Assembly: GCA_963702845.1 (NCBI GenBank)
Contig: OY969763.1
Location: forward strand, 4,768,001-4,832,000
DNA length: 64,000 nucleotides
From: an uncultured Verrucomicrobiae bacterium
Lineage (GTDB): Bacteria; Verrucomicrobiota; Verrucomicrobiia; Limisphaerales; Palsa-1400
Direction: 5' to 3'
Part shown: one piece after another, positions 1 to 64,000 of the stretch
Layout: each line of letters begins with the position of its first letter
How positions within the stretch are numbered: position 1 is the stretch's first letter
Made by a program: the position numbers and the translations under genes
Notes under the pieces: model-generated
Databases searched by the model: none
What the model was told of the DNA's origin: nothing
Seen by the model: the letters and a program-made list of their open reading frames with translations, nothing else

Positions 1-969
1 GTTATCACCGACCGCCGCGTCGGGCCGATTTATGCAAAAGCCGCCGTGGCCTCGCTCACCAAAGCCGGATTCGAGGTCAGCGTCATTACCGTCGATTCCG
101 GTGAACAGGCGAAAAGCCTGAAGGTTGTCGGGCAATGTTATGACAAACTCGCCGCGCATCGACTCGAACGGAAATCGTTTATCGTTGCGTTGGGCGGTGG
201 TGTGGTGGGTGACCTCTCGGGATTTGTCGCAGCGACTTATTTGCGCGGCATTCCGTTTGTGCAGGTGCCGACGACGTTGCTCGCGCAGGTAGATAGTTCC
301 GTTGGCGGGAAAACCGGCGTAAATCTCAAAGCGGGAAAGAATCTGGTTGGCGCGTTTTATCAACCGCGGGTTGTGCTTTGTGATTTGGATACGCTGCGCA
401 CGTTGCCTGTGCGCGAGTATCGCGCGGGTTTGGCTGAGGTCATCAAGTACGGAATTATTTACGACGCTGCGCTGTTCGCTCGCATCGAACGTGACCTTCC
501 AAAACTGTTGAAAAAACATCCGCGCACACTGGCTGAGGTCGTGGCGCGTTGTTGTGAAATTAAGGCGGATGTGGTCGGACAGGACGAGACGGAAAGCGGG
601 TTACGGGCAATTCTAAATTTTGGACACACGATCGGGCACGCCATAGAAGCAATCTCCGGCTACGGCACATATTTACACGGAGAGGCGATATCGATTGGCC
701 AGATTGCGGCGGCGAAGATTTCGGCCGAACAATTTGGATTATCAGAAGGCGAAGTGGCGCGAATCACCCAACTCTTCAAGCGCGCCGGGTTGCCGACGAC
801 GATTAAACTATCCGCAACGCAACGGGCAAAACTCTTTGGTGCGATGAAGGTGGATAAGAAGGTCAGCGCTGGGGAAATCAAGTTCGTGCTGGCCCGCAAA
901 ATTGGCGCGGTAGAATTTGGGCAGAAGGTAACGGCGGAAACCATCAACCGAGCGATCGACGCGAAATAG
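1..969 (+). CDS. aroB: 3-dehydroquinate synthase (5'-truncated by window edge)
   Basis: Frame is open from base 1; motifs ALGGGVVGD, VPTTLLAQVDSSVGGKTGVN, LNFGHTIGHAIE, HGEA. Confidence 0.97.
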   Translation, partial: VITDRRVGPIYAKAAVASLTKAGFEVSVITVDSGEQAKSLKVVGQCYDKLAAHRLERKSFIVALGGGVVGDLSGFVAATYLRGIPFVQVPTTLLAQVDSSVGGKTGVNLKAGKNLVGAFYQPRVVLCDLDTLRTLPVREYRAGLAEVIKYGIIYDAALFARIERDLPKLLKKHPRTLAEVVARCCEIKADVVGQDETESGLRAILNFGHTIGHAIEAISGYGTYLHGEAISIGQIAAAKISAEQFGLSEGEVARITQLFKRAGLPTTIKLSATQRAKLFGAMKVDKKVSAGEIKFVLARKIGAVEFGQKVTAETINRAIDAK

Positions 970-970
970 C

Positions 971-1603
971 ATGGCTGCCGTGAACCAGGACATCGTGCGT
1001 GAGTATTTCGAGATGCACGGTTTTCTCGTGTGGCAGGATCGCAAATACATCATGCGCGGGAAGACCGAGGATGACGGCATCGATTTTCTGGTTTGGAATC
1101 CGAAGAAGCACGAGCGGGCGGGTGAACTGCCGTTTGTTTTGAAGTCCGAGGACATGGAACGCGTCGAGCGTGCGCTGGTGGTTGTGCGCGGCTGGCATAC
1201 GGAGGTATTCAGTGCGGCGGTTCTGGAAAATTCACCGGAAATATTTCGATTTGTGACACCGGCAGTTTTGAAACAGGCGGTGAAGTCGTTTGGACTGGAT
1301 TCAGAGCCGATGAAGATTTTGGTCGTGCCGTCGTTACCGACCGGTGCGCAGGCGAAAGAGGACAGCATCAAAACGCTTCGTGCAAAAGGGATCGACGCTG
1401 TGATCCCGTTTCGAACCGTTTTGGCCGACTTGATTGCGCGGATCGAGACGAACCGCAATTACGACAAGTCTGACGTGCTGCAGGTCATTCGCGTCTTGAA
1501 GATTCACAAGTTTTTCAAGGAGCCGCAACTGGAACTGTTCCGCACCACGAAAACACCCCGGAAAAAGAAGCAGTCGCCTGAGCCGGAAACCAACTTGGAA
1601 TAA
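971..1603 (+). CDS. Conserved hypothetical protein, possible PD-(D/E)XK nuclease-like fold
   Basis: 210 aa, starts 1 nt after aroB stop; IVREYFEMHGF...GIDFLV pattern resembles the PD-(D/E)XK N-terminal helix and strand. Confidence 0.7.
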   Translation: MAAVNQDIVREYFEMHGFLVWQDRKYIMRGKTEDDGIDFLVWNPKKHERAGELPFVLKSEDMERVERALVVVRGWHTEVFSAAVLENSPEIFRFVTPAVLKQAVKSFGLDSEPMKILVVPSLPTGAQAKEDSIKTLRAKGIDAVIPFRTVLADLIARIETNRNYDKSDVLQVIRVLKIHKFFKEPQLELFRTTKTPRKKKQSPEPETNLE

Positions 1604-1633
1604 TTGCGAATTCCATTAAGCTTATCGCCGCGC

Positions 1634-2203
1634 ATGATCCTGGTCATCGACAACTACGATTCGTTTACCTACAACCTCGTCCAGTATTTGGGCGAGATGA
1701 AGGTGGAGTTGCAGGTGCATCGCAATGACGAGATTTCGCTGGAGAAAATTCGTGAGTTGAATCCCGAGCGCATTCTTGTATCACCCGGCCCCTGCTCGCC
1801 GCGTGAATCGGGTTTGTCGAATGATGTCATTCGAACCTTCGGGAAACATATTCCGGTGTTTGGCGTTTGCCTTGGGCATCAATGTATCGGGCACACGTTC
1901 GGCGCGGATGTCGTGGTGAATTACCGAATGATGCATGGCAAGACGTCGTTGATTAAACACAACGGCAAAGATTTATTTAAGGACATGCCGAATCCGTTCG
2001 CGGCGACGCGTTATCACTCACTTGTCATTAAGCGCGATACGGTTCCGGACTGCCTTGAAATCACTGCGGAAACGGAAGAGGGCGAGATCATGGGCGTGAA
2101 ACACAAAGAGCTTCCGATTTGGGGCGTGCAGTTTCATCCGGAAAGTATTCTGACGGAAAGCGGGCGGACGATTATGAAAAACTTTCTGACGCTCCAGGCG
2201 TAG
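1634..2203 (+). CDS. trpG: Anthranilate/aminodeoxychorismate synthase component II (class I glutamine amidotransferase; TrpG/PabA)
   Basis: [35 protein letters not shown]. Confidence 0.95.
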
Positions 2204-2232
2204 CTTTCTGCTCCGTTTTCTTACGTCGGCAG

Positions 2233-4236
2233 CTACTTCGGGTTTTGCTTCTCAAATCGATCGAGTGCGTTTGCGGCGGTGTTGTTCGCATCGACATGAG
2301 CGCGGTGATTGATGTCTACCGCGCGCTGAAATAGATCCACGGCTTCTTGTTTATTTTCTTTCGGCAATAAGGTCGCAATCTGATGGCAGGCCCAATAGGC
2401 GGCGAGGTCGTTGGGATAAAGTGCGAGGACCTTGCGAAATTCGGCTATCGCGTCGGCGCTGAGTCCGCGGCGTTCGTAGGCGAGCGCAAGGTTGTAATGC
2501 GAATCGGAGCGGGTCGGGTCAAACTGAATGGCGAGCCGTAAATGTTTGATGGCATTGTCGAGATCGCCTTTTTGCAGGTAAGCAGCACCCAGGTTGCCCT
2601 CGATCAGTGAATCGTGCGGTTTGTATTTCAGCGCCTGTTCTTCTTCGGCAATGGCTTTATTGAGATCGCCCAACGCCATGTAGGCAACGCCAAGCGAAGT
2701 GTGCGCGGCCGGTAAAGTCGGCATCAGTTTTAAGGTCGCGCTCAAGTGCTCGATGGCTTCTTTGTTTTTCGCTTCGGCTTCGGGGAACTTGTGTTGGGCT
2801 CGGAGCAATTCAGCCTCGCTGTTGAGGACGGAGCCCATGCCGTTGTGAACGAACCAATTGTTTCTAGTGACGGTCAGCGTGTGACGATACAAGGTTTCGC
2901 TGTCATGCCAGTAGCTAACTTGTTGGCAGGCCGGTGGAATGAGCGCGGCAGTCACTCCAGCAGTGGCGAGCGCCAACGCCGGCTGGGCTATCTTGCGGAA
3001 GAATAGCGAAAACAAATCCGCGAGACCAAAGGCGACAATGATACAGATGCCGATCGACGGAATGTAGGTGTAGCGATCCGCGCGGGCTTGAGCGCCGACC
3101 TGAAGCAATCCAATAACTGGAATCAGAGTGATGACATACCAGCACCAACCGACGATGAAGTAGGGACGCGAACGGGCGAGACGGATGGCAATATAAGTAA
3201 TCGTGATGAGCAGTAAGGAACTTCCGATGACTTGCCATGCGTTCCAATGCACGCCTTCGTGCGGATAGTAGTGCGCGAGGTTTCGCGGGCAGAGCAGGTC
3301 GACGATGTAAACGATGTAGGTGACGATCGCGTTGCTGATGCGAACCAGCGGCGGGACACGTCCGGCGGTGGCAATGGCACCACCTTCCTTTTGCGAGATA
3401 ATCAGAAGAATTCCGGCGAGCAGCGCCATTGCGAAAAGCGGGAGTTTTTCGAGCACCAATCGGTTGAGTCCAGCGCCAAGGCGGTTCAATGGCCAATAAT
3501 CCATGAGCAGAAGCAGGAGCGGAACCGTCACAAGCATCTGTTTGGACATCAGGCCGAGCGCGAATGCGATGAGCATCAAAATGTATTTTATCGATGACGA
3601 GCTTTGCGCAAAACCGACATAGGCCCACAACGTCAGCATCATGAAGAATGCGCTGAGGACGTCCTTGCGTTCAGCAACCCACGCAATCGATTCTGCATGC
3701 AATGGGTGAATTGCGAAAACAACCGCGACTAAAATGCTGGGCCAGAGTTTGGCGGTCAGGCGATTGAGAAGACCGAACAGGAGCAGCACACTGGCGACGT
3801 GAAAGAGGACGTTGGTGAAATGGTGACCGCCGGTGCCTTTCAATTGGCCGGGAAGCATGCCCCAGAACTGGCAATCGAACATGTGCGTGAGCCAGGTGAC
3901 GGGGTGCCAGTTGGCGGCGTTGCCCAAATGAAATGCCCACCGAAAATTTTCCCAGGTCAAACCGCCGCGAACGTGGTTGTTGTTGATGATGTAATCCGGG
4001 TCATCAACGTTGGTCAGTTCGAAATGAGTCGTTTGCCAATAAACAGCGAGAGTGACAGCCGCGAGCGCGAGGCACACGACAAGAATAGCCCAAGCGGGTG
4101 TCTGTGAGGCCGGCTGCACATACGTGACCGGCCGCGATCTGCGATTGGCTCCCTCGCGCCTCGGTCGGATGCGCCCGATTAATGCTGACTCGCTTGCCCA
4201 TTGCGATGTTATCGCTGGAATGGGCGGCGAGTTCAA
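2233..4236 (-). CDS. TMTC-like membrane glycosyltransferase with C-terminal TPR repeats
   Basis: DD..YI loop, NWHPVT, HPLHAESIAWVAERKD, ADRYTY, multiple TM helices then TPRs; true start uncertain. Confidence 0.85.
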   Translation of the reverse strand: MNSPPIPAITSQWASESALIGRIRPRREGANRRSRPVTYVQPASQTPAWAILVVCLALAAVTLAVYWQTTHFELTNVDDPDYIINNNHVRGGLTWENFRWAFHLGNAANWHPVTWLTHMFDCQFWGMLPGQLKGTGGHHFTNVLFHVASVLLLFGLLNRLTAKLWPSILVAVVFAIHPLHAESIAWVAERKDVLSAFFMMLTLWAYVGFAQSSSSIKYILMLIAFALGLMSKQMLVTVPLLLLLMDYWPLNRLGAGLNRLVLEKLPLFAMALLAGILLIISQKEGGAIATAGRVPPLVRISNAIVTYIVYIVDLLCPRNLAHYYPHEGVHWNAWQVIGSSLLLITITYIAIRLARSRPYFIVGWCWYVITLIPVIGLLQVGAQARADRYTYIPSIGICIIVAFGLADLFSLFFRKIAQPALALATAGVTAALIPPACQQVSYWHDSETLYRHTLTVTRNNWFVHNGMGSVLNSEAELLRAQHKFPEAEAKNKEAIEHLSATLKLMPTLPAAHTSLGVAYMALGDLNKAIAEEEQALKYKPHDSLIEGNLGAAYLQKGDLDNAIKHLRLAIQFDPTRSDSHYNLALAYERRGLSADAIAEFRKVLALYPNDLAAYWACHQIATLLPKENKQEAVDLFQRAVDINHRAHVDANNTAANALDRFEKQNPK

Positions 4237-4257
4237 GAATGCGATGACGGCGATTGG

Positions 4258-4591
4258 CTAGGCTTCTGCCGTTACGTGCCGCGCCTGGAATAGCTGCGTC
4301 ACCTTTGCGCGCGGTCGTGAAAAACGGCGGACGAACCTTTTCAATTTCGTCGCGGATTTTTTGGAATCGTTGTTGCGATTCGGTGGCGCGTTCAAGTTGG
4401 CGTTTCCATTGCTCCATTTTGGTGCGCGCGGTTTGCATGGGCACCTGACGGGCTGCCGCAATTAACCGTTTGAACTTTTCGCGCTCGAAGCCGGCACGTT
4501 CTATTCCGTATACGATAGGGTCGGTGCAATCTCCGTGGAACTTTTCGCTCTCAATTTCGATCCGAATTTTCTCAAACTCTTTGCGTGTCAT
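4258..4591 (-). CDS. Possible small helical hypothetical protein (end uncertain)
   Basis: ATG at 4591 begins MTRKEFEKIRIEIESEK..., charged and helix-like, filling the gap between two genes; the reading frame runs on into the TMTC gene, so a frameshift is possible. Confidence 0.3.
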
Positions 4592-4686
4592 AGTAGTAAT
4601 TCTCCCGCGGTTGGACTCGGCTAAAACCGTGGATGGAGTATGTACGCGACGCATCCCGAATCTGACTATGGGCAAAACTTGTGAAC

Positions 4687-6090
4687 CTATTGTGACAGAA
4701 ACCCTGTAGCCGTATTTTGCCATGCCTCGTTCGGCTCCATCATTTGCGCACCGGTAGCACGACGCCACATGTCGAGCTCGCCTTCCAGTTCGAGCGCTTT
4801 TTGAGGCATTGCCTCGGTGAGATTATGTTCTTCGCCGATGTCGTCTTTTAGATTGTAGAGTTCAAGACTGCCGTCTTCATAATTTTCGATCAGCTTGAAA
4901 TCGCCCATGCGAATTGCGCCACCGGGTTTGCCGCCCTGATTACTGTAGTGCGGATAATGCCAGAAGAGCGCATCGCGTTGAATGGCGCCGGTGTGTTTGA
5001 GAAGAGGAACGATGTTTACCCCGTCGACATTTGGATCAATGTCACCCGGAATGTGAGCGATGTCTTTAAACGTCGGAAAGAAATCGACGCTGCAAACCGG
5101 TGTATCACAAACGCTGCCCGCCTTAATCACGCGCGGCCACACGACGATGAGTGGTTCGCGAATGCCGCCTTCATGCAGATAACCTTTACCCTCGCGAAAG
5201 GGCGCGTTGGAAGTTGCGGGCGTGTGTTGACCTTCGTGCACACTCAACCCACCGTTGTCAGAGAAGAAGATCACGATGGTGTTGTTCTCAAGCTTCAGCG
5301 ATTTCAACGTATTGATCAGGTGACCGACGCAGTTGTCCATGCTTTCGATCATGCCGGCGTAGATGGCATTTGTGTGCACGCGGCCGGGAGGTAGGGCTTT
5401 GTATTTTTCGACCAGTTCGTGGCGAACATTGAGCGGAATGTGGACGCTGTTATATGCGACGTATGCGAAGAATGGTTTCGATTTGTTTGCACGAATGAAA
5501 TCTGTTGCGGCGGTCGTGATCTCGTATTCGCCTTTGCCGGGATCTTTGGAATCGGGATCGCCGCCGCTTTTATCGCCGGCGAAGTAAATATCAAAGCCCT
5601 GTTGTTGCGGCAAAAATCCAGGGCCACCGAGATGCCATTTCCCAAACGCGCCAGTCGCGTATCCTGCTTTCTTGAGCATCTCAGCGACGGTGACTTCTTC
5701 CAAAGCCAGATGCTGAAAAATCGTGGGTTGCTTCAGCATCTGGTCCGGGCGGTCGCTTCGGCCAGGCAGATAAGTGGTTAGATGCAGGCGCGCGGGATAT
5801 TTGCCGGTCATGATGCTGGCGCGAGTCGGCGAGCAAACGGAACAGGCTGCATAGGCCTGGGTGAATTTCATGCCACGCGCGGCGAGAATGTCGATGTTCG
5901 GCGACTTATAGAAATCGCTGCCATAACAACTGAGATCGCGCGCGCCGAGGTCGTCGGCGAGAATGAAAACGATGTTTGGTGGCTGGGCAGCGGTGGAGGA
6001 GAAAGCTCCAAGCACCAATATCCAAGCTCCAGAGAATATGGAAGCTCCAAGTTTCAGGAGCAGTGGGCAGTTAGTTTTTTTAGCGGACAT
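4687..6090 (-). CDS. Formylglycine-dependent sulfatase
   Basis: PNIVFILADDLG, CSPTRASIMTG (CxPxR), GKWHLG, SDNGG; signal peptide. Confidence 0.95.
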   Translation of the reverse strand: MSAKKTNCPLLLKLGASIFSGAWILVLGAFSSTAAQPPNIVFILADDLGARDLSCYGSDFYKSPNIDILAARGMKFTQAYAACSVCSPTRASIMTGKYPARLHLTTYLPGRSDRPDQMLKQPTIFQHLALEEVTVAEMLKKAGYATGAFGKWHLGGPGFLPQQQGFDIYFAGDKSGGDPDSKDPGKGEYEITTAATDFIRANKSKPFFAYVAYNSVHIPLNVRHELVEKYKALPPGRVHTNAIYAGMIESMDNCVGHLINTLKSLKLENNTIVIFFSDNGGLSVHEGQHTPATSNAPFREGKGYLHEGGIREPLIVVWPRVIKAGSVCDTPVCSVDFFPTFKDIAHIPGDIDPNVDGVNIVPLLKHTGAIQRDALFWHYPHYSNQGGKPGGAIRMGDFKLIENYEDGSLELYNLKDDIGEEHNLTEAMPQKALELEGELDMWRRATGAQMMEPNEAWQNTATGFLSQ

Positions 6091-7528
6091 AATCTTTGAT
6101 TCCGACAGTGGGTTTTTCGGGCGCGAACTTGCGCTCGGGTGTATGCGCTTCCGCGAGAATTTTTTTCATTTTGTTCATGATTTCGGGATGCGCGTCAGCG
6201 ATGTCGTGTTGTTCGGTGGGATCGGTTTTCAAGTTGTATAATTCAAGCTTCGCATTGTCGGCGGGTTTCGTTTTGACCAACTTCCAATCAGCCATGCGCA
6301 CGGCACCGGTCCGATGGTCGCCTTTGACGGTTGGCATCTCGAAATAAAGATACTCGTGTTCCTTTTGCTTTTTGCCGAGCAACGTTGGTACAAAAGAAAT
6401 GCCATCAACATCGGCCGGCGGTTTGATGCCAGCGAGATCGGCGGCCGTGGGGAGAAAATCGTAGAACGCGCAAAGGCGATCGGAGACGGAACCGGGTTTT
6501 ATTTTGCCAGGCCAGCGCGCAATCAGAGGGACGCGAATGCCGCCTTCATAGAAATCGGATTTGTAACCACGCAGGCCACCAGCGCCGTTGAAGAAATCAG
6601 CGACGCGTTGCCAATGGCCGGCTTGTGGGCCGTTGTCGCCGCTGAAAAAAACAATCGTGTTGTCGTCAATGTTGAGGTCCTTCAGTAGTGCCATGATTTC
6701 GCCGACACTGCCATCAAGGCGATCAACCATCGCGGCGAAGGTCGCGTAAGGTTCTTCAGCACCGAGATAACCAGCCCGGTTGTCCGGCAGGGGTGTCTCG
6801 GGCGCAAATTTGCCGCGATATTTCTTGAGCGAATCTTCGGGCACGGTCAGCTCGACGTGCGGCACCGTGTAGGGAACGTAGCAGAAGAATTTTTTGTCTT
6901 TGTTGCGCCGGATGAAATCGAGGGCGTGCTTTTGGAGTTCGTCGTGCGAATAACGCGCGTGCTTGCCGCCTTCGTTTTCGGGGAAAAACACTTTGGTATC
7001 AGTGCCCCACATCCAATAGGGATAATAAAAGTGTGCGTGGACCTGATGGAGGTAACCGAAGAATTCGTCGAAGCCTTGTTTCCACGGAGCGCCCGACGTG
7101 GTTTCAACGCCCAGGCCCCACTTGCCGAACATGCCGTTAACGTAACCGCCTTGTTTGAGAACTTCCGCGACGGTGACGTCTTTGTCGGAAAGAAATTTGC
7201 CACCACCGTTATTGCGAACGGGCGTGTGGCCGGTGTGAAGGCCGGTCATTAAGGTGGAACGAGAGGGTGCACACACCGTCGATCCAGCGTAGGCCTGTGT
7301 AAATTTTATGCCTTCGGCGGCGAGGCGATCGATGTTCGGTGTCTGGTACTTCTTTTCTCCGTAACAACTAAGCTGACCGTACCCAAGATCATCAGCGAGA
7401 ATGAAAATGATATTCGGCGTATTAGCCGCGCGCGAGCTCACCGGCATCAACGCGGCCGAAATAAGGAAAAGTCCAAGGATTAGCGTTCCAGAGAAGCGCG
7501 GTGCAGAGAGGAAGCGTTTGTGATTCAC
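6080..7528 (-). CDS. Arylsulfatase (formylglycine-dependent)
   Basis: PNIIFILADDLG, CAPSRSTLMTG, GKWGLG, GDNG; start uncertain (GTG 7528 chosen to avoid overlap). Confidence 0.93.
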   Translation of the reverse strand: MNHKRFLSAPRFSGTLILGLFLISAALMPVSSRAANTPNIIFILADDLGYGQLSCYGEKKYQTPNIDRLAAEGIKFTQAYAGSTVCAPSRSTLMTGLHTGHTPVRNNGGGKFLSDKDVTVAEVLKQGGYVNGMFGKWGLGVETTSGAPWKQGFDEFFGYLHQVHAHFYYPYWMWGTDTKVFFPENEGGKHARYSHDELQKHALDFIRRNKDKKFFCYVPYTVPHVELTVPEDSLKKYRGKFAPETPLPDNRAGYLGAEEPYATFAAMVDRLDGSVGEIMALLKDLNIDDNTIVFFSGDNGPQAGHWQRVADFFNGAGGLRGYKSDFYEGGIRVPLIARWPGKIKPGSVSDRLCAFYDFLPTAADLAGIKPPADVDGISFVPTLLGKKQKEHEYLYFEMPTVKGDHRTGAVRMADWKLVKTKPADNAKLELYNLKTDPTEQHDIADAHPEIMNKMKKILAEAHTPERKFAPEKPTVGIKDYVR

Positions 7529-7586
7529 AACTGCCGATTGTGGCAGGAAAAACTTTCCTGTCAAAATCTCTACCAAAGCAGCCGGC

Positions 7587-7832
7587 TCACTTCTCGCTCT
7601 TGCTGCTGCCACGTTTGCCGCCACCAGCCATGACGATTGTGCCAGCGAGGAAGCCGACGCCGAAGAAGCCGAAATACATCAACGCAGCAGGCTGTTTCAC
7701 GATGGTCGGCCACTCCGGTTTCACGTGGGGCAAATGGAGTTCGATGCTGTTCGGGTTGTTCAAGCCCATCAGAACCAACAGCGACAACACGGCGATGACG
7801 AAGAGGGTTTTGAAAATGAGCTTAAAATTCAT
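7587..7832 (-). CDS. Small two-TM membrane protein, LapA/DUF1049-like
   Basis: MNFKLIFKTLFVIAVLSLLVLMGLNN...FFGVGFLAG; TM-NN-loop-TM layout. Confidence 0.7.
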   Translation of the reverse strand: MNFKLIFKTLFVIAVLSLLVLMGLNNPNSIELHLPHVKPEWPTIVKQPAALMYFGFFGVGFLAGTIVMAGGGKRGSSKSEK

Positions 7833-7893
7833 AACGGCGCGACAATAAGGAATTCCCCGATAAGCGTCAACGGAAAGGCAAAATGAAGAACGC

Positions 7894-8664
7894 TCAGGCG
7901 TGGACCTTTTGTCCACGAATATGGCCGTTGATATACAGCTTCCCCTGCTCCACCGCACCTGGAAGCGTTTTGCCGTGAGCCAGTCCCGCGGTGATGGCGG
8001 CAGAGTAGGTACAACCAGTGCCGTGGAGGCGTGCGCCTCGAACGAACGGCGCCGAGAAGATCCATTCGCGTTTGCCGTCCCAAAGGAGGTCAGATGCCTG
8101 ACGCGCGCCAGGAAGGTGACCGCCCTTTATCAACGTCGCGCAGTGGTAATACTTCTGAATCAGCTTCGCGACCGCACGCATGTCGTCGAAAGTTTTGATC
8201 TTCGTTCCAGACAAGGCTTCGGCTTCGGGGACGTTAGGAGTGACCAGCGTTGCCATGGGAAGCAGGAACCGCTTCATCTCACTAAACGCTGGCGGTTGCA
8301 ACAGCACCCGACCACTGGTGGAAATGATCACAGGATCGACCACGAGCGCGATGTTCTTGTGGCGGCGTAGAAACCGCACCACTTCACGCACCACCAGCTG
8401 CGAGTACAACATGCCCGTTTTTACCGCGACTGGTGCGTGCTCTTCGAAGACGGCTTCGAGTTGCGCGTGGACCATAGCGGGCGTGCATGGAAAAATCCTC
8501 GCCACGTGCTTGCGGTTTTGCGCGGTGATGCAGGTGATTGCCGAGGTGCCATGGACGCCGAGCGCCGCGAAGGTTTTCAGATCCGCTTGAATGCCAGCTT
8601 CGCCGCCGCTGTCGGAGCCCGCGATCGTCAGGGCGATCGGCATGAGATGTTTGTGCGCAGGCAT
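7894..8664 (-). CDS. thiD: Hydroxymethylpyrimidine/phosphomethylpyrimidine kinase
   Basis: LTIAGSDSGGEAGIQADLKT, KTGML, VVDPV, TPNVPEA, HGTGCT. Confidence 0.96.
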   Translation of the reverse strand: MPAHKHLMPIALTIAGSDSGGEAGIQADLKTFAALGVHGTSAITCITAQNRKHVARIFPCTPAMVHAQLEAVFEEHAPVAVKTGMLYSQLVVREVVRFLRRHKNIALVVDPVIISTSGRVLLQPPAFSEMKRFLLPMATLVTPNVPEAEALSGTKIKTFDDMRAVAKLIQKYYHCATLIKGGHLPGARQASDLLWDGKREWIFSAPFVRGARLHGTGCTYSAAITAGLAHGKTLPGAVEQGKLYINGHIRGQKVHA

Positions 8665-8828
8665 TCACGGATACATTACAACAACTTTTTGCTTGGGAAG
8701 AAAAAAGAGGTCGGTTGTTGGCGCACGTCGCGAGCGGCATGGATTGCGTTCAGGCGCGCTCTAGTGCGTTAGTGACAAGCCGACAATTCTTGCTTTAGCA
8801 GAGCGCCATTACTCTTTAGCTTTGCCGG

Positions 8829-9395
8829 ATGACAAGTGAAGAGGCCGTGCAGATTTTTCGAGAGACCGGCGCGTTACTCGAAGGCCATTTCGTTTTGCGG
8901 AGCGGTTTGCATAGCCGGCAGTTCTTCCAATGCGCGCTGGCGCTACAGCAAATGCCGATTGTTGAAAAGTTCGGCAAGGCGCTGGCCGATAAGGTGCGAG
9001 GACTCGGAGCCGTCACGGTGATTGCGCCGGCGATGGGCGGTTTGGTGATTGGCCAGGAAGTCGCGCGGCAGCTTGGCCTTCGTTTTATTTTTGTGGAAAA
9101 GGAAGAAGGCAGGCTCGTGTTACGCAGAGGGTTCAAAATCAATCCCGCGGAAAAAATTCTCGTCGTCGAAGATGTCGTGACCAAAGGCGGGCGCGTCCAG
9201 GAAACGAACGACATTGTGCGGACGAACGGTGGCAATGTTCTGGGCGTCGCAATGATTGTCGATCGGTCGAATGGCACGGTTGATTTGGGTGTGCCGATGT
9301 TTAGTCTCATTTCGTTGAAAGTGGAAGCGTACCCACCCGACAATTTACCCACCGACCTCCAAAAAATTCCCGCATCCAAACCGGGGAGTAAATAA
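8829..9395 (+). CDS. pyrE: Orotate phosphoribosyltransferase
   Basis: GHFVLRSGLHS, PRPP motif LVVEDVVTKGG. Confidence 0.95.
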   Translation: MTSEEAVQIFRETGALLEGHFVLRSGLHSRQFFQCALALQQMPIVEKFGKALADKVRGLGAVTVIAPAMGGLVIGQEVARQLGLRFIFVEKEEGRLVLRRGFKINPAEKILVVEDVVTKGGRVQETNDIVRTNGGNVLGVAMIVDRSNGTVDLGVPMFSLISLKVEAYPPDNLPTDLQKIPASKPGSK

Positions 9396-9396
9396 T

Positions 9397-10893
9397 ATGG
9401 CCTTCGATTCGTTTGCAGAATTCGTTCACGCGCTGGAAAAGGCCGGAGAGCTCAAGCGCATCTCCGAACCGCTGGCGACGGAATTGGAAATTACTGAACT
9501 CGCCGATCGCGAGATGAAGTCGGCCAATGGCGGCAAGGCCTTATTGATCGAACGGCCAACCGTGAACGGCAAGGTATCTTCGTTTCCTCTTGCGATTAAC
9601 ACGATGGGTTCCGAGAAGCGGATGGCTATGAGCATGGGGGCGAACTCCGTTGCTGAAGTCGCCGCGGAATTGGGATCGTTGATGAAGGCGAAACCGCCGG
9701 CGAGTTTTCGGGAAGCGCTCAGTTTCCTCGGCACCGCCCTGGAGTTGCGTCATGCACGACCCAAAATGGTGGGACGTGGAGCTTGCCAGCAAGTCGTGCA
9801 TCGGTTCAATCCGTCAAAGGTCGAAGGGGCGAAGACCGGGCAAAGTGATCCGACGCTTTTGGATATCCCTATTCTCAAGTGCTGGCCGATGGACGCTGGC
9901 CGTTTCATCACCCTGCCCTGCGTCGTTACGAAAGATCCAGACACCGGAGAGCGCAATATCGGCATGTATCGAATCCAGGTGTATGACGACCAGACCACCG
10001 GCATGCACTGGCAGTTGCAGAAGGTGGCAGCGCGCCACGGGCGGCGTTATTACGAAACCGGCGAACGCATGCCGGTGAGTATTTTCCTCGGGGGCGATCC
10101 GGTGTTTACATTTTGTGCGACGGCGCCATTGCCTGATGGCGTGGACGAATTTCTCCTTGCCGGATATCTGCGCAAGAAATCCGTCGAATTGGTAAAATGT
10201 TTGACGAACGACCTCGAAGTTCCAGCCGACGCAGATTTCGTTATCGAAGGTTACATCGATCCCAAAGAGCCGTTGCGGATGGAAGGTCCGTTTGGTGACC
10301 ACACTGGATATTACTCGTTAGCCGATCTTTATCCGGCGTTCCACATCACCGCGATCACTCACCGCAAAGACGCAGTGTATCCCGCCACGATCGTCGGTAT
10401 TCCGCCGATGGAAGATTTTTACATTGGCACGGCGAGCGTGAAGTTGTTCATGCCGATTTTAAAAATGAGTTTTCCCGAAATCGTAGACATCGCGCTGCCC
10501 GCCGAAGGCGTTTTTCATAACATGGTCTTCGTCAGCATCAAGAAGAGCTACCCGATGCAGGCGTTTAAAATCATGCACGGGCTGTGGGGCATGGGCCAAA
10601 TGATGTTTACCAAATATATAGTGGTCGTTGATGCCGATGTGAACGTGCACAACACCAGCGAAGTCTTGTTCCGGCTCTGCGCCAACACCGATCCACAGCG
10701 CGATGCGATTTTTACGAAGGGTCCTGCGGACGTGTTGGATCACGCCACTGCAGAGCTCGCCATCGGCACGAAGATGGGTATCGACGCGACAAAAAAGCTC
10801 GCAGGCGAAGGTTTCAAACGCGAATGGCCGCCGCTCATCACAATGCCTGCCGACGTGAAACAAAAAATCGATCAATTGTTCGGCTCACATTAA
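9397..10893 (+). CDS. ubiD: UbiD-family (menaquinone-biosynthesis-type) prenyl-FMN decarboxylase
   Basis: RNIGMYRIQ, EGPFGDHTGYY, GIPPMED, GIDATKK. Confidence 0.93.
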   Translation: MAFDSFAEFVHALEKAGELKRISEPLATELEITELADREMKSANGGKALLIERPTVNGKVSSFPLAINTMGSEKRMAMSMGANSVAEVAAELGSLMKAKPPASFREALSFLGTALELRHARPKMVGRGACQQVVHRFNPSKVEGAKTGQSDPTLLDIPILKCWPMDAGRFITLPCVVTKDPDTGERNIGMYRIQVYDDQTTGMHWQLQKVAARHGRRYYETGERMPVSIFLGGDPVFTFCATAPLPDGVDEFLLAGYLRKKSVELVKCLTNDLEVPADADFVIEGYIDPKEPLRMEGPFGDHTGYYSLADLYPAFHITAITHRKDAVYPATIVGIPPMEDFYIGTASVKLFMPILKMSFPEIVDIALPAEGVFHNMVFVSIKKSYPMQAFKIMHGLWGMGQMMFTKYIVVVDADVNVHNTSEVLFRLCANTDPQRDAIFTKGPADVLDHATAELAIGTKMGIDATKKLAGEGFKREWPPLITMPADVKQKIDQLFGSH

Positions 10894-10941
10894 CTTGAGT
10901 TTTTGGCAAGATTTGAAACATTAGTGGCCGCCAAAGGCCTG

Positions 10942-12267
10942 ATGAAAACTGTCTTGCTCATCGACGATAATCGCGAGTTCCGAGGGGTCGTCTCCGAATG
11001 GCTCAAAGAGCACGATTGGAATGTGCTCGAAGCCGACGACGGGGAAGTCGGCCTGCAACTGGCGTTACGCCATCATCCTCAGGCCATCCTGTGTGATTTG
11101 TTGATGCCGCGCTGCAACGGTTTTCAGTTTTGCCGCACCTTCCGCTCCCAGGAAGACCACGCCACTGGCACTGCGATCATCGTCACGACCGGCAGCGGTT
11201 ATGCGACCGATCGCATGAACGCGCTCGAAGCCGGTGCGGATGACTACATCGTTAAGCCGATTAATTTCACTAATCTCGCACGCGTGCTGGATCGTTTTAC
11301 GGACGGTGTTTCCACCGCCCGTCCTACACCCATTGTTGCGACTGATACACGAACGAAACTAAAGTTCTGGGGCGTTCGCGGATCCATCGCCGCTCCCGGA
11401 CCGAACACGGTTTTCTACGGCGGCAACACTTCCTGCATCGAACTTCGGGTTAACAATAATATTATCATTTTAGATGCCGGGACTGGAATACGTCCGCTCG
11501 GCCTCGCGTTGGATCGGGAGTTCAAAAGTCAGCCGATCGACATCAACATTCTGATCACCCACACCCATTGGGATCACATCCAGGGTTTTCCGTTCTTTCC
11601 GCCGGCTTATAACGCGCAAAATCGCATCACCTTTTACGGCTTCGAAGGCGCACGGCGCGGATTGCAGGCTACGTTGTCGAGCCAGATGGAAAGTCCGTAT
11701 TTTCCAATCTCGATGCAACAGATGCCCGGCCACGTTACGATTGAAGAACTGCGCGACCTGGAATTTAAGATCAACTCAGTGCCCGTGCGTGCCCATTTCC
11801 TCAATCACCCTGGCGTTTGCATGGGTTATCGCGTGCATACCGATGCCGGTGACATTTGTTACCTGCCCGACGTTGAGCTTTTCCAAAGGCTCCGCGCCGA
11901 AATGGAGAAAGAATCGCGCGTCGTTTCGAAAGAAGATCGCGAGTTCGCCCATGACCAAGACGCGAAGTTGCTCGATTTTATCACAGATTGCGAAGTGCTA
12001 ATTTTGGATTCGCAATACGATGCTACGGAATACCCGTCGCACGTCGGCTGGGGCCACAGTTGCATGGAAGACAGCGTCGCTTTCGCCATTAAAGCCAAAG
12101 CCAAACGTTTGTTCCTGTTCCATCATGACCCGGATCACACCGACGATCACATTTCGCGCATGGTTGCGCGTGCTCGTCAAATGGTGGCGCAACATCAATC
12201 ATCGCTCGTCGTCGAGGCGGCGCGAGAGGGGTGCGAGGTCGTTTTGGATAAACTCGTCACCGCCTAG
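10942..12267 (+). CDS. Response regulator receiver fused to metallo-beta-lactamase-fold hydrolase
   Basis: LLIDD...CDLLMP...KP receiver; WGVRGS, THTHWDHIQG (HxHxDH), GWGHS, FHHDP. Confidence 0.9.
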   Translation: MKTVLLIDDNREFRGVVSEWLKEHDWNVLEADDGEVGLQLALRHHPQAILCDLLMPRCNGFQFCRTFRSQEDHATGTAIIVTTGSGYATDRMNALEAGADDYIVKPINFTNLARVLDRFTDGVSTARPTPIVATDTRTKLKFWGVRGSIAAPGPNTVFYGGNTSCIELRVNNNIIILDAGTGIRPLGLALDREFKSQPIDINILITHTHWDHIQGFPFFPPAYNAQNRITFYGFEGARRGLQATLSSQMESPYFPISMQQMPGHVTIEELRDLEFKINSVPVRAHFLNHPGVCMGYRVHTDAGDICYLPDVELFQRLRAEMEKESRVVSKEDREFAHDQDAKLLDFITDCEVLILDSQYDATEYPSHVGWGHSCMEDSVAFAIKAKAKRLFLFHHDPDHTDDHISRMVARARQMVAQHQSSLVVEAAREGCEVVLDKLVTA

Positions 12268-12277
12268 CCGAGCGGAC

Positions 12278-12850
12278 TTAAGCTGTCTTGTCTTTTGCCT
12301 TTTGGGCTGCAATCGCTTCGGTAAACCAAAGAATTTCATCCAAAAACCCGGCGCATCGCTTTTCGTACGTTGGATCATTCGGAGTTCCGTCGTCTTTGAA
12401 TGAGTCCTGAACGCGCGAGACCGATAGATTTTCGGGAATCGGCAACGCGCCCATGCCCAGGCAGACGAGGCGAAGCTGGGCGAGGCAATTGATCCCGCCG
12501 AAGCCGCCTGCTGAAACCGTCACGATACCAACCGGTTTGCGTTCGTATTCGGGAAGCAAATAATCGAGCGCATTCTTCAACACGCCGGGATAGCCATTAT
12601 TATATTCAGGTGTGACAATGATGAACGAATCGGCATGATCGATCTTTTGGCCAAATTCGCGCAAGCCCGGCGGCGGATCATCACGACGATGCAGTCGTTC
12701 TTCCATGATAGGGAAGTTGTATTCCAATAGGTCCAACAGTTCGGTCGAGACATTCGGGCGTTGCTGGAGACGGGCGAGGACAAACCGAGCGACTTTGATC
12801 GAATGACGGTCGCGTCGGGTGCTTCCGCAGATGATTGGAATCGAAAACAT
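12278..12850 (-). CDS. NADPH-dependent FMN reductase
   Basis: GSTRRDRHS, TPEYNNGYPGVLKNALD, SAGGFGG. Confidence 0.92.
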   Translation of the reverse strand: MFSIPIICGSTRRDRHSIKVARFVLARLQQRPNVSTELLDLLEYNFPIMEERLHRRDDPPPGLREFGQKIDHADSFIIVTPEYNNGYPGVLKNALDYLLPEYERKPVGIVTVSAGGFGGINCLAQLRLVCLGMGALPIPENLSVSRVQDSFKDDGTPNDPTYEKRCAGFLDEILWFTEAIAAQKAKDKTA

Positions 12851-13248
12851 GGGCCGAGAATGTCTTTGCGCGGGCTCGGAATCAACCTGCAAACGAGCGC
12901 GGCGTGATTTCACTTAATCGAGCCAAAGACAGGAAGCGCCATTTCATTCAAATTAAGCCTAAGCCATTGAGCGAGTTTTGGATTGCATCCAACTGTATCG
13001 TTAACGCACAGCTTCCTACGTCTTTGACTCGACCATATCTATATGATATTCGATTTTTCCGGTAACCTGAAGCGATACGGACAAGCTGTTCGACTTGGTT
13101 TTTTATGGGACCAAAACAGCGAGTTTAGCCATTTTTTGCGTGTACAGGTCACGCATTATGCGTGGAAATTTTGCGCACGCGATGTTTTTGAGGTTTTGAG
13201 CCCAAAATTCTCCCTCGTAGACCATAGCGGAGCCCGGATTTTGGGCAA

Positions 13249-13264
13249 TGGCATCGTTAGTGCT
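13249..13264 (+). promoter_or_regulatory. Putative sigma-54 (-24/-12) promoter
   Basis: TGGCATCGTTAGTGCT: GG-N10-GC about 85 nt upstream of a pilin-like gene. Confidence 0.5.
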
Positions 13265-13347
13265 AAGATTCGGTCAAATCGAGTTGACACTGCAGAACGT
13301 GAATCTTTACAGTGCGCGCTCATTTCACAAATAACCACAGTATAGAT

Positions 13348-14124
13348 ATGAAAAATAAATGGACCAAGAAGCTTGCAGCTTTCACTTTGATTGAGCTGCT
13401 GGTTGTCATCGCGATTATTGCCATTCTGGCGAGCATGCTTTTGCCCGCTTTGGCGCGCGCGAAACAAAAAGCGCAACGTATTCAATGCGTTAACAACCAG
13501 AAACAACACGGAACCGGCTACCGCATTTGGGCTGGTGACAATCAAGACCGTTATCCGCAGCAATCCTCGAAGGCCAACGGCGGCTGGTCGGACATTGCGG
13601 CTGCCGGTTCTTGCGGTCCTTACGGTTGGACGAACTGGGTGATTATGCAAAACGAATTGGGCCAATCCCCCAAGATCCTGAATTGCCCGTCAGACGACCG
13701 CACCCCAGCGACCGATTTCAAATACCCCGGTGGCGCGCCTGCCGGCACGTTCGGCAATCTGAATGTGTCGTATTTCATTGGCATGGGCGCGAATGAAAAC
13801 TATCCGTTATCCATCCTCGGCGGCGACCGAAACCTCGGTTCCAGCTCGACTGACGCGAACTACGGTTATTCTCCTGTTGCTCCTTCTGTCGCCGGTAGTG
13901 ATCAATATCAAACTCCCAGTGTGCTCGCCACGAACCAAAGGACTGCGGCGTGGTCGATGAAGTTGCACTCCGCTGGTAACCAGGTTGGTGCCGGCAACAT
14001 CCTGATGGGTGACGGTTCGGTGCAGCAATGCTCCTCGGCTCGTTTCGTCAGCGACTACTTGACCAATGCGTTTGACACCGGCAACGGCGCGGTTGCTCCG
14101 TACATCCGTGTTGTGTTCCCTTGA
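13348..14124 (+). CDS. Prepilin-type N-terminal cleavage/methylation protein with C-terminal H-X(n)-DG motif
   Basis: [25 protein letters not shown]...CVNNQKQ, CPSD, LH...[10 protein letters not shown]. Confidence 0.92.
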
Positions 14125-14151
14125 TTTAACAACCAATTAACTGACAGTCAC

Positions 14152-14186
14152 AAAGGCACCCGAAAGGGTGCCTTTTTTCTTTTTTC
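14152..14186 (+). terminator. Rho-independent terminator
   Basis: AAAGGCACCC-GAAA-GGGTGCCTTT hairpin followed by a T-tract. Confidence 0.88.
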
Positions 14187-14306
14187 ATAGACGCTGGGCT
14201 ACCGAGGCGGGCATTGCGTGGCCGTGTTGTTCTGAAGTCCAGTCTTCCAATAGAACCGAGGCGAGTTCTCGTTGACATCCCGCTGGACTGCATCCATATC
14301 CATGCG

Positions 14307-15559
14307 GTGAAATTGTGGCGTAGTGGCATTTTTATTTCCGCACTTGGCTTCATTGGAGGCCTCGGGAACTTTTGGTTTCAGGGCATTATTTATCGCCAGA
14401 TGTCGGATGCCGAATGTGGCTATACCAACAGTGCATTAAAGCTCATCGAGCTTCTCGGGTTGCCCCTCGCCATCATCGGCTATTCTCTGGTGCATTACAT
14501 CGCCCATTTTCGCGCCAAAGACGACGATGCTCGCCTTCAGGGTTTAATTTCCGGTTATCAAAATTTTCTGCTGCGTGTCACGATTGGGGGCTCAATCGTC
14601 GCCGCCGTGCTTGCGCCTCCGCTGACGTGGTACTTTGGTTTCCCACGCTGGACGATCAGCGTTGCAGCGCTCACATGCGTGCTGACTGGCATGTGGTCCG
14701 GATATGCGGTGGCACTTTGCCAGGGAATGGCCTGGTTCAAACGCCTGGCGATCATTGGGCTGGTCGCTGTCGCAATGCGCGTCGCCTTCGGCTGGGCGAT
14801 GACAAAAAGATTTTCCGCGGCGGAAGTCGCAGTCTCAGCGACGACATTTTCGCTATTGGCCAACCTCGTTTTGTTTTACTGGCGAAAAGACATCTTCAAA
14901 AGAGGCCAACAGGTCTCTCCCTGGGACAAGGAGTTTCGCACGTTCATGATCGTGGCTGCATGCGTGATCGGTGGAACCTTTTTCTTTCAAGCCGACCAGT
15001 TGATCGCGCAAAAGTACTTCACCGGCGAACAAACTGGCGCCTACGCCGCCGCAGGCAGGTTAAGCCAGGCACTCATCATGGTCGTTGCCCCGCTGCTGAC
15101 CGTTCTTTATACGTCGCGCTCCGGCCACAAGACCGGCAACGCACTGACCGACCAAAAGATATTGCTGGCTTTGTATGGCGTCGGCCTGATCGTGGCGCGG
15201 CTGGCATTTTGTTTCTGCGCGACCTCTTCATCCGGCTGCTGATGAATAAGGCTAATGCGAACGTGTCGATCATGATGGTTCCTTACACCGTCGCGATGGT
15301 GTTTTTCGGATTAAGCCAGGCGATTGGAATGTGGAGCCTGGCTAGCCGATGGTTCAAAGTGGCCATCCTTTACGGAGGTCTAGGATTGGTCTACTGGCTG
15401 GTGCTACTTGCGATCGGCAAAACACCGGAACAGTTATTGAAGGTGATGCCCTACGCGTCAGCGATTTGTTTCGTGATCTTATGTATCGGCTGGTTGATGC
15501 AGCTACGGAGCGGAAATAACAGATCGCCGAATGTAGCGGAAACGCCGGTTGTCGTCTAA
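14307..15559 (+). CDS. Polysaccharide/oligosaccharide flippase (Wzx/MATE-like), apparent frameshift near 15191
   Basis: About 12 hydrophobic segments, DQLIAQKYF...GAYAAAGRL; hydrophobic reading continues in another frame (GAAGILFLRD...) after one missing base. Confidence 0.75.
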
Positions 15560-15568
15560 AATTTTGCG

Positions 15569-16075
15569 ATGCGAACAGATCTCAAAACTGCTGAGAAGCT
15601 TTGCCTCTCCTGCGGGCTGTGTTGCAACGGTGTGATTTTTGCCGACGTGCAACTGCAGCGCGGTGATAACGCCGCGCGGCTCCGGAAATTAGGGATGTTG
15701 AAACCTAATGCCACGAAATTTCCACAGCCCTGTTCGATGCACGATGGCTGCCGCTGCGCGATTTATGCCGAGCGCCCGAAATATTGTCAGCAGTTCGAAT
15801 GTCTGTTGCTGAAAAACGCGCAAGAAGGACGCGTGACCGAATCAGAGGCGTTGCGCGTTATCAAAGATGGCCGGGAAAAAGCCGCGCGAGTCCAGGAACT
15901 TTTGGCCCAACTCGGCGATAACGAAACAACCATCGCCCTCAGCAAACGCTTTCAGTCGATGAGACGGAAGATGGAGAACGGGCCAACCGACCCGGAACAC
16001 ATCGATATTTTTGGGCTCCTCACCGTGGCCGTGCACGAACTCAACGTGCTTTTGAGCGAGCGTTTTTATCGCTAA
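15569..16075 (+). CDS. YkgJ-family cysteine-cluster protein
   Basis: CLSCGLCC...PC...CAIYAERPKYCQQFEC. Confidence 0.88.
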   Translation: MRTDLKTAEKLCLSCGLCCNGVIFADVQLQRGDNAARLRKLGMLKPNATKFPQPCSMHDGCRCAIYAERPKYCQQFECLLLKNAQEGRVTESEALRVIKDGREKAARVQELLAQLGDNETTIALSKRFQSMRRKMENGPTDPEHIDIFGLLTVAVHELNVLLSERFYR

Positions 16076-16161
16076 AGTCGTGCCTCTAATCGTTTCCCTC
16101 ACAGTGCGAGCAGGACTCGCCTGAATGACTTTTACGTCGATGTCTCGTAATCTCTTTCCGG

Positions 16162-16710
16162 ATGCCATTGGAAGAGCATAATGCCCAGTTACGCGCTGTT
16201 ATTGAACAAAATCAGCGCACGCTCGAACGCATGCAGCAGTTATTGGCCGCACTCGAAAAATCCATTACCTCGAATCCCGCGCACGACAATGCGTCAGATA
16301 ATAAGGTAATCCTCATCGTCGATGATAATCCGCATGACGCTCGCCGACTGGAACGCAGCGTGCAACGTTGCCGGTTGCTCACGCGCTTGCAAATTGTTGC
16401 CACTGGAGCAGAAGCCATCGCCTATATCAGAGGTGATGATCAGTATCATGATCGCGCGAGATTTCCCGAACCGCTTCTGTTGTTCCTGGATTTGAAAATG
16501 CCAAGTGTTGACGGTCTCGACGTCCTCGACTTTCTCAAGCAACACCCGCAATTTGCAAACTTCCCTGTTGTCGTGATGAGCGCACTCGGCGAGTCCAAAC
16601 AGGTCAATCGCGCCTATCATCTCGGCGCGCGTTCCTTCCTGGCCAAGCCGATCGATCCGGAAGAAGTCAAAGCAACGCTTCAAAAGTTGCACATTCCTGT
16701 CTTGGCCTGA
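16162..16710 (+). CDS. Response regulator receiver with N-terminal coiled coil
   Basis: ILIVDD, LDLKMP, FLAKP. Confidence 0.88.
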   Translation: MPLEEHNAQLRAVIEQNQRTLERMQQLLAALEKSITSNPAHDNASDNKVILIVDDNPHDARRLERSVQRCRLLTRLQIVATGAEAIAYIRGDDQYHDRARFPEPLLLFLDLKMPSVDGLDVLDFLKQHPQFANFPVVVMSALGESKQVNRAYHLGARSFLAKPIDPEEVKATLQKLHIPVLA

Positions 16711-16780
16711 CCGATTGGCGGCGAAACCAGGATCCTGAAAATTCTACCCACTTAGCGGGATTACGTTTAAGTTGGAATCG

Positions 16781-17548
16781 ATGTTTCGGCCCTGCATTGA
16801 TCTGCACCAAGGCAAAGTCAAACAAATCGTCGGCAGCACGCTGAGCGATGACCCATCGACTTTGCGGACCAACTTTGTCTCGGAACGGCCCGGGTCATGG
16901 TTCGCCGAACTCTATAAACGCGACGGTGTGCGCGGCGCGCACGTGATCATGCTCGGCAAAGGAAACGAGAGCGCGGCGCAAGAAACTTTGGCGGCATATC
17001 GCGGCGGTCTGCAAATTGGCGGCGGCATTTCCGTCGACAATGCGCGCGTTTGGCTCGATGCAGGTGCATCGCATGTGATCGTGACATCATGGCTTTTTCC
17101 CGACGGTCAATTAAGTTGGGATCGATTGAAGTTGCTCGCAGCCACCATCGGCAAAGACCAGCTCGTCATCGACCTCAGTTGCAAGAGCACCGGCGATGGT
17201 TACATGGTCATGACCGACCGCTGGCAAAAACCGACTGGCTACCGAATTGAAAAGGAAAGTCTTCACAGGTTGGCCCAGTATTGCGACGAGTTCCTCGTCC
17301 ATGCGGTCGACGTGGAAGGCATGTGCAAAGGTGTGGATTTGGATCTCGTCAAAATGCTCGCTAACTGGTCGCCAATTCCCGTGACCTACGCGGGCGGCGC
17401 AAGATCGATTGAAGATCTCGAAACCGTCACAAGCGCCAGCGATGGCAAAGTCGATCTGACCATCGGTTCAGCGCTCGATATTTTTGGCGGGACCGGAGTG
17501 AAATACGCCGACGCCGTTGCATTCAACAAAAAGGTTTCGGCGGCTTGA
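16781..17548 (+). CDS. hisA: ProFAR isomerase, His6 (eukaryote-like) type
   Basis: RPCIDLHQGKVKQIVG, HVIMLG, DLSC, HAVDVEG, DLTIGSALDIFGG. Confidence 0.92.
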   Translation: MFRPCIDLHQGKVKQIVGSTLSDDPSTLRTNFVSERPGSWFAELYKRDGVRGAHVIMLGKGNESAAQETLAAYRGGLQIGGGISVDNARVWLDAGASHVIVTSWLFPDGQLSWDRLKLLAATIGKDQLVIDLSCKSTGDGYMVMTDRWQKPTGYRIEKESLHRLAQYCDEFLVHAVDVEGMCKGVDLDLVKMLANWSPIPVTYAGGARSIEDLETVTSASDGKVDLTIGSALDIFGGTGVKYADAVAFNKKVSAA

Positions 17549-18534
17549 GCACTGCAAATGAACCAATCATTTCCGTGCGCGGCTTAACCAAGGCGTTCCG
17601 CACTTACAAAAAAGCGCCGGGAATTCTTGGCGCTGTGCGCGGATTGGTGCATCGCAAATACGAACAAACCGTCGCGGTCGACAACGTTAACTTTGAAGTG
17701 GAAGAAGGCGAGTTGGTTGGTTTCCTCGGCCCGAATGGCGCCGGAAAAACTACGACGCTCAAGATGCTTTCGGGATTGTTGTATCCGACTTCAGGGACGG
17801 CCCGCGTCCTCGGATACACGCCGTGGGAACGGGAAGACGGATATCGTCGACAATTCGCTTTGCTCCTCGGTCAAAAGAACCAGCTTTGGTGGGATTTACC
17901 GGCGCGCGAATCCCTTGAGTTGAACGCCAAAATATACGGCATCCCGCCCGCACAATTTTCCCGCACTGTTTCAGAACTGACGGAATTATTGCAGATCGGC
18001 GAGAAGCTGGATGTGATGGTGCGCGAACTTTCGCTCGGCGAGCGCATGAAGATGGAACTGATCGCTTCCCTGCTTCACAAACCGCGCGTCCTTTTTCTCG
18101 ATGAGCCCACGATTGGCCTGGATGTGGTCTCGCAAAAAATCGTCCGTGATTTTCTGCGCGAATATAACGCGAAGGAAAAGACGACGATTCTGCTGACGAG
18201 CCATTACATGCAGGACATTCAGGAGCTGTGCCGTCGCGTCGTCATTATCGATCACGGGAAGATTTTCTTCGACGGCCAACTGAGCGAAATTATCGATCGT
18301 TTTGCCGACGTAAAGATCGTCACAATCGCGTGGCAGACCGGTGCGAAACCACCGGCTGATTTGGCGAAATATGGCGAAGTGGTCAGGCAGGACAGCCAAC
18401 GCATCGAATTCAAGATTAAGCGCGACCAGGTCATCGCCGTCTGCAAACAACTGCTGGACGAGCTACCTGTCAGCGATATCGATATCCAAGACTTGCCGAT
18501 TGAGGACGTGATTCGACAAATCTTCGCGCGGTAA
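17545..18534 (+). CDS. ABC transporter ATP-binding protein (ABC-2 type)
   Basis: GPNGAGKTT, LSLGERMK, FLDEPTIGLD, TSH. Confidence 0.93.
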   Translation: MSTANEPIISVRGLTKAFRTYKKAPGILGAVRGLVHRKYEQTVAVDNVNFEVEEGELVGFLGPNGAGKTTTLKMLSGLLYPTSGTARVLGYTPWEREDGYRRQFALLLGQKNQLWWDLPARESLELNAKIYGIPPAQFSRTVSELTELLQIGEKLDVMVRELSLGERMKMELIASLLHKPRVLFLDEPTIGLDVVSQKIVRDFLREYNAKEKTTILLTSHYMQDIQELCRRVVIIDHGKIFFDGQLSEIIDRFADVKIVTIAWQTGAKPPADLAKYGEVVRQDSQRIEFKIKRDQVIAVCKQLLDELPVSDIDIQDLPIEDVIRQIFAR

Positions 18535-18601
18535 CGTTGAGCGTTGACGATGGTAGCCGCAAACCGATACGTTCCGCACAAACGATTGAGCAAACCTGAA
18601 T

Positions 18602-20260
18602 ATGAAAACTCCATCTTCTTTCCTGGCCGGACTTGGCATTGTCTTTTGTGCTCTTAGCCACACGCCACTGCAAGCTGCCGAGGCAACCGCGCGACCACAG
18701 GACAAACTCAATATCGTTTTCTTTCTCGTCGATGATTTGGGCTGGGCTGACCTCGGCTATGAAGGAAGCACGCTTTATCACACTCCAAATATCGACTCGT
18801 TCGCAAAACACGGTGTGCGCTTTTCGTCTGCCTATTCCACCTGTCCGGTTTGTTCTCCCAGCCGTGCCAGTATTTTGACGGGAGAATATCCCGCTCGACT
18901 TCATTTGACCGACTGGCTGCCCGGCCGAAAAAATTTCCCGTTTCAAAAACTAAAGAACGCCGGAACTGTCCAGCACTTGCCTTACGATCAACCAACGTTG
19001 CCGCAAGTGCTCAAGGAAAACGGCTACCGCACTGCCATCTTCGGTAAATGGCATCTCGGCGAGGAAAAAGATTCCACCCAACGCCAGGGATTCGATTTGC
19101 ATATTCCCGATTGGAACAGAGGTTGGCCCAACGAAACTTATTTTTCGCCTTACGGCATGAAAGGATTGGAAGGCGGCCCGAATGGCGAATATCTGACCGA
19201 CCGTCTCACAACCGAAGCGTTGAAATGGGTTGAAACGAACAAAGACCAGCCGTTCTTTCTCTACCTCGCCCATTTCGCTGTACACGATCCCATCATGGGT
19301 CGCGGCGATCTCGTGGCAAAATACGAACATGAGCTGAATCACGTCCCGCATCCGAGCGGACCGCCTTACATTCTCGAAGGAAATCCCGATGATAAAAATC
19401 CGCTGTCGCCGGAAAAACTGAAGTCATTGCTACAAGAGGACAAGCGCTACGACGCGTTCGGATTGCTCCCGCAGCGCACGGTAAAAATCAAAGAGCGGCA
19501 GGACAACCCGCAATTCGCTGCCATGGTCGAAAGCATGGATGAAAGCCTCGGCCGCGTTCGCGCCAAGCTCAAGGAATTGAATCTCGACGACAAAACAATC
19601 GTCATCTTTTTCTCCGATAACGGTGGCATGTCTGCCGCGAATTTGGGCAATCCGCAGAAAAGCATTCCACCGTCCAAATTGGACAAGCAGTTTTCCACTT
19701 CCAATCTTCCGTTACGCGGTGGGAAAGGCTGGCTTTATGAAGGCGGCATTCGTGAACCGCTTATTATCTATTGGCCGCACGCCGCGAACAACGGAACGGT
19801 TTGTGATGCGCCGGTCATCGGCACGGATTTTTATTCGACCATCCTGGATATGCTTCGACTCCAACCCAAACGAGCCGCTGACGACGGCACGGACGGCGTC
19901 AGTCTTGTGCCGTTGCTGAAGGCGGAGAAAGAAACAACCGATAAAATGGCAACGCGCGCCATCTACTGGCATTGGCCGCACTACAGCAATCACGGCGCGC
20001 AAAGTCCCGGTGGCGCGGTTCGCGTTGGCAATTACAAATTGATCGAATATTACGAAAACAACACCGTGCAATTGTTCGACCTGCAGAATGATCCGAGCGA
20101 ACAGCACGACATCTCTCATACCGTACCGGATAAAGCGCAGGAACTTACCGCCATACTCCACGCATGGAGAAAAAGCGTGAACGCGGAAATGCCGGTTCCG
20201 AATCCTGATTATGATCCGGCGAAAAAATGGCCGGTTAGTAAGCTCAGAGACGAACCTTAA
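18602..20260 (+). CDS. Formylglycine-dependent sulfatase
   Basis: NIVFFLVDDLG, CSPSRASILTG, GKWHLG, SDNGG; signal peptide. Confidence 0.95.
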   Translation: MKTPSSFLAGLGIVFCALSHTPLQAAEATARPQDKLNIVFFLVDDLGWADLGYEGSTLYHTPNIDSFAKHGVRFSSAYSTCPVCSPSRASILTGEYPARLHLTDWLPGRKNFPFQKLKNAGTVQHLPYDQPTLPQVLKENGYRTAIFGKWHLGEEKDSTQRQGFDLHIPDWNRGWPNETYFSPYGMKGLEGGPNGEYLTDRLTTEALKWVETNKDQPFFLYLAHFAVHDPIMGRGDLVAKYEHELNHVPHPSGPPYILEGNPDDKNPLSPEKLKSLLQEDKRYDAFGLLPQRTVKIKERQDNPQFAAMVESMDESLGRVRAKLKELNLDDKTIVIFFSDNGGMSAANLGNPQKSIPPSKLDKQFSTSNLPLRGGKGWLYEGGIREPLIIYWPHAANNGTVCDAPVIGTDFYSTILDMLRLQPKRAADDGTDGVSLVPLLKAEKETTDKMATRAIYWHWPHYSNHGAQSPGGAVRVGNYKLIEYYENNTVQLFDLQNDPSEQHDISHTVPDKAQELTAILHAWRKSVNAEMPVPNPDYDPAKKWPVSKLRDEP

Positions 20261-21739
20261 TTAAAAGTCGTCCGTGCGAAAGGGCGACGCCGGCAATCCG
20301 GCTTCGTTCCACAAGTTCACCACGGGATAATCGGCCCAGCCGTACCGAACCGCGACCGGTTTTTGCACAGCAGGACTGCTCACGACAATTTCGTTTTTGC
20401 CTTCGATCTCCGCGAGAGCCCAAACAAATTTGTGATCTGGCCCGCAAATCGCAAAACCTTTTAACGCACCCCCCTGCGACACCAAACCGCCATCAACATT
20501 GTCAAATGTCAGAATGATTTTGTCGCCCTTAACGCGCATGCCGCTATAAGTCGGTCCGGAATAATCAATGCCTTCGCTATAAGCGATTTTGCGCGCAGCG
20601 AGTTCGAGCCGTTGTCCGACCGGCTGCTTCCTCGTCGGATGAATATCATGTTCTGAGCCGACATCCGTGATCACCGCCATCCCCACCTTCGGCAGGGCAT
20701 GTGTCAGGAATGATTGTGATTCGCGCAACATCGCCCAATCGCTGTCCTGGGGCTGATGTTGGATATCTTTGAAAGGCGCAAGTTGAACGATCAGGAACGG
20801 AAAATCATGACCGAATTCCATCCGCCATTTCGTGATCATGGTTGCAAGCAACAGGCGATATTCTTTGGCTTTTTGACCATGCGCATTGGCTTCACCTTGA
20901 TACCAAATGGCACCGCGAAACGCGAAAGGCACCAGAGGCGCAATCATGCCGTTATAAAGTTCGCCTGGACGCCAAGCTTTGCGCTGTTTGCCGAGATTGG
21001 TAGGCGCCTTGTCGCCGCCCTTCATGTATTCGTCGATGTAATGCGCTTTTAAAGTCGGGCTTGCCGCCAGCGTGATCCACGGCGTCCACGCCTCCGCCGG
21101 AGTGCCGCCCCAGTCCGATTCAATGATCCCCACCGGAACATGACGATCCCGGTGCAACGCGCGCGCGAAGTAGTAAGCGACAGCTGAAATGTTCGCAGCG
21201 CTCTCCGGTGTGCACGTCGTCCAGGTAGCTTGGATGTTGTTCGCTGGAGAATCCAAACGCGTATTAGGAACGTCTATGAACCGAATATTAACATCGGTGG
21301 CGGTCGCGATGTCCTGTTCAGCCTGGAACGAGCGCTTCAGTTTGAACTCCATGTTCGACTGGCCACTGGCCAACCAGACTTCGCCAACGACAACATTTTT
21401 GAACTGGATGGTTTTGCCATTGCCTGAGGCAATGGTGAGTGTATTCGCTTCGTCTCCGCCTTGCAGGTAGTGGAAGTTCACCATCCACCGGCCATTCTTC
21501 ACCCGCGACTTCGCGCTATGTTTGCCGTAAGTGACGGTGACAACTTCTCCTTCCGGTCCCCAACCCCAAATCGGAACGGCCATTCCCTGTTGTAGCACCA
21601 TGTTATCTGAAAAAATATTGGGCACCCCCACCTCGCTATATTTCGAGGGATGCGCGTATTGCAGTCGCTGTGGGCTTTGACAAGCAGTGAGTGCGACGAC
21701 CGCAACCGCAAGAACGAGCTGTAATTTTCTCAGAATCAT
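20261..21739 (-). CDS. Sialate O-acetylesterase-like (SGNH/SASA) lipoprotein
   Basis: Lipobox LTAC; FSDNMVLQQ, SGQSNM, WYQGEAN, DIHP, VRYGW, PASPFRTD. Confidence 0.92.
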   Translation of the reverse strand: MILRKLQLVLAVAVVALTACQSPQRLQYAHPSKYSEVGVPNIFSDNMVLQQGMAVPIWGWGPEGEVVTVTYGKHSAKSRVKNGRWMVNFHYLQGGDEANTLTIASGNGKTIQFKNVVVGEVWLASGQSNMEFKLKRSFQAEQDIATATDVNIRFIDVPNTRLDSPANNIQATWTTCTPESAANISAVAYYFARALHRDRHVPVGIIESDWGGTPAEAWTPWITLAASPTLKAHYIDEYMKGGDKAPTNLGKQRKAWRPGELYNGMIAPLVPFAFRGAIWYQGEANAHGQKAKEYRLLLATMITKWRMEFGHDFPFLIVQLAPFKDIQHQPQDSDWAMLRESQSFLTHALPKVGMAVITDVGSEHDIHPTRKQPVGQRLELAARKIAYSEGIDYSGPTYSGMRVKGDKIILTFDNVDGGLVSQGGALKGFAICGPDHKFVWALAEIEGKNEIVVSSPAVQKPVAVRYGWADYPVVNLWNEAGLPASPFRTDDF

Positions 21740-21903
21740 GTGCTGAGCGTGCCATGAAGAAAGTTTTCGCATCAAGCGGTTTGTAGTTCCGGCTTTAACC
21801 GGTTCTGTGATGGGGGCCAACCCGCAGTCCCTTGAGACCATCGATCAATGTGCTTTTGACACCCTCACGACACGTGAGATAATCCGCAGGGCAAAATCCA
21901 AAT

Positions 21904-24850
21904 ATGCAACTAAGGACAATTCTTTGCGCACTGGCGGTGTGCATTTCATTCACGGTCTTTGCAGACAACGTCACACTGATCGACCTGAAACCATTCGTCG
22001 GCCGCTCCCCTTTCGACATCATCAAAGCGAATTGGTTGTTACCGCGCGGCAATCACGTATTCGACGGCGTGCCATGGAAAATTGACGGTATGATTTTACT
22101 CTACGGGACCAACCCGGTGCAGAAAAGCAAACCAGCGCGCACAAACATCAACGACATCCCAGTCGGTCGAAAGTTCGAAGTGCTACATTTGCTCGCCGCC
22201 GCCCAGCAGACATCGACTGACGGGACTGTTATTGCTAAAGTCCACCTCAACTACGCCGACGGCACCGAGACGACCCTCGACATCCGCTACGGAAATCAGG
22301 TGCTCAATTACATCGGCCCGTGGCACAGAGCCGAGAAGCCCCTGAAAGACAAAACGGTTCACCAGGCATGGCACGCGCAATTCGGCCCATCAGCAAATCA
22401 CGACGAGTATTTGCGATTGTTCCATGTGCCGCTGATCAATCCACACCCCGACAAAGACGTTCGCGCCATTTCGTTGCAATCGACAAAAAAAGCCGCGGCG
22501 CTGATCGTTGCAGCAATCAGCGTCGGTTCATCGAATCAACAATCACTACCCAACGAAGACCTGGGCAAAGCGCCCTTTCCGGATTTGCGTCCGCGTTCTG
22601 GTGAATTAGCTACCGGGGAAGGTTTTGTTTATACGCCAGATGGAAAACCAATTAGCGGCGCGCTAGCGAAAGTTGTTGCGGCGCGGAATTACAGCAGCGG
22701 AACACTAACGGAAAATGAAAACGACGCAGAAACGACAACCGACAGCAATGGACATTTTACACTGCACAATTTGCCAGACGACAATGCGTATCGGGTGTTA
22801 ATCGCAGCGGCCGGTTTTCAACCTTACGTGTACCACGGGATCGATGCCAAATCAGATCCGGTTCAAGTGCGACTGGAGAACGCTACCAACCACATCGGAA
22901 CGTTTGCCGCGCGCGCGCGCATCGTTGACCTCAACGGAAAACCCATTCCTCATGCCATGGTAGAACGTGACGGCGTTGGCTATGGCACCGGCAGCACGAG
23001 TTGGGGAGAACAAGACGTTCCTGAGTACGTCCGTGGCAGACACGAATGGGGAATTCGTTTTATCGCGCGACAAGGCGTTCAACCGTGTGCAGGTGAAAAT
23101 CCGCGTTCCAGGGCTTGCGCCGTTGCACGATTGGATTTCAGTAACGAACAAGGCCACAGTGCTGGAGATGGGCGCAGGCGCGACCCTTCGTGGACGAGTC
23201 TTTGATTTCGATGGCAAACCTCTCGGCAACGTTAAGCTCGGAATCACCGGGGTCGATCGAAACTCGGAACTCTTCGCCGGCTCTTATAACACCATGGCCG
23301 ATGCAGACGGCACCTTTGAATTCAAGCACGTCATGCCCCGAATCTCATGGAATTTATACGGCACCGTCACTTCGTTCAAAAAATACGGCGCTCTGCCCGC
23401 GCGGAAAATTATGTCCGGCGCGCACGGCACCGTGAGCGAATTGGGCAACTTGCAGGTCGTCACAGCGTTGCGTCTGGCTGGTCAGGTCAAAACCAGGAGC
23501 GGCGGATCACTCCCAAAAAATCTTACGCTACGTCTCGGCATCGCCAGCGAAGCCGACGGCGAAACTGCCACAGTCGACAAAAATGGGAATTTCGATTTCC
23601 CCGGTCTGTATGCCGCCTCCCTTGACATTTATCTCAACAACGACGGTTGGAAATTGTCTGGAATCAATCGCAGTTTGTCTTTTTGGAACCCCTGGGAGCT
23701 CGTCGGAAAGCTGGAGAAAACTAAAACCGATATGGTGATCAAGATCGAGAAAGGCAGCCGCGATTACGAATATGATAACGACAACGGGAACATGCCCGAC
23801 ACGGATAATCCGTCGAACAGGGAGATTGGTGGTGTGGAAAATCTCGAAGCTAGCGCGATCATCCTCGCTGGTTCCGTGATTGACGAAAAAACAGGCACGC
23901 CGCTCGCCAATTGCAAGATTGTGCCCGGATACAAACCATCCGCTGCAGCCTGGGGGATGGCAGGCACGAGCGCCCCGGAAAAGAACGTCTTCCAAAAGCT
24001 GTTGGAGCCGCTGAAAAAAAAGCAGGATAACTGGTGGGAAAAACCGTATTGGATGCCAGCACGCGCCGAGCACCTCACAAACGGAACCTTTTCGATCCCT
24101 TTCGTTCCGTTGCAAAGCAAGCCCATGTTGCGAGTCGAGGCCGATGGATACGAACCGTTCATTTCAGAACCGGCCCCAACTAGCACGAATATAACCATCC
24201 GGATGAGTCGTGGCCATGGTCCGACCGGAACCGTACTATTGCCCGACGGCAAGCCGGCCACGAAGGCGCAAGTGCTCTATGCCGCCGGATCCGAACAATT
24301 TGGATTGTCCGGTCGGAAATTAGATTTATACGGTTCTCACACGAACGCGTTGGTCCGAACAGCGGCTGATGGAACGTTCACATTCATGGCCCGCGCCAAC
24401 GGCAACCGCTTGTATTTTTCACACCCAACAGGATACGCAGAACAACCTGTGCGCGAAAAAAACCAAAAAGTCGAAGTGCAATTAAAACCTTGGGCGGCAC
24501 TGTCCGGCACGCTCATACAGAGCAACGGTCTGGCCGCCACCGGTGTCCCGTTAGGCCTCACTTTCTACAATGGGACCGACTACGATGGCTCACAACCACT
24601 GCTCCATTACAACGACGGCGAGTGCACCACCGATAGCAAAGGCCACTTCTTTTTCACGAATGTTCCGCCTCGTCGCGTGCAGATTGAACGCATCGTCCGA
24701 AGTGGACGAGGCGGAGGATGGAGTTCGGTGCTGCAAACGTGGACGGAAGTTGAACCCGGCGTGACGAATGACTTGGGCAAAATTACCTACGACCAACCGC
24801 CGGCCAAACCGGTCTTGGAGCAGTTAAAGGAGAAGATGGGGCTGCAGTAA
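21904..24850 (+). CDS. Large secreted protein with repeated carboxypeptidase-regulatory-like beta-sandwich domains, apparent frameshift near 23029
   Basis: Signal peptide; repeated G-V-D-DGKP and TD-NG-F motifs in ORFs 21904..23205 and 22967..24850, which join across one extra base. Confidence 0.75.
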
Positions 24851-24892
24851 ATTCAAAACAACGACACGTAACACCTGCGAACCGAACGCGTT

Positions 24893-27800
24893 TTATTTTA
24901 ACTTCTGCCCAACTTCTTCCACCCAAACCGTAGGCGGCAACGCATACGGGCGGAACGTCTCGAGTTGCCCCTCTTGCTCGTTATAGAACAACGCGCGGTG
25001 CAAGCCGAGGCTGCCCGCTTTCGGATTATCAATTAGGCTCGCCGAATCACTGGCGCTCATCTGGAACAGCACGCGCATTTCAAATTCCGTCAGGGCTTTG
25101 CGGCTGAGGAACCGGTTCACGTTGTTGTAAGTGTCGCAAGTGACGATCACGTGAATGCCCACGCTCGGACCCTCGTTGATTAATTGATTGAGCAGCGCCG
25201 ACGGTGCCGCAGCTGTTTCCGCGCTGCTCGAAAAGGAAAAATCTTCTTCGTAACGCAATTTGCCGAACCGCTGAACGTCGCGGATGAAGATAAACATCGA
25301 AGGCGCATCGGCGGGATTTGGAGACTCCGCGCGACTACGCATTTCAGCGACAACCTTCGCGAACGTTTCACCAATGTCGTGCGGCGTCAATCGAGTCACC
25401 TCATGCGGAATCGCCGCAACCACGCGATTGACCAGGTCCGCCTGATTCGAATCCGGCGGCGAACTGTCGAGAACCATAAACCGCACCGCATCTTTCGGAA
25501 ACTGCGCCGCCAATGAAATCATTCCAGTCGTGACGATGCTCAGCACCGCCTCTTCGCGTTGGCCCACGATCAATAAATTGTTGCCGCTTTGCCGGCGGAA
25601 CACCGCTTCCGTCGGGCCTTTGATCGAGTTTGGCGCACCCAGCCACATGTGGGCGAGGTCCGGTTTCTTAGTGGGTGGCGATTGCAGCAGTTGAGCAAAC
25701 GCGACATTGTCGCGGACGTCCGCCGGGGCGTCGCCTTCGTAAACAAGCGGCGCAGGAAACCGTTTACCGCTTTGTGCCGCTTGCTTGTCGCACGCGTTCC
25801 AGATAAGTGTCGCGTTCCTCATCCGAAAGCCACACCGCCTGAAACGGACTGTTCGCTTCGAGCGCGCCGGCGCTGTCGTTATAAATACCTTCGCCGGGTC
25901 GCGTCAGCATGCGCGGCGCGGGATTGCTATCATCCATGATCAGGTAGGCATCGGCTTCGTTACATTGCAGCGCGATGCGAATGACCATCTGCCCAAGCGT
26001 CGTGCGCGCGACCGTGTAAGCGCCGCCCAACGTCTGCGAACCAAGGATGACGTGAATACCGAACGCGCGACCCTGCCGGACAATGCGGTCCAACAACACG
26101 GAAGCACTTTGGAAAATCTTATCGTCCTCAGTGAAAAATTCCTGGAATTCGTCGATCAGCAGCAAGGTCCGCGGCATCGGTTGTCCGGTTGCTTTACGAT
26201 AACCCGGAAGGTCCTGAACGTTATGTTCGCGGAACAATTCACCACGCCGCTTCAATTCCGCGTCGAGTCGCTGGAGCACGCTCAAACCAAATTCGCGATC
26301 GCTTTCAATCGCGACAACACGCGCGTGCGGCAATTGGTGCGTGGCGTAACTCTTAAATTCCACACCCTTCTTGAAATCGATCAAATAAAATTCAACCTGC
26401 TCCGGACTGCACCACAAAGCCAGGTTCGTGATCATCACGTGGAACAGCGTCGATTTGCCCGAACCGGTTTTACCCGCGATCAGCGCATGTTGCCGCGTGC
26501 CTTTGCCAATCGCCAGATACTGGAACTTCGTTGCGCCGGTGCGACCAATCGGCACTCGCAATTCGTTGCCCGTGTCGAGCGACCACAGTTCTCCGTCATG
26601 CGGCGCGACGTGCTCGAATGGAACTTCAACGCGGTTCGAATCACGACTGCTTCGCCCGACTTTGTGAATCAATTCAGTCGCCAGTTCCGCAGTCGGCGGC
26701 TCGTCCAATGTAACATTCACACCCGGCAACGATTCTCCTTCGATCAGGTAATTCGTCAGCGTTTCGCGCGGCACAGGTTTGCTGACGATATGCGCCCCGC
26801 TCTTGCGCAAATCCTCCGCCACCGCCGGGTCCAGACGCTGCCGCGTGTCCCAATGAATCAACGTATACACCCCACAACGCGCTCCGCTCGTCGCGATGCT
26901 CATCAGCCGTCGAATCGCGACCTCGCTGAAGTTGTGTGGAAAATCGGCCACGACCAAGAAATGATATTTCTCAGCGATGTTGCCCGCCTGCTCGTTATAT
27001 TCGACGATCGTGCTGTATTCATTGCGCAAATACATCTGGATGACTTTTTCCATGTGCGCGTTGAGTTCGCCCAGCTTTTGATCAATTTGCTCCGCTTGCG
27101 TCCATATCCGGCTGTTGATGAGATGCTCCTCGTGATCGGCGAGGTGCATGAAGCTGGCAAAATTTTGTCCAAGTTCAACAGGATCGATAATAGTGAAACT
27201 CAAACGTCCCGGCGGCGCCGCCGCGAGCAGGCGCAATACGATGTTGTTCAATGAACCAATCATCTGCTCGCGCCCGACGTCGCCTTCAAATAAAATCGAG
27301 CCTTGTTCCGGATACTGTCAGCAATAGCGGGACCTGAAGTTGCGACGGCCCGGGCAACTGCAACTTGCGAGTCCTTCCTGCGGGTCGCGACCAGCTTATC
27401 GACATCGACGTCCATCGAACCAAACCGCGCCACATGCTCGAATTTCGCCGGGGCAGTCCAACCCTCCACCAAATCACGACTCCACGGCGGAAACATTTTC
27501 TGAGACAACGCCGCGCTCTCCTTCAACTCGCGATAAATCGGCTCCAGCCGATTGTTCCATTCCGCGGTAATCGCGCGCATTTCATTTTCAAACGCCGCGT
27601 TATGTTTTGATTCCTGCTGCTGATAACGGTCCGTCGCCTCTTTTTTGCGCGATTCAATTTCAGCGTTGATGCGGCCCAACTCTTCATTCCGTTCGCGGGC
27701 AATCCGTTCCAGCCGCGCCTTATGCATCGCCTCGTGCCGCGCCACAACGCGCTTCCCTTTCTCTTCCACCAGAGGCTCGGAATCTATCTTATATTGCTGC

Positions 27801-28780
27801 GCTCCGTTCAGCGTCTCGCTCCACTCCTGTTGAATCCGTTCCGTTGTCGCCTGAAAATCCGATTCAATCTGCGCCAATGTCCGAACGCGCCGCGTGTCGG
27901 CCTTCTCCAAACAAATTGCGTGAAGATTACGCGCTTTGCCGAGCGCATCAGAAATTTCCTTCGCCAGCGCTCGCCCTTGCCGCGCCCCAATCTGGTGAAA
28001 TGTCCCGGCCAATACAACCAGCGCACCCGCAATTGCCGCCTGCGACCCCAGTCGTCACGGTCTGAACGCTGAGCTGGTGCAAAATCGGAACCATCGCAAA
28101 AAGCCCAGCCGCAATAATCACCCACGCGACAAAATATTTGAAAACTTTCGTGATGAGCAACCGATTGAAACGCGCAATGTTTTCATCTGCCTTCGAACGC
28201 AACTTTTGCAACTCAGTTAGTAAATCGTGTTCGTTCCCCTCGCGCTGCAAACGGCGTCGCCTGCGCCTTCGTCAACATGCGGGAAAATCTCCGGATACCC
28301 GCTGAACGAATCCTTCGCCGCAGCTTCAGACCGAAATAATGCCTCGTTCTCTTCAGCCAAATGCCGTTTGAAATCTTCACACGCGCGCTCTGTCGCGGCG
28401 ATGTCCGTTTCGCGTTTGCGTTGCGACTGCAGCGTCTCGCGTTGCAGTTTATATTTACGCGACCCCTCAATGTGTTCGATGCGTTCGATCGCCTGTTTCT
28501 TCGCGACCTTATGCGCCTTCGCAATAACGCCGCGCCGCTTCTCGTGCCGAGACTGTTCGTTTACGCCCAGCTTCTTGAACGCAACCTCTGCTTCATCCCT
28601 GCGGGCTGCCAACGTCAACGCCAACTCCTCCAAAGCCGCATCGCGATGCTTCTGATCACGCGTCAGCTTCACCTTCAATTCCTGGCCGGCCTTCTCTTCG
28701 CGCGCGGAAAGATCCGCGATGGCGCTGCGAAGTGCCTGCACCAGGTCGCGAACTTTGGAAACTCCGAGCGCGTTACTCAC
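24893..28780 (-). CDS. EccC/EssC-like multi-domain FtsK/SpoIIIE ATPase (about 1300 aa), split by several apparent frameshifts
   Basis: Coiled-coil and TM N-terminus; degenerate ATPase (FTIIDP...GARCGVY); intact ATPase (AGKTGSGKS, LIDFKKGVEF, LLIDEFQ, RQGRAFGIH); degenerate ATPase (NLLIVGQ...EGPSVGIH); pieces 28217..28780, 27948..28250, 27260..28012, 25764..27263, 24893..25822. Confidence 0.85.
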
Positions 28781-28985
28781 AATCTTTTTTTATTTTCGCG
28801 ATTATCTTGTCGAGTTGATCGATCACACCCGACGCGGCATTCACACTCGCGTTCAATTCTTCCATATAAAGCCGCTCGAACTCGATCGCTTTGTTATCGC
28901 GCCAATACTGCTGCGTTTCACGCCAACGATTGAACAGTTCCTGCGTCACCGAGGTCAACCGGGTTTTGTTCGCCGCAAGACTCAT
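28773..28985 (-). CDS. WXG100-like small helical protein
   Basis: 70 aa helix-turn-helix hairpin with central YWRDNKAIEF; overlaps both neighbours. Confidence 0.75.
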   Translation of the reverse strand: MSLAANKTRLTSVTQELFNRWRETQQYWRDNKAIEFERLYMEELNASVNAASGVIDQLDKIIAKIKKDCE

Positions 28986-29548
28986 GAAGCCTCCTTCTCG
29001 TCTGTCGTTCCGGCTTCAGCAGGCGTCTCGGTCGGCTCGGCAACCGTCGTCGCAGCTCGACCAGCACTTGGCACCGTCACATTCGCGTAAGCTTCCAATG
29101 CCCGAATCGATTGCGCCAGATGCGCATGCGCCTTCGGCAATCCACTTGAAAGGAACGATTGCAAACGCTCGAGCTGCTTGGCCAGCGGCGACACTCGACT
29201 CTCAAAATCGCTGATCCATTTCTTCACGTGCGCCAGTTTCATTTCTGCGTCGGCCAGGTCCCGCTGCGCCTTCGTCACCGCCGTCCGCTCCCCCGACGTC
29301 GATTCGCGCAAGCGCGACATCTCCGCGCTGAACACCGCCTGTTTGGCCTCCTCCAACTTCAACGCGCATCGGCGCACCTGCTTTTCCCAATACATCCGCC
29401 GATCGCTCTCCAGCCACACCCGCAGGCGCACGACCTCCGAATTAATTTCATCCAACGTCGGCCGCGCCTTGTTCAAGTACAACACCAACGCCGCGCGAAA
29501 TGCGTCCAGCGCCTCGATTGACGTAATGTTTGCGCCTTGTTGGGCCAT
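28982..29548 (-). CDS. Coiled-coil protein of the WXG100/FtsK locus
   Basis: 188 aa, amphipathic helices, WLESDRRMYW; ATGA overlap with the next gene. Confidence 0.8.
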   Translation of the reverse strand: MAQQGANITSIEALDAFRAALVLYLNKARPTLDEINSEVVRLRVWLESDRRMYWEKQVRRCALKLEEAKQAVFSAEMSRLRESTSGERTAVTKAQRDLADAEMKLAHVKKWISDFESRVSPLAKQLERLQSFLSSGLPKAHAHLAQSIRALEAYANVTVPSAGRAATTVAEPTETPAEAGTTDEKEAS

Positions 29549-29549
29549 C

Positions 29550-29822
29550 TCAGTGCTGCTTCAAATATTCCTCAATCCGCTGCGCCTTGCGCAGCAGATA
29601 AGGCCCGTGCTGGTTCGAAAGCTCCATGAAATTGTTCAGCGTTTTTATCGTTTGCTTGAACTCCTCCGCGAATTTCACGTGCTCCTGATCCTGCCACGTG
29701 TCGCTTAACTGCGCAAAGCGCGCCTGAAGTGCCGACATTCGCGTTTGCAGGTCGGCATTGAATCGCTTGAGCTCTTCGGCAAATCGCCGCACTTGTTCGG
29801 GATCCATGATCGCCTGGGCCAT
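29550..29822 (-). CDS. WXG100/ESAT-6-family protein
   Basis: 90 aa; DPEQVRRFAEEL N-terminus, central TWQDQEHVKF, no signal peptide. Confidence 0.88.
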   Translation of the reverse strand: MAQAIMDPEQVRRFAEELKRFNADLQTRMSALQARFAQLSDTWQDQEHVKFAEEFKQTIKTLNNFMELSNQHGPYLLRKAQRIEEYLKQH

Positions 29823-30033
29823 AAAAACTTCTTTCTCTTTTTCGTTTTGTAGTTCCGGCTGGGCCGGCGGTTTCGACATGCTCCCGCGCGCCAACGCCGC
29901 CCATTGGATATCAGCTACTAACCTCTACCTCACTAACTTTAGTGTACCAGCCTTTCCACTACACGACGAACAATTTTGTTGCGATGCCGCGCTCGGGTTT
30001 CGAAAACGTTCCCACGCGCTACCTTGGCAACGT

Positions 30034-30309
30034 ATGAAGAAATTACTATTGATTGTGGGTGCAGCGGCTTTAGCGGCTTGCACGAATCAAGGGAATAATT
30101 GCGGAACAACAATGAACGAACCGGCAGGCGCCGCCATCGGCACTAGCTCAATGTCCATGTCGGCTCGCGATATGAATCAACAACCTTATCCGGGCGCGAG
30201 CGGTCTGAATCAACAACGCGGCACCGGCTCCGCGAGCAACAGCGGCTTGCAGGGAGGCAGTATCAGCCCCATCGGCATCTCCACTGGCCCCGGCAGCCTA
30301 AATCCGTAA
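30034..30309 (+). CDS. Small lipoprotein
   Basis: MKKLLLIVGAAALAAC lipobox; low-complexity G/S-rich mature part. Confidence 0.7.
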   Translation: MKKLLLIVGAAALAACTNQGNNCGTTMNEPAGAAIGTSSMSMSARDMNQQPYPGASGLNQQRGTGSASNSGLQGGSISPIGISTGPGSLNP

Positions 30310-30442
30310 TCTTCAGTTAACCACCTACCGTCATGCGAGTTGGCTTCGCATAAAGGGGGCAATTCGCTTTTTTGCGAATCGCCCGTCAGCAGCATTGACC
30401 TTTCAATCAATGAGTTGCATGTGTTTCCACAAATTCCAAGGT

Positions 30443-30458
30443 TGGCGAGGGATTTGCT
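30443..30458 (+). promoter_or_regulatory. Putative sigma-54 (-24/-12) promoter
   Basis: TGGCGAGGGATTTGCT matches TGGC-N8-TTGCW with GG-N10-GC spacing; 55 nt upstream of a pilin-like gene. Confidence 0.6.
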
Positions 30459-30512
30459 ATAAATGCATGTATCAGTCCTGCAAAAGAGCGTCTTTTGCAT
30501 CTCTGGTTAAAC

Positions 30513-30890
30513 GTGAATCTACTATCAAAAAAGACTACTCGGTTCGCTGGCTTTACGCTGGTGGAAATCATGATTGTCGTCGCCATCATCGGATTGCTCG
30601 CCGCCATCGCTGTCCCCGGTTTCTTGGGCGCGCGCGCTCGTGCCCAGGAGAGTACCTGTCTTGACCACCTGCGCCTGATCGACGGTGCCAAACAGCAATG
30701 GGCACTCGAAAACCATGCTGATTCCACTATGACCCCGACTGGCCCGCAACTTCGGCCTTATCTTGGCCGTGCGTCTGGTGTTTTGCCTATTTGCCCTGCC
30801 GATCCGGCTCAAACGTTTGCGACGAGCTATAACATCAACGACATGTCGACTACTCCGACTTGCCAGGTTCTGCCCACGCACTTGCCGTAA
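30513..30890 (+). CDS. Type IV pilin / pseudopilin-like protein
   Basis: GFTLVEIMIVVAIIGLLAAIAVP, C...IDGAKQQWALE, CP...C. Confidence 0.9.
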   Translation: MNLLSKKTTRFAGFTLVEIMIVVAIIGLLAAIAVPGFLGARARAQESTCLDHLRLIDGAKQQWALENHADSTMTPTGPQLRPYLGRASGVLPICPADPAQTFATSYNINDMSTTPTCQVLPTHLP

Positions 30891-30976
30891 GTTTTTTCTT
30901 GGACCGGGCATTCGTCTCAACCCAGCGCAGATCCATCTGTAGAATTACTCCCTGTCCTCCTTCGTTTTATACTAAT

Positions 30977-31369
30977 TCAAGCCGCATCGCCTGACATCAG
31001 CTCACCAATGGCGCTGTGCAATATTGAGGGTGAGTAGGGCTTCGGCAAAAACCGATTTACTTTCGTAGGGTCGTTGAAGATTGAGTTTGGCTCGACCGTT
31101 CCGCTGACCATGATCGTTTTCAGATTTGGCTGCAGGCGTCGACATTCACGAATCAACTCCAGCCCATTCATCTGCGGCATATCAAAATCCGTCATCAAAA
31201 TATCGGGAATTGGTGCGCCCAGTTCAATCGCGGCGATCACATCAAGTGGATTATTAAACCCGCGCACAGCATAGCCGGCGGCCTCAAGACCGAGCTTGGC
31301 GAGGTCGACCAACGCGGGTTTGTCGTCGACCACGTATACTAAGCATTTTGTCCCGGGCGTCTGTCCCAT
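30977..31369 (-). CDS. Single-domain response regulator
   Basis: VYVVDD, TDFDMPQMNG, VSG, LPKP. Confidence 0.88.
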   Translation of the reverse strand: MGQTPGTKCLVYVVDDKPALVDLAKLGLEAAGYAVRGFNNPLDVIAAIELGAPIPDILMTDFDMPQMNGLELIRECRRLQPNLKTIMVSGTVEPNSIFNDPTKVNRFLPKPYSPSILHSAIGELMSGDAA

Positions 31370-31678
31370 CGGGCCGATTAAACCCCGACTGTCAATTATA
31401 ATCAACAATTCAATTCGAACTCTTTTTGACCCCAGGTTCAGCACAAAAAGTCGGCGACGGTCGGAAAAAAACACTTTTTATCTGACGTGATAAAAAAAGC
31501 GAAAAACAACCCATCCGCCCCCATCCATTTTCAGTTACCACCCTTATTTTACGGCCCTTTTGCACGTTTTTCATGCACCTCAACAAAGCCATCGGCATTA
31601 CAATTTCACCCATCCCGAGACATCTCGTGCCAAGAATTACTTTTCAACCACTCGAAAGTGGGGTTAATTTCTTTTCCA

Positions 31679-33452
31679 ATGACAGACTTGGGAGAACGCG
31701 TCCTGAAAGGCATCCCTGTCTCTGCCGGGGTGTGCCACGGGAAGGTCTTTGTCTTGAGGAAAACCGAACTCGCCATTCCCCAGACGCCTATTCCCGAATC
31801 CGACATCCCCCACCAGATCCATCGCTTTGAGCAGGCGTTAGTGGCAACGCGACAGGAAATTCTCGACGTCCAAAAACAGGTCAACACCGCCCTCGGAGCC
31901 AAAGACGCCAGTATTTTCGAAGCCCACCTCCTGGTCCTCGAAGACCCGACACTAATCGAATCGGTCACTAATTTAATCCAGCAAAAGAAGATCGCAGCAG
32001 AGTCGGCCTTTCACCAATTTGCAGAAAAATATACGGCCACTCTGGCCGCTATCGATGACGATTACTTGCGCGAACGCGCCGCAGATATGCGCGACGTCAC
32101 CGCGCGGGTGCTGAACAATTTACTAGGCCATCCCCAACAGGAACTGCGCAGCTTGACCGAACAGTGCATCGTTATAGCCGAAGATATTCCGCCGTCGCTC
32201 GTCGCGACGCTCGATAAAACGAAGGTCATTGGTTTCGCGACAGACGTTGGCAGCAAAACCTCCCACACCGCCATCATGGCCCGGTCGTTGCAAATTCCGG
32301 CCGTTGTCGGTTTGCAGGATGCGAGTGCCAAAGTCGAGAACGGCGTCCACGTCCTCGTCGATGGTTACAACGGCGTCCTCATCATCAATCCGACCGATCA
32401 GACGTTGTTCGAGTACGGCCAACTGGTCCGACGACACGTCACGATGGAGGAGAAGCTCAAGGACATCCAGGGGCTTCCAGCCGTCACGCTTGACGGCGCC
32501 AAAGTGACGTTGGCGGCAAACATCGAACAGACCAGCGATGTTGATGCTGTAAAATTTTATGGAGCCGAAGGCGTCGGCCTGTTCCGTACCGAATACCTCT
32601 TCATCAATCGCGACACTTTGCCAACTGAAGAGGAACAATACGTAGCCTATCGCAAGGTCGCCGCGGAGTTGAAGCCCGCTCCGGTCATCATCCGCACGTT
32701 GGACCTCGGCGGAGACAAATTTTTGTCACACCTCGCCTTGCCCCAGGAAATGAATCCGTTCTTGGGCTGGCGCGCCATCCGGTTTTGCCTTGAGGAGAAG
32801 GATATATTCCGCGCCCAACTCCGCGCCATTCTCCGCGCCAGTGCAGAAGGGAACATCAAGATGATGTACCCGATGATCACCTGCGTGGATGAGGTGCTAA
32901 AGGCCAATGAATATGTCGAGGAGTTCAAAGCCGAACTTCGCGCCGAAGGTAAACCGTTCGATGAAAAGTTGGAAGTCGGCATCATGGTCGAGATTCCATC
33001 AGCGGCTTTGGCCGCAGGTATTCTTGGCCAAGCACGTCAGCTTTTTCAGCATCGGCACCAACGATCTGATTCAGTATTCGTTGGCCGTCGATCGTTTGAA
33101 CGAAAAGATTGCGCACCTGTACGAACCGACCCATCCAGCTATTTTGCGATTGATCAAAATGACGGCCGATGCCGCTAAGAAACAAGGCATCTGGTGCGGC
33201 ATTTGTGGCGAGATGGCGGGTGATCCGATGCTGACGCCGTTGCTCTTGGGTCTGGGTGTCGATGAATTAAGCGCGGCTCCGCCTCTCTTACCCTGGGTGA
33301 AACTCCTAATCCGCCGTCTGAAAATGTCCGATGCAAAGGAACTGGCAGAGTTCGCCTTGAATTGTGACTCAGGTCGGGAAATCTTAGAGCGGTCGCAAGC
33401 GCTCGCGCAATCGGTTGCTCCGGGTTTGTTCGACCATTCCTTAAAAGTATGA
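31679..33452 (+). CDS. ptsI: PEP-protein phosphotransferase (PTS enzyme I), apparent frameshift near 33026
   Basis: TSHTAIMAR (phospho-His), GVGLFRTE, NPFLGWRAIR, GIMVEIP; continues as FFSIGTNDL...CGEMAG in the next frame. Confidence 0.93.
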
Positions 33453-34201
33453 AGGTTTTGATTTTGGCCGCGGGTTATGCAACTCGCTTGTATCCGTTGA
33501 CACTGACTCAGCCCAAGCCGCTTTTACCGGTTGCGGGCAAGCCCATGATCGAGCACGTCCTCGATAACATCGCGCCCATCCCCGGCATCGACCGCGTCTA
33601 TGTCGTCACAAATGCCAAGTTCGCCGATCACTTCCAAAAGTGGGCCGACAATTATTGCGCGACCAAAACCAAACTGAATTTTACCATCGTCAACGATAAG
33701 TCGACCGACGACACCAACAAACTCGGCGCCATCGGCGACATTCATCTAGTCCTGAATCGCGAGAAGATCGACGACGATTTGATCGTAGTGGCAGGCGACA
33801 ACTTGTTCAGCCAAACCATCGAAGCCTTCGGTCAATACTGCCGCAAACGCAACGCTCCGGTCCTCGCCGTTTACGACGTCGGCAATCTCGAAGAAATCAA
33901 AAAGTACAACTCCATCAGCATCGACGGCGACGGCAAGATTACTTATTTCGAAGAAAAACCTAAGGATCCCAAGAGCACCATCACCGGCATTGCGCTCTAC
34001 TATTACCCGAAGAACACGTTGCCGCTGATTCATCAATACATCGCCGAAGGCAACAACCCGGATCAACCTGGTCGCCTCGTCCAATGGCTCTACACCCGCA
34101 CCGCCGTCTATACTTGGCGCGTGCCCGGCATCTGGTTCGACATCGGCTCGAAGGATAGTCTCGATGAAGCGAACAAAATCTTCTCCGGGCTGACGAAATA
34201 A
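33449..34201 (+). CDS. NDP-sugar pyrophosphorylase-family nucleotidyltransferase
   Basis: LILAAGYATRLYPLT..PKPLL, VAGDN, WFDIG. Confidence 0.92.
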   Translation: MKVLILAAGYATRLYPLTLTQPKPLLPVAGKPMIEHVLDNIAPIPGIDRVYVVTNAKFADHFQKWADNYCATKTKLNFTIVNDKSTDDTNKLGAIGDIHLVLNREKIDDDLIVVAGDNLFSQTIEAFGQYCRKRNAPVLAVYDVGNLEEIKKYNSISIDGDGKITYFEEKPKDPKSTITGIALYYYPKNTLPLIHQYIAEGNNPDQPGRLVQWLYTRTAVYTWRVPGIWFDIGSKDSLDEANKIFSGLTK

Positions 34202-34243
34202 ATTCCGCCTTGCGATTGGCTGGCGTTCGCCTAAAGCTCGGGC

Positions 34244-35476
34244 ATGGTTAGGTTCTCGTGTCCGGCGTGCGGTCAACACTTTGCAGGCGACGAATCCTAT
34301 TATGGCCGGCAGCTCGACTGCCCTGCGTGCCGCAACCGGTTTGTCGTCCCCGCGCCTGCTTCAGCGGCTCACGCTGCCCCAGCCGCTCCGGGCCATTATC
34401 CGCCGAACACCTTGCCGCCGAAGAAAAGCAAGACCGCGCTGATTGTTACCGCATCCGTCTTGGCATTCCTGCTTTCGGCTGGCGCAGCCTTCGTCGTCGT
34501 TCAACGACTATTGGTTCCGCAAGCTGTGCTCGTTGCCAAAGCGCCGGCGAATGCGGTCGGCAAGCTGAAAGGAACACTCGGCAAAATCCCGCAACGTTCG
34601 ACAGACGACCCAACCGGACAGTTAAGCGCCACGGACATCGTTCAGCGCGTCACCGATGCGTACAGCGCGCTGATCAGTTACAGCTCCGAAGGAACCGCCG
34701 TAACCGATATGGATATGTCGCGCGTAGATTTTGGAAGCATCCCTGGACTACCCCCGCAAGTGGCTGCTCAAGCCAAAGCTTCCAAGGAAGCAAAAGCCGC
34801 TTTGGCAAAACCGCAACACATGGAGGCTGACTTCTCAGTGAAGCTGGCCCGGCCGGGACTTTATCGAGTCGATTGGAAATCTCAAGGACCCATGAACATG
34901 AGCGGCGCGGCATGGAGCACCGGTGACGATCACTACCTGTATATGGGAATGAAGCCGCCGAAATATGTCAAAATGCAGAATCGCGACATCGCGCTCGGTG
35001 CCGCCACCGGCGTCTCTCAAGGAGCGGCAAACACCGTTCCGGCGCTCTTTTTCAATGGCGCCGAGAGCTTCCTCGCGAAATTGGCCGATGTGACGCTTGG
35101 CAAAGATGACACCATCGACGGCGTCGATTGTTATTTGCTCAACGGCGACCTGAACGGAATGAAAATGAATTTCTGGATCGATAAAAGCAATTTCCTCATC
35201 AAACAAAAGCAACAAGTCCTCGGCGGCGAAGTAAAGATGCCAAAAATGAGCGACAAGGATGTCGACGACGCCCTCAAACAAATGGGCGGCGGCACGACGA
35301 CGGAAAAACGGGCACAGATGAAAACCATGATGCAAAACATGCGTGCGATGTCGTCGAAGATGAAGGGAACAATGACCGAGACATATCGGAACATTGAGAC
35401 GAATCAGAAAATTGCGACGGACAAGTTCAAATACGACGTTCCTAGCGGTGTGGAATTGAGCAGTTCTTTGTTCTAA
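34244..35476 (+). CDS. Zn-ribbon + TM + LolA/DUF2092-like periplasmic domain protein
   Basis: CPACGQ...CPACR, Pro-rich linker, one TM, KLARPGLYRVDW...FWIDKSNFLI. Confidence 0.7.
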   Translation: MVRFSCPACGQHFAGDESYYGRQLDCPACRNRFVVPAPASAAHAAPAAPGHYPPNTLPPKKSKTALIVTASVLAFLLSAGAAFVVVQRLLVPQAVLVAKAPANAVGKLKGTLGKIPQRSTDDPTGQLSATDIVQRVTDAYSALISYSSEGTAVTDMDMSRVDFGSIPGLPPQVAAQAKASKEAKAALAKPQHMEADFSVKLARPGLYRVDWKSQGPMNMSGAAWSTGDDHYLYMGMKPPKYVKMQNRDIALGAATGVSQGAANTVPALFFNGAESFLAKLADVTLGKDDTIDGVDCYLLNGDLNGMKMNFWIDKSNFLIKQKQQVLGGEVKMPKMSDKDVDDALKQMGGGTTTEKRAQMKTMMQNMRAMSSKMKGTMTETYRNIETNQKIATDKFKYDVPSGVELSSSLF

Positions 35477-35532
35477 GAGTGTCAAATACGCAGGCTTGCT
35501 CGCGTGAATTCGGTGAGCTAGGTTGGGGCGCT

Positions 35533-36756
35533 ATGGATGATCATGCTTCAATGGGAACGCCGCCCGATTCCGGTGCGGGATCAACCTCAAGTTTCAGTTC
35601 GACTACTCCACCCTCATTCACTCCGCCGCCGCCCGTTCCGCCAGTGATCGCCGCCAGCGTTCCACCACCACCACCACCGCGACGAAACAATTGCACTGCG
35701 TGGAAGGTCGTGGCAATTGTCGCTTTGATTCTGTTGGCATTTAGTTTCCTCGCCAACGTTGCCCGCGTGACATCCAGAGCGATGCGCGGCAATCGAAGCT
35801 CTCAAACTTACGAACGCGTGCAGAAAGTTGAGGAAGTGCTGATCGAGCCAAGTTCAAGCCGCAACAAAATCGCCGTCGTCGAAGTCGAAGGCATCATTAT
35901 GAGCGCCGGTGAACGTTCTGCTATGACGATGCCAGAGTTCGTTCGCGAACAACTCAAAGCAGCCAAGGCTGACGACGATGTTAAAGCCGTGGTTCTGAAA
36001 ATCAATTCACCAGGCGGCGAAGTGCTCGCTGCCGATGAAATCAACGCTGCCATCAAAGATTTTCAACAGACCTCATCCAAGCCCGTGATTGCATCGATGG
36101 GAACTTTGGCCGCTTCGGGGGGTTATTATGTGGCAGCGCCTTGTCGTTGGATTGTTGCCAACGAATTGACTATCACCGGCAGCATCGGCGTGATTATGCA
36201 TGGATACAACTACCGCGGGCTGATGAACAAGCTCGGCATCAAGCCGGACATCTTCAAAAGCGGCAAATTCAAGGACATGCTCAGCGGCGATCAGGAACCT
36301 GACCTCGACAAACTTTCAACCCAGGATCGCGAGACCCGCATGGAAGAACGAAAGATGGTGCAGGATTTGATTGACGAAACCTTCAATAGGTTTAAAGAGG
36401 TAGTGAAATCCGGTCGCGATACAGCCGAAAAGCGCAATCACGGCAAAGGAAAAACCCTTTCCGAAAATTGGGCCGATTACGCCGATGGCCGGGTGTTCTC
36501 CGGCAAGCAGGCTTTGGAACTGGGTTTTGTCGATGAAAATGGCAGTTTCGACGCCGCGGTCGCGCGCGCGAAGCAGATCGCCGGAATCACCGGCGGCGCG
36601 AACTTGATCGAATATCGTCAACCGTTCGATCTCGGTTCTCTGTTCCATTTGTTTGGCAAAACGGAAGTGCCCGCGATGAAAGTGGATCTCGGAATTAACA
36701 CTCCGAAATTGCATGCCGGCCAATTGTATTACATTTTTCCCAGTGTTTTGAATTAA
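35533..36756 (+). CDS. sppA: Signal peptide peptidase (S49)
   Basis: KINSPGGE, AASGGYY, TGSIGVI, KSGKFKD, DGRVFSG. Confidence 0.94.
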   Translation: MDDHASMGTPPDSGAGSTSSFSSTTPPSFTPPPPVPPVIAASVPPPPPPRRNNCTAWKVVAIVALILLAFSFLANVARVTSRAMRGNRSSQTYERVQKVEEVLIEPSSSRNKIAVVEVEGIIMSAGERSAMTMPEFVREQLKAAKADDDVKAVVLKINSPGGEVLAADEINAAIKDFQQTSSKPVIASMGTLAASGGYYVAAPCRWIVANELTITGSIGVIMHGYNYRGLMNKLGIKPDIFKSGKFKDMLSGDQEPDLDKLSTQDRETRMEERKMVQDLIDETFNRFKEVVKSGRDTAEKRNHGKGKTLSENWADYADGRVFSGKQALELGFVDENGSFDAAVARAKQIAGITGGANLIEYRQPFDLGSLFHLFGKTEVPAMKVDLGINTPKLHAGQLYYIFPSVLN

Positions 36757-36911
36757 TCGAACGACTTGGGCTGAGACGAAAAGTAAATATATAATCGCGA
36801 AGCTTTAACTTTAAAAACCATTCCCGATTTAAGAACGGAATAAGCGCAGAGGCGCCGCAAGCACTTCTTCTTTGTTGATTCTTACTTCTTAAGACGTGGG
36901 GTTATCCTCCC

Positions 36912-38045
36912 ATGAGCCAGCTAGACAACGTCCTGATCGTTGCTGACAGCGAGCACGACGCGAACATGCTTTATGCAGTGCGCATGTTCGTGCCTGACGC
37001 ATTTATCTATATGCGCCTCGACGGCAAGTGCCACGTCGTCATGAACGACCTCGAAATCGACCGCGCGCGCAAACAAGCCCCGCATTGCCGAATCATTTCC
37101 TCCACCGATTGCGTTCAGCGCATTCAAAAAACAAAAGGCAAGCCGAACACCGCCGCGATCATCAAGCTGCTTTTGAGCGACCGCAAGATTCGCCGCATTT
37201 TCGTCCCCGGCACTTTCCCACACGGGCTTGCGCGTGAGCTGCGCCAGATCGGAATCACGGTTGATGTGAAGAAGGGCGGTATTTTTCCACAACGCGAATG
37301 CAAGCGCCCAGATGAAGTCAAAAAAATCAGCGCGGCACTAATGATGGCGGAGGTCGGCCTCGCAGAAGGTATGCAAGCGTTGAAAAATTCGAAGATCGCG
37401 CGCGACGGTCGTTTGATGTATCATGGCGTCCCGCTGACTTCAGAAAAACTGCGCTCCATCATCGACATCGCGATCATTCAAGCCGGCGGTTTGGCTAATC
37501 ACACAATTGTCGCCGGCGGCAAGCAAGGTTGCGATCCGCACGAACGCGGCCACGGTGTCTTGCGGGCCCATGAACCGATCATTCTCGACGTCTTCCCGCG
37601 CTCACAAAAAACCGGTTACTTCGGCGACATCACGCGCACAGTAGTTAAAGGCAAACCCAGCGAGGCTGTGCGGCGCCTGTATAACATCGTTGCGCGCGGC
37701 CAGGAAATTGGGTTCAAGCAAATGAAGACCGGCGCGAAAGGCGCAGACGTGCACAAGTCGGTCCAAGCGTTTTTCGAGAGTGAAGGTTACAAGACCGGCA
37801 AGCGCAACGGGCGCATGGAAGGTTTCTTCCACGGGACCGGCCATGGCCTCGGCTTGGAAATTCACGAAGCGCCGCGAGTCAGTCTGACATCGGTCGACAC
37901 TTTGAAGAGCGGCCACGTGGTCACGGTTGAGCCCGGATTGTATTATCCGGAAATCGGCGGCGGGGTCCGGCTCGAAGACGTTGCCTGGGTCCGAAACGGG
38001 CATTCCAAGAATCTCACGAAGTTCGAGAAGGTGCTTGAGGTCTGA
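36912..38045 (+). CDS. Xaa-Pro aminopeptidase (M24B)
   Basis: GDITRT, HGTGHGLGLEIHE, TVEPGLY, GVRLED. Confidence 0.93.
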   Translation: MSQLDNVLIVADSEHDANMLYAVRMFVPDAFIYMRLDGKCHVVMNDLEIDRARKQAPHCRIISSTDCVQRIQKTKGKPNTAAIIKLLLSDRKIRRIFVPGTFPHGLARELRQIGITVDVKKGGIFPQRECKRPDEVKKISAALMMAEVGLAEGMQALKNSKIARDGRLMYHGVPLTSEKLRSIIDIAIIQAGGLANHTIVAGGKQGCDPHERGHGVLRAHEPIILDVFPRSQKTGYFGDITRTVVKGKPSEAVRRLYNIVARGQEIGFKQMKTGAKGADVHKSVQAFFESEGYKTGKRNGRMEGFFHGTGHGLGLEIHEAPRVSLTSVDTLKSGHVVTVEPGLYYPEIGGGVRLEDVAWVRNGHSKNLTKFEKVLEV

Positions 38046-38142
38046 GCCGTTTCAGGCTTGAGACAGCGCTACGTTTCTGTATAACATCTTTGGCTCCGGC
38101 GGCGAATGCGAGTGATTGCGTGTTCACCAAGGGACAACAACA

Positions 38143-38349
38143 ATGCCGACAACCAGACGGTCCAGACGCACAATCGACCCGGACGCTGCTGCTTTGCCCA
38201 AACGCAGTCACGATCTCTATTTTCTGTTCCCCGGGATGGCGCACGGCTCGCGCAAACGATATACGCGCAATCTCATCTGGTCCTTGATTGTCGGCGCGCT
38301 GGCGTCGACGGCCATCGCAGGGTTGCTTTATTTGGTGTATAAGCCTTGA
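38143..38349 (+). CDS. Small single-TM protein
   Basis: 68 aa, basic N-terminus and C-terminal TM; ends 10 nt before the next gene. Confidence 0.55.
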   Translation: MPTTRRSRRTIDPDAAALPKRSHDLYFLFPGMAHGSRKRYTRNLIWSLIVGALASTAIAGLLYLVYKP

Positions 38350-38358
38350 TTCGTTCCG

Positions 38359-39138
38359 ATGGCGATTCTCCATGTTTCCGGGCTCAGCATTTGGCGCGGA
38401 CAAACGGTCATTCTCGATGACATCAATTGGACCGTCCAATCGCGCCAACATTGGGTCGTGCTCGGCGCGAATGGTTCGGGAAAAACTTCTTTGCTCAGCG
38501 CCTTAACCGGCTACCTCACTCCCAGTTCAGGGACGATTCAGCTCTTCGACGAAACCTTTGGAAAAACCGATTGGCGCGAGTTGCGCAAGCGCGTGGGCAT
38601 GGTGAGTTCATCGATTCGCCAACTCATTCACGAAGAGGACACCGCGCTCGACGTCGTCGTGAGCGGCAAAGACGCGATGATTGGCAGTTGGGGTAAGGTG
38701 AGCGCAGCCGATCGCAAAAAGGGATTCTCCCTGTTGAAACAGATCGAATGCGAAAATCTAGTTGAACGACCCTGGGATGTGTTATCGCAAGGCGAACGGC
38801 AACGGGTTTTGATCGGACGCGCGTTGATGGCCAACCCGGCGTTGTTGATTTTGGATGAGCCGTGCGCCGGCCTTGATCCCGTAGCCCGCGAACGTTTTCT
38901 CAGTTTCATTCAGCGGCTCGGCACGCAAAAGAATTCGCCGACACTGGTGCTCGTGACTCATCACGTCGAAGAAATCATGCCCGCGTTCTCGCACGTGTTG
39001 ATGCTCAAGGAAGGTCGCGTGTTCACTGCCGGTAAAAAAGGTGCTGTTTTGAATTCGAAAAACTTCAGCGCATTGTTCGATGAACCAATCCGCCTCGCCA
39101 AAGTTTCTCGCCGCTACGCTCTCCATTTCAAGGCTTAG
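38359..39138 (+). CDS. ABC ATP-binding protein (ModF/YlmA-like)
   Basis: GANGSGKT, LSQGERQ, ILDEP, VTHH. Confidence 0.92.
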   Translation: MAILHVSGLSIWRGQTVILDDINWTVQSRQHWVVLGANGSGKTSLLSALTGYLTPSSGTIQLFDETFGKTDWRELRKRVGMVSSSIRQLIHEEDTALDVVVSGKDAMIGSWGKVSAADRKKGFSLLKQIECENLVERPWDVLSQGERQRVLIGRALMANPALLILDEPCAGLDPVARERFLSFIQRLGTQKNSPTLVLVTHHVEEIMPAFSHVLMLKEGRVFTAGKKGAVLNSKNFSALFDEPIRLAKVSRRYALHFKA

Positions 39139-39180
39139 TTGGAGCTTGTCGCAAGCACGCCGCCGCGTAATATCCCGACA

Positions 39181-39552
39181 GTGTTGATTCGATTGCACAA
39201 ATGGCTCGTCGTGCTGGCGCTCGTGTTGAGCATCGGCGGTCATTGGGCATTTTTGCAATCTGTTGCGTGGGTCGGCATGGCCGTGACTTACTCCAAAGAT
39301 GCGAGCTTGTCGCAAGTCTTCGAAAAAACTTTTGACGGACACCATCTCTGCAAACTGTGCAAAATTGTTCGCGCGGGCCAAAAAGCCGAGAACACAAACG
39401 AAATGAAGCTCGACTTAAAAAAGTTCGACATCATGGCCAGCGCACCAAGTCTTTTCATTTTCGAATCTCCTTCAATTTCTCCTCAGAGCCCAATCGTTCC
39501 CACTCTCCAACGCACCGAGGCTCCGCCATCACCACCGCCCATCTTCTCATAA
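39181..39552 (+). CDS. DUF2946-like exported metal-binding leader protein
   Basis: Hydrophobic N-terminus, FDGHHLCKLC, C-terminal RTEAPPSPPP; lies upstream of an OM barrel. Confidence 0.7.
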   Translation: MLIRLHKWLVVLALVLSIGGHWAFLQSVAWVGMAVTYSKDASLSQVFEKTFDGHHLCKLCKIVRAGQKAENTNEMKLDLKKFDIMASAPSLFIFESPSISPQSPIVPTLQRTEAPPSPPPIFS

Positions 39553-39678
39553 CTCTAATTCTTGCTTCCTCGACGCGTGGCGTCGAGTGCGGCGCGCGCC
39601 GGGCGTTGCGCCTTATCTGATCAACAAATAATCAATCGCGGCACTTAAATCAGAAGTGTCGCAAGCAGTTTTGTAGTT

Positions 39679-40644
39679 ATGAAAATTTTGAAGAGTTCTT
39701 TTGCATTTTTAATTTTGGCTGTCGCGAGTGCGCAGCCGTTGTTGGCCTGTGATATTTGCGGTTGTTTCGACGCCAATGGCGCGTGCGGAATGGGCATCGG
39801 ACCGAGCAGCAAATACATCACTGAAATCGAAAAGGGATTTATTGCCGGCGTCGCCGAACAATATACGCATTTCGGCACACTCCAGGACGACGGCCATAAA
39901 ATCGCCGGGCAAGGCGAATTTCTGAACAGTTCAGTCTCGCAGATTTTCGCGTTGTATAACTTCAACAAACGTTTCGGCGTGCAACTGAATGTGCCGCTCA
40001 TTTATCGCGAGTGGGGCTCCGACGTTATGCCGCACGACCACACCTCGGGCATCGGCGACGTCTCATTGGTCGGGAACTTTCGCTTATACGAACAACTGCG
40101 CCAGAATACGACGCTCACGTGGTCGTTACTCGGCGGCGTAAAATTTCCCACAGGCAATTCTTCGCTCTTGAATACGCCAGATGAACAGTTGCCGGAGGGC
40201 ATTGGTGGACACGATCTCGCCCTCGGCTCCGGCTCTTTCGACGGCATTGTTGGGACCTCTGTCTACGGCCGATACAATCGATGGTTCGGCAGCGCCGCAG
40301 TTCAATATGCCATTCGCACTCGCGGCGATTTTGGTCATCGCTATGCCAACGATCTGATCTGGTCCGGCGGCCCCGGATATTACGTCGTCGTGAAGGGCGA
40401 ATACACCATCGCTCTGCAAGCCATCATCGCTGGTGAAACAAAGGGTAAAGACACATTCTACGGCGTCGACGATCCAGATTCCGCCGAAACAATCGTGACC
40501 GTCGGACCGCAAGTCAACTTCAGTTGGCGCAACAAATTGAATGTCCAACTCGCAGCCGATCTGCCCGTATCGCGCGACAACACCGGCGAGCAAGTCGTGC
40601 CGGATTATCGCATCCGAGCCGCGGCGAGTTGGAAGTTTTGGTGA
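39679..40644 (+). CDS. Outer-membrane beta-barrel transporter (MetA-pathway/SphA-like) with N-terminal Cys motif
   Basis: Signal peptide then CDICGC; GIGDVSL, GVKFPTG, LGSGSFD, C-terminal aromatic WKFW. Confidence 0.8.
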   Translation: MKILKSSFAFLILAVASAQPLLACDICGCFDANGACGMGIGPSSKYITEIEKGFIAGVAEQYTHFGTLQDDGHKIAGQGEFLNSSVSQIFALYNFNKRFGVQLNVPLIYREWGSDVMPHDHTSGIGDVSLVGNFRLYEQLRQNTTLTWSLLGGVKFPTGNSSLLNTPDEQLPEGIGGHDLALGSGSFDGIVGTSVYGRYNRWFGSAAVQYAIRTRGDFGHRYANDLIWSGGPGYYVVVKGEYTIALQAIIAGETKGKDTFYGVDDPDSAETIVTVGPQVNFSWRNKLNVQLAADLPVSRDNTGEQVVPDYRIRAAASWKFW

Positions 40645-40875
40645 TTAGAACCGCTTCGAGAAATACCAAATCGCGACCATTATTCCGATCGCGGTGATGC
40701 TCATGTAGAGCGGCGAGGCGATGAAGTAAGATATCCCAATGAGCGCGACGCCGCCAGCCATTGGGACGTAAGAATGCTGCTTTTTACCGTAGATAAAGAA
40801 GCCAGAACCGATAGCTCCCCAGATCAGCGATGCAAACAGCGTGCCTGCGCTAAAATTCATTGCGCTTAAGTCCAT
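40645..40875 (-). CDS. Small three-TM membrane protein
   Basis: SLIWGAIGSGFFIYGKKQ...; starts 1 nt after the upstream gene's stop. Confidence 0.75.
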   Translation of the reverse strand: MDLSAMNFSAGTLFASLIWGAIGSGFFIYGKKQHSYVPMAGGVALIGISYFIASPLYMSITAIGIMVAIWYFSKRF

Positions 40876-40876
40876 T

Positions 40877-42295
40877 TCAAGCTGAGCCAGAGATATTTTT
40901 CAGGTCCGCTCGAACCTGCTCGTAACTCGTATTAAATGCCAACACCGCCGGATCGGGTTCGATTCCGGCTTTTTCGCATGCTTGTGAGTAGCATTTTACC
41001 CACCAGTTGCGATGTTGCGTAAGTCCTTGATCCCGCCACTCCCGCCAGCCCATTAGCACCTTCGACCAGCATTTATCGCCATACTCGACCGCTTCCGCAG
41101 CGCTCTTGAATTCCTTCAAATACCAATCCCGACCGATGCGCGCGTGAAGAACTTCGTCTGCCCAATCGTAGTCCTGGAACAGCGCGGAAAGCGCGCAGTG
41201 CGACTTCAGTCCGACCTCCCATTCGTAGCGTTTGCCATTCTTTGGCATCAAACCTTGCTCGATAAAATATAAAACCCCGTGCCGCTCGATCGACATAAGC
41301 TGCGTGTTCAAACCCAGTGACCATGTGAAATTCACCATCACGTTCTTCGGCCAATCAACGCCGAGCTTCTCAAACCCGACTTCGCCCATCATCGCGTGAC
41401 GCGCTTCATCCCACAATTGGCGCGTCATATCGCTGTAGTAAGTCCACGGTTTATTTGGCGTTTCAATGATGATGCTGGCCATCATTTCGGGCACATCGAT
41501 TTCGCGCAGCCGCTTGTAAAACATCATCAATACCTTGGCATCCGCCGGCATCTTTTCGTCGTAGAGAAAGACCTCCGCATTGACGCCCATGTTGTAAGGA
41601 TCGGGAAAACGCGAATCGCGTTTCGGCACCTTATCGTAAACAAATGGCTTCGCCGAAAATTGACGCGAAATCTTTTTGTCGCTCGGTTCGTCCGCACCGT
41701 TGAGTCCGCCAGCCGCCGACAGGCAGTCTTCCAAAAGTTCTAACCAATTGCTGTCTCGTTTCCGATCGCTCTCCGATACAAGCGCGGCGATTGCCTGCAC
41801 GCCGAACTTCACCATGTCGTCCAACTCAAGCAACGCAAATCGACACATGCGAACCGACGGAGCGTCAGCCAGCGAATTTGTGTCAGCGATGTGCTTCCGC
41901 AATGCCGCAATCAGCACAGGCACAGCCTTTTCGTAAATACCGACCACCAATTCCTCCGTCGTCGGCGCGGAACGAATTTCATCAAAGAAAATTTCCAGGT
42001 TCGCATCCGGAACCATTTCCAAACCCAACGGTGGTTCGCGCATTTCGCCAACCCGTTTGCGCAATGCCGACACGTGCTCGGCGCAATAATGCGCGTGCAA
42101 GCTGAACCCCATCTTCAATTCGTAAACCGGTTCAGCCGTCAAACGTGCGAGCAAAATTTCGTGCAACCGCTTGAACGCATAGTGGTAGCGCTTGAGCCGC
42201 GCGACACAGTCGTCGATCGAAAGCCCGGGCGTCATCGCCTGTTCCATGGAGCAAAGCCCCGCCAGACGCGGCAGCTTGCCAAAATCAGTGTTCAT
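40877..42295 (-). CDS. Ferritin-like di-iron protein (DUF455-like, tandem four-helix bundles)
   Basis: E...DEARH and E...DEVLH di-iron motifs; N-terminal half with AEH...LRKRVGEM. Confidence 0.75.
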   Translation of the reverse strand: MNTDFGKLPRLAGLCSMEQAMTPGLSIDDCVARLKRYHYAFKRLHEILLARLTAEPVYELKMGFSLHAHYCAEHVSALRKRVGEMREPPLGLEMVPDANLEIFFDEIRSAPTTEELVVGIYEKAVPVLIAALRKHIADTNSLADAPSVRMCRFALLELDDMVKFGVQAIAALVSESDRKRDSNWLELLEDCLSAAGGLNGADEPSDKKISRQFSAKPFVYDKVPKRDSRFPDPYNMGVNAEVFLYDEKMPADAKVLMMFYKRLREIDVPEMMASIIIETPNKPWTYYSDMTRQLWDEARHAMMGEVGFEKLGVDWPKNVMVNFTWSLGLNTQLMSIERHGVLYFIEQGLMPKNGKRYEWEVGLKSHCALSALFQDYDWADEVLHARIGRDWYLKEFKSAAEAVEYGDKCWSKVLMGWREWRDQGLTQHRNWWVKCYSQACEKAGIEPDPAVLAFNTSYEQVRADLKNISGSA

Positions 42296-42433
42296 AAAGA
42301 GTTAGGGCGCGTCTAGGTGCGCGCCGTTGGTTTCGACCTCAAACCTACCAAACACCTTGCGTTTTTCTAACCCTAATTCAACCATGCAAGCCGAAGCACT
42401 CATCACTAGCCACTCATCACTTATCACTTCCTC

Positions 42434-42640
42434 ATGAAACTCTTCTACACCGGCCCACTCGTTAATGTCGAATTGCTGGTCGTCATGCTGGAAAAACACG
42501 GCATCGCCGCCACGCAAGAATTCGTCGACGCCGAAGGCGACGAATTCGACCTCAACCGCCTGACCAAAGTCCTCGTCCCCGAACCCGACTACGACCGCGC
42601 CCACCAACTCATCTACGCCGAAAAAGAAGGCGAACTCTAA
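42434..42640 (+). CDS. DUF2007-like small protein
   Basis: MLEKHGI...KVLVPEPDYDRA. Confidence 0.75.
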   Translation: MKLFYTGPLVNVELLVVMLEKHGIAATQEFVDAEGDEFDLNRLTKVLVPEPDYDRAHQLIYAEKEGEL

Positions 42641-43234
42641 TCATCACTCGTAGAAGCCGAGTTAACGTGGCTCACTTCACAAAATCCGAAATTCCAAATT
42701 TTTGTCTCCCGTGTAGGTCGGTGCTAGTCCGTGCAGATCCCAAACCTCCTTCGATCGTTCTCAATATCCCCTCCTCTGCGCCTTCGCGTTGAACAACCTC
42801 ATTCAACTTCCATGCCAACCTCCTAAAAACGCATCTTTTCAACACAAAAAAGTGTCATTTCTTTCCCTCGCTTCCCTCCTTTCCCTACATTTTTTGACGA
42901 GTCGCAACTTCCTGCCATAATCCACCCGCACGCATAAGCGCGCCCGCTGAGCGCTAACGCCCACCGGAACATTGGAAAGATCTATAAATGGGACAGCTGT
43001 GGGTTCATCGAACTGCGATGCCGGACTAACCGGTTAATCCGACAATTCGGACCCATTGGCACCTAAACAAAAAGTTATGAACACCGAAATTGATAATTCA
43101 GATTCGAAGACCGGATCCAAACGCAGCCAAGGTCACGTCGCACGTCTGCCACCAAATCTCACGCTCCCGGGCCGCGGGCACCCACTGACATCCACGCTGG
43201 ATTCCAGCGAAATTCTCCAGTAGCTTGCAGCAAT

Positions 43235-44381
43235 ATGTTCGAAAACATCAAAGCGCAGACCGCCGCCGCCGCTGACAAGCTCGCGCATTTACGGAGGTTT
43301 CTTTGAAGTCCCCAGCGTGCAAAAGCGCCTCGGCGAACTCGACGCCTTGATGGCCCAGGACACCTTCTGGAATAACCGCGAAAAAGCGCAGGGGCTGATC
43401 GACGAGGCCAATGTGCTTCGTAAAAAAATCGACCCCTTGGTCAAAGCCGAACGGCAAGTCGAGGATTTCAAGGTCATGACCGAATTGGCCGAGGCCGAAC
43501 CGGAGTCCGAACAGGCCAAATACGAGCAGCAGATGGACCGTGAAGTGGCGGGCTTTCTCAAAGAGCTTGATAAGCTGGAACTGAAAGTTTTCCTGACCGG
43601 GCCGCACGATAAGAATAATTGCATCTTGAGCATCAACGCCGGCGCAGGCGGCACCGAAGCGTGCGATTGGGCCGATATCCTGTTGCGCATGTATCAACGC
43701 TGGTGCGAATTGCGCGGCTGGAAAACCGACGTCACGGATTTGCTAACCGGCGAAACCGCCGGTGTGAAGAGCGCGACGATGTTGGTGGAAGGCGAGTCTG
43801 CATACGGCTTTTGCAAAGCGGAACGCGGTGTCCATCGACTCGTGCGCATTTCGCCGTTCGATTCGAACAAGCGTCGGCACACCAGTTTCGCGAGCGTTGA
43901 TTGCATCGCGGAAATTGAAGAGACCAGTTCGGACATTGTCATTCCGCCTGGCGATTTGCACGTCGACACCTATCGCTCTGGCGGCAAAGGCGGCCAGAAC
44001 GTGAACAAGGTTGAAACAGCCGTCCGCATCACGCACTTGCCGACGGGCATTGTGGCGGCGTCGCAGACGCAACGGTCGCAGCACCAGAATCGCGCGACGG
44101 CCATGCGCATGGTGATTTCGAAGTTGTACGCCAAACGGCTCGACGAACAAAAAGCCGACATGGAACGGTTTTACGGCGAAAAAGGCGCGATCGGCTGGGG
44201 ACATCAGATTCGCACTTACGTGTTTCAGCCGTATCGAATGGTGAAAGATTTGCGGACCGGCGTTGAAACCAGCAACGTCCAGGGCGTGATTGATGGCGAC
44301 CTGGATCCGTTTGTCAATGCGTGGTTGCGCGCCGGTTGTCCGACCAAACGAATGGCCGGCGTGAAGGACGAGGAAGAATGA
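43235..44381 (+). CDS. prfB: Peptide chain release factor 2 (programmed +1 frameshift)
   Basis: ATG 43235 gives [23 protein letters not shown] then CTT-TGA; the +1 frame carries SPF and GGQ motifs. Confidence 0.97.
43293..43307 (+). promoter_or_regulatory. prfB ribosomal frameshift cassette
   Basis: GGAGG-TTT-CTT-TGA-A: internal SD 3 nt before the slippery CTT TGA. Confidence 0.95.
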
Positions 44382-45175
44382 ACATTCTCGACCAAATCGT
44401 CGCGCACAAACGCACTGAAGTAGCGCGCTTGCCGCAGATGAAAGTCACCGGGGCGAGCTTGCGTGCGGCTTTGGATAAACGCGGTCGACGCGATTTTTTT
44501 GCCGCGCTGCAAAAGCCGCGCTGTGGAACGGTCGGCCTAATTGCTGAAGTCAAAAAAGCTTCACCATCGGCTGGCGTGATTTGTCCGAACTTTGATGCGG
44601 TTCGCATTGCTAAAGAATACGAAGCAGCAGGTGCATCGTGTCTTTCGGTGCTGACGGATGAGAAATTTTTCCAGGGCTCACTCGAGTATCTGAAACAAAT
44701 CCGTGCGGCGGTGAATCTGCCGTTGTTGCGCAAAGATTTCGTGGTGGACGAACGGCAAATTGCCGAAGCGATCGAATGGGGTGCAGATGCGGTGTTGTTG
44801 ATTGTGGCGTGTTTGTCCGACGCGGAGCTGAAGCACTTCCACGATTTGGCCACAGAAGCAGGGCTGACCGCGCTGGTTGAGGTTCATGATGAAGCGGAAC
44901 TGGACCGCGCACTTGCTATCAACGTGCGATTGGTCGGGGTGAATAATCGAAACCTCAAAACTTTGGCGATTGATTTGGCGACGACGGAACGGCTCGCCAC
45001 GAAATTATTTGCGACCAGAAAAGACGCGTTGCTCGTCGCAGAAAGCGGACTGAAGACGCGGGCCGACATCGAGCGCGTTGAGCGTGCCGGAGCAAAAGCG
45101 ATTCTTGTCGGTGAGTCGTTGATTAAAGATCCGGCGACGATGCGCCAAAAGATCGCCGGACTGCTCGGGATTTAG
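44378..45175 (+). CDS. trpC: Indole-3-glycerol phosphate synthase
   Basis: [36 protein letters not shown]. Confidence 0.96.
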
Positions 45176-46560
45176 TTCTTTTTTGCGACCTGCTGTTTGG
45201 CAGTAACATCGCGTTGTGCGTCGAGCTTGTCCAACTCGAGACACACGTTTTTCTTGTGGGAAGCGACGCGAGCCATGTGTGGACCGCGGAAAATCTTTGG
45301 ACCACGATCGCGCTCATGCAGGTAATTCTGCAAGGTCGTGATATAGCCCAAAACAATTTTGTTCAACTCCGGTGCGCAATGCCATCGTAGCAACTGCAAT
45401 CCGCCGAGCGTTCGGCCAATCGCCTCCGTTTCAGCAGCGGGTTCCCAATGTTGGATGACTTCCTGCAACGTGATTTCCGCAGCGGCCGGCATACGATCCG
45501 CGGTCACGTGGACTTCGACCGGGACATCGAGCAAGTCTTGCAAACGCTTGCGCGATTCTTCCATGGTCCATTTTTCCGTCGCCTGACTACCGGCAAAACT
45601 GACGCAGGTAAGCGCCCACCATTTCTCGACGTCGAGGAGTTTTTGGAAATGCGGGCGGAAAGCAGCCAGGAATGTGAACTGCCAGTTCTGATAAGCCGGC
45701 AGTGCCAGAATCATGTTTTGCAACTCGGCGCGACCGCGTCTGAGGTGTAATAGTTGGTGAACAAGCAACTGCGCGCTGTCGCGATAAATCCCAGCACTAC
45801 GACCGCCCGCATTCTCTTCGTCTGGCCAGCTCAGCGATTGAAACGAGAGCGCCTGTTCATGACGCAAATGTTCGCGCACGAGATCCAGCGCATCGAGTTT
45901 GATGCGATTGCCAAGCAGCGTGACTTTTTCCTGAACCAGAAAGGTCGGCAGGTTAAACGCACGCAGATGAGCGGTCATACCTTCAACGAGCCAAAGGGGA
46001 ACTTCGGCCAATTCGCAGTTGGAATTGCGATTGGCCATCTCGAGCAGGAGAACGTGGACGAGCGAGCGCAGGAGGCGGTCAGGCTTTGCTTTTTTTGGAA
46101 GCTCCAATTCGTACATCCAACCGTCGCGGTGAAGTGTTGCAATGAGGAACGGTTCCTCTCCTTCTGGCAGGGCCGAGTTAATGGCGATTTCAATGCGACC
46201 GCGCCATGCGTCGCCCGCGCCCAACTCGAATAACAGCGCGTCCTTCAAACGTTCGCAACCGATGGCCAGTAAAGCGGGGTCGACCTCGACAAATTCGACG
46301 CTGGAAGTAGCCCGGCGCGGCGGTGGCTGGAGTGCCAAAGCCCACGTGCCGGCGAGCGGAATTTTCGTCGAGTCAGCCGGTCGTGCGATACTGCGTTGCA
46401 TCATCGCGCAGACCGTGAACTGACCTGACCGGCTTTTGCTGTTCCGGACTTTTTGCAGTGCTTCCTGAAGTTCTTTTAGGTTGCCGACATTGGGAGCACC
46501 TTGGGCGAAAGCAGAACCGACGACACAGCAGGCGGTAATTAGTATCGTCAGGAATTTCAT
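45172..46560 (-). CDS. Secreted hypothetical protein, degenerate peptidase-MA-like
   Basis: Signal peptide; LVHVLL...PLWLVEG...IYRDSAQLLV resembles a gluzincin scaffold lacking HExxH. Confidence 0.6.
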   Translation of the reverse strand: MKFLTILITACCVVGSAFAQGAPNVGNLKELQEALQKVRNSKSRSGQFTVCAMMQRSIARPADSTKIPLAGTWALALQPPPRRATSSVEFVEVDPALLAIGCERLKDALLFELGAGDAWRGRIEIAINSALPEGEEPFLIATLHRDGWMYELELPKKAKPDRLLRSLVHVLLLEMANRNSNCELAEVPLWLVEGMTAHLRAFNLPTFLVQEKVTLLGNRIKLDALDLVREHLRHEQALSFQSLSWPDEENAGGRSAGIYRDSAQLLVHQLLHLRRGRAELQNMILALPAYQNWQFTFLAAFRPHFQKLLDVEKWWALTCVSFAGSQATEKWTMEESRKRLQDLLDVPVEVHVTADRMPAAAEITLQEVIQHWEPAAETEAIGRTLGGLQLLRWHCAPELNKIVLGYITTLQNYLHERDRGPKIFRGPHMARVASHKKNVCLELDKLDAQRDVTAKQQVAKKN

Positions 46561-46615
46561 GTAACAACCTTGGCAAGAGTATAGGTTGAACGGGGTGGTT
46601 GAAACAAGGTTAGAC

Positions 46616-46643
46616 AAAAAGCCCGCTGTTTCCAGCGGGCTTT
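46616..46643 (-). terminator. Rho-independent terminator of the original tRNA gene
   Basis: Minus strand AAAGCCCGCTG-GAAA-CAGCGGGCTTTTT just 3' of the tRNA fragment. Confidence 0.85.
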
Positions 46644-46647
46644 CAAT

Positions 46648-46697
46648 TGGTTGCGGGGCTGGGATTTGAACCCAGGACCTTCAGGTTATGAGCCTGA
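46648..46697 (-). tRNA. 3' half of initiator-type tRNA-Met(CAT); att-site duplicate, not a complete gene
   Basis: Minus strand TCAGG-CTCATAA-CCTGA AGGTC CTGGG-TTCAAAT-CCCAG CCCCGCAACCA; no D-arm or 5' acceptor strand upstream. Confidence 0.9.
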
Positions 46698-46859
46698 ATT
46701 TAAAACGCGGTTTTGTTGACTTTCCTAGCTATTTAGCTGTTTTTGGTGCGATGTGTTTGTGGATTTGTTTGTTTTTTGCTTGCTGGTGTTCGCCTTTTTT
46801 CTGTATGGTTGTCAGCGTTACAAACGTAACGGGAAAACCAAATACACAGGAAAAAAGCT

Positions 46860-48290
46860 ATGCCTCTGGAATTTCGAAAGCAACGTGACGGTACTTTGCG
46901 CGATGTCTGGTTCGGTGCCTTTGAAGTGAACGGCAAACGTTCCGCCGTCAATCTCGGGGTGAAGATCGCGGGCGTTCCCCCACCCTCTCTCTCGCTCAAG
47001 GATCGGGGCGATACGGACTTTGAAGTGTCGCGCGCTAATGCGCTGTCGAAGTTGAATGGCATCGTGGATGAGGCGCGGTCGCAGCGCTCTTCGGAGCGGC
47101 TGGTGGAGAAGCTGTATGAGATTAAGACAGGCGAGCAGATTAAGTCGGTAAAGCTTTCGGACCTGGGCGCTGAGTGGGAGAAGATTCCGCGCAGGCGCAA
47201 ACCGGATGACCGCTACGCTTCGCAATGCAAGTCGCGGCTGGAGAAGTTTGCGACGTTCATTCGTGCGGAGAACTCCAAGGCTGACGAGATCGCGCATGTG
47301 ACGCGGACGACGGCGCGGGCGTTCCTGGATTCGGAAACCAAGCGCGGCGTCACAGCTAAGACGTGGAATGATTCGCTAGTGCTGCTGCGGGCGACGTTCC
47401 AACAGCTTATGCCGGCGGGGAGCATCAATCCGTTTTCCGGTATTCCAACGAAGGAGATTGAAACGGTTTTTCGCAAGCCGTTCACGCCGGAAGAACTCAA
47501 GGCGATCCTAAAGGCGGCCAAGGGCGATAAGTTTATCCGGCCGATTATCATTGCTGGCGTTTGCACGGCGATGCGGCGCGGCGATTGTTGTTTGCTGAAA
47601 GGGTCGGATGTGGATTTGAAAAACCGATTCATTTCGGTGAAAACGGCGAAGACGGGTGAGACGGTGAGCATTCCGATTTTTCCGGCGCTCTACGACGTTC
47701 TGAAGAAAGCGCTAAAGACCATCAAGGATCAGGCTGGATTCGTTTTCCCAAAGCAGGCGGCGATGTATACAGAGAATCCCGACGGCATTACGTGGCGGGT
47801 GCGCAAGGTTCTCGCCCTAGCTGGATTTAAGGACACGGAGAATGAAGATGAAGGGAAGGCAGAGACTGAGGATGAAAAGCCCGGTATTGGCAAGCTGGTG
47901 AAGGTGAACGGGGCTTTGGATGTGGCCAAGACAAACGGAAACGGCGCGGTGCATCGGGGCGAGATTCATGCGGAGCGCAATGGCGGGCTGCGTCGGGCAT
48001 CAGTGCGCGACTTCCATAGCTTCCGTGTGACGTGGGTCACGCTGGCGCTCACTGCGGGTGTGCCGCTGGAGCTAGTGCAAAAGGTGACAGGGCACAAAAC
48101 GACGGACATTGTTTTGAAACATTACTTTCAGCCAGGGCGCGAGGATTTCCGGAAGGCGTTGCAATCGGCGATGCCGAAGCTGCTGACGAATGGGAAGAAG
48201 TCGCCGAAAGAGAAGTTGCGCGAGTTGATCAACAAGTCAAAGGAAGAGGAGCTTAAAAAACAAATGTTGGCGGAGTGGGAGAAGCTGTAA
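46860..48290 (+). CDS. int: Tyrosine recombinase/integrase
   Basis: TAMRRGD (R), KT (K), FHSFR (HxxR), TGH, HY catalytic set. Confidence 0.95.
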   Translation: MPLEFRKQRDGTLRDVWFGAFEVNGKRSAVNLGVKIAGVPPPSLSLKDRGDTDFEVSRANALSKLNGIVDEARSQRSSERLVEKLYEIKTGEQIKSVKLSDLGAEWEKIPRRRKPDDRYASQCKSRLEKFATFIRAENSKADEIAHVTRTTARAFLDSETKRGVTAKTWNDSLVLLRATFQQLMPAGSINPFSGIPTKEIETVFRKPFTPEELKAILKAAKGDKFIRPIIIAGVCTAMRRGDCCLLKGSDVDLKNRFISVKTAKTGETVSIPIFPALYDVLKKALKTIKDQAGFVFPKQAAMYTENPDGITWRVRKVLALAGFKDTENEDEGKAETEDEKPGIGKLVKVNGALDVAKTNGNGAVHRGEIHAERNGGLRRASVRDFHSFRVTWVTLALTAGVPLELVQKVTGHKTTDIVLKHYFQPGREDFRKALQSAMPKLLTNGKKSPKEKLRELINKSKEEELKKQMLAEWEKL

Positions 48291-48414
48291 GAAGCCTTAG
48301 CCGCGTTGCCGGCGCTAAAGGCTAGTTGTGCTGCCGGCGCGGGGGAACTGGATGGCTTTGGAATTGCAAAACGGAGTTGTCAAAATAACATTCGCGTGTC
48401 CCGAAACAAATGAT

Positions 48415-48756
48415 ATGAAAAAGCTGCTGCTGTTTTTCCTTGTACTCTGCACCGCTTGTGCTTCAACCAATACCGTAGTTTTCGATTCCACCAAACGGCA
48501 GCCAAAGCAGAACGTGGACGTCCTGCCAGCAAATTCAACCCTGCCGAAATATAAGATTGTTGCGGCGTTTACAATGGACGGTCCTCTGGAAAATCAACTC
48601 AAAGCGACAAAATCCTTTTTAGATCAGACAAAGGCCTTGGGCGCGGATGCTCTCATATTGTCAGACCCTGACAATGGAGGGAGCAGAGGAACACCGGGAT
48701 TCGGAACATATCAGAATTGGGTGTTTAAAGGCACTGCGGTGGTTTACGAGAAGTAG
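48415..48756 (+). CDS. Lipoprotein
   Basis: MKKLLLFFLVLCTAC lipobox; KALGADALI...KGTAVVY pattern. Confidence 0.75.
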   Translation: MKKLLLFFLVLCTACASTNTVVFDSTKRQPKQNVDVLPANSTLPKYKIVAAFTMDGPLENQLKATKSFLDQTKALGADALILSDPDNGGSRGTPGFGTYQNWVFKGTAVVYEK

Positions 48757-48774
48757 CAATTTGGTGCCTCACGT

Positions 48775-49140
48775 ATGGCATTCGTTCTCATAGCACTCAT
48801 TGCGATGTATCCAGGCAGACGCCTTGGCTGGATGCTCTCCCGAGCTGTTTTGTATTCAGCGCCATCGGCCGTGGTCATCGTCGCGTGCATTATTTGGGGC
48901 GCGCTGATTGCATATCTGATTCACCTTCTTATTGGCTGGCAGCACCCGCACTGGATTCTGAAGAACATTTTCGGTTTTGCGTTGGGAGCTTACGTGTCCG
49001 TTCCGAATTACGGTCTGGTTGCAGAGTCCACAATCCCGCCGGAAGGCATCAAGAGGCATGAGTTGATCTCTCAACTCCCCATGTGGATTTTTATTCTATC
49101 ATCCGTTGGCTTTGCGTATTTGGCTCCTGCGCATTCTTGA
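48775..49140 (+). CDS. Four-TM membrane protein of unknown function
   Basis: 121 aa, mostly hydrophobic, 19 nt after the lipoprotein gene. Confidence 0.65.
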   Translation: MAFVLIALIAMYPGRRLGWMLSRAVLYSAPSAVVIVACIIWGALIAYLIHLLIGWQHPHWILKNIFGFALGAYVSVPNYGLVAESTIPPEGIKRHELISQLPMWIFILSSVGFAYLAPAHS

Positions 49141-49167
49141 GGTCCGTTCTCGCTTTATTATCGAAGC

Positions 49168-49504
49168 CCCCAACAACTAGCCCGGCCGGCAATGAGGACA
49201 GGTTTTGTGGTTAGCTTCTCCGAGGATTTATGTCGGTACAGAAAAAGACCGATGGCGCGTCAGTTGTGCGTTACTCGGGATTGCCCAGATTCCAAGTTAG
49301 CGACGGAACGGATCGCTTGCACGGTTGCCCAGCCTCGCCATCGGTAGCCGCGGCGATGCTCACACCAGCACGAAACGTTGTCCAGAAAGCCAATGTAGAT
49401 TTTGTGTTACGGGAATGTGACATTGATGTGACCCGTGGCTCAATGCGGTCGTTGCGTTTGTTAGCGGATTCCCCAACAACTAGCCGGTCCGGCAATGAGG
49501 ACAG
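49168..49504 (+). repeat. 34-bp direct repeat pair (32/34 identical)
   Basis: CCCCAACAACTAGCC(CGG/GGT)CCGGCAATGAGGACAG at 49168-49201 and 49471-49504. Confidence 0.9.
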
Positions 49505-49516
49505 AATCTGAACAGA

Positions 49517-50601
49517 TTAATTTTGCCAGACGAAGCGGCGTTTTAGGTCATTCAGTTGGTTAAATCGTATGACTTTGTCGTGCTGGAGCCGACCAACAAC
49601 GATTCCGGGTGCTATCTGCAGACCCGCGGCAAATTGCGTGACCGCACGCGCAGTAAAATCCCGACGTGTCACAAATGACGTGTACTTCTCTTGAGGAATC
49701 AGGAACTCAGCGGCGAATTTGTTCGCGTCAGCTTCGGTATCGTCTCCATCCTTTAAGCCTTCGACGAACACCGTGTTTTTAACTTCCTGCAGGACATGAC
49801 GGCCTTCGTGAAAAACGGTAAACCAGAAGTGATCGTCGGATTTGTAAAGGAGGCTCACCTGAACGATTGCCTTGTCTTTCGTCAGCCAATAGGTAGCGCC
49901 GCTAACCTTTAATTTTTTTAGCTCCGGTGTGAAAACGAGTGCCACGCCTGCTTCGGCACAGAGCTGCCGCATTTGCGGTTGAAATTCGGCGGCAGACTTC
50001 GTTGTGAGCGAACGAATCTGATCAAGTGCCGATTTGAAGGCATCCGCGTTGAAAGGCTTTGTCTCAATTTTCTGAGCGTCCAACTCGCCCTTGCGCAACC
50101 AAGCCGAAACTATACCGAGCTCGTTGGCGGCGAGTTTCGATTTTCGGAATGAGACAGAAACTTTCTCCCAATAAGTCTGCCAGTTGGCAGGCGAGGAAAC
50201 CCCATAATACGAGAGGGCATTGTGTACAGAACCTGCGAGGGTGTTTGACGCGTCAACCCAACCCTTTTGAACCATTTCCTTATATGGCAAGCGCTTCAAC
50301 CATTCGACTTCTGAAGCGAATTGGGTTTCCTGTGCCTTGCGAGCAAGGAACTCTTGATAGTTCGCGTCAAGGTTTAGCCAGAATGCTGCCGGAGTGCCTA
50401 AGGCGAGTTCAAGCTTTACCGCTGTTTCGGCAGTAATTGGGGCAACGCCTTGGATGATTTGGTTCACCGTTTTCCGGCTTAAGCCGACGCGGTCAGCTAG
50501 ATCCATCTGGGTCATGCCAAGGCACTCGAGCGTTTCCGCCAAGGTGTCCCCTGGGGGGTCCGGTCTTGCGGGTCGTATCGAATTGGTGCGTTCTTAGCCA
50601 T
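49517..50601 (-). CDS. higA: HigA-family HTH antitoxin fused to ImmA/IrrE metallopeptidase; apparent frameshift in G-run 50553-50558
   Basis: MTQMDLADRVGLSRKTVNQII...AFWLNL, FHEGRH (HExxH), EADANKFA; one extra C restores MAKNAPIRYDPQDRTPPGDTL from ATG 50601. Confidence 0.88.
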
Positions 50602-50932
50602 GATAGTCAGTTATTTCGTTGATCATTACCGCTGTAACTTTCGACCAATCGAGTCCACCGTCGTCTTTACGTGGTATGGGGTCGTTGGCGGGCTCGAACA
50701 GCAAACGGTAGGGATGATCTAGGTCTACAGCCAACTGGCCTTTCAAATTGCCACTTAGCTCGTGACAACGTGGGCCAGGTATTTTCCGAATCATCTCCAA
50801 GTTCGTTAGCGCCACAAACTCGTCTAGTCTGCGGCGGAGCAGCTTGCCTCGCCTGTCTCCCCATTCCCGCTTCGCATCGTCCAGAGTTTCACAATGCTTA
50901 GCGAATTTCGATTTGCGAAAATATATATCCAC
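50594..50932 (-). CDS. higB: HigB/RelE-like toxin
   Basis: RCHELSGNLKGQLAVDLDHPYRLLF...EITDYH; overlaps higA start. Confidence 0.88.
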   Translation of the reverse strand: MDIYFRKSKFAKHCETLDDAKREWGDRRGKLLRRRLDEFVALTNLEMIRKIPGPRCHELSGNLKGQLAVDLDHPYRLLFEPANDPIPRKDDGGLDWSKVTAVMINEITDYHG

Positions 50933-51104
50933 AAGATGCGGTATTCAACAAATTTGTTTACCTATTTGGTTACACATTTTTTTGCGCCGATGTGCGTGCT
51001 TAGAGCTCCTAGTGGACGAGCCTAAAATGTTTCGCGCTCGAGTCAACAGCGCACGTCACGGCCGATACTTATTTGCTGCCACCCACGGTGCGTTGCAATT
51101 GTCG

Positions 51105-51767
51105 TTATTCTGCCGTCGGTGGGTTTGGCTTTTGGTTGAGTGACCTTTGGACGGCTTCCTTAGCGCGTTTCATCTGCGCCTTATATTCGGGCGATTGCAA
51201 AATAGCGTTAAATTTTGCAAGCTTCTCCGCCGCTTCGGGGTCAACCGGAGGTACAATTCTTGAAAATTCGGACGACACCGTTCGAAGTTTTTCCTCATTC
51301 GGGAGGCCGTCGAATCTATAGAATTTGGTGTAGTCGTTTGTATAAACGAGATAGTGGAGCTTTATGGCTGCAGTTGGGATTGGGCCAACGTGGCAGACTT
51401 CCACGTATGGAATAACGTTTCCTTTGGTCCCGATTTTGTTGTCTGGATAGGGAATCAACTTCCCCGGCAGCTTATCGCGATCGAGTCCAAGGATTACTGT
51501 CATTGGGTTCGCACGACCGAGGAACTGGGTCCATTTTACTGACTCTCCGATGATAAGGTTTTCAGGTTCTGATTGAAAATCGAAGAGAGAGACAGCACGC
51601 AGTTCTTGGCAAGCGTAGCATCCGCCCAATTTGCTCCTTCCGTTATTGGGTTTGATAAAACCGTCGGTGCGGATTTGTCGGTATTCTTCCGGGCTAGTGC
51701 AATGCCACAGGTTGGAGCACCGTAGCTGTCGAAACAATGGGTGAGTTGATTCTAGCTCGCACCTCAT
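51105..51767 (-). CDS. Putative ADP-ribosyltransferase-fold protein
   Basis: LWHCTS...QIRTDGFIKP...AVSLFD...EVCHVGPIPTAAI; ATGA-coupled to the upstream gene. Confidence 0.6.
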   Translation of the reverse strand: MRCELESTHPLFRQLRCSNLWHCTSPEEYRQIRTDGFIKPNNGRSKLGGCYACQELRAVSLFDFQSEPENLIIGESVKWTQFLGRANPMTVILGLDRDKLPGKLIPYPDNKIGTKGNVIPYVEVCHVGPIPTAAIKLHYLVYTNDYTKFYRFDGLPNEEKLRTVSSEFSRIVPPVDPEAAEKLAKFNAILQSPEYKAQMKRAKEAVQRSLNQKPNPPTAE

Positions 51768-52455
51768 TTTCGTAAAGCGTCGAGGGGGACCCAGTCGCCG
51801 GGGGCGCGTTGGTATTGCCAAAATTGCCAACCGTTGCACGTTCGACGCTTGTATGCGTGGGCTCCTGCAAGCGATGGGGACGTGAAGTGCTTTCCGTCAT
51901 ACCAATCAGCCCAGTCTTGCGCACGTAAGCTCTGTGCGTTTTGCCCTTGTGCCGCGCGCGGATTGTCATGGCACCACTTATGTAGTCGGCAAGGATGGGT
52001 TTTCGCCCGTCGGTTTCGACTGCTTTGACCGGACGCGGCGCACGTTTTGACGTCGTGCCCATTAGTTCCTGCATTTCCAATTCCCATGAAGATTTGACGT
52101 CGCCTTTGAATTTGCGATGGAGGTCTTCAGATTTGGCGAACTTGCCCTTCTGCAAGTTGCCTTTGGTTGTAATGATGCGCAGCAGCAATGCTTCAAGTTC
52201 TCGGAGGTGACTGTCGCCGATGGTGAAGTAAACGCTAAAGCGGTCCCACGATTGGCCGTGTCGATCTTTGAGATGGTGGCCTAACCGTGAACGCAGATTT
52301 GAAGCCAATCCGACGTAATAGAGTTTGTCGCGGCGGTAGAGGGCGTAAACACCGTGGCGTTTGCGGACGTAATCGCGGATGATGTGTTGGTATTTTTCCA
52401 ACCCATTGCGCGAGATGTTTTCAAGATGCTGGCAAACGAGAGGCGTCCGTTTCAT
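51764..52455 (-). CDS. GIY-YIG nuclease fused to RAMA (DUF4357-like) domain; apparent frameshift near 51905
   Basis: GVYALY...LYYVGLASNLRSRL..H...ELEALL; C-terminus YDGKHFTSPSLAG...NGWQFW in the adjacent frame. Confidence 0.8.
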
Positions 52456-52845
52456 AGTTGTCCGTGGTCCGAAGCGAGGTTGCGAGAACAGCCTTAAAAA
52501 CACCAGAGGAATTGCGCGCGAACGCCAGATGCTATGACACGAAAGAAGTTGGTTGCGTTCCCGATTATGTGGAACTACAGCGCCACGTCCACTCCAATCG
52601 TTCTCGCTGAAAACAGTCGCCGAAACTGCGAAATGGTGTGCAAGGAGCACAATCGGGAGAAAGGAGGAAATAGAGGCTTGGAAGTTGCAGCAAAAAAGCG
52701 GCGGTGAATAACTTTTGACTCGGAAAGTGGTTTTGTTTACACCGTTGTCTCAAGCCAACCGAAAAGCCCCTGTGGGAGCGTTTTCTCACGCCAGCGGGTG
52801 ACGGGTGGATGCGTATCAACCATAACGCAACAGAAGGAAAAAAGC

Positions 52846-53632
52846 TTGGGACATGAGCAAATAGGCAGACTTCGGAAATCCGCGAGCTGGAACAAGGTCG
52901 TTTCGCTTATTACGAACGGGGCGGACGTGGCGAAGGTGGCGGAGGCTACGAGTCAAGCGCTGGAAAAGTCGCTGCTCTATGTGCAGAATGATGCCGGGTT
53001 CAAAGAAGCGGTCCATTTAATGACGCAGCTTGCCGTTGCTGGAACCAAGAAAGATCCCGCTGAACACCTCGCATCGGTCGGTATTGTGCTTTCACCTAAA
53101 ACTTCAGTGGCCGATGTGGTGGCGGCGGTGACGGAGGCTTTGGATCAGAACGTAGATGCTACGGGAAAGAGGTCTGATTTCAGCGAATGCGCGCATCGGG
53201 CGCTGATTGGCACTCTTAGCCAGTATCTGAGCAACAATCAAACGACGCTGTTCGAATCCAGCCACGAAGATGTGAGTTCCGCCCTCAATTCTCTACGAAA
53301 AGAAAAAGCGTTCGGAGAGTTTTCGAAATCCTTTTTTGGGAAATTGACGAACGAATGCATGGATTACTTCCTTTCGAAAACGCTGGCGACGCATGTCGGA
53401 GAAGGGCAGCAATTTGCCACGATGAACCAGATGGCGCAGTTCGAGGCGGGCTTATCTAAACATTGTAGCGAGGTGGCGGTGATCGTGGAGAAGGTACAGC
53501 AAGGAATGGTTTTCAAAGAACCTGCGTGAAGGGAAAGGTGATATTACGAAAGATGTCGCTGAAGGGTTTGGCTGGTATGGCGTGAAAAAGATTCAAGATG
53601 CATTGAAGGAAAGGCCGAGCGATGGAAAATGA
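52846..53632 (+). CDS. QatB-like all-helical partner of a QueC-family enzyme; apparent frameshift near 53493
   Basis: SD AAGGA + TTG start giving MGHEQIGRLRKSASW...; removing one G continues it as YSKEWFSK... to TGA 53632, overlapping the next start. Confidence 0.6.
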
Positions 53633-55670
53633 GCATATCATTGTGTGCGGCGGCCAACAGCCACCGGCTGGGATTGGCAAAAAGTTTCTGGCGCTCAATC
53701 TCTGGGGTGGGAAGGGCGTAGCGAATATCAAATTTCACATAGAAGATATTCATTCGCGGCTTCTTCAGAATGTGCCGGAGCGGTTCGTGGACCTGCTGGA
53801 GATCGCGGCTTATCTCTATTGTTTTGACCAGGGATTTGCGCGCGTGAGGATGGATGTGGAGAGTTTTGGGTCGGCGTGGCGGCGAAGGTTCAAAGTATAT
53901 GTGCCGGTGCGCGACCCGGACTTTTGGAATGATGCGGAGGTGAAGAGAACGCTGACGGATACGTTGAATTTTCTTTCCGATGAATTTTTCGATTTTCGAT
54001 TTTCCAAAGCGTATAAGCCGCCGGAGTTACAGGAATATCTCGATTTCAAGGAGAGCGCGGGCGCTGAGCAAACAGCCGAACAAGTAATGATGTACTCGGG
54101 CGGGCTGGATTCATTGGCAGGTGCAATCGACGAAATCATAACGCAAAAACGGCAAGTCGTTTTGGTCAGTCACAGGTCGACGCCGAAATTGCTCGGAGTG
54201 CATCGGCGCTTGGAAGCGATGATTGTGGAAAAGGCGGGACAGAAAAGGCCGGTGCAGATGAACGTCCGCGTCAGCAAGAAGATCGTTTTAGATGAAGAGG
54301 ATCATACGCAACGGTCCCGGTCGTTCTTATTTGGGTCCTTGGGAGCGACGGTTGCGACTGTCCTGGGTTTGAAAAACCTCCGGTTTTATGAGAATGGCGT
54401 CTTGAGCATGAATTTGCCGATGACTGCGCAGCTCGTGGGTGCCCGCGCGACACGCACGACGCATCCGCGGGTGATTCGAGGGTTTTCCAGACTGTTCTCG
54501 TTGGTGGCGGGTGAAACATTCACGGTGGAAAATCCGTTTATCTGGAATACGAAGGGAGAAGTAATACGGAAAATTGTCGACGCAGGCTGTGACGCGATGA
54601 TTGAAGCGTCCACGAGCTGCCCACACACACGGCAAGCAAGCAAAGAGCAGACGCATTGCGGTGCGTGTTCGCAGTGCATTGATCGGCGCTTTGGAGTTAT
54701 AGCAGCGGAAGCGGAAGAATTTGATCCTCCTTCGATTTATCGAATGGATGTTTTTACGGAGTCGCGCTCTAAGGAAGAGGATAAACTGATGGTTGCGGCG
54801 TATTTGGAACGTGCTAATCAGGTTGCGAAATTGGGAAACGCAAATGACTTCATGTCGAAGTACACGGAACTGGGACGGGTGATCCGGTGCATGGATGGCG
54901 CGCCTGATAGCGTGGCTGGCCGCATCTTCGAGTTGTATAAGCGGCATGCGACAGAGGTCAACGAGACAGTCGATAAGATGATGGGAAAGTATCGGAGGGA
55001 AATACGGGAGCGCACGTTGCCTGGAGATTGTCTCTTGCGATTGGTTTATGAGTCTGGATCGGTGACTTCGTTGCCGGTACAAACAGCAGAGCCGATGGAC
55101 AAAACTATTGTTGGCGCAGAGACGAAGACTGCGGCGTTTGTGTTTCGAAAGGCTGGCAGTGTGTGGGATGTGGTTTTCGACGGTGGCAGTTTATTCCACA
55201 TCGATGACGGTTTCGGGGCGAAATATTTGGACTATTTACTGCACCGTCCGAACGAAGTGATTAACGCATTTGACTTGGAAAAGGCTATCCGACCGGCAAA
55301 AGGAAATGCGCGGGCCAAAGATTCGGCACAAACGGCTGTGGACCAACAAACCAAACGAGAGGCTAAGGAAGAACTCCCTCATTTGGAAGCGGAGTTGGAG
55401 ACTGCCGAAGGCGAGGGAGATACTGCGAAGGTAGAACGGTTGAGAGGCGAAATAGCTAAGGTGAAGTGCGTCATCGGCAATGAGAATTTATTGAACGGGG
55501 ACGCTGGCGAGCGCGCGCGCGACAACGTGAGAAAAGCTATCAATAAGGTTGTCCAAAAAATGCGTAAGGGCTCAAAAGAGGAGCAGGCGTTTGGTCAGCA
55601 TATTGGGCAGTTCGTTTCCCTCGGATACGAGGTCTGTTACAATCAACCGAACGAAAATAGTTGGGCGTAA
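53622..55670 (+). CDS. QueC/QatC-like PP-loop enzyme with C-terminal putative DNA-binding extension
   Basis: DLLEIAAYLY..D, YSGGLDS, QRSRSFLF, ENG, TRTTHP, HCGACSQCIDRR; extra about 190 aa (GAKYLDYLLHRPNEVI...ERARDNVRKAI). Confidence 0.85.
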   Translation: MENEHIIVCGGQQPPAGIGKKFLALNLWGGKGVANIKFHIEDIHSRLLQNVPERFVDLLEIAAYLYCFDQGFARVRMDVESFGSAWRRRFKVYVPVRDPDFWNDAEVKRTLTDTLNFLSDEFFDFRFSKAYKPPELQEYLDFKESAGAEQTAEQVMMYSGGLDSLAGAIDEIITQKRQVVLVSHRSTPKLLGVHRRLEAMIVEKAGQKRPVQMNVRVSKKIVLDEEDHTQRSRSFLFGSLGATVATVLGLKNLRFYENGVLSMNLPMTAQLVGARATRTTHPRVIRGFSRLFSLVAGETFTVENPFIWNTKGEVIRKIVDAGCDAMIEASTSCPHTRQASKEQTHCGACSQCIDRRFGVIAAEAEEFDPPSIYRMDVFTESRSKEEDKLMVAAYLERANQVAKLGNANDFMSKYTELGRVIRCMDGAPDSVAGRIFELYKRHATEVNETVDKMMGKYRREIRERTLPGDCLLRLVYESGSVTSLPVQTAEPMDKTIVGAETKTAAFVFRKAGSVWDVVFDGGSLFHIDDGFGAKYLDYLLHRPNEVINAFDLEKAIRPAKGNARAKDSAQTAVDQQTKREAKEELPHLEAELETAEGEGDTAKVERLRGEIAKVKCVIGNENLLNGDAGERARDNVRKAINKVVQKMRKGSKEEQAFGQHIGQFVSLGYEVCYNQPNENSWA

Positions 55671-55742
55671 ATCGGTAGTTTTTTGATTTGGGAACGCAAA
55701 GTTCCCAATTGGGAATCGTTAATTCCCGCCATTTGGGCGTAA
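55661..55742. promoter_or_regulatory. Tandem palindromic operator-like region
   Basis: GGGAAC-GCAAA-GTTCCC (55690-55706) and GGGAAT-CGTTA-ATTCCC (55711-55727), flanked by TTGGGCGTAA at 55661 and 55733. Confidence 0.6.
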
Positions 55743-55862
55743 GCCTGAATGGCGGTTTTTTTTGGACTCGTTGGTCGAGCCCTTCGTTGACTCCGCGATT
55801 CAGGTAATGGCCTGAGTCGCGTTTTTTGTGCGCGTCTCTGGCGACGAAGAAGACGAAGAACT

Positions 55863-56066
55863 ATGAGAACGCTAAGAAACAAAGCGAAAGTGATGCGCGG
55901 CAAACGGGGGCAGCTCGGGTGGACCCAGTTCGAACTGGCGCGACGAGCTGGTTGTTCGGAATCGCAAATCGCCAAGATCGAGACGGGCCGGATCGCTCCT
56001 GAACCCTGGCTTCGAGATGCCATCGCGCATGCATTAAACATTCAACCGTTCGAGGTGGGCTTGTGA
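55863..56066 (+). CDS. XRE/Cro-type HTH regulator
   Basis: WTQFELARRAGCSESQIAKIETG. Confidence 0.88.
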   Translation: MRTLRNKAKVMRGKRGQLGWTQFELARRAGCSESQIAKIETGRIAPEPWLRDAIAHALNIQPFEVGL

Positions 56067-56359
56067 TTACTGCGAACCCTAATGAACGGTTGATTCGGTT
56101 TCTCCAGGCTACGCCGGAGCAGCAAGCGATGGTGGATCGGATTCTCGACGGCCACGCACCCGTGGCACCTCCGCCAATCTCCGGGCCGTTGCTGTTGCCG
56201 ATGGGCAAGGCTTGTGAGTTGCTTGGGGTTTCGCGACCTACTCTCTGGCGCATGCTCAATGCAAAAAAGCTCACACGGGTTGAGGTGTTACCGAAGACGT
56301 ATCGGGTGAGGCGATCGGAAATTCTGGAGTTGGCGAATGGAAAGGACGGCGGCCAATGA
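56063..56359 (+). CDS. Excisionase-like HTH protein
   Basis: LLPMGKACELLGVSRPTLWRML...YRVRRSEI; GTGA overlap. Confidence 0.8.
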   Translation: MITANPNERLIRFLQATPEQQAMVDRILDGHAPVAPPPISGPLLLPMGKACELLGVSRPTLWRMLNAKKLTRVEVLPKTYRVRRSEILELANGKDGGQ

Positions 56360-56769
56360 ACCAGCAACGTAAACAGAAGGTAACGGAGGGATCTAAGAAG
56401 ATTGCGGATTGCGGATTGCAGAGTGCGGATTCCAAACAAAAGGTCGCGAAGGAAACGAAGGCAAACCTAACGTTTGACGGCAAGCGGGGCTTGCATCCAC
56501 CTCGATCTCAGCGACCCGGCGGGCCGGTGAAAACGAATGCAACTGCGCAAAGCGATTGGGATGGGGCGCTGAAATCTTGGCAGCTTGCGGAAAAAATTCA
56601 GGTGAGTGAGCGGATGATTCGCAAGCTGGTGGCACAGAAGAAAATTCCGGTGATGCGGTTGGGGCGGTTGCTTCGGTTTGATTACGACGCAGTGCAAAAG
56701 GCGCTGACTGTCGCGGAAAATAAGAATGGGGTTGATGGGACTATTGCGACGAATGGAGGCGGCCAGTGA
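56356..56769 (+). CDS. Second excisionase-like HTH protein with repeat-derived N-terminus
   Basis: LAEKIQVSERMIRKL..KIPVMRLGRLLRFD; ATGA overlap. Confidence 0.75.
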   Translation: MNQQRKQKVTEGSKKIADCGLQSADSKQKVAKETKANLTFDGKRGLHPPRSQRPGGPVKTNATAQSDWDGALKSWQLAEKIQVSERMIRKLVAQKKIPVMRLGRLLRFDYDAVQKALTVAENKNGVDGTIATNGGGQ

Positions 56770-57791
56770 TCAGCGTTCTGGATCGGGCTCTGCGTTATGT
56801 CGCGAAGTGTGAGCCCGCAATTTCCGGGCAAGGTGGGCATGATCGCACCTTTCATGTGGCGGCTGTCGCCGTTCATGGGTTCGCCCTGGATGATGCCGAT
56901 GCGCTGGCGGTTTTGCGTGAGTATAATCAACGGTGTGTGCCGCCATGGTCGGAAACGGAGTTGGTGCATAAGGTTCGGTCGACGGCGACGGCGCAACATG
57001 CGTTAGCACGCGGCCACCTTTTAAAGGAACACGACAGGGGAACCGATTTCAAATCTCAGATTTCAGATTTGAAAGTGTCCAGACCTGCTTCGGCAAATTT
57101 GGTCAGTCCGCGAGCGGCGGCGGAGCGGTTTCTAAACGGGTTTCGCTGTCATGAATCGGATTTGACTGCGGAAAGCCCGGTGGCGTTGGATGGAGAGCCG
57201 CGTTTCGACGGCGTTCTGGCACTGGCGAATTTGTATAAACCGGATGAGCGAATCAATTTTGTAACGGAGTTTGAGGAAACGACGGTTAAGGGCGAAATCA
57301 AGGCGCGGCCGGTCGGCAAAGGTCTGACGCTGACGAGGGATGAAGCGATGCGGCGTTTTGCGGAGGTCGGAACTGACAGCAGCCGCGCGGGTGGATGGCT
57401 GCGGATGAATCCGGTGGACGGGTACGGCATCGCGGATGCGAATGTGGCGGCGTTTCGGTTCGCCCTGCTGGAAAGCGATGCGCTTCCGATGGATTTGCAG
57501 GTGTCGCTCATTGCGCGATTGCCGTTACCGGTCTCTTTGGTGGTGAGCAGCGGCGGTCGCTCGGTGCATGCGTGGGTGAGAATTGATGCCGGCGATATTG
57601 CGGAGTATCGGGCGACGGTTTCGAAGATGCTCAAGATTCTGGCGCGGCTTGGGGTGGATGAGAAAAATAAAAATCCTTCAAGGCTTTCGCGTTTGCCGGG
57701 AGCGAAACGGGAGATCGGCGGAGTCGGTGACGGGTGGCAAAAGATTCTGTATCTAAATCCGAATCCAGCGGAGAGGAGGATTTGCCCATGA
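56766..57791 (+). CDS. AEP-type (RepB'-like) DNA primase with N-terminal PriCT-like helical domain
   Basis: ALLESD, SSGGRSVHAWV, NPSRLSRLPG; N-terminal PAISGQGGH..TF...CVPPWSETEL. Confidence 0.78.
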   Translation: MISVLDRALRYVAKCEPAISGQGGHDRTFHVAAVAVHGFALDDADALAVLREYNQRCVPPWSETELVHKVRSTATAQHALARGHLLKEHDRGTDFKSQISDLKVSRPASANLVSPRAAAERFLNGFRCHESDLTAESPVALDGEPRFDGVLALANLYKPDERINFVTEFEETTVKGEIKARPVGKGLTLTRDEAMRRFAEVGTDSSRAGGWLRMNPVDGYGIADANVAAFRFALLESDALPMDLQVSLIARLPLPVSLVVSSGGRSVHAWVRIDAGDIAEYRATVSKMLKILARLGVDEKNKNPSRLSRLPGAKREIGGVGDGWQKILYLNPNPAERRICP

Positions 57792-58930
57792 CAAGCCTCG
57801 ATGTGTTGGAAAAGGAGGTTATGGAGGCGTCAACGCCAGCGAATGAGCAACCGCCGGTCGCGCGGAAGTTGAGCGAGCTGGTGCTGCCCGACATCAATGA
57901 CCCGGATGAGCTTTTGAAACATCGGTTCCTCGGGCGTGGCGGTGGGATGTTGATGGTTGGGCCGACGGGAATCGGGAAAAGTTCGCTGGGGATGCAGTTG
58001 ATGGTGCTTTGGGCGCTCGGGCGAGAGGCGTTCGGGATAAAACCATCCAAGCCATTGAAGTCGCTGTTGGTGCAAGCCGAGAACGATGACGGGGACCTGG
58101 CAGAAATGAGAGACGGGGTGATTCGCGGTCTGGGCTTGAATGCCGATGAAACGAAACGTGCTTTAGACAATGTGATTGTGGTGAGGGAAGATTCGCGGAC
58201 AAGCAGCGGTTTCGCGACGGGCGTGCTGCGGCCGTTATTGGAGACGCATCGGCCCGATTTGCTTTGGATTGATCCGGCGCTGGCTTATCTCGGCGGGGAA
58301 GCGAGTTCGCAAAAGGATGTAGGCGGGTTTTTGCGGAATTTGCTGAACCCGCTTTTGCGCGAGTTCAATTGCGGATGTGTGGTGGTGCATCACACGAATA
58401 AGCCTTCGTCGGGACGTGAAAAGTCGGAGTGGCAGGGAAGCGATTTTGCGTATCTGGGCAGCGGGTCCATTGAATGGGCGGGTTGGGCGCGTGGAGTGAT
58501 TGCGTTGCGGAGCGTTGGGTCGCATTCGGTCTTCGAACTGCGGGCGGCGAAACGCGGAGCACGGCTGCGATGGAAGGAATCCGATGGTGTAACGGCGAGT
58601 TTTGCCAAATTGATTGCGCACAGCCGCGAGCCTGGCGTGATTTGCTGGCGTGAAGCGCAAGCGGACGAGATTCCGGCCGACGCGAAGCGAAAGAATGTTT
58701 TCACCAAGGAGGATTTATTGCCGCACGTGCCTACTGATAAAGCGATTTTGAAAGAGGCGCTGAGGAGCAAAGCGAACGGCGCGGGGATCGCGATAAACAA
58801 AATCAATGGGCTGATCGCGGAGTTGGTGGATGACGGCAGGCTTTTTATTTGGCGCATCAAACGCACGGGAACGAACCCGCAATTGCAGATTGCACGGTTT
58901 CGCCAGCCAGTGGAGGAATTGATAAGATGA
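57788..58930 (+). CDS. RepA/AAA_25 (SF4-like) replicative helicase
   Basis: GPTGIGKS, QAEND, LWIDP, VVHHTNK, GSGS; ATGA overlap. Confidence 0.88.
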   Translation: MTSLDVLEKEVMEASTPANEQPPVARKLSELVLPDINDPDELLKHRFLGRGGGMLMVGPTGIGKSSLGMQLMVLWALGREAFGIKPSKPLKSLLVQAENDDGDLAEMRDGVIRGLGLNADETKRALDNVIVVREDSRTSSGFATGVLRPLLETHRPDLLWIDPALAYLGGEASSQKDVGGFLRNLLNPLLREFNCGCVVVHHTNKPSSGREKSEWQGSDFAYLGSGSIEWAGWARGVIALRSVGSHSVFELRAAKRGARLRWKESDGVTASFAKLIAHSREPGVICWREAQADEIPADAKRKNVFTKEDLLPHVPTDKAILKEALRSKANGAGIAINKINGLIAELVDDGRLFIWRIKRTGTNPQLQIARFRQPVEELIR

Positions 58931-58993
58931 GAGACTCACACAGAGATTCAAACGGGAAAAATGGGCGTGCGTTGGTGTCGTGCGCGTCAGGAA

Positions 58994-59040
58994 AGATACA
59001 CATCAACACGCCCCTCTCTTTAGAGGGCGTGTGTGTGTCT
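58994..59040. other. Imperfect inverted repeat after helicase (candidate origin or terminator)
   Basis: ACACGCCC(C)TCT-CTTT-AGAGGGCGTGT with outer AGATACACAT / GTGTGTGTCT arms. Confidence 0.45.
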
Positions 59041-59128
59041 GTCCGGGCTTTTTACAGACGGTGACAAATTTAAAAAGGAGTTGCCACCACTTATGAACAG
59101 CTCTTCATATCAGGCAATTGAAACATCA

Positions 59129-59845
59129 CTAAAGGTGACGCTCCAGGCTCGTCAAAACATTCGTCGCAATCCTGCGTATTTGCAGGTCCGGGTCAGTCAG
59201 GTGCTGCCGAATTTCGTTTGTCACAAGTTGCCGATTGTTAGATACACAGAGGCCGAGTGCCGCAAGAGTCGTAGTGCGGTTGGGATTGTTCGGGTTGTGA
59301 AGGAGCGCGACCATCGTTTGAGTGCCAGCTTTTCCTGTCGACGCCATTGCTTGAAGCGCATTGCGAGCAGCATCACGATGTTTTGCGTTCATAACCATGT
59401 TCGAGAGCCGTGGGATAGCGGGCGTGGCGTTTGTTCCGAGGACTTCGAACACTCCCAAAGCGAGGTAGGTGCGGTTTTCTCCCTTGTGTATCAGAAGCGA
59501 GTAACTGTCACCTACGCCCATCTTGTCGGCGATCGGCTCGATGAAATCTTCTACACGTTCGGAGGCAGGCGATTTTTCGTAACTGATCCATCGAATGAGT
59601 GTCGGAAAAATTTGCGGCGTCATTGCACGCAAAGCTTGGGCCGGTGGGCTCGATTTTGCCGCATCACCGTTCCCTGTTTTGGTGAAAGCGGCTGCATAGG
59701 CGTCCTGATAAGCAGAGTTCCATTCCGTAAAAGTGCGTCCATTGTATTCCGGTTCGGAATCACCCGTTGTCAGCGCAATGGCGGCAACGATTGCCATTAT
59801 CGTGCCCGCTACAAGGGTAATTTTCCACCGTCGCTTCACACTCAC
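59129..59845 (-). CDS. Membrane-anchored HEAT-repeat protein
   Basis: N-terminal TM, EPEYNGRTFTEW, LGTNATPAIPRL, LTDPDLQIRRIATNVL. Confidence 0.8.
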   Translation of the reverse strand: MSVKRRWKITLVAGTIMAIVAAIALTTGDSEPEYNGRTFTEWNSAYQDAYAAAFTKTGNGDAAKSSPPAQALRAMTPQIFPTLIRWISYEKSPASERVEDFIEPIADKMGVGDSYSLLIHKGENRTYLALGVFEVLGTNATPAIPRLSNMVMNAKHRDAARNALQAMASTGKAGTQTMVALLHNPNNPNRTTTLAALGLCVSNNRQLVTNEIRQHLTDPDLQIRRIATNVLTSLERHL

Positions 59846-59865
59846 AGAGTAGGCAGGTGTCCTGA

Positions 59866-60030
59866 ATGAGCGAGCAAATTGACATTGCAGTTGATCTTGG
59901 CGCCGTTGCGCCTCCCTTGCCGGAGATCGGCACGTTGCGCGATTTTGTCGCGGACCCGCCTAAGCCGCCTCCGCAAATCATTCAGGGCATCCTGCATCAA
60001 GGGTGCAAAATGTTTTTGGGCGGCACGTCC
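59866..60030 (+). pseudogene. Truncated second AAA_25 helicase N-terminus
   Basis: PPKPPPQIIQGILHQGCKMFLGGTS breaks off inside the Walker A and runs into unrelated sequence. Confidence 0.65.
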
Positions 60031-60182
60031 AATACTGAGAAAGAACCAAAAGACAGGCAGAAGGGAAGGAGCACCCTCTTAGGAGTCGGGTGGCCTTCCT
60101 TCTTCTGCCGTTGGACTGCGGAGGTGTTAGCACACGGCCACCACTTGCACGCAGCGATCAACACGCCAGAAATAAAGCATTT

Positions 60183-60812
60183 ATGAGCCGACCATTTGAA
60201 CAACTGCCGACGCCGAGTGTTAGCACACGGACACCTTCGCTTTCTTTCGAGCAGCAACCGAAAGAAAGTGCTAAGGCGTTTGCGGCGTTTGGATTGTATC
60301 TGAGTATGGGGCCGGAGCGGTCGCTGGAATTGGTGGGGCGAAAGTTAGGCAAGAGTAAGGGGCAAATGGAAAAGTGGTCGCGGCGTTTTGAATGGACTTC
60401 GAGGGTGCAGGCGCATGGGGCGCACCTGGCTATTGTGGAGCGCGAAGCGATCGAGGCGACGGCGCGAAGCAAGGCGGCGGAGTGGGAAGGGCGTGAGCAG
60501 AAGTTGCGAGAAACGGAATGGGCGATGCATGAGCGGGCGATTGCTGCCGCGCAACGGGGTCTCGATGCCTACATGGCGCGTGAAAAGGTTTATGCGAATC
60601 TTTCGGACATCGCGCGGATGCTGGAGGTCGCGAGCAAGCTTGGGCGGCTGGCGACGGGGCTTGGGACGAACGGCGAGCGCATGAACGGTGACGAGTTGCC
60701 GACGGTGCGCGTCGAGGTCACGGTCGCACTGGAGAAGATTTATGGCGAGCCGTTGCCGGGTGAAATTATCGACGTCGAGGCGGTGCGAACACTGCCGGAG
60801 GGAACGCAATGA
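60183..60812 (+). CDS. terS: Putative terminase small subunit
   Basis: ESAKAFAAF..Y..MGPERSL...KWSRRFEWTSR HTH + helical body; ATGA overlap with terL. Confidence 0.7.
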   Translation: MSRPFEQLPTPSVSTRTPSLSFEQQPKESAKAFAAFGLYLSMGPERSLELVGRKLGKSKGQMEKWSRRFEWTSRVQAHGAHLAIVEREAIEATARSKAAEWEGREQKLRETEWAMHERAIAAAQRGLDAYMAREKVYANLSDIARMLEVASKLGRLATGLGTNGERMNGDELPTVRVEVTVALEKIYGEPLPGEIIDVEAVRTLPEGTQ

Positions 60813-62260
60813 CGCCGTGGGAAAGGTATTTTCTGATCGGGCGGCGCGCGGGTTGTCCGAAGGATCAGATGCAACGGTTTGAGCGGGCGGACGTCGTCTT
60901 GCAGGAGCGTCAGCTTGCGGCCAGCGCGGCGGCGCGACTTTGCGACGGTGCCGATGGGCCGACGGCGATCGGCTACGGCGGCGCACGTGGTGGTGGCAAG
61001 TCGCATTGGTTGCTTGGACAGATGGGCGTCGATGATTGTCAGCGTGTGCCAGGGTTGAAATGTTTGCTGCTGCGCAAGGTCGGCAAGGCGAACCTTGAGC
61101 ACTTCGAGGATCTGCGGCGAAAGTTGTTCACGAAACTCGGTCACGAGTTCTCGGCGTTTCGGGGAATCCTGACGTTCAACAATGGATCGCGCATCATCGC
61201 TGGGCATTTCCAGAACGAGAAGGACATCGACGCGTATCTCGGGCTTGAATACGACGTTATCGGCATAGAAGAGGCGACGACGTTGACGGCGCGCAAATAC
61301 CAGGACATCACGACGTGTTGTCGGACGAGCAAACCGAATTGGCGGCCGCGTATCTATTCGACGACGAATCCGGGCGGCGTCGGTCACGGCTGGTATCGAA
61401 CGAGGTTCGTTCTCCCGTTCTTGAACAAGGCGGAAACGGAAACGAGGTTTGTGGCGGCGCGTGTGACTGACAACCGGTGGAACAACCCGGAGTATATCCG
61501 GGTGCTGCAGGGTCTGAGCGGTTGGCAGCGTCGCGCGTGGCTGGATGGCGACTGGGACATCGCGGCGGGGCAGTTCTTCACGACGTTGCGGCGCGATGTG
61601 CATGTGGTTGAGGATTTCGATGACAGGCGCGCGCGGGAATGGTTCTGTGCGTTAGACTATGGATTTGCGCATTACACTGTGGTGTTGCTCGGCTGCACGG
61701 ATTGTGATGGGAACGTTTTCGTCGTGGATGAACACGCGGAACGGCTCTGGTTGCCGCAACGTCATGCGGCGGCAATCAAGGCGATGGTGCAACGGCACAA
61801 AACGGTTGCGAATCGCGCCGGAAGTTCCGGTTCCCATTTGCAAATTGCGGATTTGAAACGGTTCGTTGCTGGTGCGGATGTGTTCTCGCGTCAGAGCGAT
61901 GGCACGACGATTGCCGCGCAGTATGCGAAGCACGGAATCACGCTGCGGTGCGCGAACACAGACCGCATCAACGGCTGGGCTGAGATTCTGCATCGTCTCG
62001 GCGACACGAACGTCGTGCTCGCACCGATCGTCGGTCTCGCAGTGGGAGGAACGAAGCCTACGCTTTTCATTCACAAACGATGCGGGCGGCTGATTGAGAC
62101 GCTGCCAGCGCTGCAACATGATCCCCATCGCCCTGAGGATGTGTTGAAGGTCGACGCCGACGATGATGGCGTCGGCGGCGATGATGCGGCGGATGCGTTG
62201 CGTTACCTGGTGGCGACGAAAGCACGAAGTGTCGTCGCGAGGAAGTTGAGCGGGTTTTGA
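60809..62260 (+). CDS. terL: Terminase large subunit
   Basis: YGGARGGGKS, IGIEEAT, TTNPGGVGH, ALDYG, DDAADALRY. Confidence 0.92.
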   Translation: MTPWERYFLIGRRAGCPKDQMQRFERADVVLQERQLAASAAARLCDGADGPTAIGYGGARGGGKSHWLLGQMGVDDCQRVPGLKCLLLRKVGKANLEHFEDLRRKLFTKLGHEFSAFRGILTFNNGSRIIAGHFQNEKDIDAYLGLEYDVIGIEEATTLTARKYQDITTCCRTSKPNWRPRIYSTTNPGGVGHGWYRTRFVLPFLNKAETETRFVAARVTDNRWNNPEYIRVLQGLSGWQRRAWLDGDWDIAAGQFFTTLRRDVHVVEDFDDRRAREWFCALDYGFAHYTVVLLGCTDCDGNVFVVDEHAERLWLPQRHAAAIKAMVQRHKTVANRAGSSGSHLQIADLKRFVAGADVFSRQSDGTTIAAQYAKHGITLRCANTDRINGWAEILHRLGDTNVVLAPIVGLAVGGTKPTLFIHKRCGRLIETLPALQHDPHRPEDVLKVDADDDGVGGDDAADALRYLVATKARSVVARKLSGF

Positions 62261-62387
62261 GAAAGCGAAAACTCCGGGTGCGGCCGCAAAGCAATGGAAT
62301 ACCGGCCTGGTGTTTCGGGGAAAACAGTTAAAAATAATACCAAACGGATTCGGGTTGTTCCTTTACCGGAAGCGGTGAGTGTTCTGA

Positions 62388-62642
62388 ATGATGACAAAAA
62401 CGCGTGTTGAGGACCGGGAAGGGCCAGTGGGAAAGATTTTTGAAAAGCAGGCTTCAAAAATTCCGTCGGATATTTTCATGTGGGCGGCCGGTGGCTCAAT
62501 CGTTGCATCGCTAGCGCTCAAATTGGCCAAGCGCGATCATGAGGCGCTGTTCGTGGGACAATGGGCTCCAACATTTCTTGTGTTGGGATTGTTCAACAAA
62601 TTATTGAAGGTGGCGGGTAGTGAGCACGCAGAAAACGCGTAA
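62388..62642 (+). CDS. Conserved small membrane protein
   Basis: EG...KIPSDIFMWAAGGSI...FVGQWAPTFLVLGLFNKL, a pattern I recognise from widespread hypothetical proteins. Confidence 0.75.
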   Translation: MMTKTRVEDREGPVGKIFEKQASKIPSDIFMWAAGGSIVASLALKLAKRDHEALFVGQWAPTFLVLGLFNKLLKVAGSEHAENA

Positions 62643-63657
62643 GGGCTAACGCGTCCCATAATTAAAGTCCCAAGCGACCCCGCCTAACTTCCTCTTCGGG
62701 AAGCTGCGGAGTGGAGGCGTGGCGTGAAGAATGCAAATTCAGTTGGCGCGATCGCTGCGGCTGGCTCGGCGGGGAAGGAGACAGCCATTGTCAGCGAGCG
62801 TGCCAAGTGAATTTCCCTGCGTGGCATAAGGCAATATTGTGCGACAAATCCGGTTCGCATCAGTGGGTCTCGCGGGTCCCGCTGGTGCGATGCGTTATTT
62901 CGCAACGGATTTTCTGCACAATGTTTCTTATGTCTTAGCAGTGGTTCGCAAGGCAGACGCCCAGACGCGCAGGTGCGAGCCGCACTGGCCACATCGATCA
63001 TCGTAGCGTCTGCCGGTTCTTCATGACATGCTGGAACGGAGCTTAGTAATTTCTCGCGGGGTCGCATCAACACGGTTCGCGGTGGTCGCGGCTCTCTGAC
63101 GTGTGCGCGGAAGTCGAGGATGTCGCCGTCGTTCGTGCGGGTGTTAGCACACGGCCACGTGGGGCGAACGGGAAGGCGATACCGCAGGCTTTTGCGCAGA
63201 GGTCAGACTAAAGATGGGAGGCCTGCACATGACTGCGACGCGGCGAAGGTCAGCGAGCTTGCGAGCGTTTCCGTAGCTAGTCGCAGTGATGTGCTGGCCT
63301 TGGGGAATGGCCAGTCTCCACAGATTTGAAACGTCGGAACGGAGCGGAAATGGAGGCGTGATGGAAGCGGAGTTGTTCGCTGACACGCGCCGCAATGTAG
63401 CGAAGTGGAGCGTTTTTAATTTGTGGAGTCTGGCGTGCTTGCGCACGGCCACGTTCCGCACGAGGACGTGCGTGGGGCTGCGCAAGGGTGAGGACATTGA
63501 CGGTGGCTTGCCACGATGGAGCGGCGCAGCAAGCGACAATCGAGTCGATGGCATCACGCTTGTGCAGCGGGGGATGGTTCCGTTGTATTATTTCGTCGTT
63601 TGAAAAGAATGACGATTTGCAATAGCCCAAAAATACGATTCTCCAAGTGGGTAGGGA

Positions 63658-63828
63658 CTAATTGGATTTTCGGTAGGAGCGAACCAGGTCCCAAAGCAAA
63701 CCGGTTACGCCAATCGCCCATAGGCACCAGATCCAAGCAGGTATTCCTTTGGAGAAACCAGAAGCAACAACTCCTGCTATTATTAGCATGACGCAAGAAT
63801 CCCCAATGGTGCTAGTGCGTTTTTTCAT
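63658..63828 (-). CDS. Possible 56-aa two-TM protein
   Basis: Read manually (below ORF-track cutoff): MKKRTSTIGDSCVMLIIAGVVASGFSKGIPAWIWCLWAIGVTGLLWDLVRSYRKSN. Confidence 0.35.
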   Translation of the reverse strand: MKKRTSTIGDSCVMLIIAGVVASGFSKGIPAWIWCLWAIGVTGLLWDLVRSYRKSN

Positions 63829-64000
63829 AAGTTTTTTATGGTCTGAAACGACTGAAATCCTGACAGCCGTTATAGGGCGGCATTGTTTGACACGATATAA
63901 CTAATCGTAAAATGGAGCAATTGCATTTGGCGAACCAACTTCCTAACACGGCTAAGCGGTGGTTTGTCAGCGCGTGCCAGAGCAAGCTTGCGTGCGGGGT

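Follow-up and report, generated by a model that had tools for sequence, protein, structure and literature searches.

A conserved WXG100 and EssC-like ATPase cassette in Verrucomicrobiota, a candidate minimal type VII-like system

Background

Whether WXG100 proteins and an FtsK-type ATPase form a secretion system in Gram-negative bacteria is treated as an open question in a 2023 review (PMC10765036), in which no export had been demonstrated for members of the family considered here. The question is raised directly by a 64,000-nucleotide stretch of DNA from an uncultured Verrucomicrobiae bacterium (contig OY969763.1; hereafter the window), which carries small helical proteins of this type next to a large membrane ATPase. 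An earlier note, made from the letters of the window, had described a minus-strand operon of four genes and proposed that it was an uncharacterised, stripped-down type VII-like variant in a probable diderm. As a kind, the system had already been described. The family is named for both verrucomicrobia and planctomycetes by Zhang et al. 2012 (PMC3482391, Table 1 note 6), and Bell et al. 2024 (PMC11090510, section 10), citing Anantharaman et al. 2012, describe the same architecture in CoCoNuT operons, whose extensions they read as defensive cassettes. That the kind has been in print since 2012 limits the surprise, and the texts of Anantharaman et al. 2012, Sutcliffe 2011 and Unnikrishnan 2017 may already hold more of the cassette's anatomy. 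What is new in the present analysis is a 188-aa carrier-like protein that is empty, and a probable membrane anchor that is flanked by two very long helices and is missing from some lineages. We were interested in establishing what the cassette consists of, how it is related to known type VII machines and what it may do.

Results

A conserved four-gene cassette

The four genes, in transcription order, are:

29550..29822, minus strand: WXG100-family hairpin, 90 aa (PF06013, 41.3 bits; HP0062-like W-Q-D turn)
28982..29548, minus strand: extended helical hairpin of 188 aa, its Pro/Ala/Thr/Glu tail disordered (AF2)
28773..28985, minus strand: short WXG-like protein of 70 aa with a W-R-D turn (invariant residues in 47 rows)
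24893..28780, minus strand: EssC/YueA-like FtsK-superfamily ATPase (PF01580, 116.5 bits; about 1295 aa in intact relatives)

All are present and tightly coupled, as the operon claim had it, with a 1-bp gap followed by overlaps of 4 and 8 bp. The gene order is identical in 67 of 80 GTDB loci, which shows that the cassette is not a chance arrangement; a further 8 loci are cut by contig ends, and 5 have one to three of the small genes undetected. Linkage of the ATPase to the WXG100 hairpin is thus tight across the 80 loci. The cassette is single-copy, with one carrier-domain (188-aa) gene per genome, and occurs in 127/201 genomes of the host's order; its presence is patchy (7/300 genomes of the phylum, 4/24 of the host's family) and its distribution clusters with host taxonomy.

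The neighbourhood survey proposed earlier was run on the same 80 loci, setting aside the cassette genes and their apparent opposite-strand ORFs. It found no conserved neighbour (the commonest non-cassette family occurs at 8 loci), no conserved mobile-element neighbour and no linked accessory gene. A promoter and terminator scan of the cassette gave no excess over shuffled sequences. One of 201 phage records, unannotated, covers most of the query, and a search of sequencing runs listed three DNA runs with small shares and no RNA run. The cassette is confirmed as a real, widely conserved set, in which a large ATPase is accompanied by three small helical proteins.

The small proteins

The 90-aa protein, called a WXG100 protein from its sequence, lies above the PF06013 cut-off of 27.3 bits and is the only WXG100 match in the genome. 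Its turn is W-Q-D rather than the literal W-x-G, W-x-D being invariant across the family, and mean column identity is 79% over 44 rows. The best solved match is Helicobacter pylori HP0062 (3fx7/2gts, E 3.8e-7), which has the same W-x-D turn (WRD) and an FtsK-like neighbour, HP0066. The 90-aa protein has Y-L-x-Q at its end, and the acidic residue that the YxxxD/E signal requires is absent. Among 49 longer homologues, 3 of them inspected in full, no added domain recurs.

The 188-aa protein, described earlier as a coiled coil, is modelled by AF2 as one hairpin (H3-78 and H81-156, pLDDT 88). Foldseek returned generic coiled coils only, none at E 0.001, and at that threshold no specific match to PspA, Vipp1 or ESCRT-III; comparison of its family with the WXG family by hhalign was not significant (E 0.058).

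In the 70-aa protein W21, W28, D30, F36 and the C-terminal C69 are invariant in 47 rows, and its W-R-D-x5-F corresponds to W43/D45/F51 of the 90-aa protein. This motif upholds the idea of a WXG100-like protein, which profile-profile homology carries only weakly (hhalign E 0.016, probability 2.8%); the nearest named Atlas cluster, WXG100 at 0.81, is a lead only. From the motif and the weak profile score, it is taken as a second WXG-like protein. No significant hit came from profile searches of the PDB with either the 188-aa or the 70-aa family, EsxA standing at E 1.1. A predicted complex of the three small proteins (residues 1-162 of the 188-aa protein) scored 0.73, against 0.82 for a control in which the WXG protein had been replaced, so that the prediction neither supports nor opposes their assembly.

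Domains and probable anchor of the ATPase

Within the ATPase we recognise the following parts:

27985..28160, minus strand: predicted two-helix transmembrane hairpin, approximate (hydropathy peaks, residues 212 and 240 of relative P0002)
26635..27320, minus strand: D1, degenerate RecA-like domain, no P-loop (alignment, AF2 model)
25808..26564, minus strand: D2, intact ATPase domain (alignment; 79% column identity)
26474-26451 and about 26165-26148, minus strand: Walker A and Walker B of D2 (motifs)
24922..25657, minus strand: D3, degenerate RecA-like domain, no P-loop Lys (TIGR03925 EccCb, E 2.7e-5)

The three RecA-like domains proposed for the ATPase are borne out, only the middle one being live: Walker A GKTGSGKS and Walker B LLLIDE are intact in D2 alone, and D1 and D3 degenerate, in the 13 rows displayed of 49 aligned. 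D2 also carries an invariant RQGRAFG arginine-finger region. A D1 profile matches 6/6 distant family members and 0/9 EccC, EssC, FtsK or other rows, so that D1 is specific to the middle-domain-active YueA-like family.

In the AF2 model of a close relative (P0001) the N-terminus is all-helical, with helices H7-158 and H243-428 (152 and 186 residues) between which the transmembrane hairpin is placed. The suggestion that N-terminal coiled coils replace the FHA domains of EssC therefore holds as far as FHA is concerned, none being found among precomputed Pfam hits, and fails as to position, since coiled coil flanks the transmembrane pair on both sides. A transmembrane-like segment is present in 215/217 full-length proteins. 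The pair is absent in 6/71 GTDB ATPases, all of one Prosthecobacter clade and 5 of them with the full cassette, and in 5/5 plasmid relatives, toxin-linked ones included. Its loss in some lineages points to a tether or anchor as its likely role rather than a channel, and the intact cassettes that do without it argue against the ATPase forming its own channel.

Relationship to EccC/EssC and FtsK

The profile searches suggested in the earlier note place EccC/EssC ahead of FtsK. The ATPase scores 115.8 bits with EccCa, 28.8 with FtsK and 14 with HerA; among solved structures 4nh0 gives 127 bits by sequence and FtsK 32, and over the three domains the fold matches 4nh0 at E 6e-19 and FtsK at 1e-10. 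The scores lie below the curated cut-offs (EccCa 115.8 vs 509, EccCb 91.9 vs 347 bits; 499-aa fragment only). Like EccC of T7SSa (T. curvata 4nh0) and EssC/YukB of T7SSb, the ATPase has tandem FtsK-like domains, two transmembrane helices and WXG100 partners; unlike them, it has a P-loop in D2 only, a family-specific D1 and no FHA domain. With FtsK/SpoIIIE it shares the motor-domain superfamily PF01580, but it has three tandem domains and no gamma domain, the genome's sole copy of which lies in a separate, true ftsK.

In a tree of D2 the family forms a separate starred clade of 12 rows (support 100/98), which includes a CoCoNuT III-A-type ATPase and is not nested in EccC/EssC. The tree has 25 rows and few outgroups, 13 of the 38 rows of a quick first tree having been dropped (6 D3 fragments, 1 long EccC D3, 1 duplicate FtsK piece and 5 redundant family rows). 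The clade thus stands apart from both EccC/EssC and FtsK, while its sister group is weakly placed: it groups with FtsK/SpoIIIE at 82/88, unstarred, and joining it to the EccC/EssC D1 rows, a join that the free tree does not recover, is not rejected by an AU test (p 0.22).

Mobile relatives with predicted toxins and an empty carrier-like protein

By its sequence, the cassette belongs to the solo-WXG, middle-domain-active YueA-like ATPase family of Zhang 2012 and Bell 2024: it has three FtsK/HerA domains with the middle one live, an adjacent WXG100 protein and a second WXG-like protein. Zhang 2012 gives the same definition, but speaks of mobile versions and sets out no four-gene anatomy, whereas the cassette here is single-copy, taxon-clustered and free of mobile neighbours. 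With CoCoNuT III-A (Bell 2024) it shares the three domains with D2 live, the N-terminal coiled coil, two WXG100-like proteins and a coiled-coil protein; a Caballeronia locus, placed in III-A from its gene content in the present analysis, has the same gene order. The shared D1 and the 12-row clade indicate common descent of the ATPases. The III-A ATPase, however, has no transmembrane helices, and its defence operon includes a coiled-coil-nuclease fusion, a DMP12-like gene and VWA/TerY-P flanks; the cassette is a solitary set with a transmembrane pair and longer stalks, and it has neither a nuclease nor a small partner gene.

In 5/5 plasmid relatives the ATPase has a small neighbour that is WXG-like or helical, the one in L099 being weak. 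In mobile relatives the gene matching the 188-aa protein encodes a hairpin with a variable predicted toxin and is followed by a small immunity-like gene. The Helicobacter plasmid relative, which rather than HP0066 is the relative compared here, has an 823-aa ATPase with no transmembrane segment, linked to a WHH nuclease and an SMI1/KNR4 gene; the relative in the Caballeronia CoCoNuT operon has a nuclease with a D-ExK-like motif; and relative G012 has a PI3K/HipA-like kinase fusion (25.3 bits, below the 27.1 cut-off). The 188-aa profile matches the N-terminus of the G012 fusion (E 5.7e-7) and also Imm33-like fusions; homology to the Caballeronia and Helicobacter toxin N-termini, both missed by the profile, is indicated by position and a shared L-x-x-Y end motif. 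A length-restricted search found 3 longer homologues. The source genome's protein has no C-terminal cargo domain. From these comparisons the 188-aa protein appears to be the carrier-like domain to which predicted toxins are joined in mobile relatives, with its cargo slot empty here. Relatives of the cassette are also found beside TerD, Hsp70 and GrpE genes.

Host and other type VII components

Two Omp85 genes in the genome, and closest relatives labelled Limisphaerales or Verrucomicrobiales, firm up the probable diderm: the host is a diderm of Verrucomicrobiota. Unlike T7SSa and T7SSb genomes, the 89.8%-complete genome gave no match to EccB, EccD, EssA, EssB/YukC, EsaA, EsaB/YukD or LXG, all of which were recovered in control genomes; EccE also gave none, there and in the controls alike. 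With EccC/EssC as best matches, the view that a diderm carries a stripped-down type VII-like set is upheld, as is the absence of those membrane parts that the controls recovered, now sought genome-wide; the operon itself has no MycP gene. Nor was a linked channel or accessory membrane protein found at the 80 loci, and the reported lack of an adjacent toxin or immunity gene agrees with the absence of a nuclease, of conserved flanking genes and of a cargo domain.

Discussion

Our preferred reading, held at slightly less than an even chance, is that the cassette is a minimal type VII-like protein pump for a three-hairpin bundle, cargo-free in the host lineage. The ATPase ring would hang from the inner membrane on its long helical stalks, the small proteins would dock on the dead domains and their three hairpins join into one rod, and D2, the one live domain, would drive this bundle, with no fused toxin, across the inner membrane. 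Ring formation, docking, rod assembly and export are modelled here on what is generally known of EccC/EssC and LXG-partner biology. As no outer-membrane part is linked, the product would be expected to remain periplasmic or envelope-associated, and any pore would be supplied by the hairpins themselves or by an unlinked host protein. The lead of EccC/EssC by sequence, profile and three-domain fold favours export, as do the tight linkage to WXG100 hairpins, the transmembrane-like segment kept in 215/217 proteins and the strong purifying selection on D2. Exported polymorphic toxins are usually laid out as a hairpin with a variable toxin and an immunity gene, and the occurrence of this layout in relatives would fit delivery to other cells. 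Against export stand the lack of a channel or accessory membrane protein at the loci and among the parts sought in the genome, the cassettes and toxin-linked plasmid relatives that do without the transmembrane pair, a D2 clade not nested in EccC/EssC, the lack of evident cargo and the Y-L-x-Q end of the WXG protein.

A non-secretory role in remodelling, although rather unlikely, deserves the most weight among the alternatives. Hairpin polymers would form in the cytoplasm or at the membrane's inner face, with the ATPase assembling or stripping the hairpins, in an envelope or stress job like that of Vps4 on ESCRT-III or of PspA-type hairpins. The dispensable anchor, the stalk helices that would keep the motor well away from the bilayer (a geometry taken from secondary structure only), the lack of cargo and channel, the TerD, Hsp70 and GrpE genes adjoining relatives, and a single, highly conserved, taxonomically clustered copy, which is housekeeping-like, would all suit such a job. 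The 188-aa hairpin, however, found no specific PspA, Vipp1 or ESCRT-III match at E 0.001, the tandem three-domain layout is that of EccC/EssC, and the toxin and immunity layouts of relatives fit intercellular delivery. A related view, which we consider unlikely, is that the PVC bacteria domesticated a mobile toxin module into a cargo-free WXG100 machine for membrane or envelope remodelling rather than secretion. An EssC-like ring on stalks of about 25 nm, with no dedicated channel, would then thread WXG100-type hairpins into the membrane or cycle them in polymer form, much as Vps4 does with ESCRT-III.

Less probable still is intracellular defence, in which the ATPase would act as a sensor of infection or stress that frees or activates a toxic partner, here unlinked or lost. 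This has been proposed for the CoCoNuT and TerY-P extensions, read as defensive cassettes in PMC11090510, and would be in keeping with the shared clade with the III-A ATPase and the patchy presence. Against it stand the absent effector, the lack of a conserved defence family near the 80 loci, PADLOC hits to generic ATPase domains only, and one taxonomically clustered copy per genome, unlike typical defence islands.

Whatever the family does, the copy in the source genome might be a recent pseudogene, which we regard as very unlikely. The ATPase is broken by six single extra bases, located by the repair against intact relatives that had been called for (near 28291, 28244, 28041, 27369, 27316 and 25786). 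Six frameshifts in 3.9 kb exceed the background of at least 8 in 70.7 kb, a lower bound from 54 genes of which 49 are unbroken. But all six are +1, four are missing from related contigs, nearby genes including that of PTS enzyme I also have window-specific extra bases, and breaks are bunched at other places as well (4 in one 456-aa gene). The ATPase is covered from end to end by intact relatives of about 1295 aa (P0002, 95% identical over D1-D2). Stop codons are absent from the in-frame blocks that were compared with congeners, and D2 differs from that of a congener by 96 synonymous and 6 non-synonymous codon changes, which points to apparently strong purifying selection. The frameshifts are likely sequencing errors, the gene being intact in the cell and broken in the assembly only. 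Finally, that the ATPase is a DNA translocase of FtsK, HerA or coupling-protein type with the small genes as accessories is highly improbable, since beyond the weak D2 grouping with FtsK/SpoIIIE and a G012 copy that has a primase-like gene and a VirD4-like ATPase nearby (names from sequence reading), the evidence runs the other way: no gamma domain, FtsK and HerA profiles far below EccC, and no conserved nuclease, relaxase or integrase partner near the 80 loci.

Conclusions

Complete, common and free of toxin and immunity genes, the cassette is among the simplest test cases for type VII-like transport in Gram-negative bacteria, and it comes with natural variants that lack the anchor or bear toxins. 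It could show what minimal type VII-like transport needs, or expose a non-secretory role of WXG100 proteins.

Results

Host assembly and conservation of the cassette

The host assembly is a single contig of 6.03 Mb (completeness 89.8%), and the cassette occupies its minus strand as follows.

Genes of the cassette in the window
29550-29822, minus strand: WXG100-family ORF, 90 aa (ORF call and Pfam)
28982-29548, minus strand: 188-aa ORF (ORF call)
28773-28985, minus strand: 70-aa ORF (ORF call)
28780 to 24893, minus strand: large ATPase, split over separate ORFs (ORF calls and intact relatives)

The set described in the earlier note is real and conserved. Among the best 80 of 591 GTDB loci, 67 had the full four-gene order, 8 were ended by a contig edge and 5 were without one to three detected small genes, and no flanking family was shared by more than 8 of these 80 loci. 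The relatives found came from Verrucomicrobiota. The window's host genome has one WXG100 gene and a single copy of every other cassette gene; it also has two Omp85 genes. Within the order, 127 of 201 genomes have the 188-aa gene, each in a single copy; of 300 further genomes from the phylum, 7 have it (two by weak matches). The ATPase was present in 13 of 41 relatives, the window genome counted. A tree of 78 ATPases, built by a fast method from the best 80 GTDB loci and including 38 rows without a label, grouped by host more than shuffled labels did (12 changes vs 15.5; 0 of 200 shuffles as low), which is consistent with mostly vertical inheritance of the cassette, with loss. Four loci whose titles read Klebsiella, Bifidobacteriaceae, Bifidobacterium or Bacteroidetes (L021, L058, L083, L042) fall amid verrucomicrobial ATPases in this tree, and are likely mislabelled records or mixed bins. 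Insertions interrupt the cassette at L028 (3199-3800, a toxin-antitoxin-like pair) and L092 (8598-9764, a 388-aa opposite-strand gene).

The opposite strand upstream of the cassette encodes a prepilin-type N-methylation protein (30495-30890), with synteny limited to congeners. On the other side, outside the cassette and converging on the ATPase, a pair of plus-strand ORFs that overlap and encode carboxypeptidase-regulatory-like repeats (21904-24850) may be a single gene split by a frameshift; the 3.1 kb holding them are missing from both congeners, in which the counterpart of about 21800 directly adjoins that of 24911.

Frameshifts in the ATPase gene

Intact relatives of about 1295 aa span the ATPase gene from end to end, and comparison with two congeners and with run X3 contigs located six one-base insertions in the window copy. 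These could be real mutations, as their density is more than ten times the genome background, a crude lower bound of 8 frame changes per 70.7 kb over 54 genes. However, all six are +1, the blocks compared with congeners contain no stop codons, the middle ATPase domain, D2, has 96 synonymous vs 6 non-synonymous differences, and neighbouring genes bear similar extra bases. The breaks are thus very likely an assembly error. The PTS enzyme I gene (31487-33452, named by reading its sequence) is also split, with window-specific extra bases near 31675 and 33023.

ATPase architecture and probable membrane anchor

The AF2 model of P0001, a close but partial relative (56 sequences; pLDDT 81.6, pTM 0.58), begins at the N terminus with a 152-residue helix, which a short hinge joins to a hydrophobic helical hairpin; after this come a 186-residue helix and three RecA-like domains, the third incomplete because the protein is partial. 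Since the long helices flank the hydrophobic hairpin, both would likely face the cytoplasm, probably packed antiparallel into a stalk that ends in the membrane hairpin, an arrangement that we infer from predicted secondary structure. As proposed earlier, intact Walker A and B motifs are confined to D2. Column identity is 0.79 in D2, 0.59 in D1, 0.55 in D3 and about 0.3 in the stalks, so the dead domains remain under constraint.

EccC and EssC outrank FtsK as matches by profile, sequence and fold, with all scores below curated cut-offs. A D2 tree built with care from 25 rows unites plasmid ATPases and the window protein in a starred clade (100/98), apart from both EccC/EssC and FtsK and without firm support for any sister group. 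Furthermore, the D1 profile matches 6 of 6 distant members and 0 of 9 outgroup proteins, and five plasmid ATPases align across most of D1-D2.

Of 217 full-length ATPase proteins, 215 carry the hydrophobic segment. It is missing from 6 of 71 GTDB ATPases, all within one Prosthecobacter clade in which the membrane segment is cleanly deleted and the cassette kept in five, and from 5 of 5 plasmid relatives. The anchor is therefore dispensable for the module's job, which weakens the case for a self-made channel.

Small proteins and a putative carrier domain

Of the two proteins read as WXG100 or WXG100-like in the earlier note, the 90-aa one passed Pfam WXG100 (41.3 bits), but the 70-aa one had no match in Pfam. 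The former has H. pylori HP0062 (treated in PMC3397514) as its top solved-structure match and a W-Q-D turn, W-x-D being invariant across 44 aligned rows. The latter keeps W-R-D-x5-F, with weak profile support for homology to WXG; its C-terminus (window 28773-28790) is a near-invariant D-C-E whose cysteine is invariant. The 188-aa protein is predicted to be a single long hairpin with a disordered tail. Both unnamed small proteins also occur in Planctomycetota (Atlas clusters).

The 188-aa profile matches the N-terminal end of a 396-aa protein, kinase-like at its C-terminus, in G012, a genome of the host's own family that has a divergent module copy amid conjugation-like genes. The 188-aa domain is also fused to an Imm33-like domain in three database proteins (P0271-P0273) and in an Atlas cluster whose 433 members are mostly from Planctomycetota. 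When broadened, the profile detects a 314-aa neighbour in Rhodococcus (E 8e-4, 86,218 sequences) and misses the Caballeronia and Helicobacter toxin N-termini, whose likeness to the 188-aa protein is limited to position and a terminal L-x-x-Y motif. Given the matches in fusion proteins, the most fitting reading of the 188-aa gene is a putative carrier domain whose cargo slot is empty. In P0271-P0273 the slot otherwise for cargo holds the immunity-like domain. The G012 copy (L103, G012:C4:760000-779000) has two WXG genes and, after a fusion of carrier and kinase, a small ORF; its neighbours include VirD4-like, primase-like and methyltransferase-like genes, and it is likely a mobile element.

Discussion

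EccB, EccD, YukC, YukD, EssA, EsaA and LXG gave no match anywhere in the 89.8% complete host genome, with working controls, which upholds the absences of EccB, EccD, EssA, EssB (YukC) and EsaA noted earlier. An EccE search gave no match in this genome, nor in any control genome. The cassette is neither a T7SSa nor a T7SSb member. The family is not a new kind: it has been noted in silico since 2012, Table 1 note 6 of Zhang 2012 naming verrucomicrobia and planctomycetes (PMC3482391). A minimal WxG-plus-FtsK set is described in H. pylori (PMC4978471), Gram-negative sets are without confirmation as secretion systems (PMC10765036), and T7SS variants in Gram-positive bacteria are the topic of PMC11217815. 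Full-text searches of openly available papers turned up no experimental study, and no paper among them described a four-gene form that has a membrane anchor and lacks a toxin.

We tentatively favour a minimal type VII-like pump that would act on a bundle of the three hairpins, all of its mechanical steps being conjectural; in its favour are the domain layout of the ATPase, its close linkage to WXG genes and the toxin-plus-immunity arrangement seen in relatives. The Helicobacter plasmid ATPase relative lies beside genes for a WHH nuclease and for SMI1/KNR4. Non-secretory remodelling by the cassette is a serious rival of lower probability. Intracellular defence is also a serious rival, and a rather less probable one. 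The Caballeronia operon (VWA, WXG100, 436-aa, 113-aa and 76-aa genes, ATPase, CARF, VWA, PP2C, kinase) is, by our own identification, the CoCoNuT III-A extension of Bell 2024, section 10 (PMC11090510). Of the two Rhodococcus plasmid members (L096, L099), one has an ATPase with TerD at its N-terminus and ter genes nearby, and in the other the ATPase is preceded by Hsp70, TPR and GrpE genes. DNA translocation by the ATPase, which is without a gamma domain in a genome whose true ftsK sits elsewhere, is very improbable.

In sum, the cassette is a cargo-less, anchored, stand-alone variant of a family known in silico, with the pump as the favoured candidate for its function.

Follow-up and report, generated by a model that had tools for sequence, protein, structure and literature searches.

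A two-gene module at the head of a prophage early operon

The window analysed here is a stretch of 64,000 nucleotides from the genome of an uncultured Verrucomicrobiae bacterium, and positions are given in its coordinates. A gene for a helical partner protein (52846..53632, + strand) and one for a 682-aa QatC-type enzyme with a C-terminal tail (53622-55670, +) sit in a tRNA-integrated prophage of ~29 kb, directly ahead of two 17-bp palindromes and a cro/xis/primase operon. The left end of the element, attL (46643..46697), is a 55-bp copy of the tRNA-Met 3' end, and attR lies at G000:4843654-4843708 (about window 75654-75708), both placed with blastn and ARAGORN on the bacterium's own genome. 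A tyrosine integrase gene (46860..48290, +; PF00589, 7.6e-15; phrog_1) is followed by cargo on the - strand, consisting of an HTH_3/peptidase-M78 protein (49517-50542) and a HigB-like toxin (50594-50932). The early operon (55863..58930, +) opens with a Cro-like HTH_3 gene (55863-56066) and continues with two xis-like HTH_17 genes (56063-56359 and 56356-56769), a primase (56766-57791) and an AAA_25 helicase (57734-58930). Terminase small and large subunits (60090..62260, +) come next, and genes for a portal, a scaffold, a major head protein and a head-tail adaptor continue past the window end as far as attR.

This annotation agrees with the original prediction, made from the sequence alone, in placing a xis/primase operon directly downstream of the pair. 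The pair also stands as the Qat-like two-gene module that was proposed: no QatA, TatD, CD-NTase, TGT or QueDE match was found among the scanned open reading frames, which comprise most of those in the element, and a general domain scan of the neighbours returned no KAP domain. TatD is likewise absent from all 26 related proviral records, and the qatBCD gene order is limited to 4 canonical loci among the 94 de-duplicated loci of our comparison set.

Neither tail genes nor lysis genes could be recognised in the element. With head genes and an adaptor but no tail match, it fits a deleted prophage equally well as a capsid-forming satellite. AlpA-type and capsid-forming PICIs are activator-dependent satellites, and the element resembles them in its integrase, xis, primase, terminase, portal and capsid genes and in having no recognised tail genes and no CI. 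It differs in that its regulator is unrelated to AlpA and that many of its relatives are tailed prophages; a tailless-satellite reading of the whole family fails, since 11 of the 26 proviral records contain a tape measure match.

The enzyme is of the QatC type

The enzyme part (approximately residues 1-480; 53622..55061, +) comprises an N-terminal extension, a PP-loop (SGGxDS), RxRxxxF, ExG and TxT-HP motifs, a Zn site and C-terminal helices. Its assignment to the QueC/QatC family was borne out by profile, PDB and fold searches: it matches the PADLOC QatC profile at 1.9e-55 and PDB 9vlk at 3.5e-31, and the Foldseek alignment of its model with 9y01_B (E 6.4e-18, TM(target) 0.72) places the N- and C-terminal extensions and the overall fold with QatC. 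Its score against NCBIfam NF041925 is 211.7 bits, below the curated cut-off of 280. The PP-loop (SGGLDS, S159-S164) and the Zn-Cys cluster (C333/C346/C349/C352) are complete, as had been noted. Motifs specific to QatC have been described as D(x)4R..WxR, RxRxxxF, ExG, HP, P(x)4TK and a Thr/Thr pair in the substrate pocket (PMC13329287, PMC13279940). The corresponding residues are all present (D69/R74/W86/R88, R231/R233, E257/G259, T277/T279, H281/P282, P305/T310), with a D-to-W spacing longer than in the published motif, and these features are invariant in an alignment of 42 members.

Proteins of this kind carry the database name "7-cyano-7-deazaguanine synthase", and the partner gene is frameshifted in this genome, so that one could read the locus as a metabolic QueC making preQ0 or as a decayed or artefactual remnant. 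We regard this as highly improbable. YxQxHxxE, VPxRN and YPDC, the motifs of canonical QueC, are missing while those of QatC are present, neither the ~220-aa size of QueC nor queDE neighbours are matched, QatC fails to complement queC, the host genome encodes its own canonical queC, and intact pairs are common elsewhere. By its motifs, the enzyme is a QatC-type protein with an intact catalytic apparatus and not a preQ0 synthase. The suggestion that it senses deazaguanine metabolism finds no support, the Tyr/Asp pair that reads CDG being replaced by the QatC Thr/Thr pocket (T277/T279). Nor is the fusion a sequencing artefact: it is widespread, with 2974 matches and full-length homologues of 675-710 aa at 42-52% identity. 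Phage and plasmid collections queried with the enzyme returned only QatC matches of canonical length.

A Gly2-bearing partner with at most remote similarity to QatB

The partner gene has a TTG start and encodes a Met-Gly-His N-terminus. It had been described as an overlapping gene of 261 aa; the frame from TTG 52846 in fact stops at 53529 after 227 aa, and a length of 261 aa is obtained only if a one-base insertion at 53493/53494 is passed over. The ~45 conserved residues of the C-terminus are encoded in the +1 frame, which ends at TGA 53630-53632. Of 150 homologues whose start is visible, 147 are intact, with lengths of 240-290 aa. Among public sequencing runs, one DNA run (0.07 share) and no RNA run was listed. 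In a public run, a 151-nt contig (depth 2) agrees at every base with 53494-53636 and does not contain the extra base, reaching just 8 bases beyond the site. The same assembly also breaks RpoC (a 687-aa open frame), CarB (505) and two EF-G-family GTPases (252 and 261), judged against the usual lengths of these proteins. Given the intact homologues, the contig and the other broken genes, the insertion is most likely an assembly error.

Of the proposed identity of the partner as QatB, what survives is at most a remote relationship. An hhalign comparison with QatB gave P 0.0009 over 81 columns (probability 22%), against P 0.43 for a reversed control, whereas PADLOC and PDB sequence searches gave no match and QatB was not listed in the fold searches. 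QatB-QatC core structures are available (PDB 9y01/9y02, 9vlk and 9zee; PMC13279940, PMC13639016, PMC13376578), and QatB is reported to require its MGTS/Gly2 N-terminus. The likeness of the pair to qatABCD lies in the QatC extensions and motifs (SGGxDS, RxRxxxF, ExG, TxT-HP, Zn site) and in the helical partner encoded immediately upstream, whose Gly2 is invariant and which has conserved Pro and Trp near its N-terminus. The differences are that the partner begins with MGH (144 of 147 intact partners) and does not have the disordered N-terminal tail of 30-90 residues typical of QatB, its first helix starting at residue 13 in the model; that qatA (KAP NTPase) and qatD (TatD) are missing; and that the enzyme falls below the NCBIfam QatC cut-off, carries a predicted winged-helix output domain and has a constant position ahead of a prophage early operon and its candidate cognate site pair. 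Type IV CBASS Cap9-CdnD (PDB 9nto) likewise combines a QueC-fold enzyme with a Gly2-bearing protein partner, but the window locus has no CD-NTase or Cap10/TGT, and its enzyme has large extensions and Thr/Thr in place of the CDG-reading Tyr/Asp.

The tail is a predicted winged-helix output domain

The tail (residues 505-682; 55134..55670, +) is predicted to form an OmpR/PhoB-type winged helix in which a coiled-coil hairpin (~575-619) precedes the putative recognition helix (~628-648). Residues 505-675 match many OmpR/PhoB DNA-binding domains in fold searches, and the model displays the beta sheet, three helices and C-terminal wing of that fold. The tail motifs quoted in the original prediction are present, and its comparison with ATPase-type regulators proved apt in that STAND proteins share this DNA-binding-type tail. 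At the sequence level, Pfam holds no model for the tail and its Trans_reg_C family does not match the window protein, PDB searches returned only coiled-coil noise and the ESM Atlas only unnamed clusters, and the tail had no match in the phage collection and a single record in the plasmid collection. The tail family comprises 16,805 clusters at 50% identity. In the 100 scanned of 149 listed proteins, it stands behind REC (2), STAND AAA_16 (9), TPR, CBS, cyclase, RT and QueC domains, the non-QueC contexts being drawn from the host's phylum, as locus searches seeded with tail-only or non-QueC alignments yielded no further loci. Association with so many input domains is the pattern of an output domain, and the comparison shows the tail to be a modular one. 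In the 18 other members considered, Trans_reg_C tails exceed the cut-off in 3 (L148, L151, L152), and direct repeats occur in 9, compared with 30 of 737 controls. The arrangement in the window resembles that of OmpR/PhoB and STAND (MalT/AfsR-like) one- and two-component regulators in having an input domain, a C-terminal winged helix and sites two helical turns apart; it differs in its input, a PP-loop ligase with a partner, in its long coiled-coil insert and in having palindromes rather than direct repeats.

Paired palindromes follow the tail lineage

Directly after the tailed gene lie two putative operators, O1 (55690..55706, GGGAAC-N5-GTTCCC) and O2 (55711..55727, GGGAAT-N5-ATTCCC), the second 21 bp after the first, and their pattern has no further match anywhere in the 6-Mb genome. 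The end of O2 overlaps a terminator-like hairpin with a T run, T1 (55726..55763, +), and a second terminator-like hairpin, T2 (55794..55827, +), follows in the early leader. GCC and AAG motifs occur downstream of O2 at a fixed distance; the positionally conserved AAG lies in the T1 loop and may partly reflect hairpin pairing. No sigma-70 consensus promoter was found on the + strand, and none overlaps O1/O2. The conserved motif that follows O2 was rejected as a -35 element because no -10 is found at 17 bp. A REP-like origin of the sites, considered in light of the known structure of REP elements, was also rejected, there being one pair per element with a sequence that varies by clade.

The site pair, which did not feature in the original prediction, supports the link that was drawn between the gene pair and the adjacent early operon. 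Such a pair was found in 60 of 72 tail-bearing loci; the other 12 have no pair passing the score, some being degenerate or truncated. A pair scoring at least 18 directly follows 45 of 68 tailed genes. None of 22 untailed anchors has one, and among gene ends used as controls the figure is 22 of 822, or 14 of 789 once windows that overlap are dropped; 11 of those 14 are displaced true sites. Of the 26 loci with no adjacent pair, 14 (one clade) have the same pair at a distance of 3.8-4.3 kb, heading the early operon on the opposite strand. Exactly two site copies are present in 20 of the 26 proviral records.

Enzymes and tails were grouped using quick trees. The window tail groups (SH-aLRT 90) with four non-QatC proteins having GGGA/GAGA half-sites, whereas its enzyme core is nearest to members with CGGA/GCTA sites. 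Sister enzymes whose tails have been exchanged differ in their sites (L019/L031 versus L039/L033), the tail also occurs without QatC and keeps its sites, and site sequence changes with tail lineage inside one host phylum while remaining constant across phyla. Taken with the displaced pairs, these groupings show the site travelling with the early operon and with the lineage of the tail, not with the enzyme. The concordance of site and tail is partly due to kinship, and comparing tails with sites brought out no simple correspondence between recognition-helix residues and bases.

The pair might instead be an iteron-like replication or recombination site, or be read by another protein, with the target of the tail elsewhere. 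Phage iterons share the 21-22-bp-period palindrome geometry, and similar arrays and pairs do occur in viral records lacking the tail. The site pattern of the window itself recurs at 11 loci, mostly as arrays of at least three copies and with no adjacent tailed gene; one marginal 83-aa match lies 2 kb from one of them. In a reverse search, 80 viral loci with a main-class site pair included 6 with the tailed gene adjacent, 26 with the cassette 3-5 kb away and 48 with neither within 5 kb, many of the last being short or in the same recombinase/AAA_24 context; 30 of the records with these look-alike sites, comprising 22 sequence groups and including 4 with a completeness of at least 90%, contain no tail match anywhere. 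We nonetheless consider this explanation quite improbable, given that a single pair occurs per genome at the early-operon head, that its sequence tracks the tail lineage in one phylum and stays constant across phyla, and that none of the 22 untailed enzymes is followed by it.

A signal-gated regulator of the early operon

The best reading of these sequence comparisons is a signal-gated early-operon regulator, likely an activator, with a QatBC-like input. More specifically, we tentatively propose, at somewhat less than an even chance, that a distant QatB/QatC-type pair serves this prophage as a switch, with the predicted winged-helix tail binding O1/O2 and activating the early operon and the reaction between enzyme and partner acting as input. 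By analogy with QatB, Gly2 of the partner would sit in the active site of the enzyme and undergo the ATP-dependent acylation proposed for QatB. A trigger would then change the state of the enzyme-partner complex; superinfection is a plausible one, canonical QatBC being an anti-phage unit. Tail dimers would next occupy O1 and O2, two helical turns apart, with O2 at the place of a -35 element ahead of a degenerate -10 inside T1. Because this -10 would lie within the terminator, new transcripts could escape T1, and cro, xis and primase would be expressed. A pho box replaces the -35 element in a comparable way, and OmpR- and STAND-type regulators are mostly activators; an activating polarity is therefore favoured, resting on geometry and these family priors. 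No S24 peptidase that would mark a rival repressor was found in the 26 related proviral records. Weighing against the proposal are the viral records that have look-alike sites but no tail, the 12 tailed loci where no pair passes the score, and the frameshift in the window's own partner as assembled.

The same wiring could operate with the opposite sign, the fusion being the prophage repressor that holds O1/O2 in the lysogen and is released when the QatC-partner reaction fires. The fusion fills the slot ahead of the Cro-like gene, no CI-type S24 repressor or S24 peptidase was found in any of the 26 related proviral records, and palindromes paired two turns apart suit cooperative repression. This version nevertheless strikes us as unlikely: a consensus promoter overlapping the sites is missing, the regulator gene and the early operon are arranged in tandem, not divergently as with CI, a separate small LexA-type repressor gene precedes the pair in 8 of 94 loci, and the family priors point to activation.

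It is also conceivable that one chain performs two jobs, with a minimal QatBC anti-phage cargo fused, free of enzyme control, to an ordinary regulator of the element. QatB and QatC suffice for defence against some phages, and since they do so without any DNA-binding domain, the action of the enzyme may not depend on the tail. The slot of the pair neighbours other defence cargo (RM, HigBA), and a tail that keeps its sites in the absence of QatC would be expected on such an account. Chance fusion explains poorly, on the other hand, why one enzyme clade is joined to several DNA-binding tails of unrelated kinds, with separate sites for each, and the partner has neither the long N-terminal tail of QatB nor a clear match to its fold. 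We deem this account about as unlikely as the repressor version.

The fusion was not described in the papers that our literature searches found, the supplements of which could list such variants. The trigger of QatC, the group attached to QatB and the route to stopping phage are open questions in the 2026 structure papers. A natural fusion joining QatC to a transcription factor whose target site can be identified would allow its activity to be followed with a simple reporter, and would favour the role of sensor over that of effector for QatBC. A broader and more doubtful possibility is that a large CI-less prophage family is switched by one-component regulators that combine a coiled-coil winged helix and a paired operator with exchangeable sensors. 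Here a QatBC-like tagging enzyme would detect incoming phage and trigger excision and replication, QatBC would be a sensor in general, and in-frame operator pairs in unrelated phages would be decoys. The finding points to a very large DNA-binding domain family that is without a Pfam model, and to a logic of prophage induction, in a widespread provirus group, that would need neither CI nor the SOS response.

Results

To judge from its sequence, the enzyme encoded at 53622-55670 is QatC-like. The predicted 682-aa reading frame, with its PP-loop and zinc cysteines, was confirmed at this position, and profile searches placed it with QatC (PADLOC QatC, 1.9e-55; NF041925, 211.7 bits, under the cut-off of 280; phmmer against the solved QatC, 3.5e-31). 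Its Foldseek match to 9y01_B (6.4e-18) is better than those to QueC and Cap9. The enzyme has the motifs that PMC13329287 assigns to QatC, and in alignments of 36 and 42 members these vary little or not at all; it lacks the canonical QueC motifs. The enzyme also carries the two threonines that, according to PMC13279940, replace the CDG-reading Tyr/Asp pair in the QatC pocket. A canonical queC is encoded separately in the host genome. Full-length homologues are common (2974 matches among 8000 candidates), the best being 42-52% identical over the whole length, and the closest named ones come from Verrucomicrobiota.

The partner gene starts with TTG at 52846 and encodes a Met-Gly-His N-terminus, but its frame of 227 codons closes at 53529. 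The conserved C-terminal ~45 residues are encoded in the +1 frame, in a stretch that ends at 53632 and overlaps the enzyme start. The 261-aa gene of the original prediction can therefore be read only by skipping one base at 53493/53494. Three lines of support point to an assembly error at this base: of 150 homologues whose start is visible, 147 are intact; in a public run, a contig of depth 2 that is otherwise identical over 143 bases and reaches just 8 bases past the site lacks the extra base; and RpoC, CarB and two EF-G-family genes are broken in the same assembly (16 motif matches examined, judged by the usual lengths of these proteins). Alternatively, the frameshift may be a true mutation in this strain. 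Elsewhere in the window, at 25764-29548, several consecutive minus-strand ORFs resemble pieces of a larger FtsK/EssC-type locus, as fits assembly indel errors.

The partner was matched by tblastn in 155 of 176 loci, the others being mostly truncated contigs, canonical qat loci or non-QueC proteins. Its MGH N-terminus, shared by 144 of the 147 intact copies, and a conserved Pro and Trp nearby recall the essential Gly2, Pro16 and Trp18 of QatB; unlike QatB, it has no long tail. Sequence searches of PADLOC and the PDB gave no match, two fold searches did not list QatB, and comparison with the QatB profile gave P 0.0009 over 81 columns (reversed control, P 0.43). Kinship between partner and QatB appears weak.

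The pair lies in a prophage of ~29 kb bounded by a 55-bp repeat, the 3' end of a tRNA-Met. The gene order is integrase, HigBA-like cargo, the pair, a Cro-like gene, two xis-like genes, primase and helicase, then terminase, portal, scaffold, capsid and adaptor; no tail or lysis match was found among the ORFs scanned. Homologous pairs typically precede such operons: across 94 de-duplicated loci (from 158 with a usable anchor ORF), the usual place is flanked by a recombinase with RM-type cargo on one side and the early operon on the other, and only 4 canonical loci show the qatBCD order. TatD and S24 peptidase were each found in 0 of 26 proviral records and a tape measure in 11, only 6 of the 26 being at least 90% complete. 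The element's cargo at 49517-50932 includes a HigB-like toxin and an HTH_3/peptidase-M78 protein, with a strong PADLOC PD-Lambda-2_B match (2.3e-36); an unassigned 244-aa ORF (51105-51839) and a GIY-YIG protein (51694-52650) with weak PDC-S14 matches lie divergent from the pair and are possible defence cargo. A second small integrated element lies ~3.7 kb past attR (G000:4847400-4852400), beside a tRNA-Arg at 4847332, with integrase-like and primase/helicase-like ORFs and HTH genes by inspection.

Just 3' of the enzyme stop, at 55690-55727, are two 17-bp palindromes, O1 and O2, 21 bp apart; no other sequence in the genome matches their pattern, and two terminator-like hairpins follow them. Genes encoding the predicted winged-helix tail (enzyme residues 505-682) are followed by a site pair with a score of at least 18 in 45 of 68 cases, untailed anchors in 0 of 22 and control gene ends in 22 of 822, kinship inflating the site counts. 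Of the 26 tailed loci that lack adjacent sites, 14, which belong to one clade, have the same pair 3.8-4.3 kb off, where the early operon begins on the opposite strand; most control matches are therefore true sites. With these displaced pairs included, 60 of 72 tailed loci have one, and 20 of the 26 proviral records hold exactly two site copies.

Among non-QueC tail proteins from the host's phylum, 10 of 11 have pairs scoring 18 or more before cro/xis genes under a relaxed filter (excluding L198 and the truncated L196). In quick trees the window's tail is nearest to four non-QueC proteins with GGGA/GAGA half-sites, and its enzyme core to CGGA/GCTA members; where sister enzymes differ in their tails, their sites differ too. 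Direct repeats stand 3' of other tails, Trans_reg_C ones among them, in 9 of 18 cases against 30 of 737 controls. Site sequence thus appears to track the tail. Upstream of some non-QueC tail proteins (L172/L188, L191, L192) is a same-strand gene of 270-280+ aa, a two-gene layout paralleling the QatBC-like pair; the one scanned, at L172, has no Pfam match. In a 1683-aa protein (P0159) the same tail is combined with a CHC2 zinc finger and a reverse transcriptase.

The site pair is not confined to loci with the tailed gene. When viral loci were picked by the site pair alone, 32 of 80 had the tailed-gene cassette within 5 kb and 48 lacked it there, and 30 records (22 sequence groups) among the latter have no tail match anywhere. 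Several tail-less records carry the site pair in frame inside unrelated genes, and eleven loci found by the window's own site pattern (L279-L289) mostly hold longer arrays without the tailed-gene cassette. Tail-less sites could be decoys or iteron-like repeats, or could be read in trans. The in-frame cases include site pairs nearly identical to that of the prophage (L205, L214, L240, L241/L244/L260/L274, L262, L271), in unrelated phages, some of them Mu-like, that have no tail domain in their records; these are possibly decoys or insertion footprints. For one such gene, the four phage homologues found match its N-terminal half only. The arrays of L279-L289, on unrelated viral contigs, consist of GGGAA-type 17-bp palindromes with a 21-22-bp period and are possibly origins.

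Discussion

In these elements the tail, site pair and early operon behave as a fixed control unit, to which the QatBC-like pair appears to be one of several exchangeable inputs. Our tentative preference is for activation of the early operon by the tail regulator over repression, because the site region before the operon has no consensus promoter, regulator gene and operon run in tandem, and O2 lies ~12 bases upstream of a conserved AAG motif, much as a pho box stands before the -10. Repression by the tail regulator we consider unlikely. We infer every step that would lead from partner modification to transcription. A defence pair uncoupled from a passenger regulator is a serious rival, if a rather improbable one.

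PMC13639016 describes an NDG-modified QatB peptide, yet neither a shift in intact mass nor activity in vitro, and PMC13376578 leaves QatC's first substrate undefined; the proposed sensing of deazaguanine is therefore unsupported rather than excluded. Literature searches, mostly of abstracts, and term searches of two Qat papers returned no description of the enzyme-tail fusion. If the switch is confirmed, the system would be categorically new.
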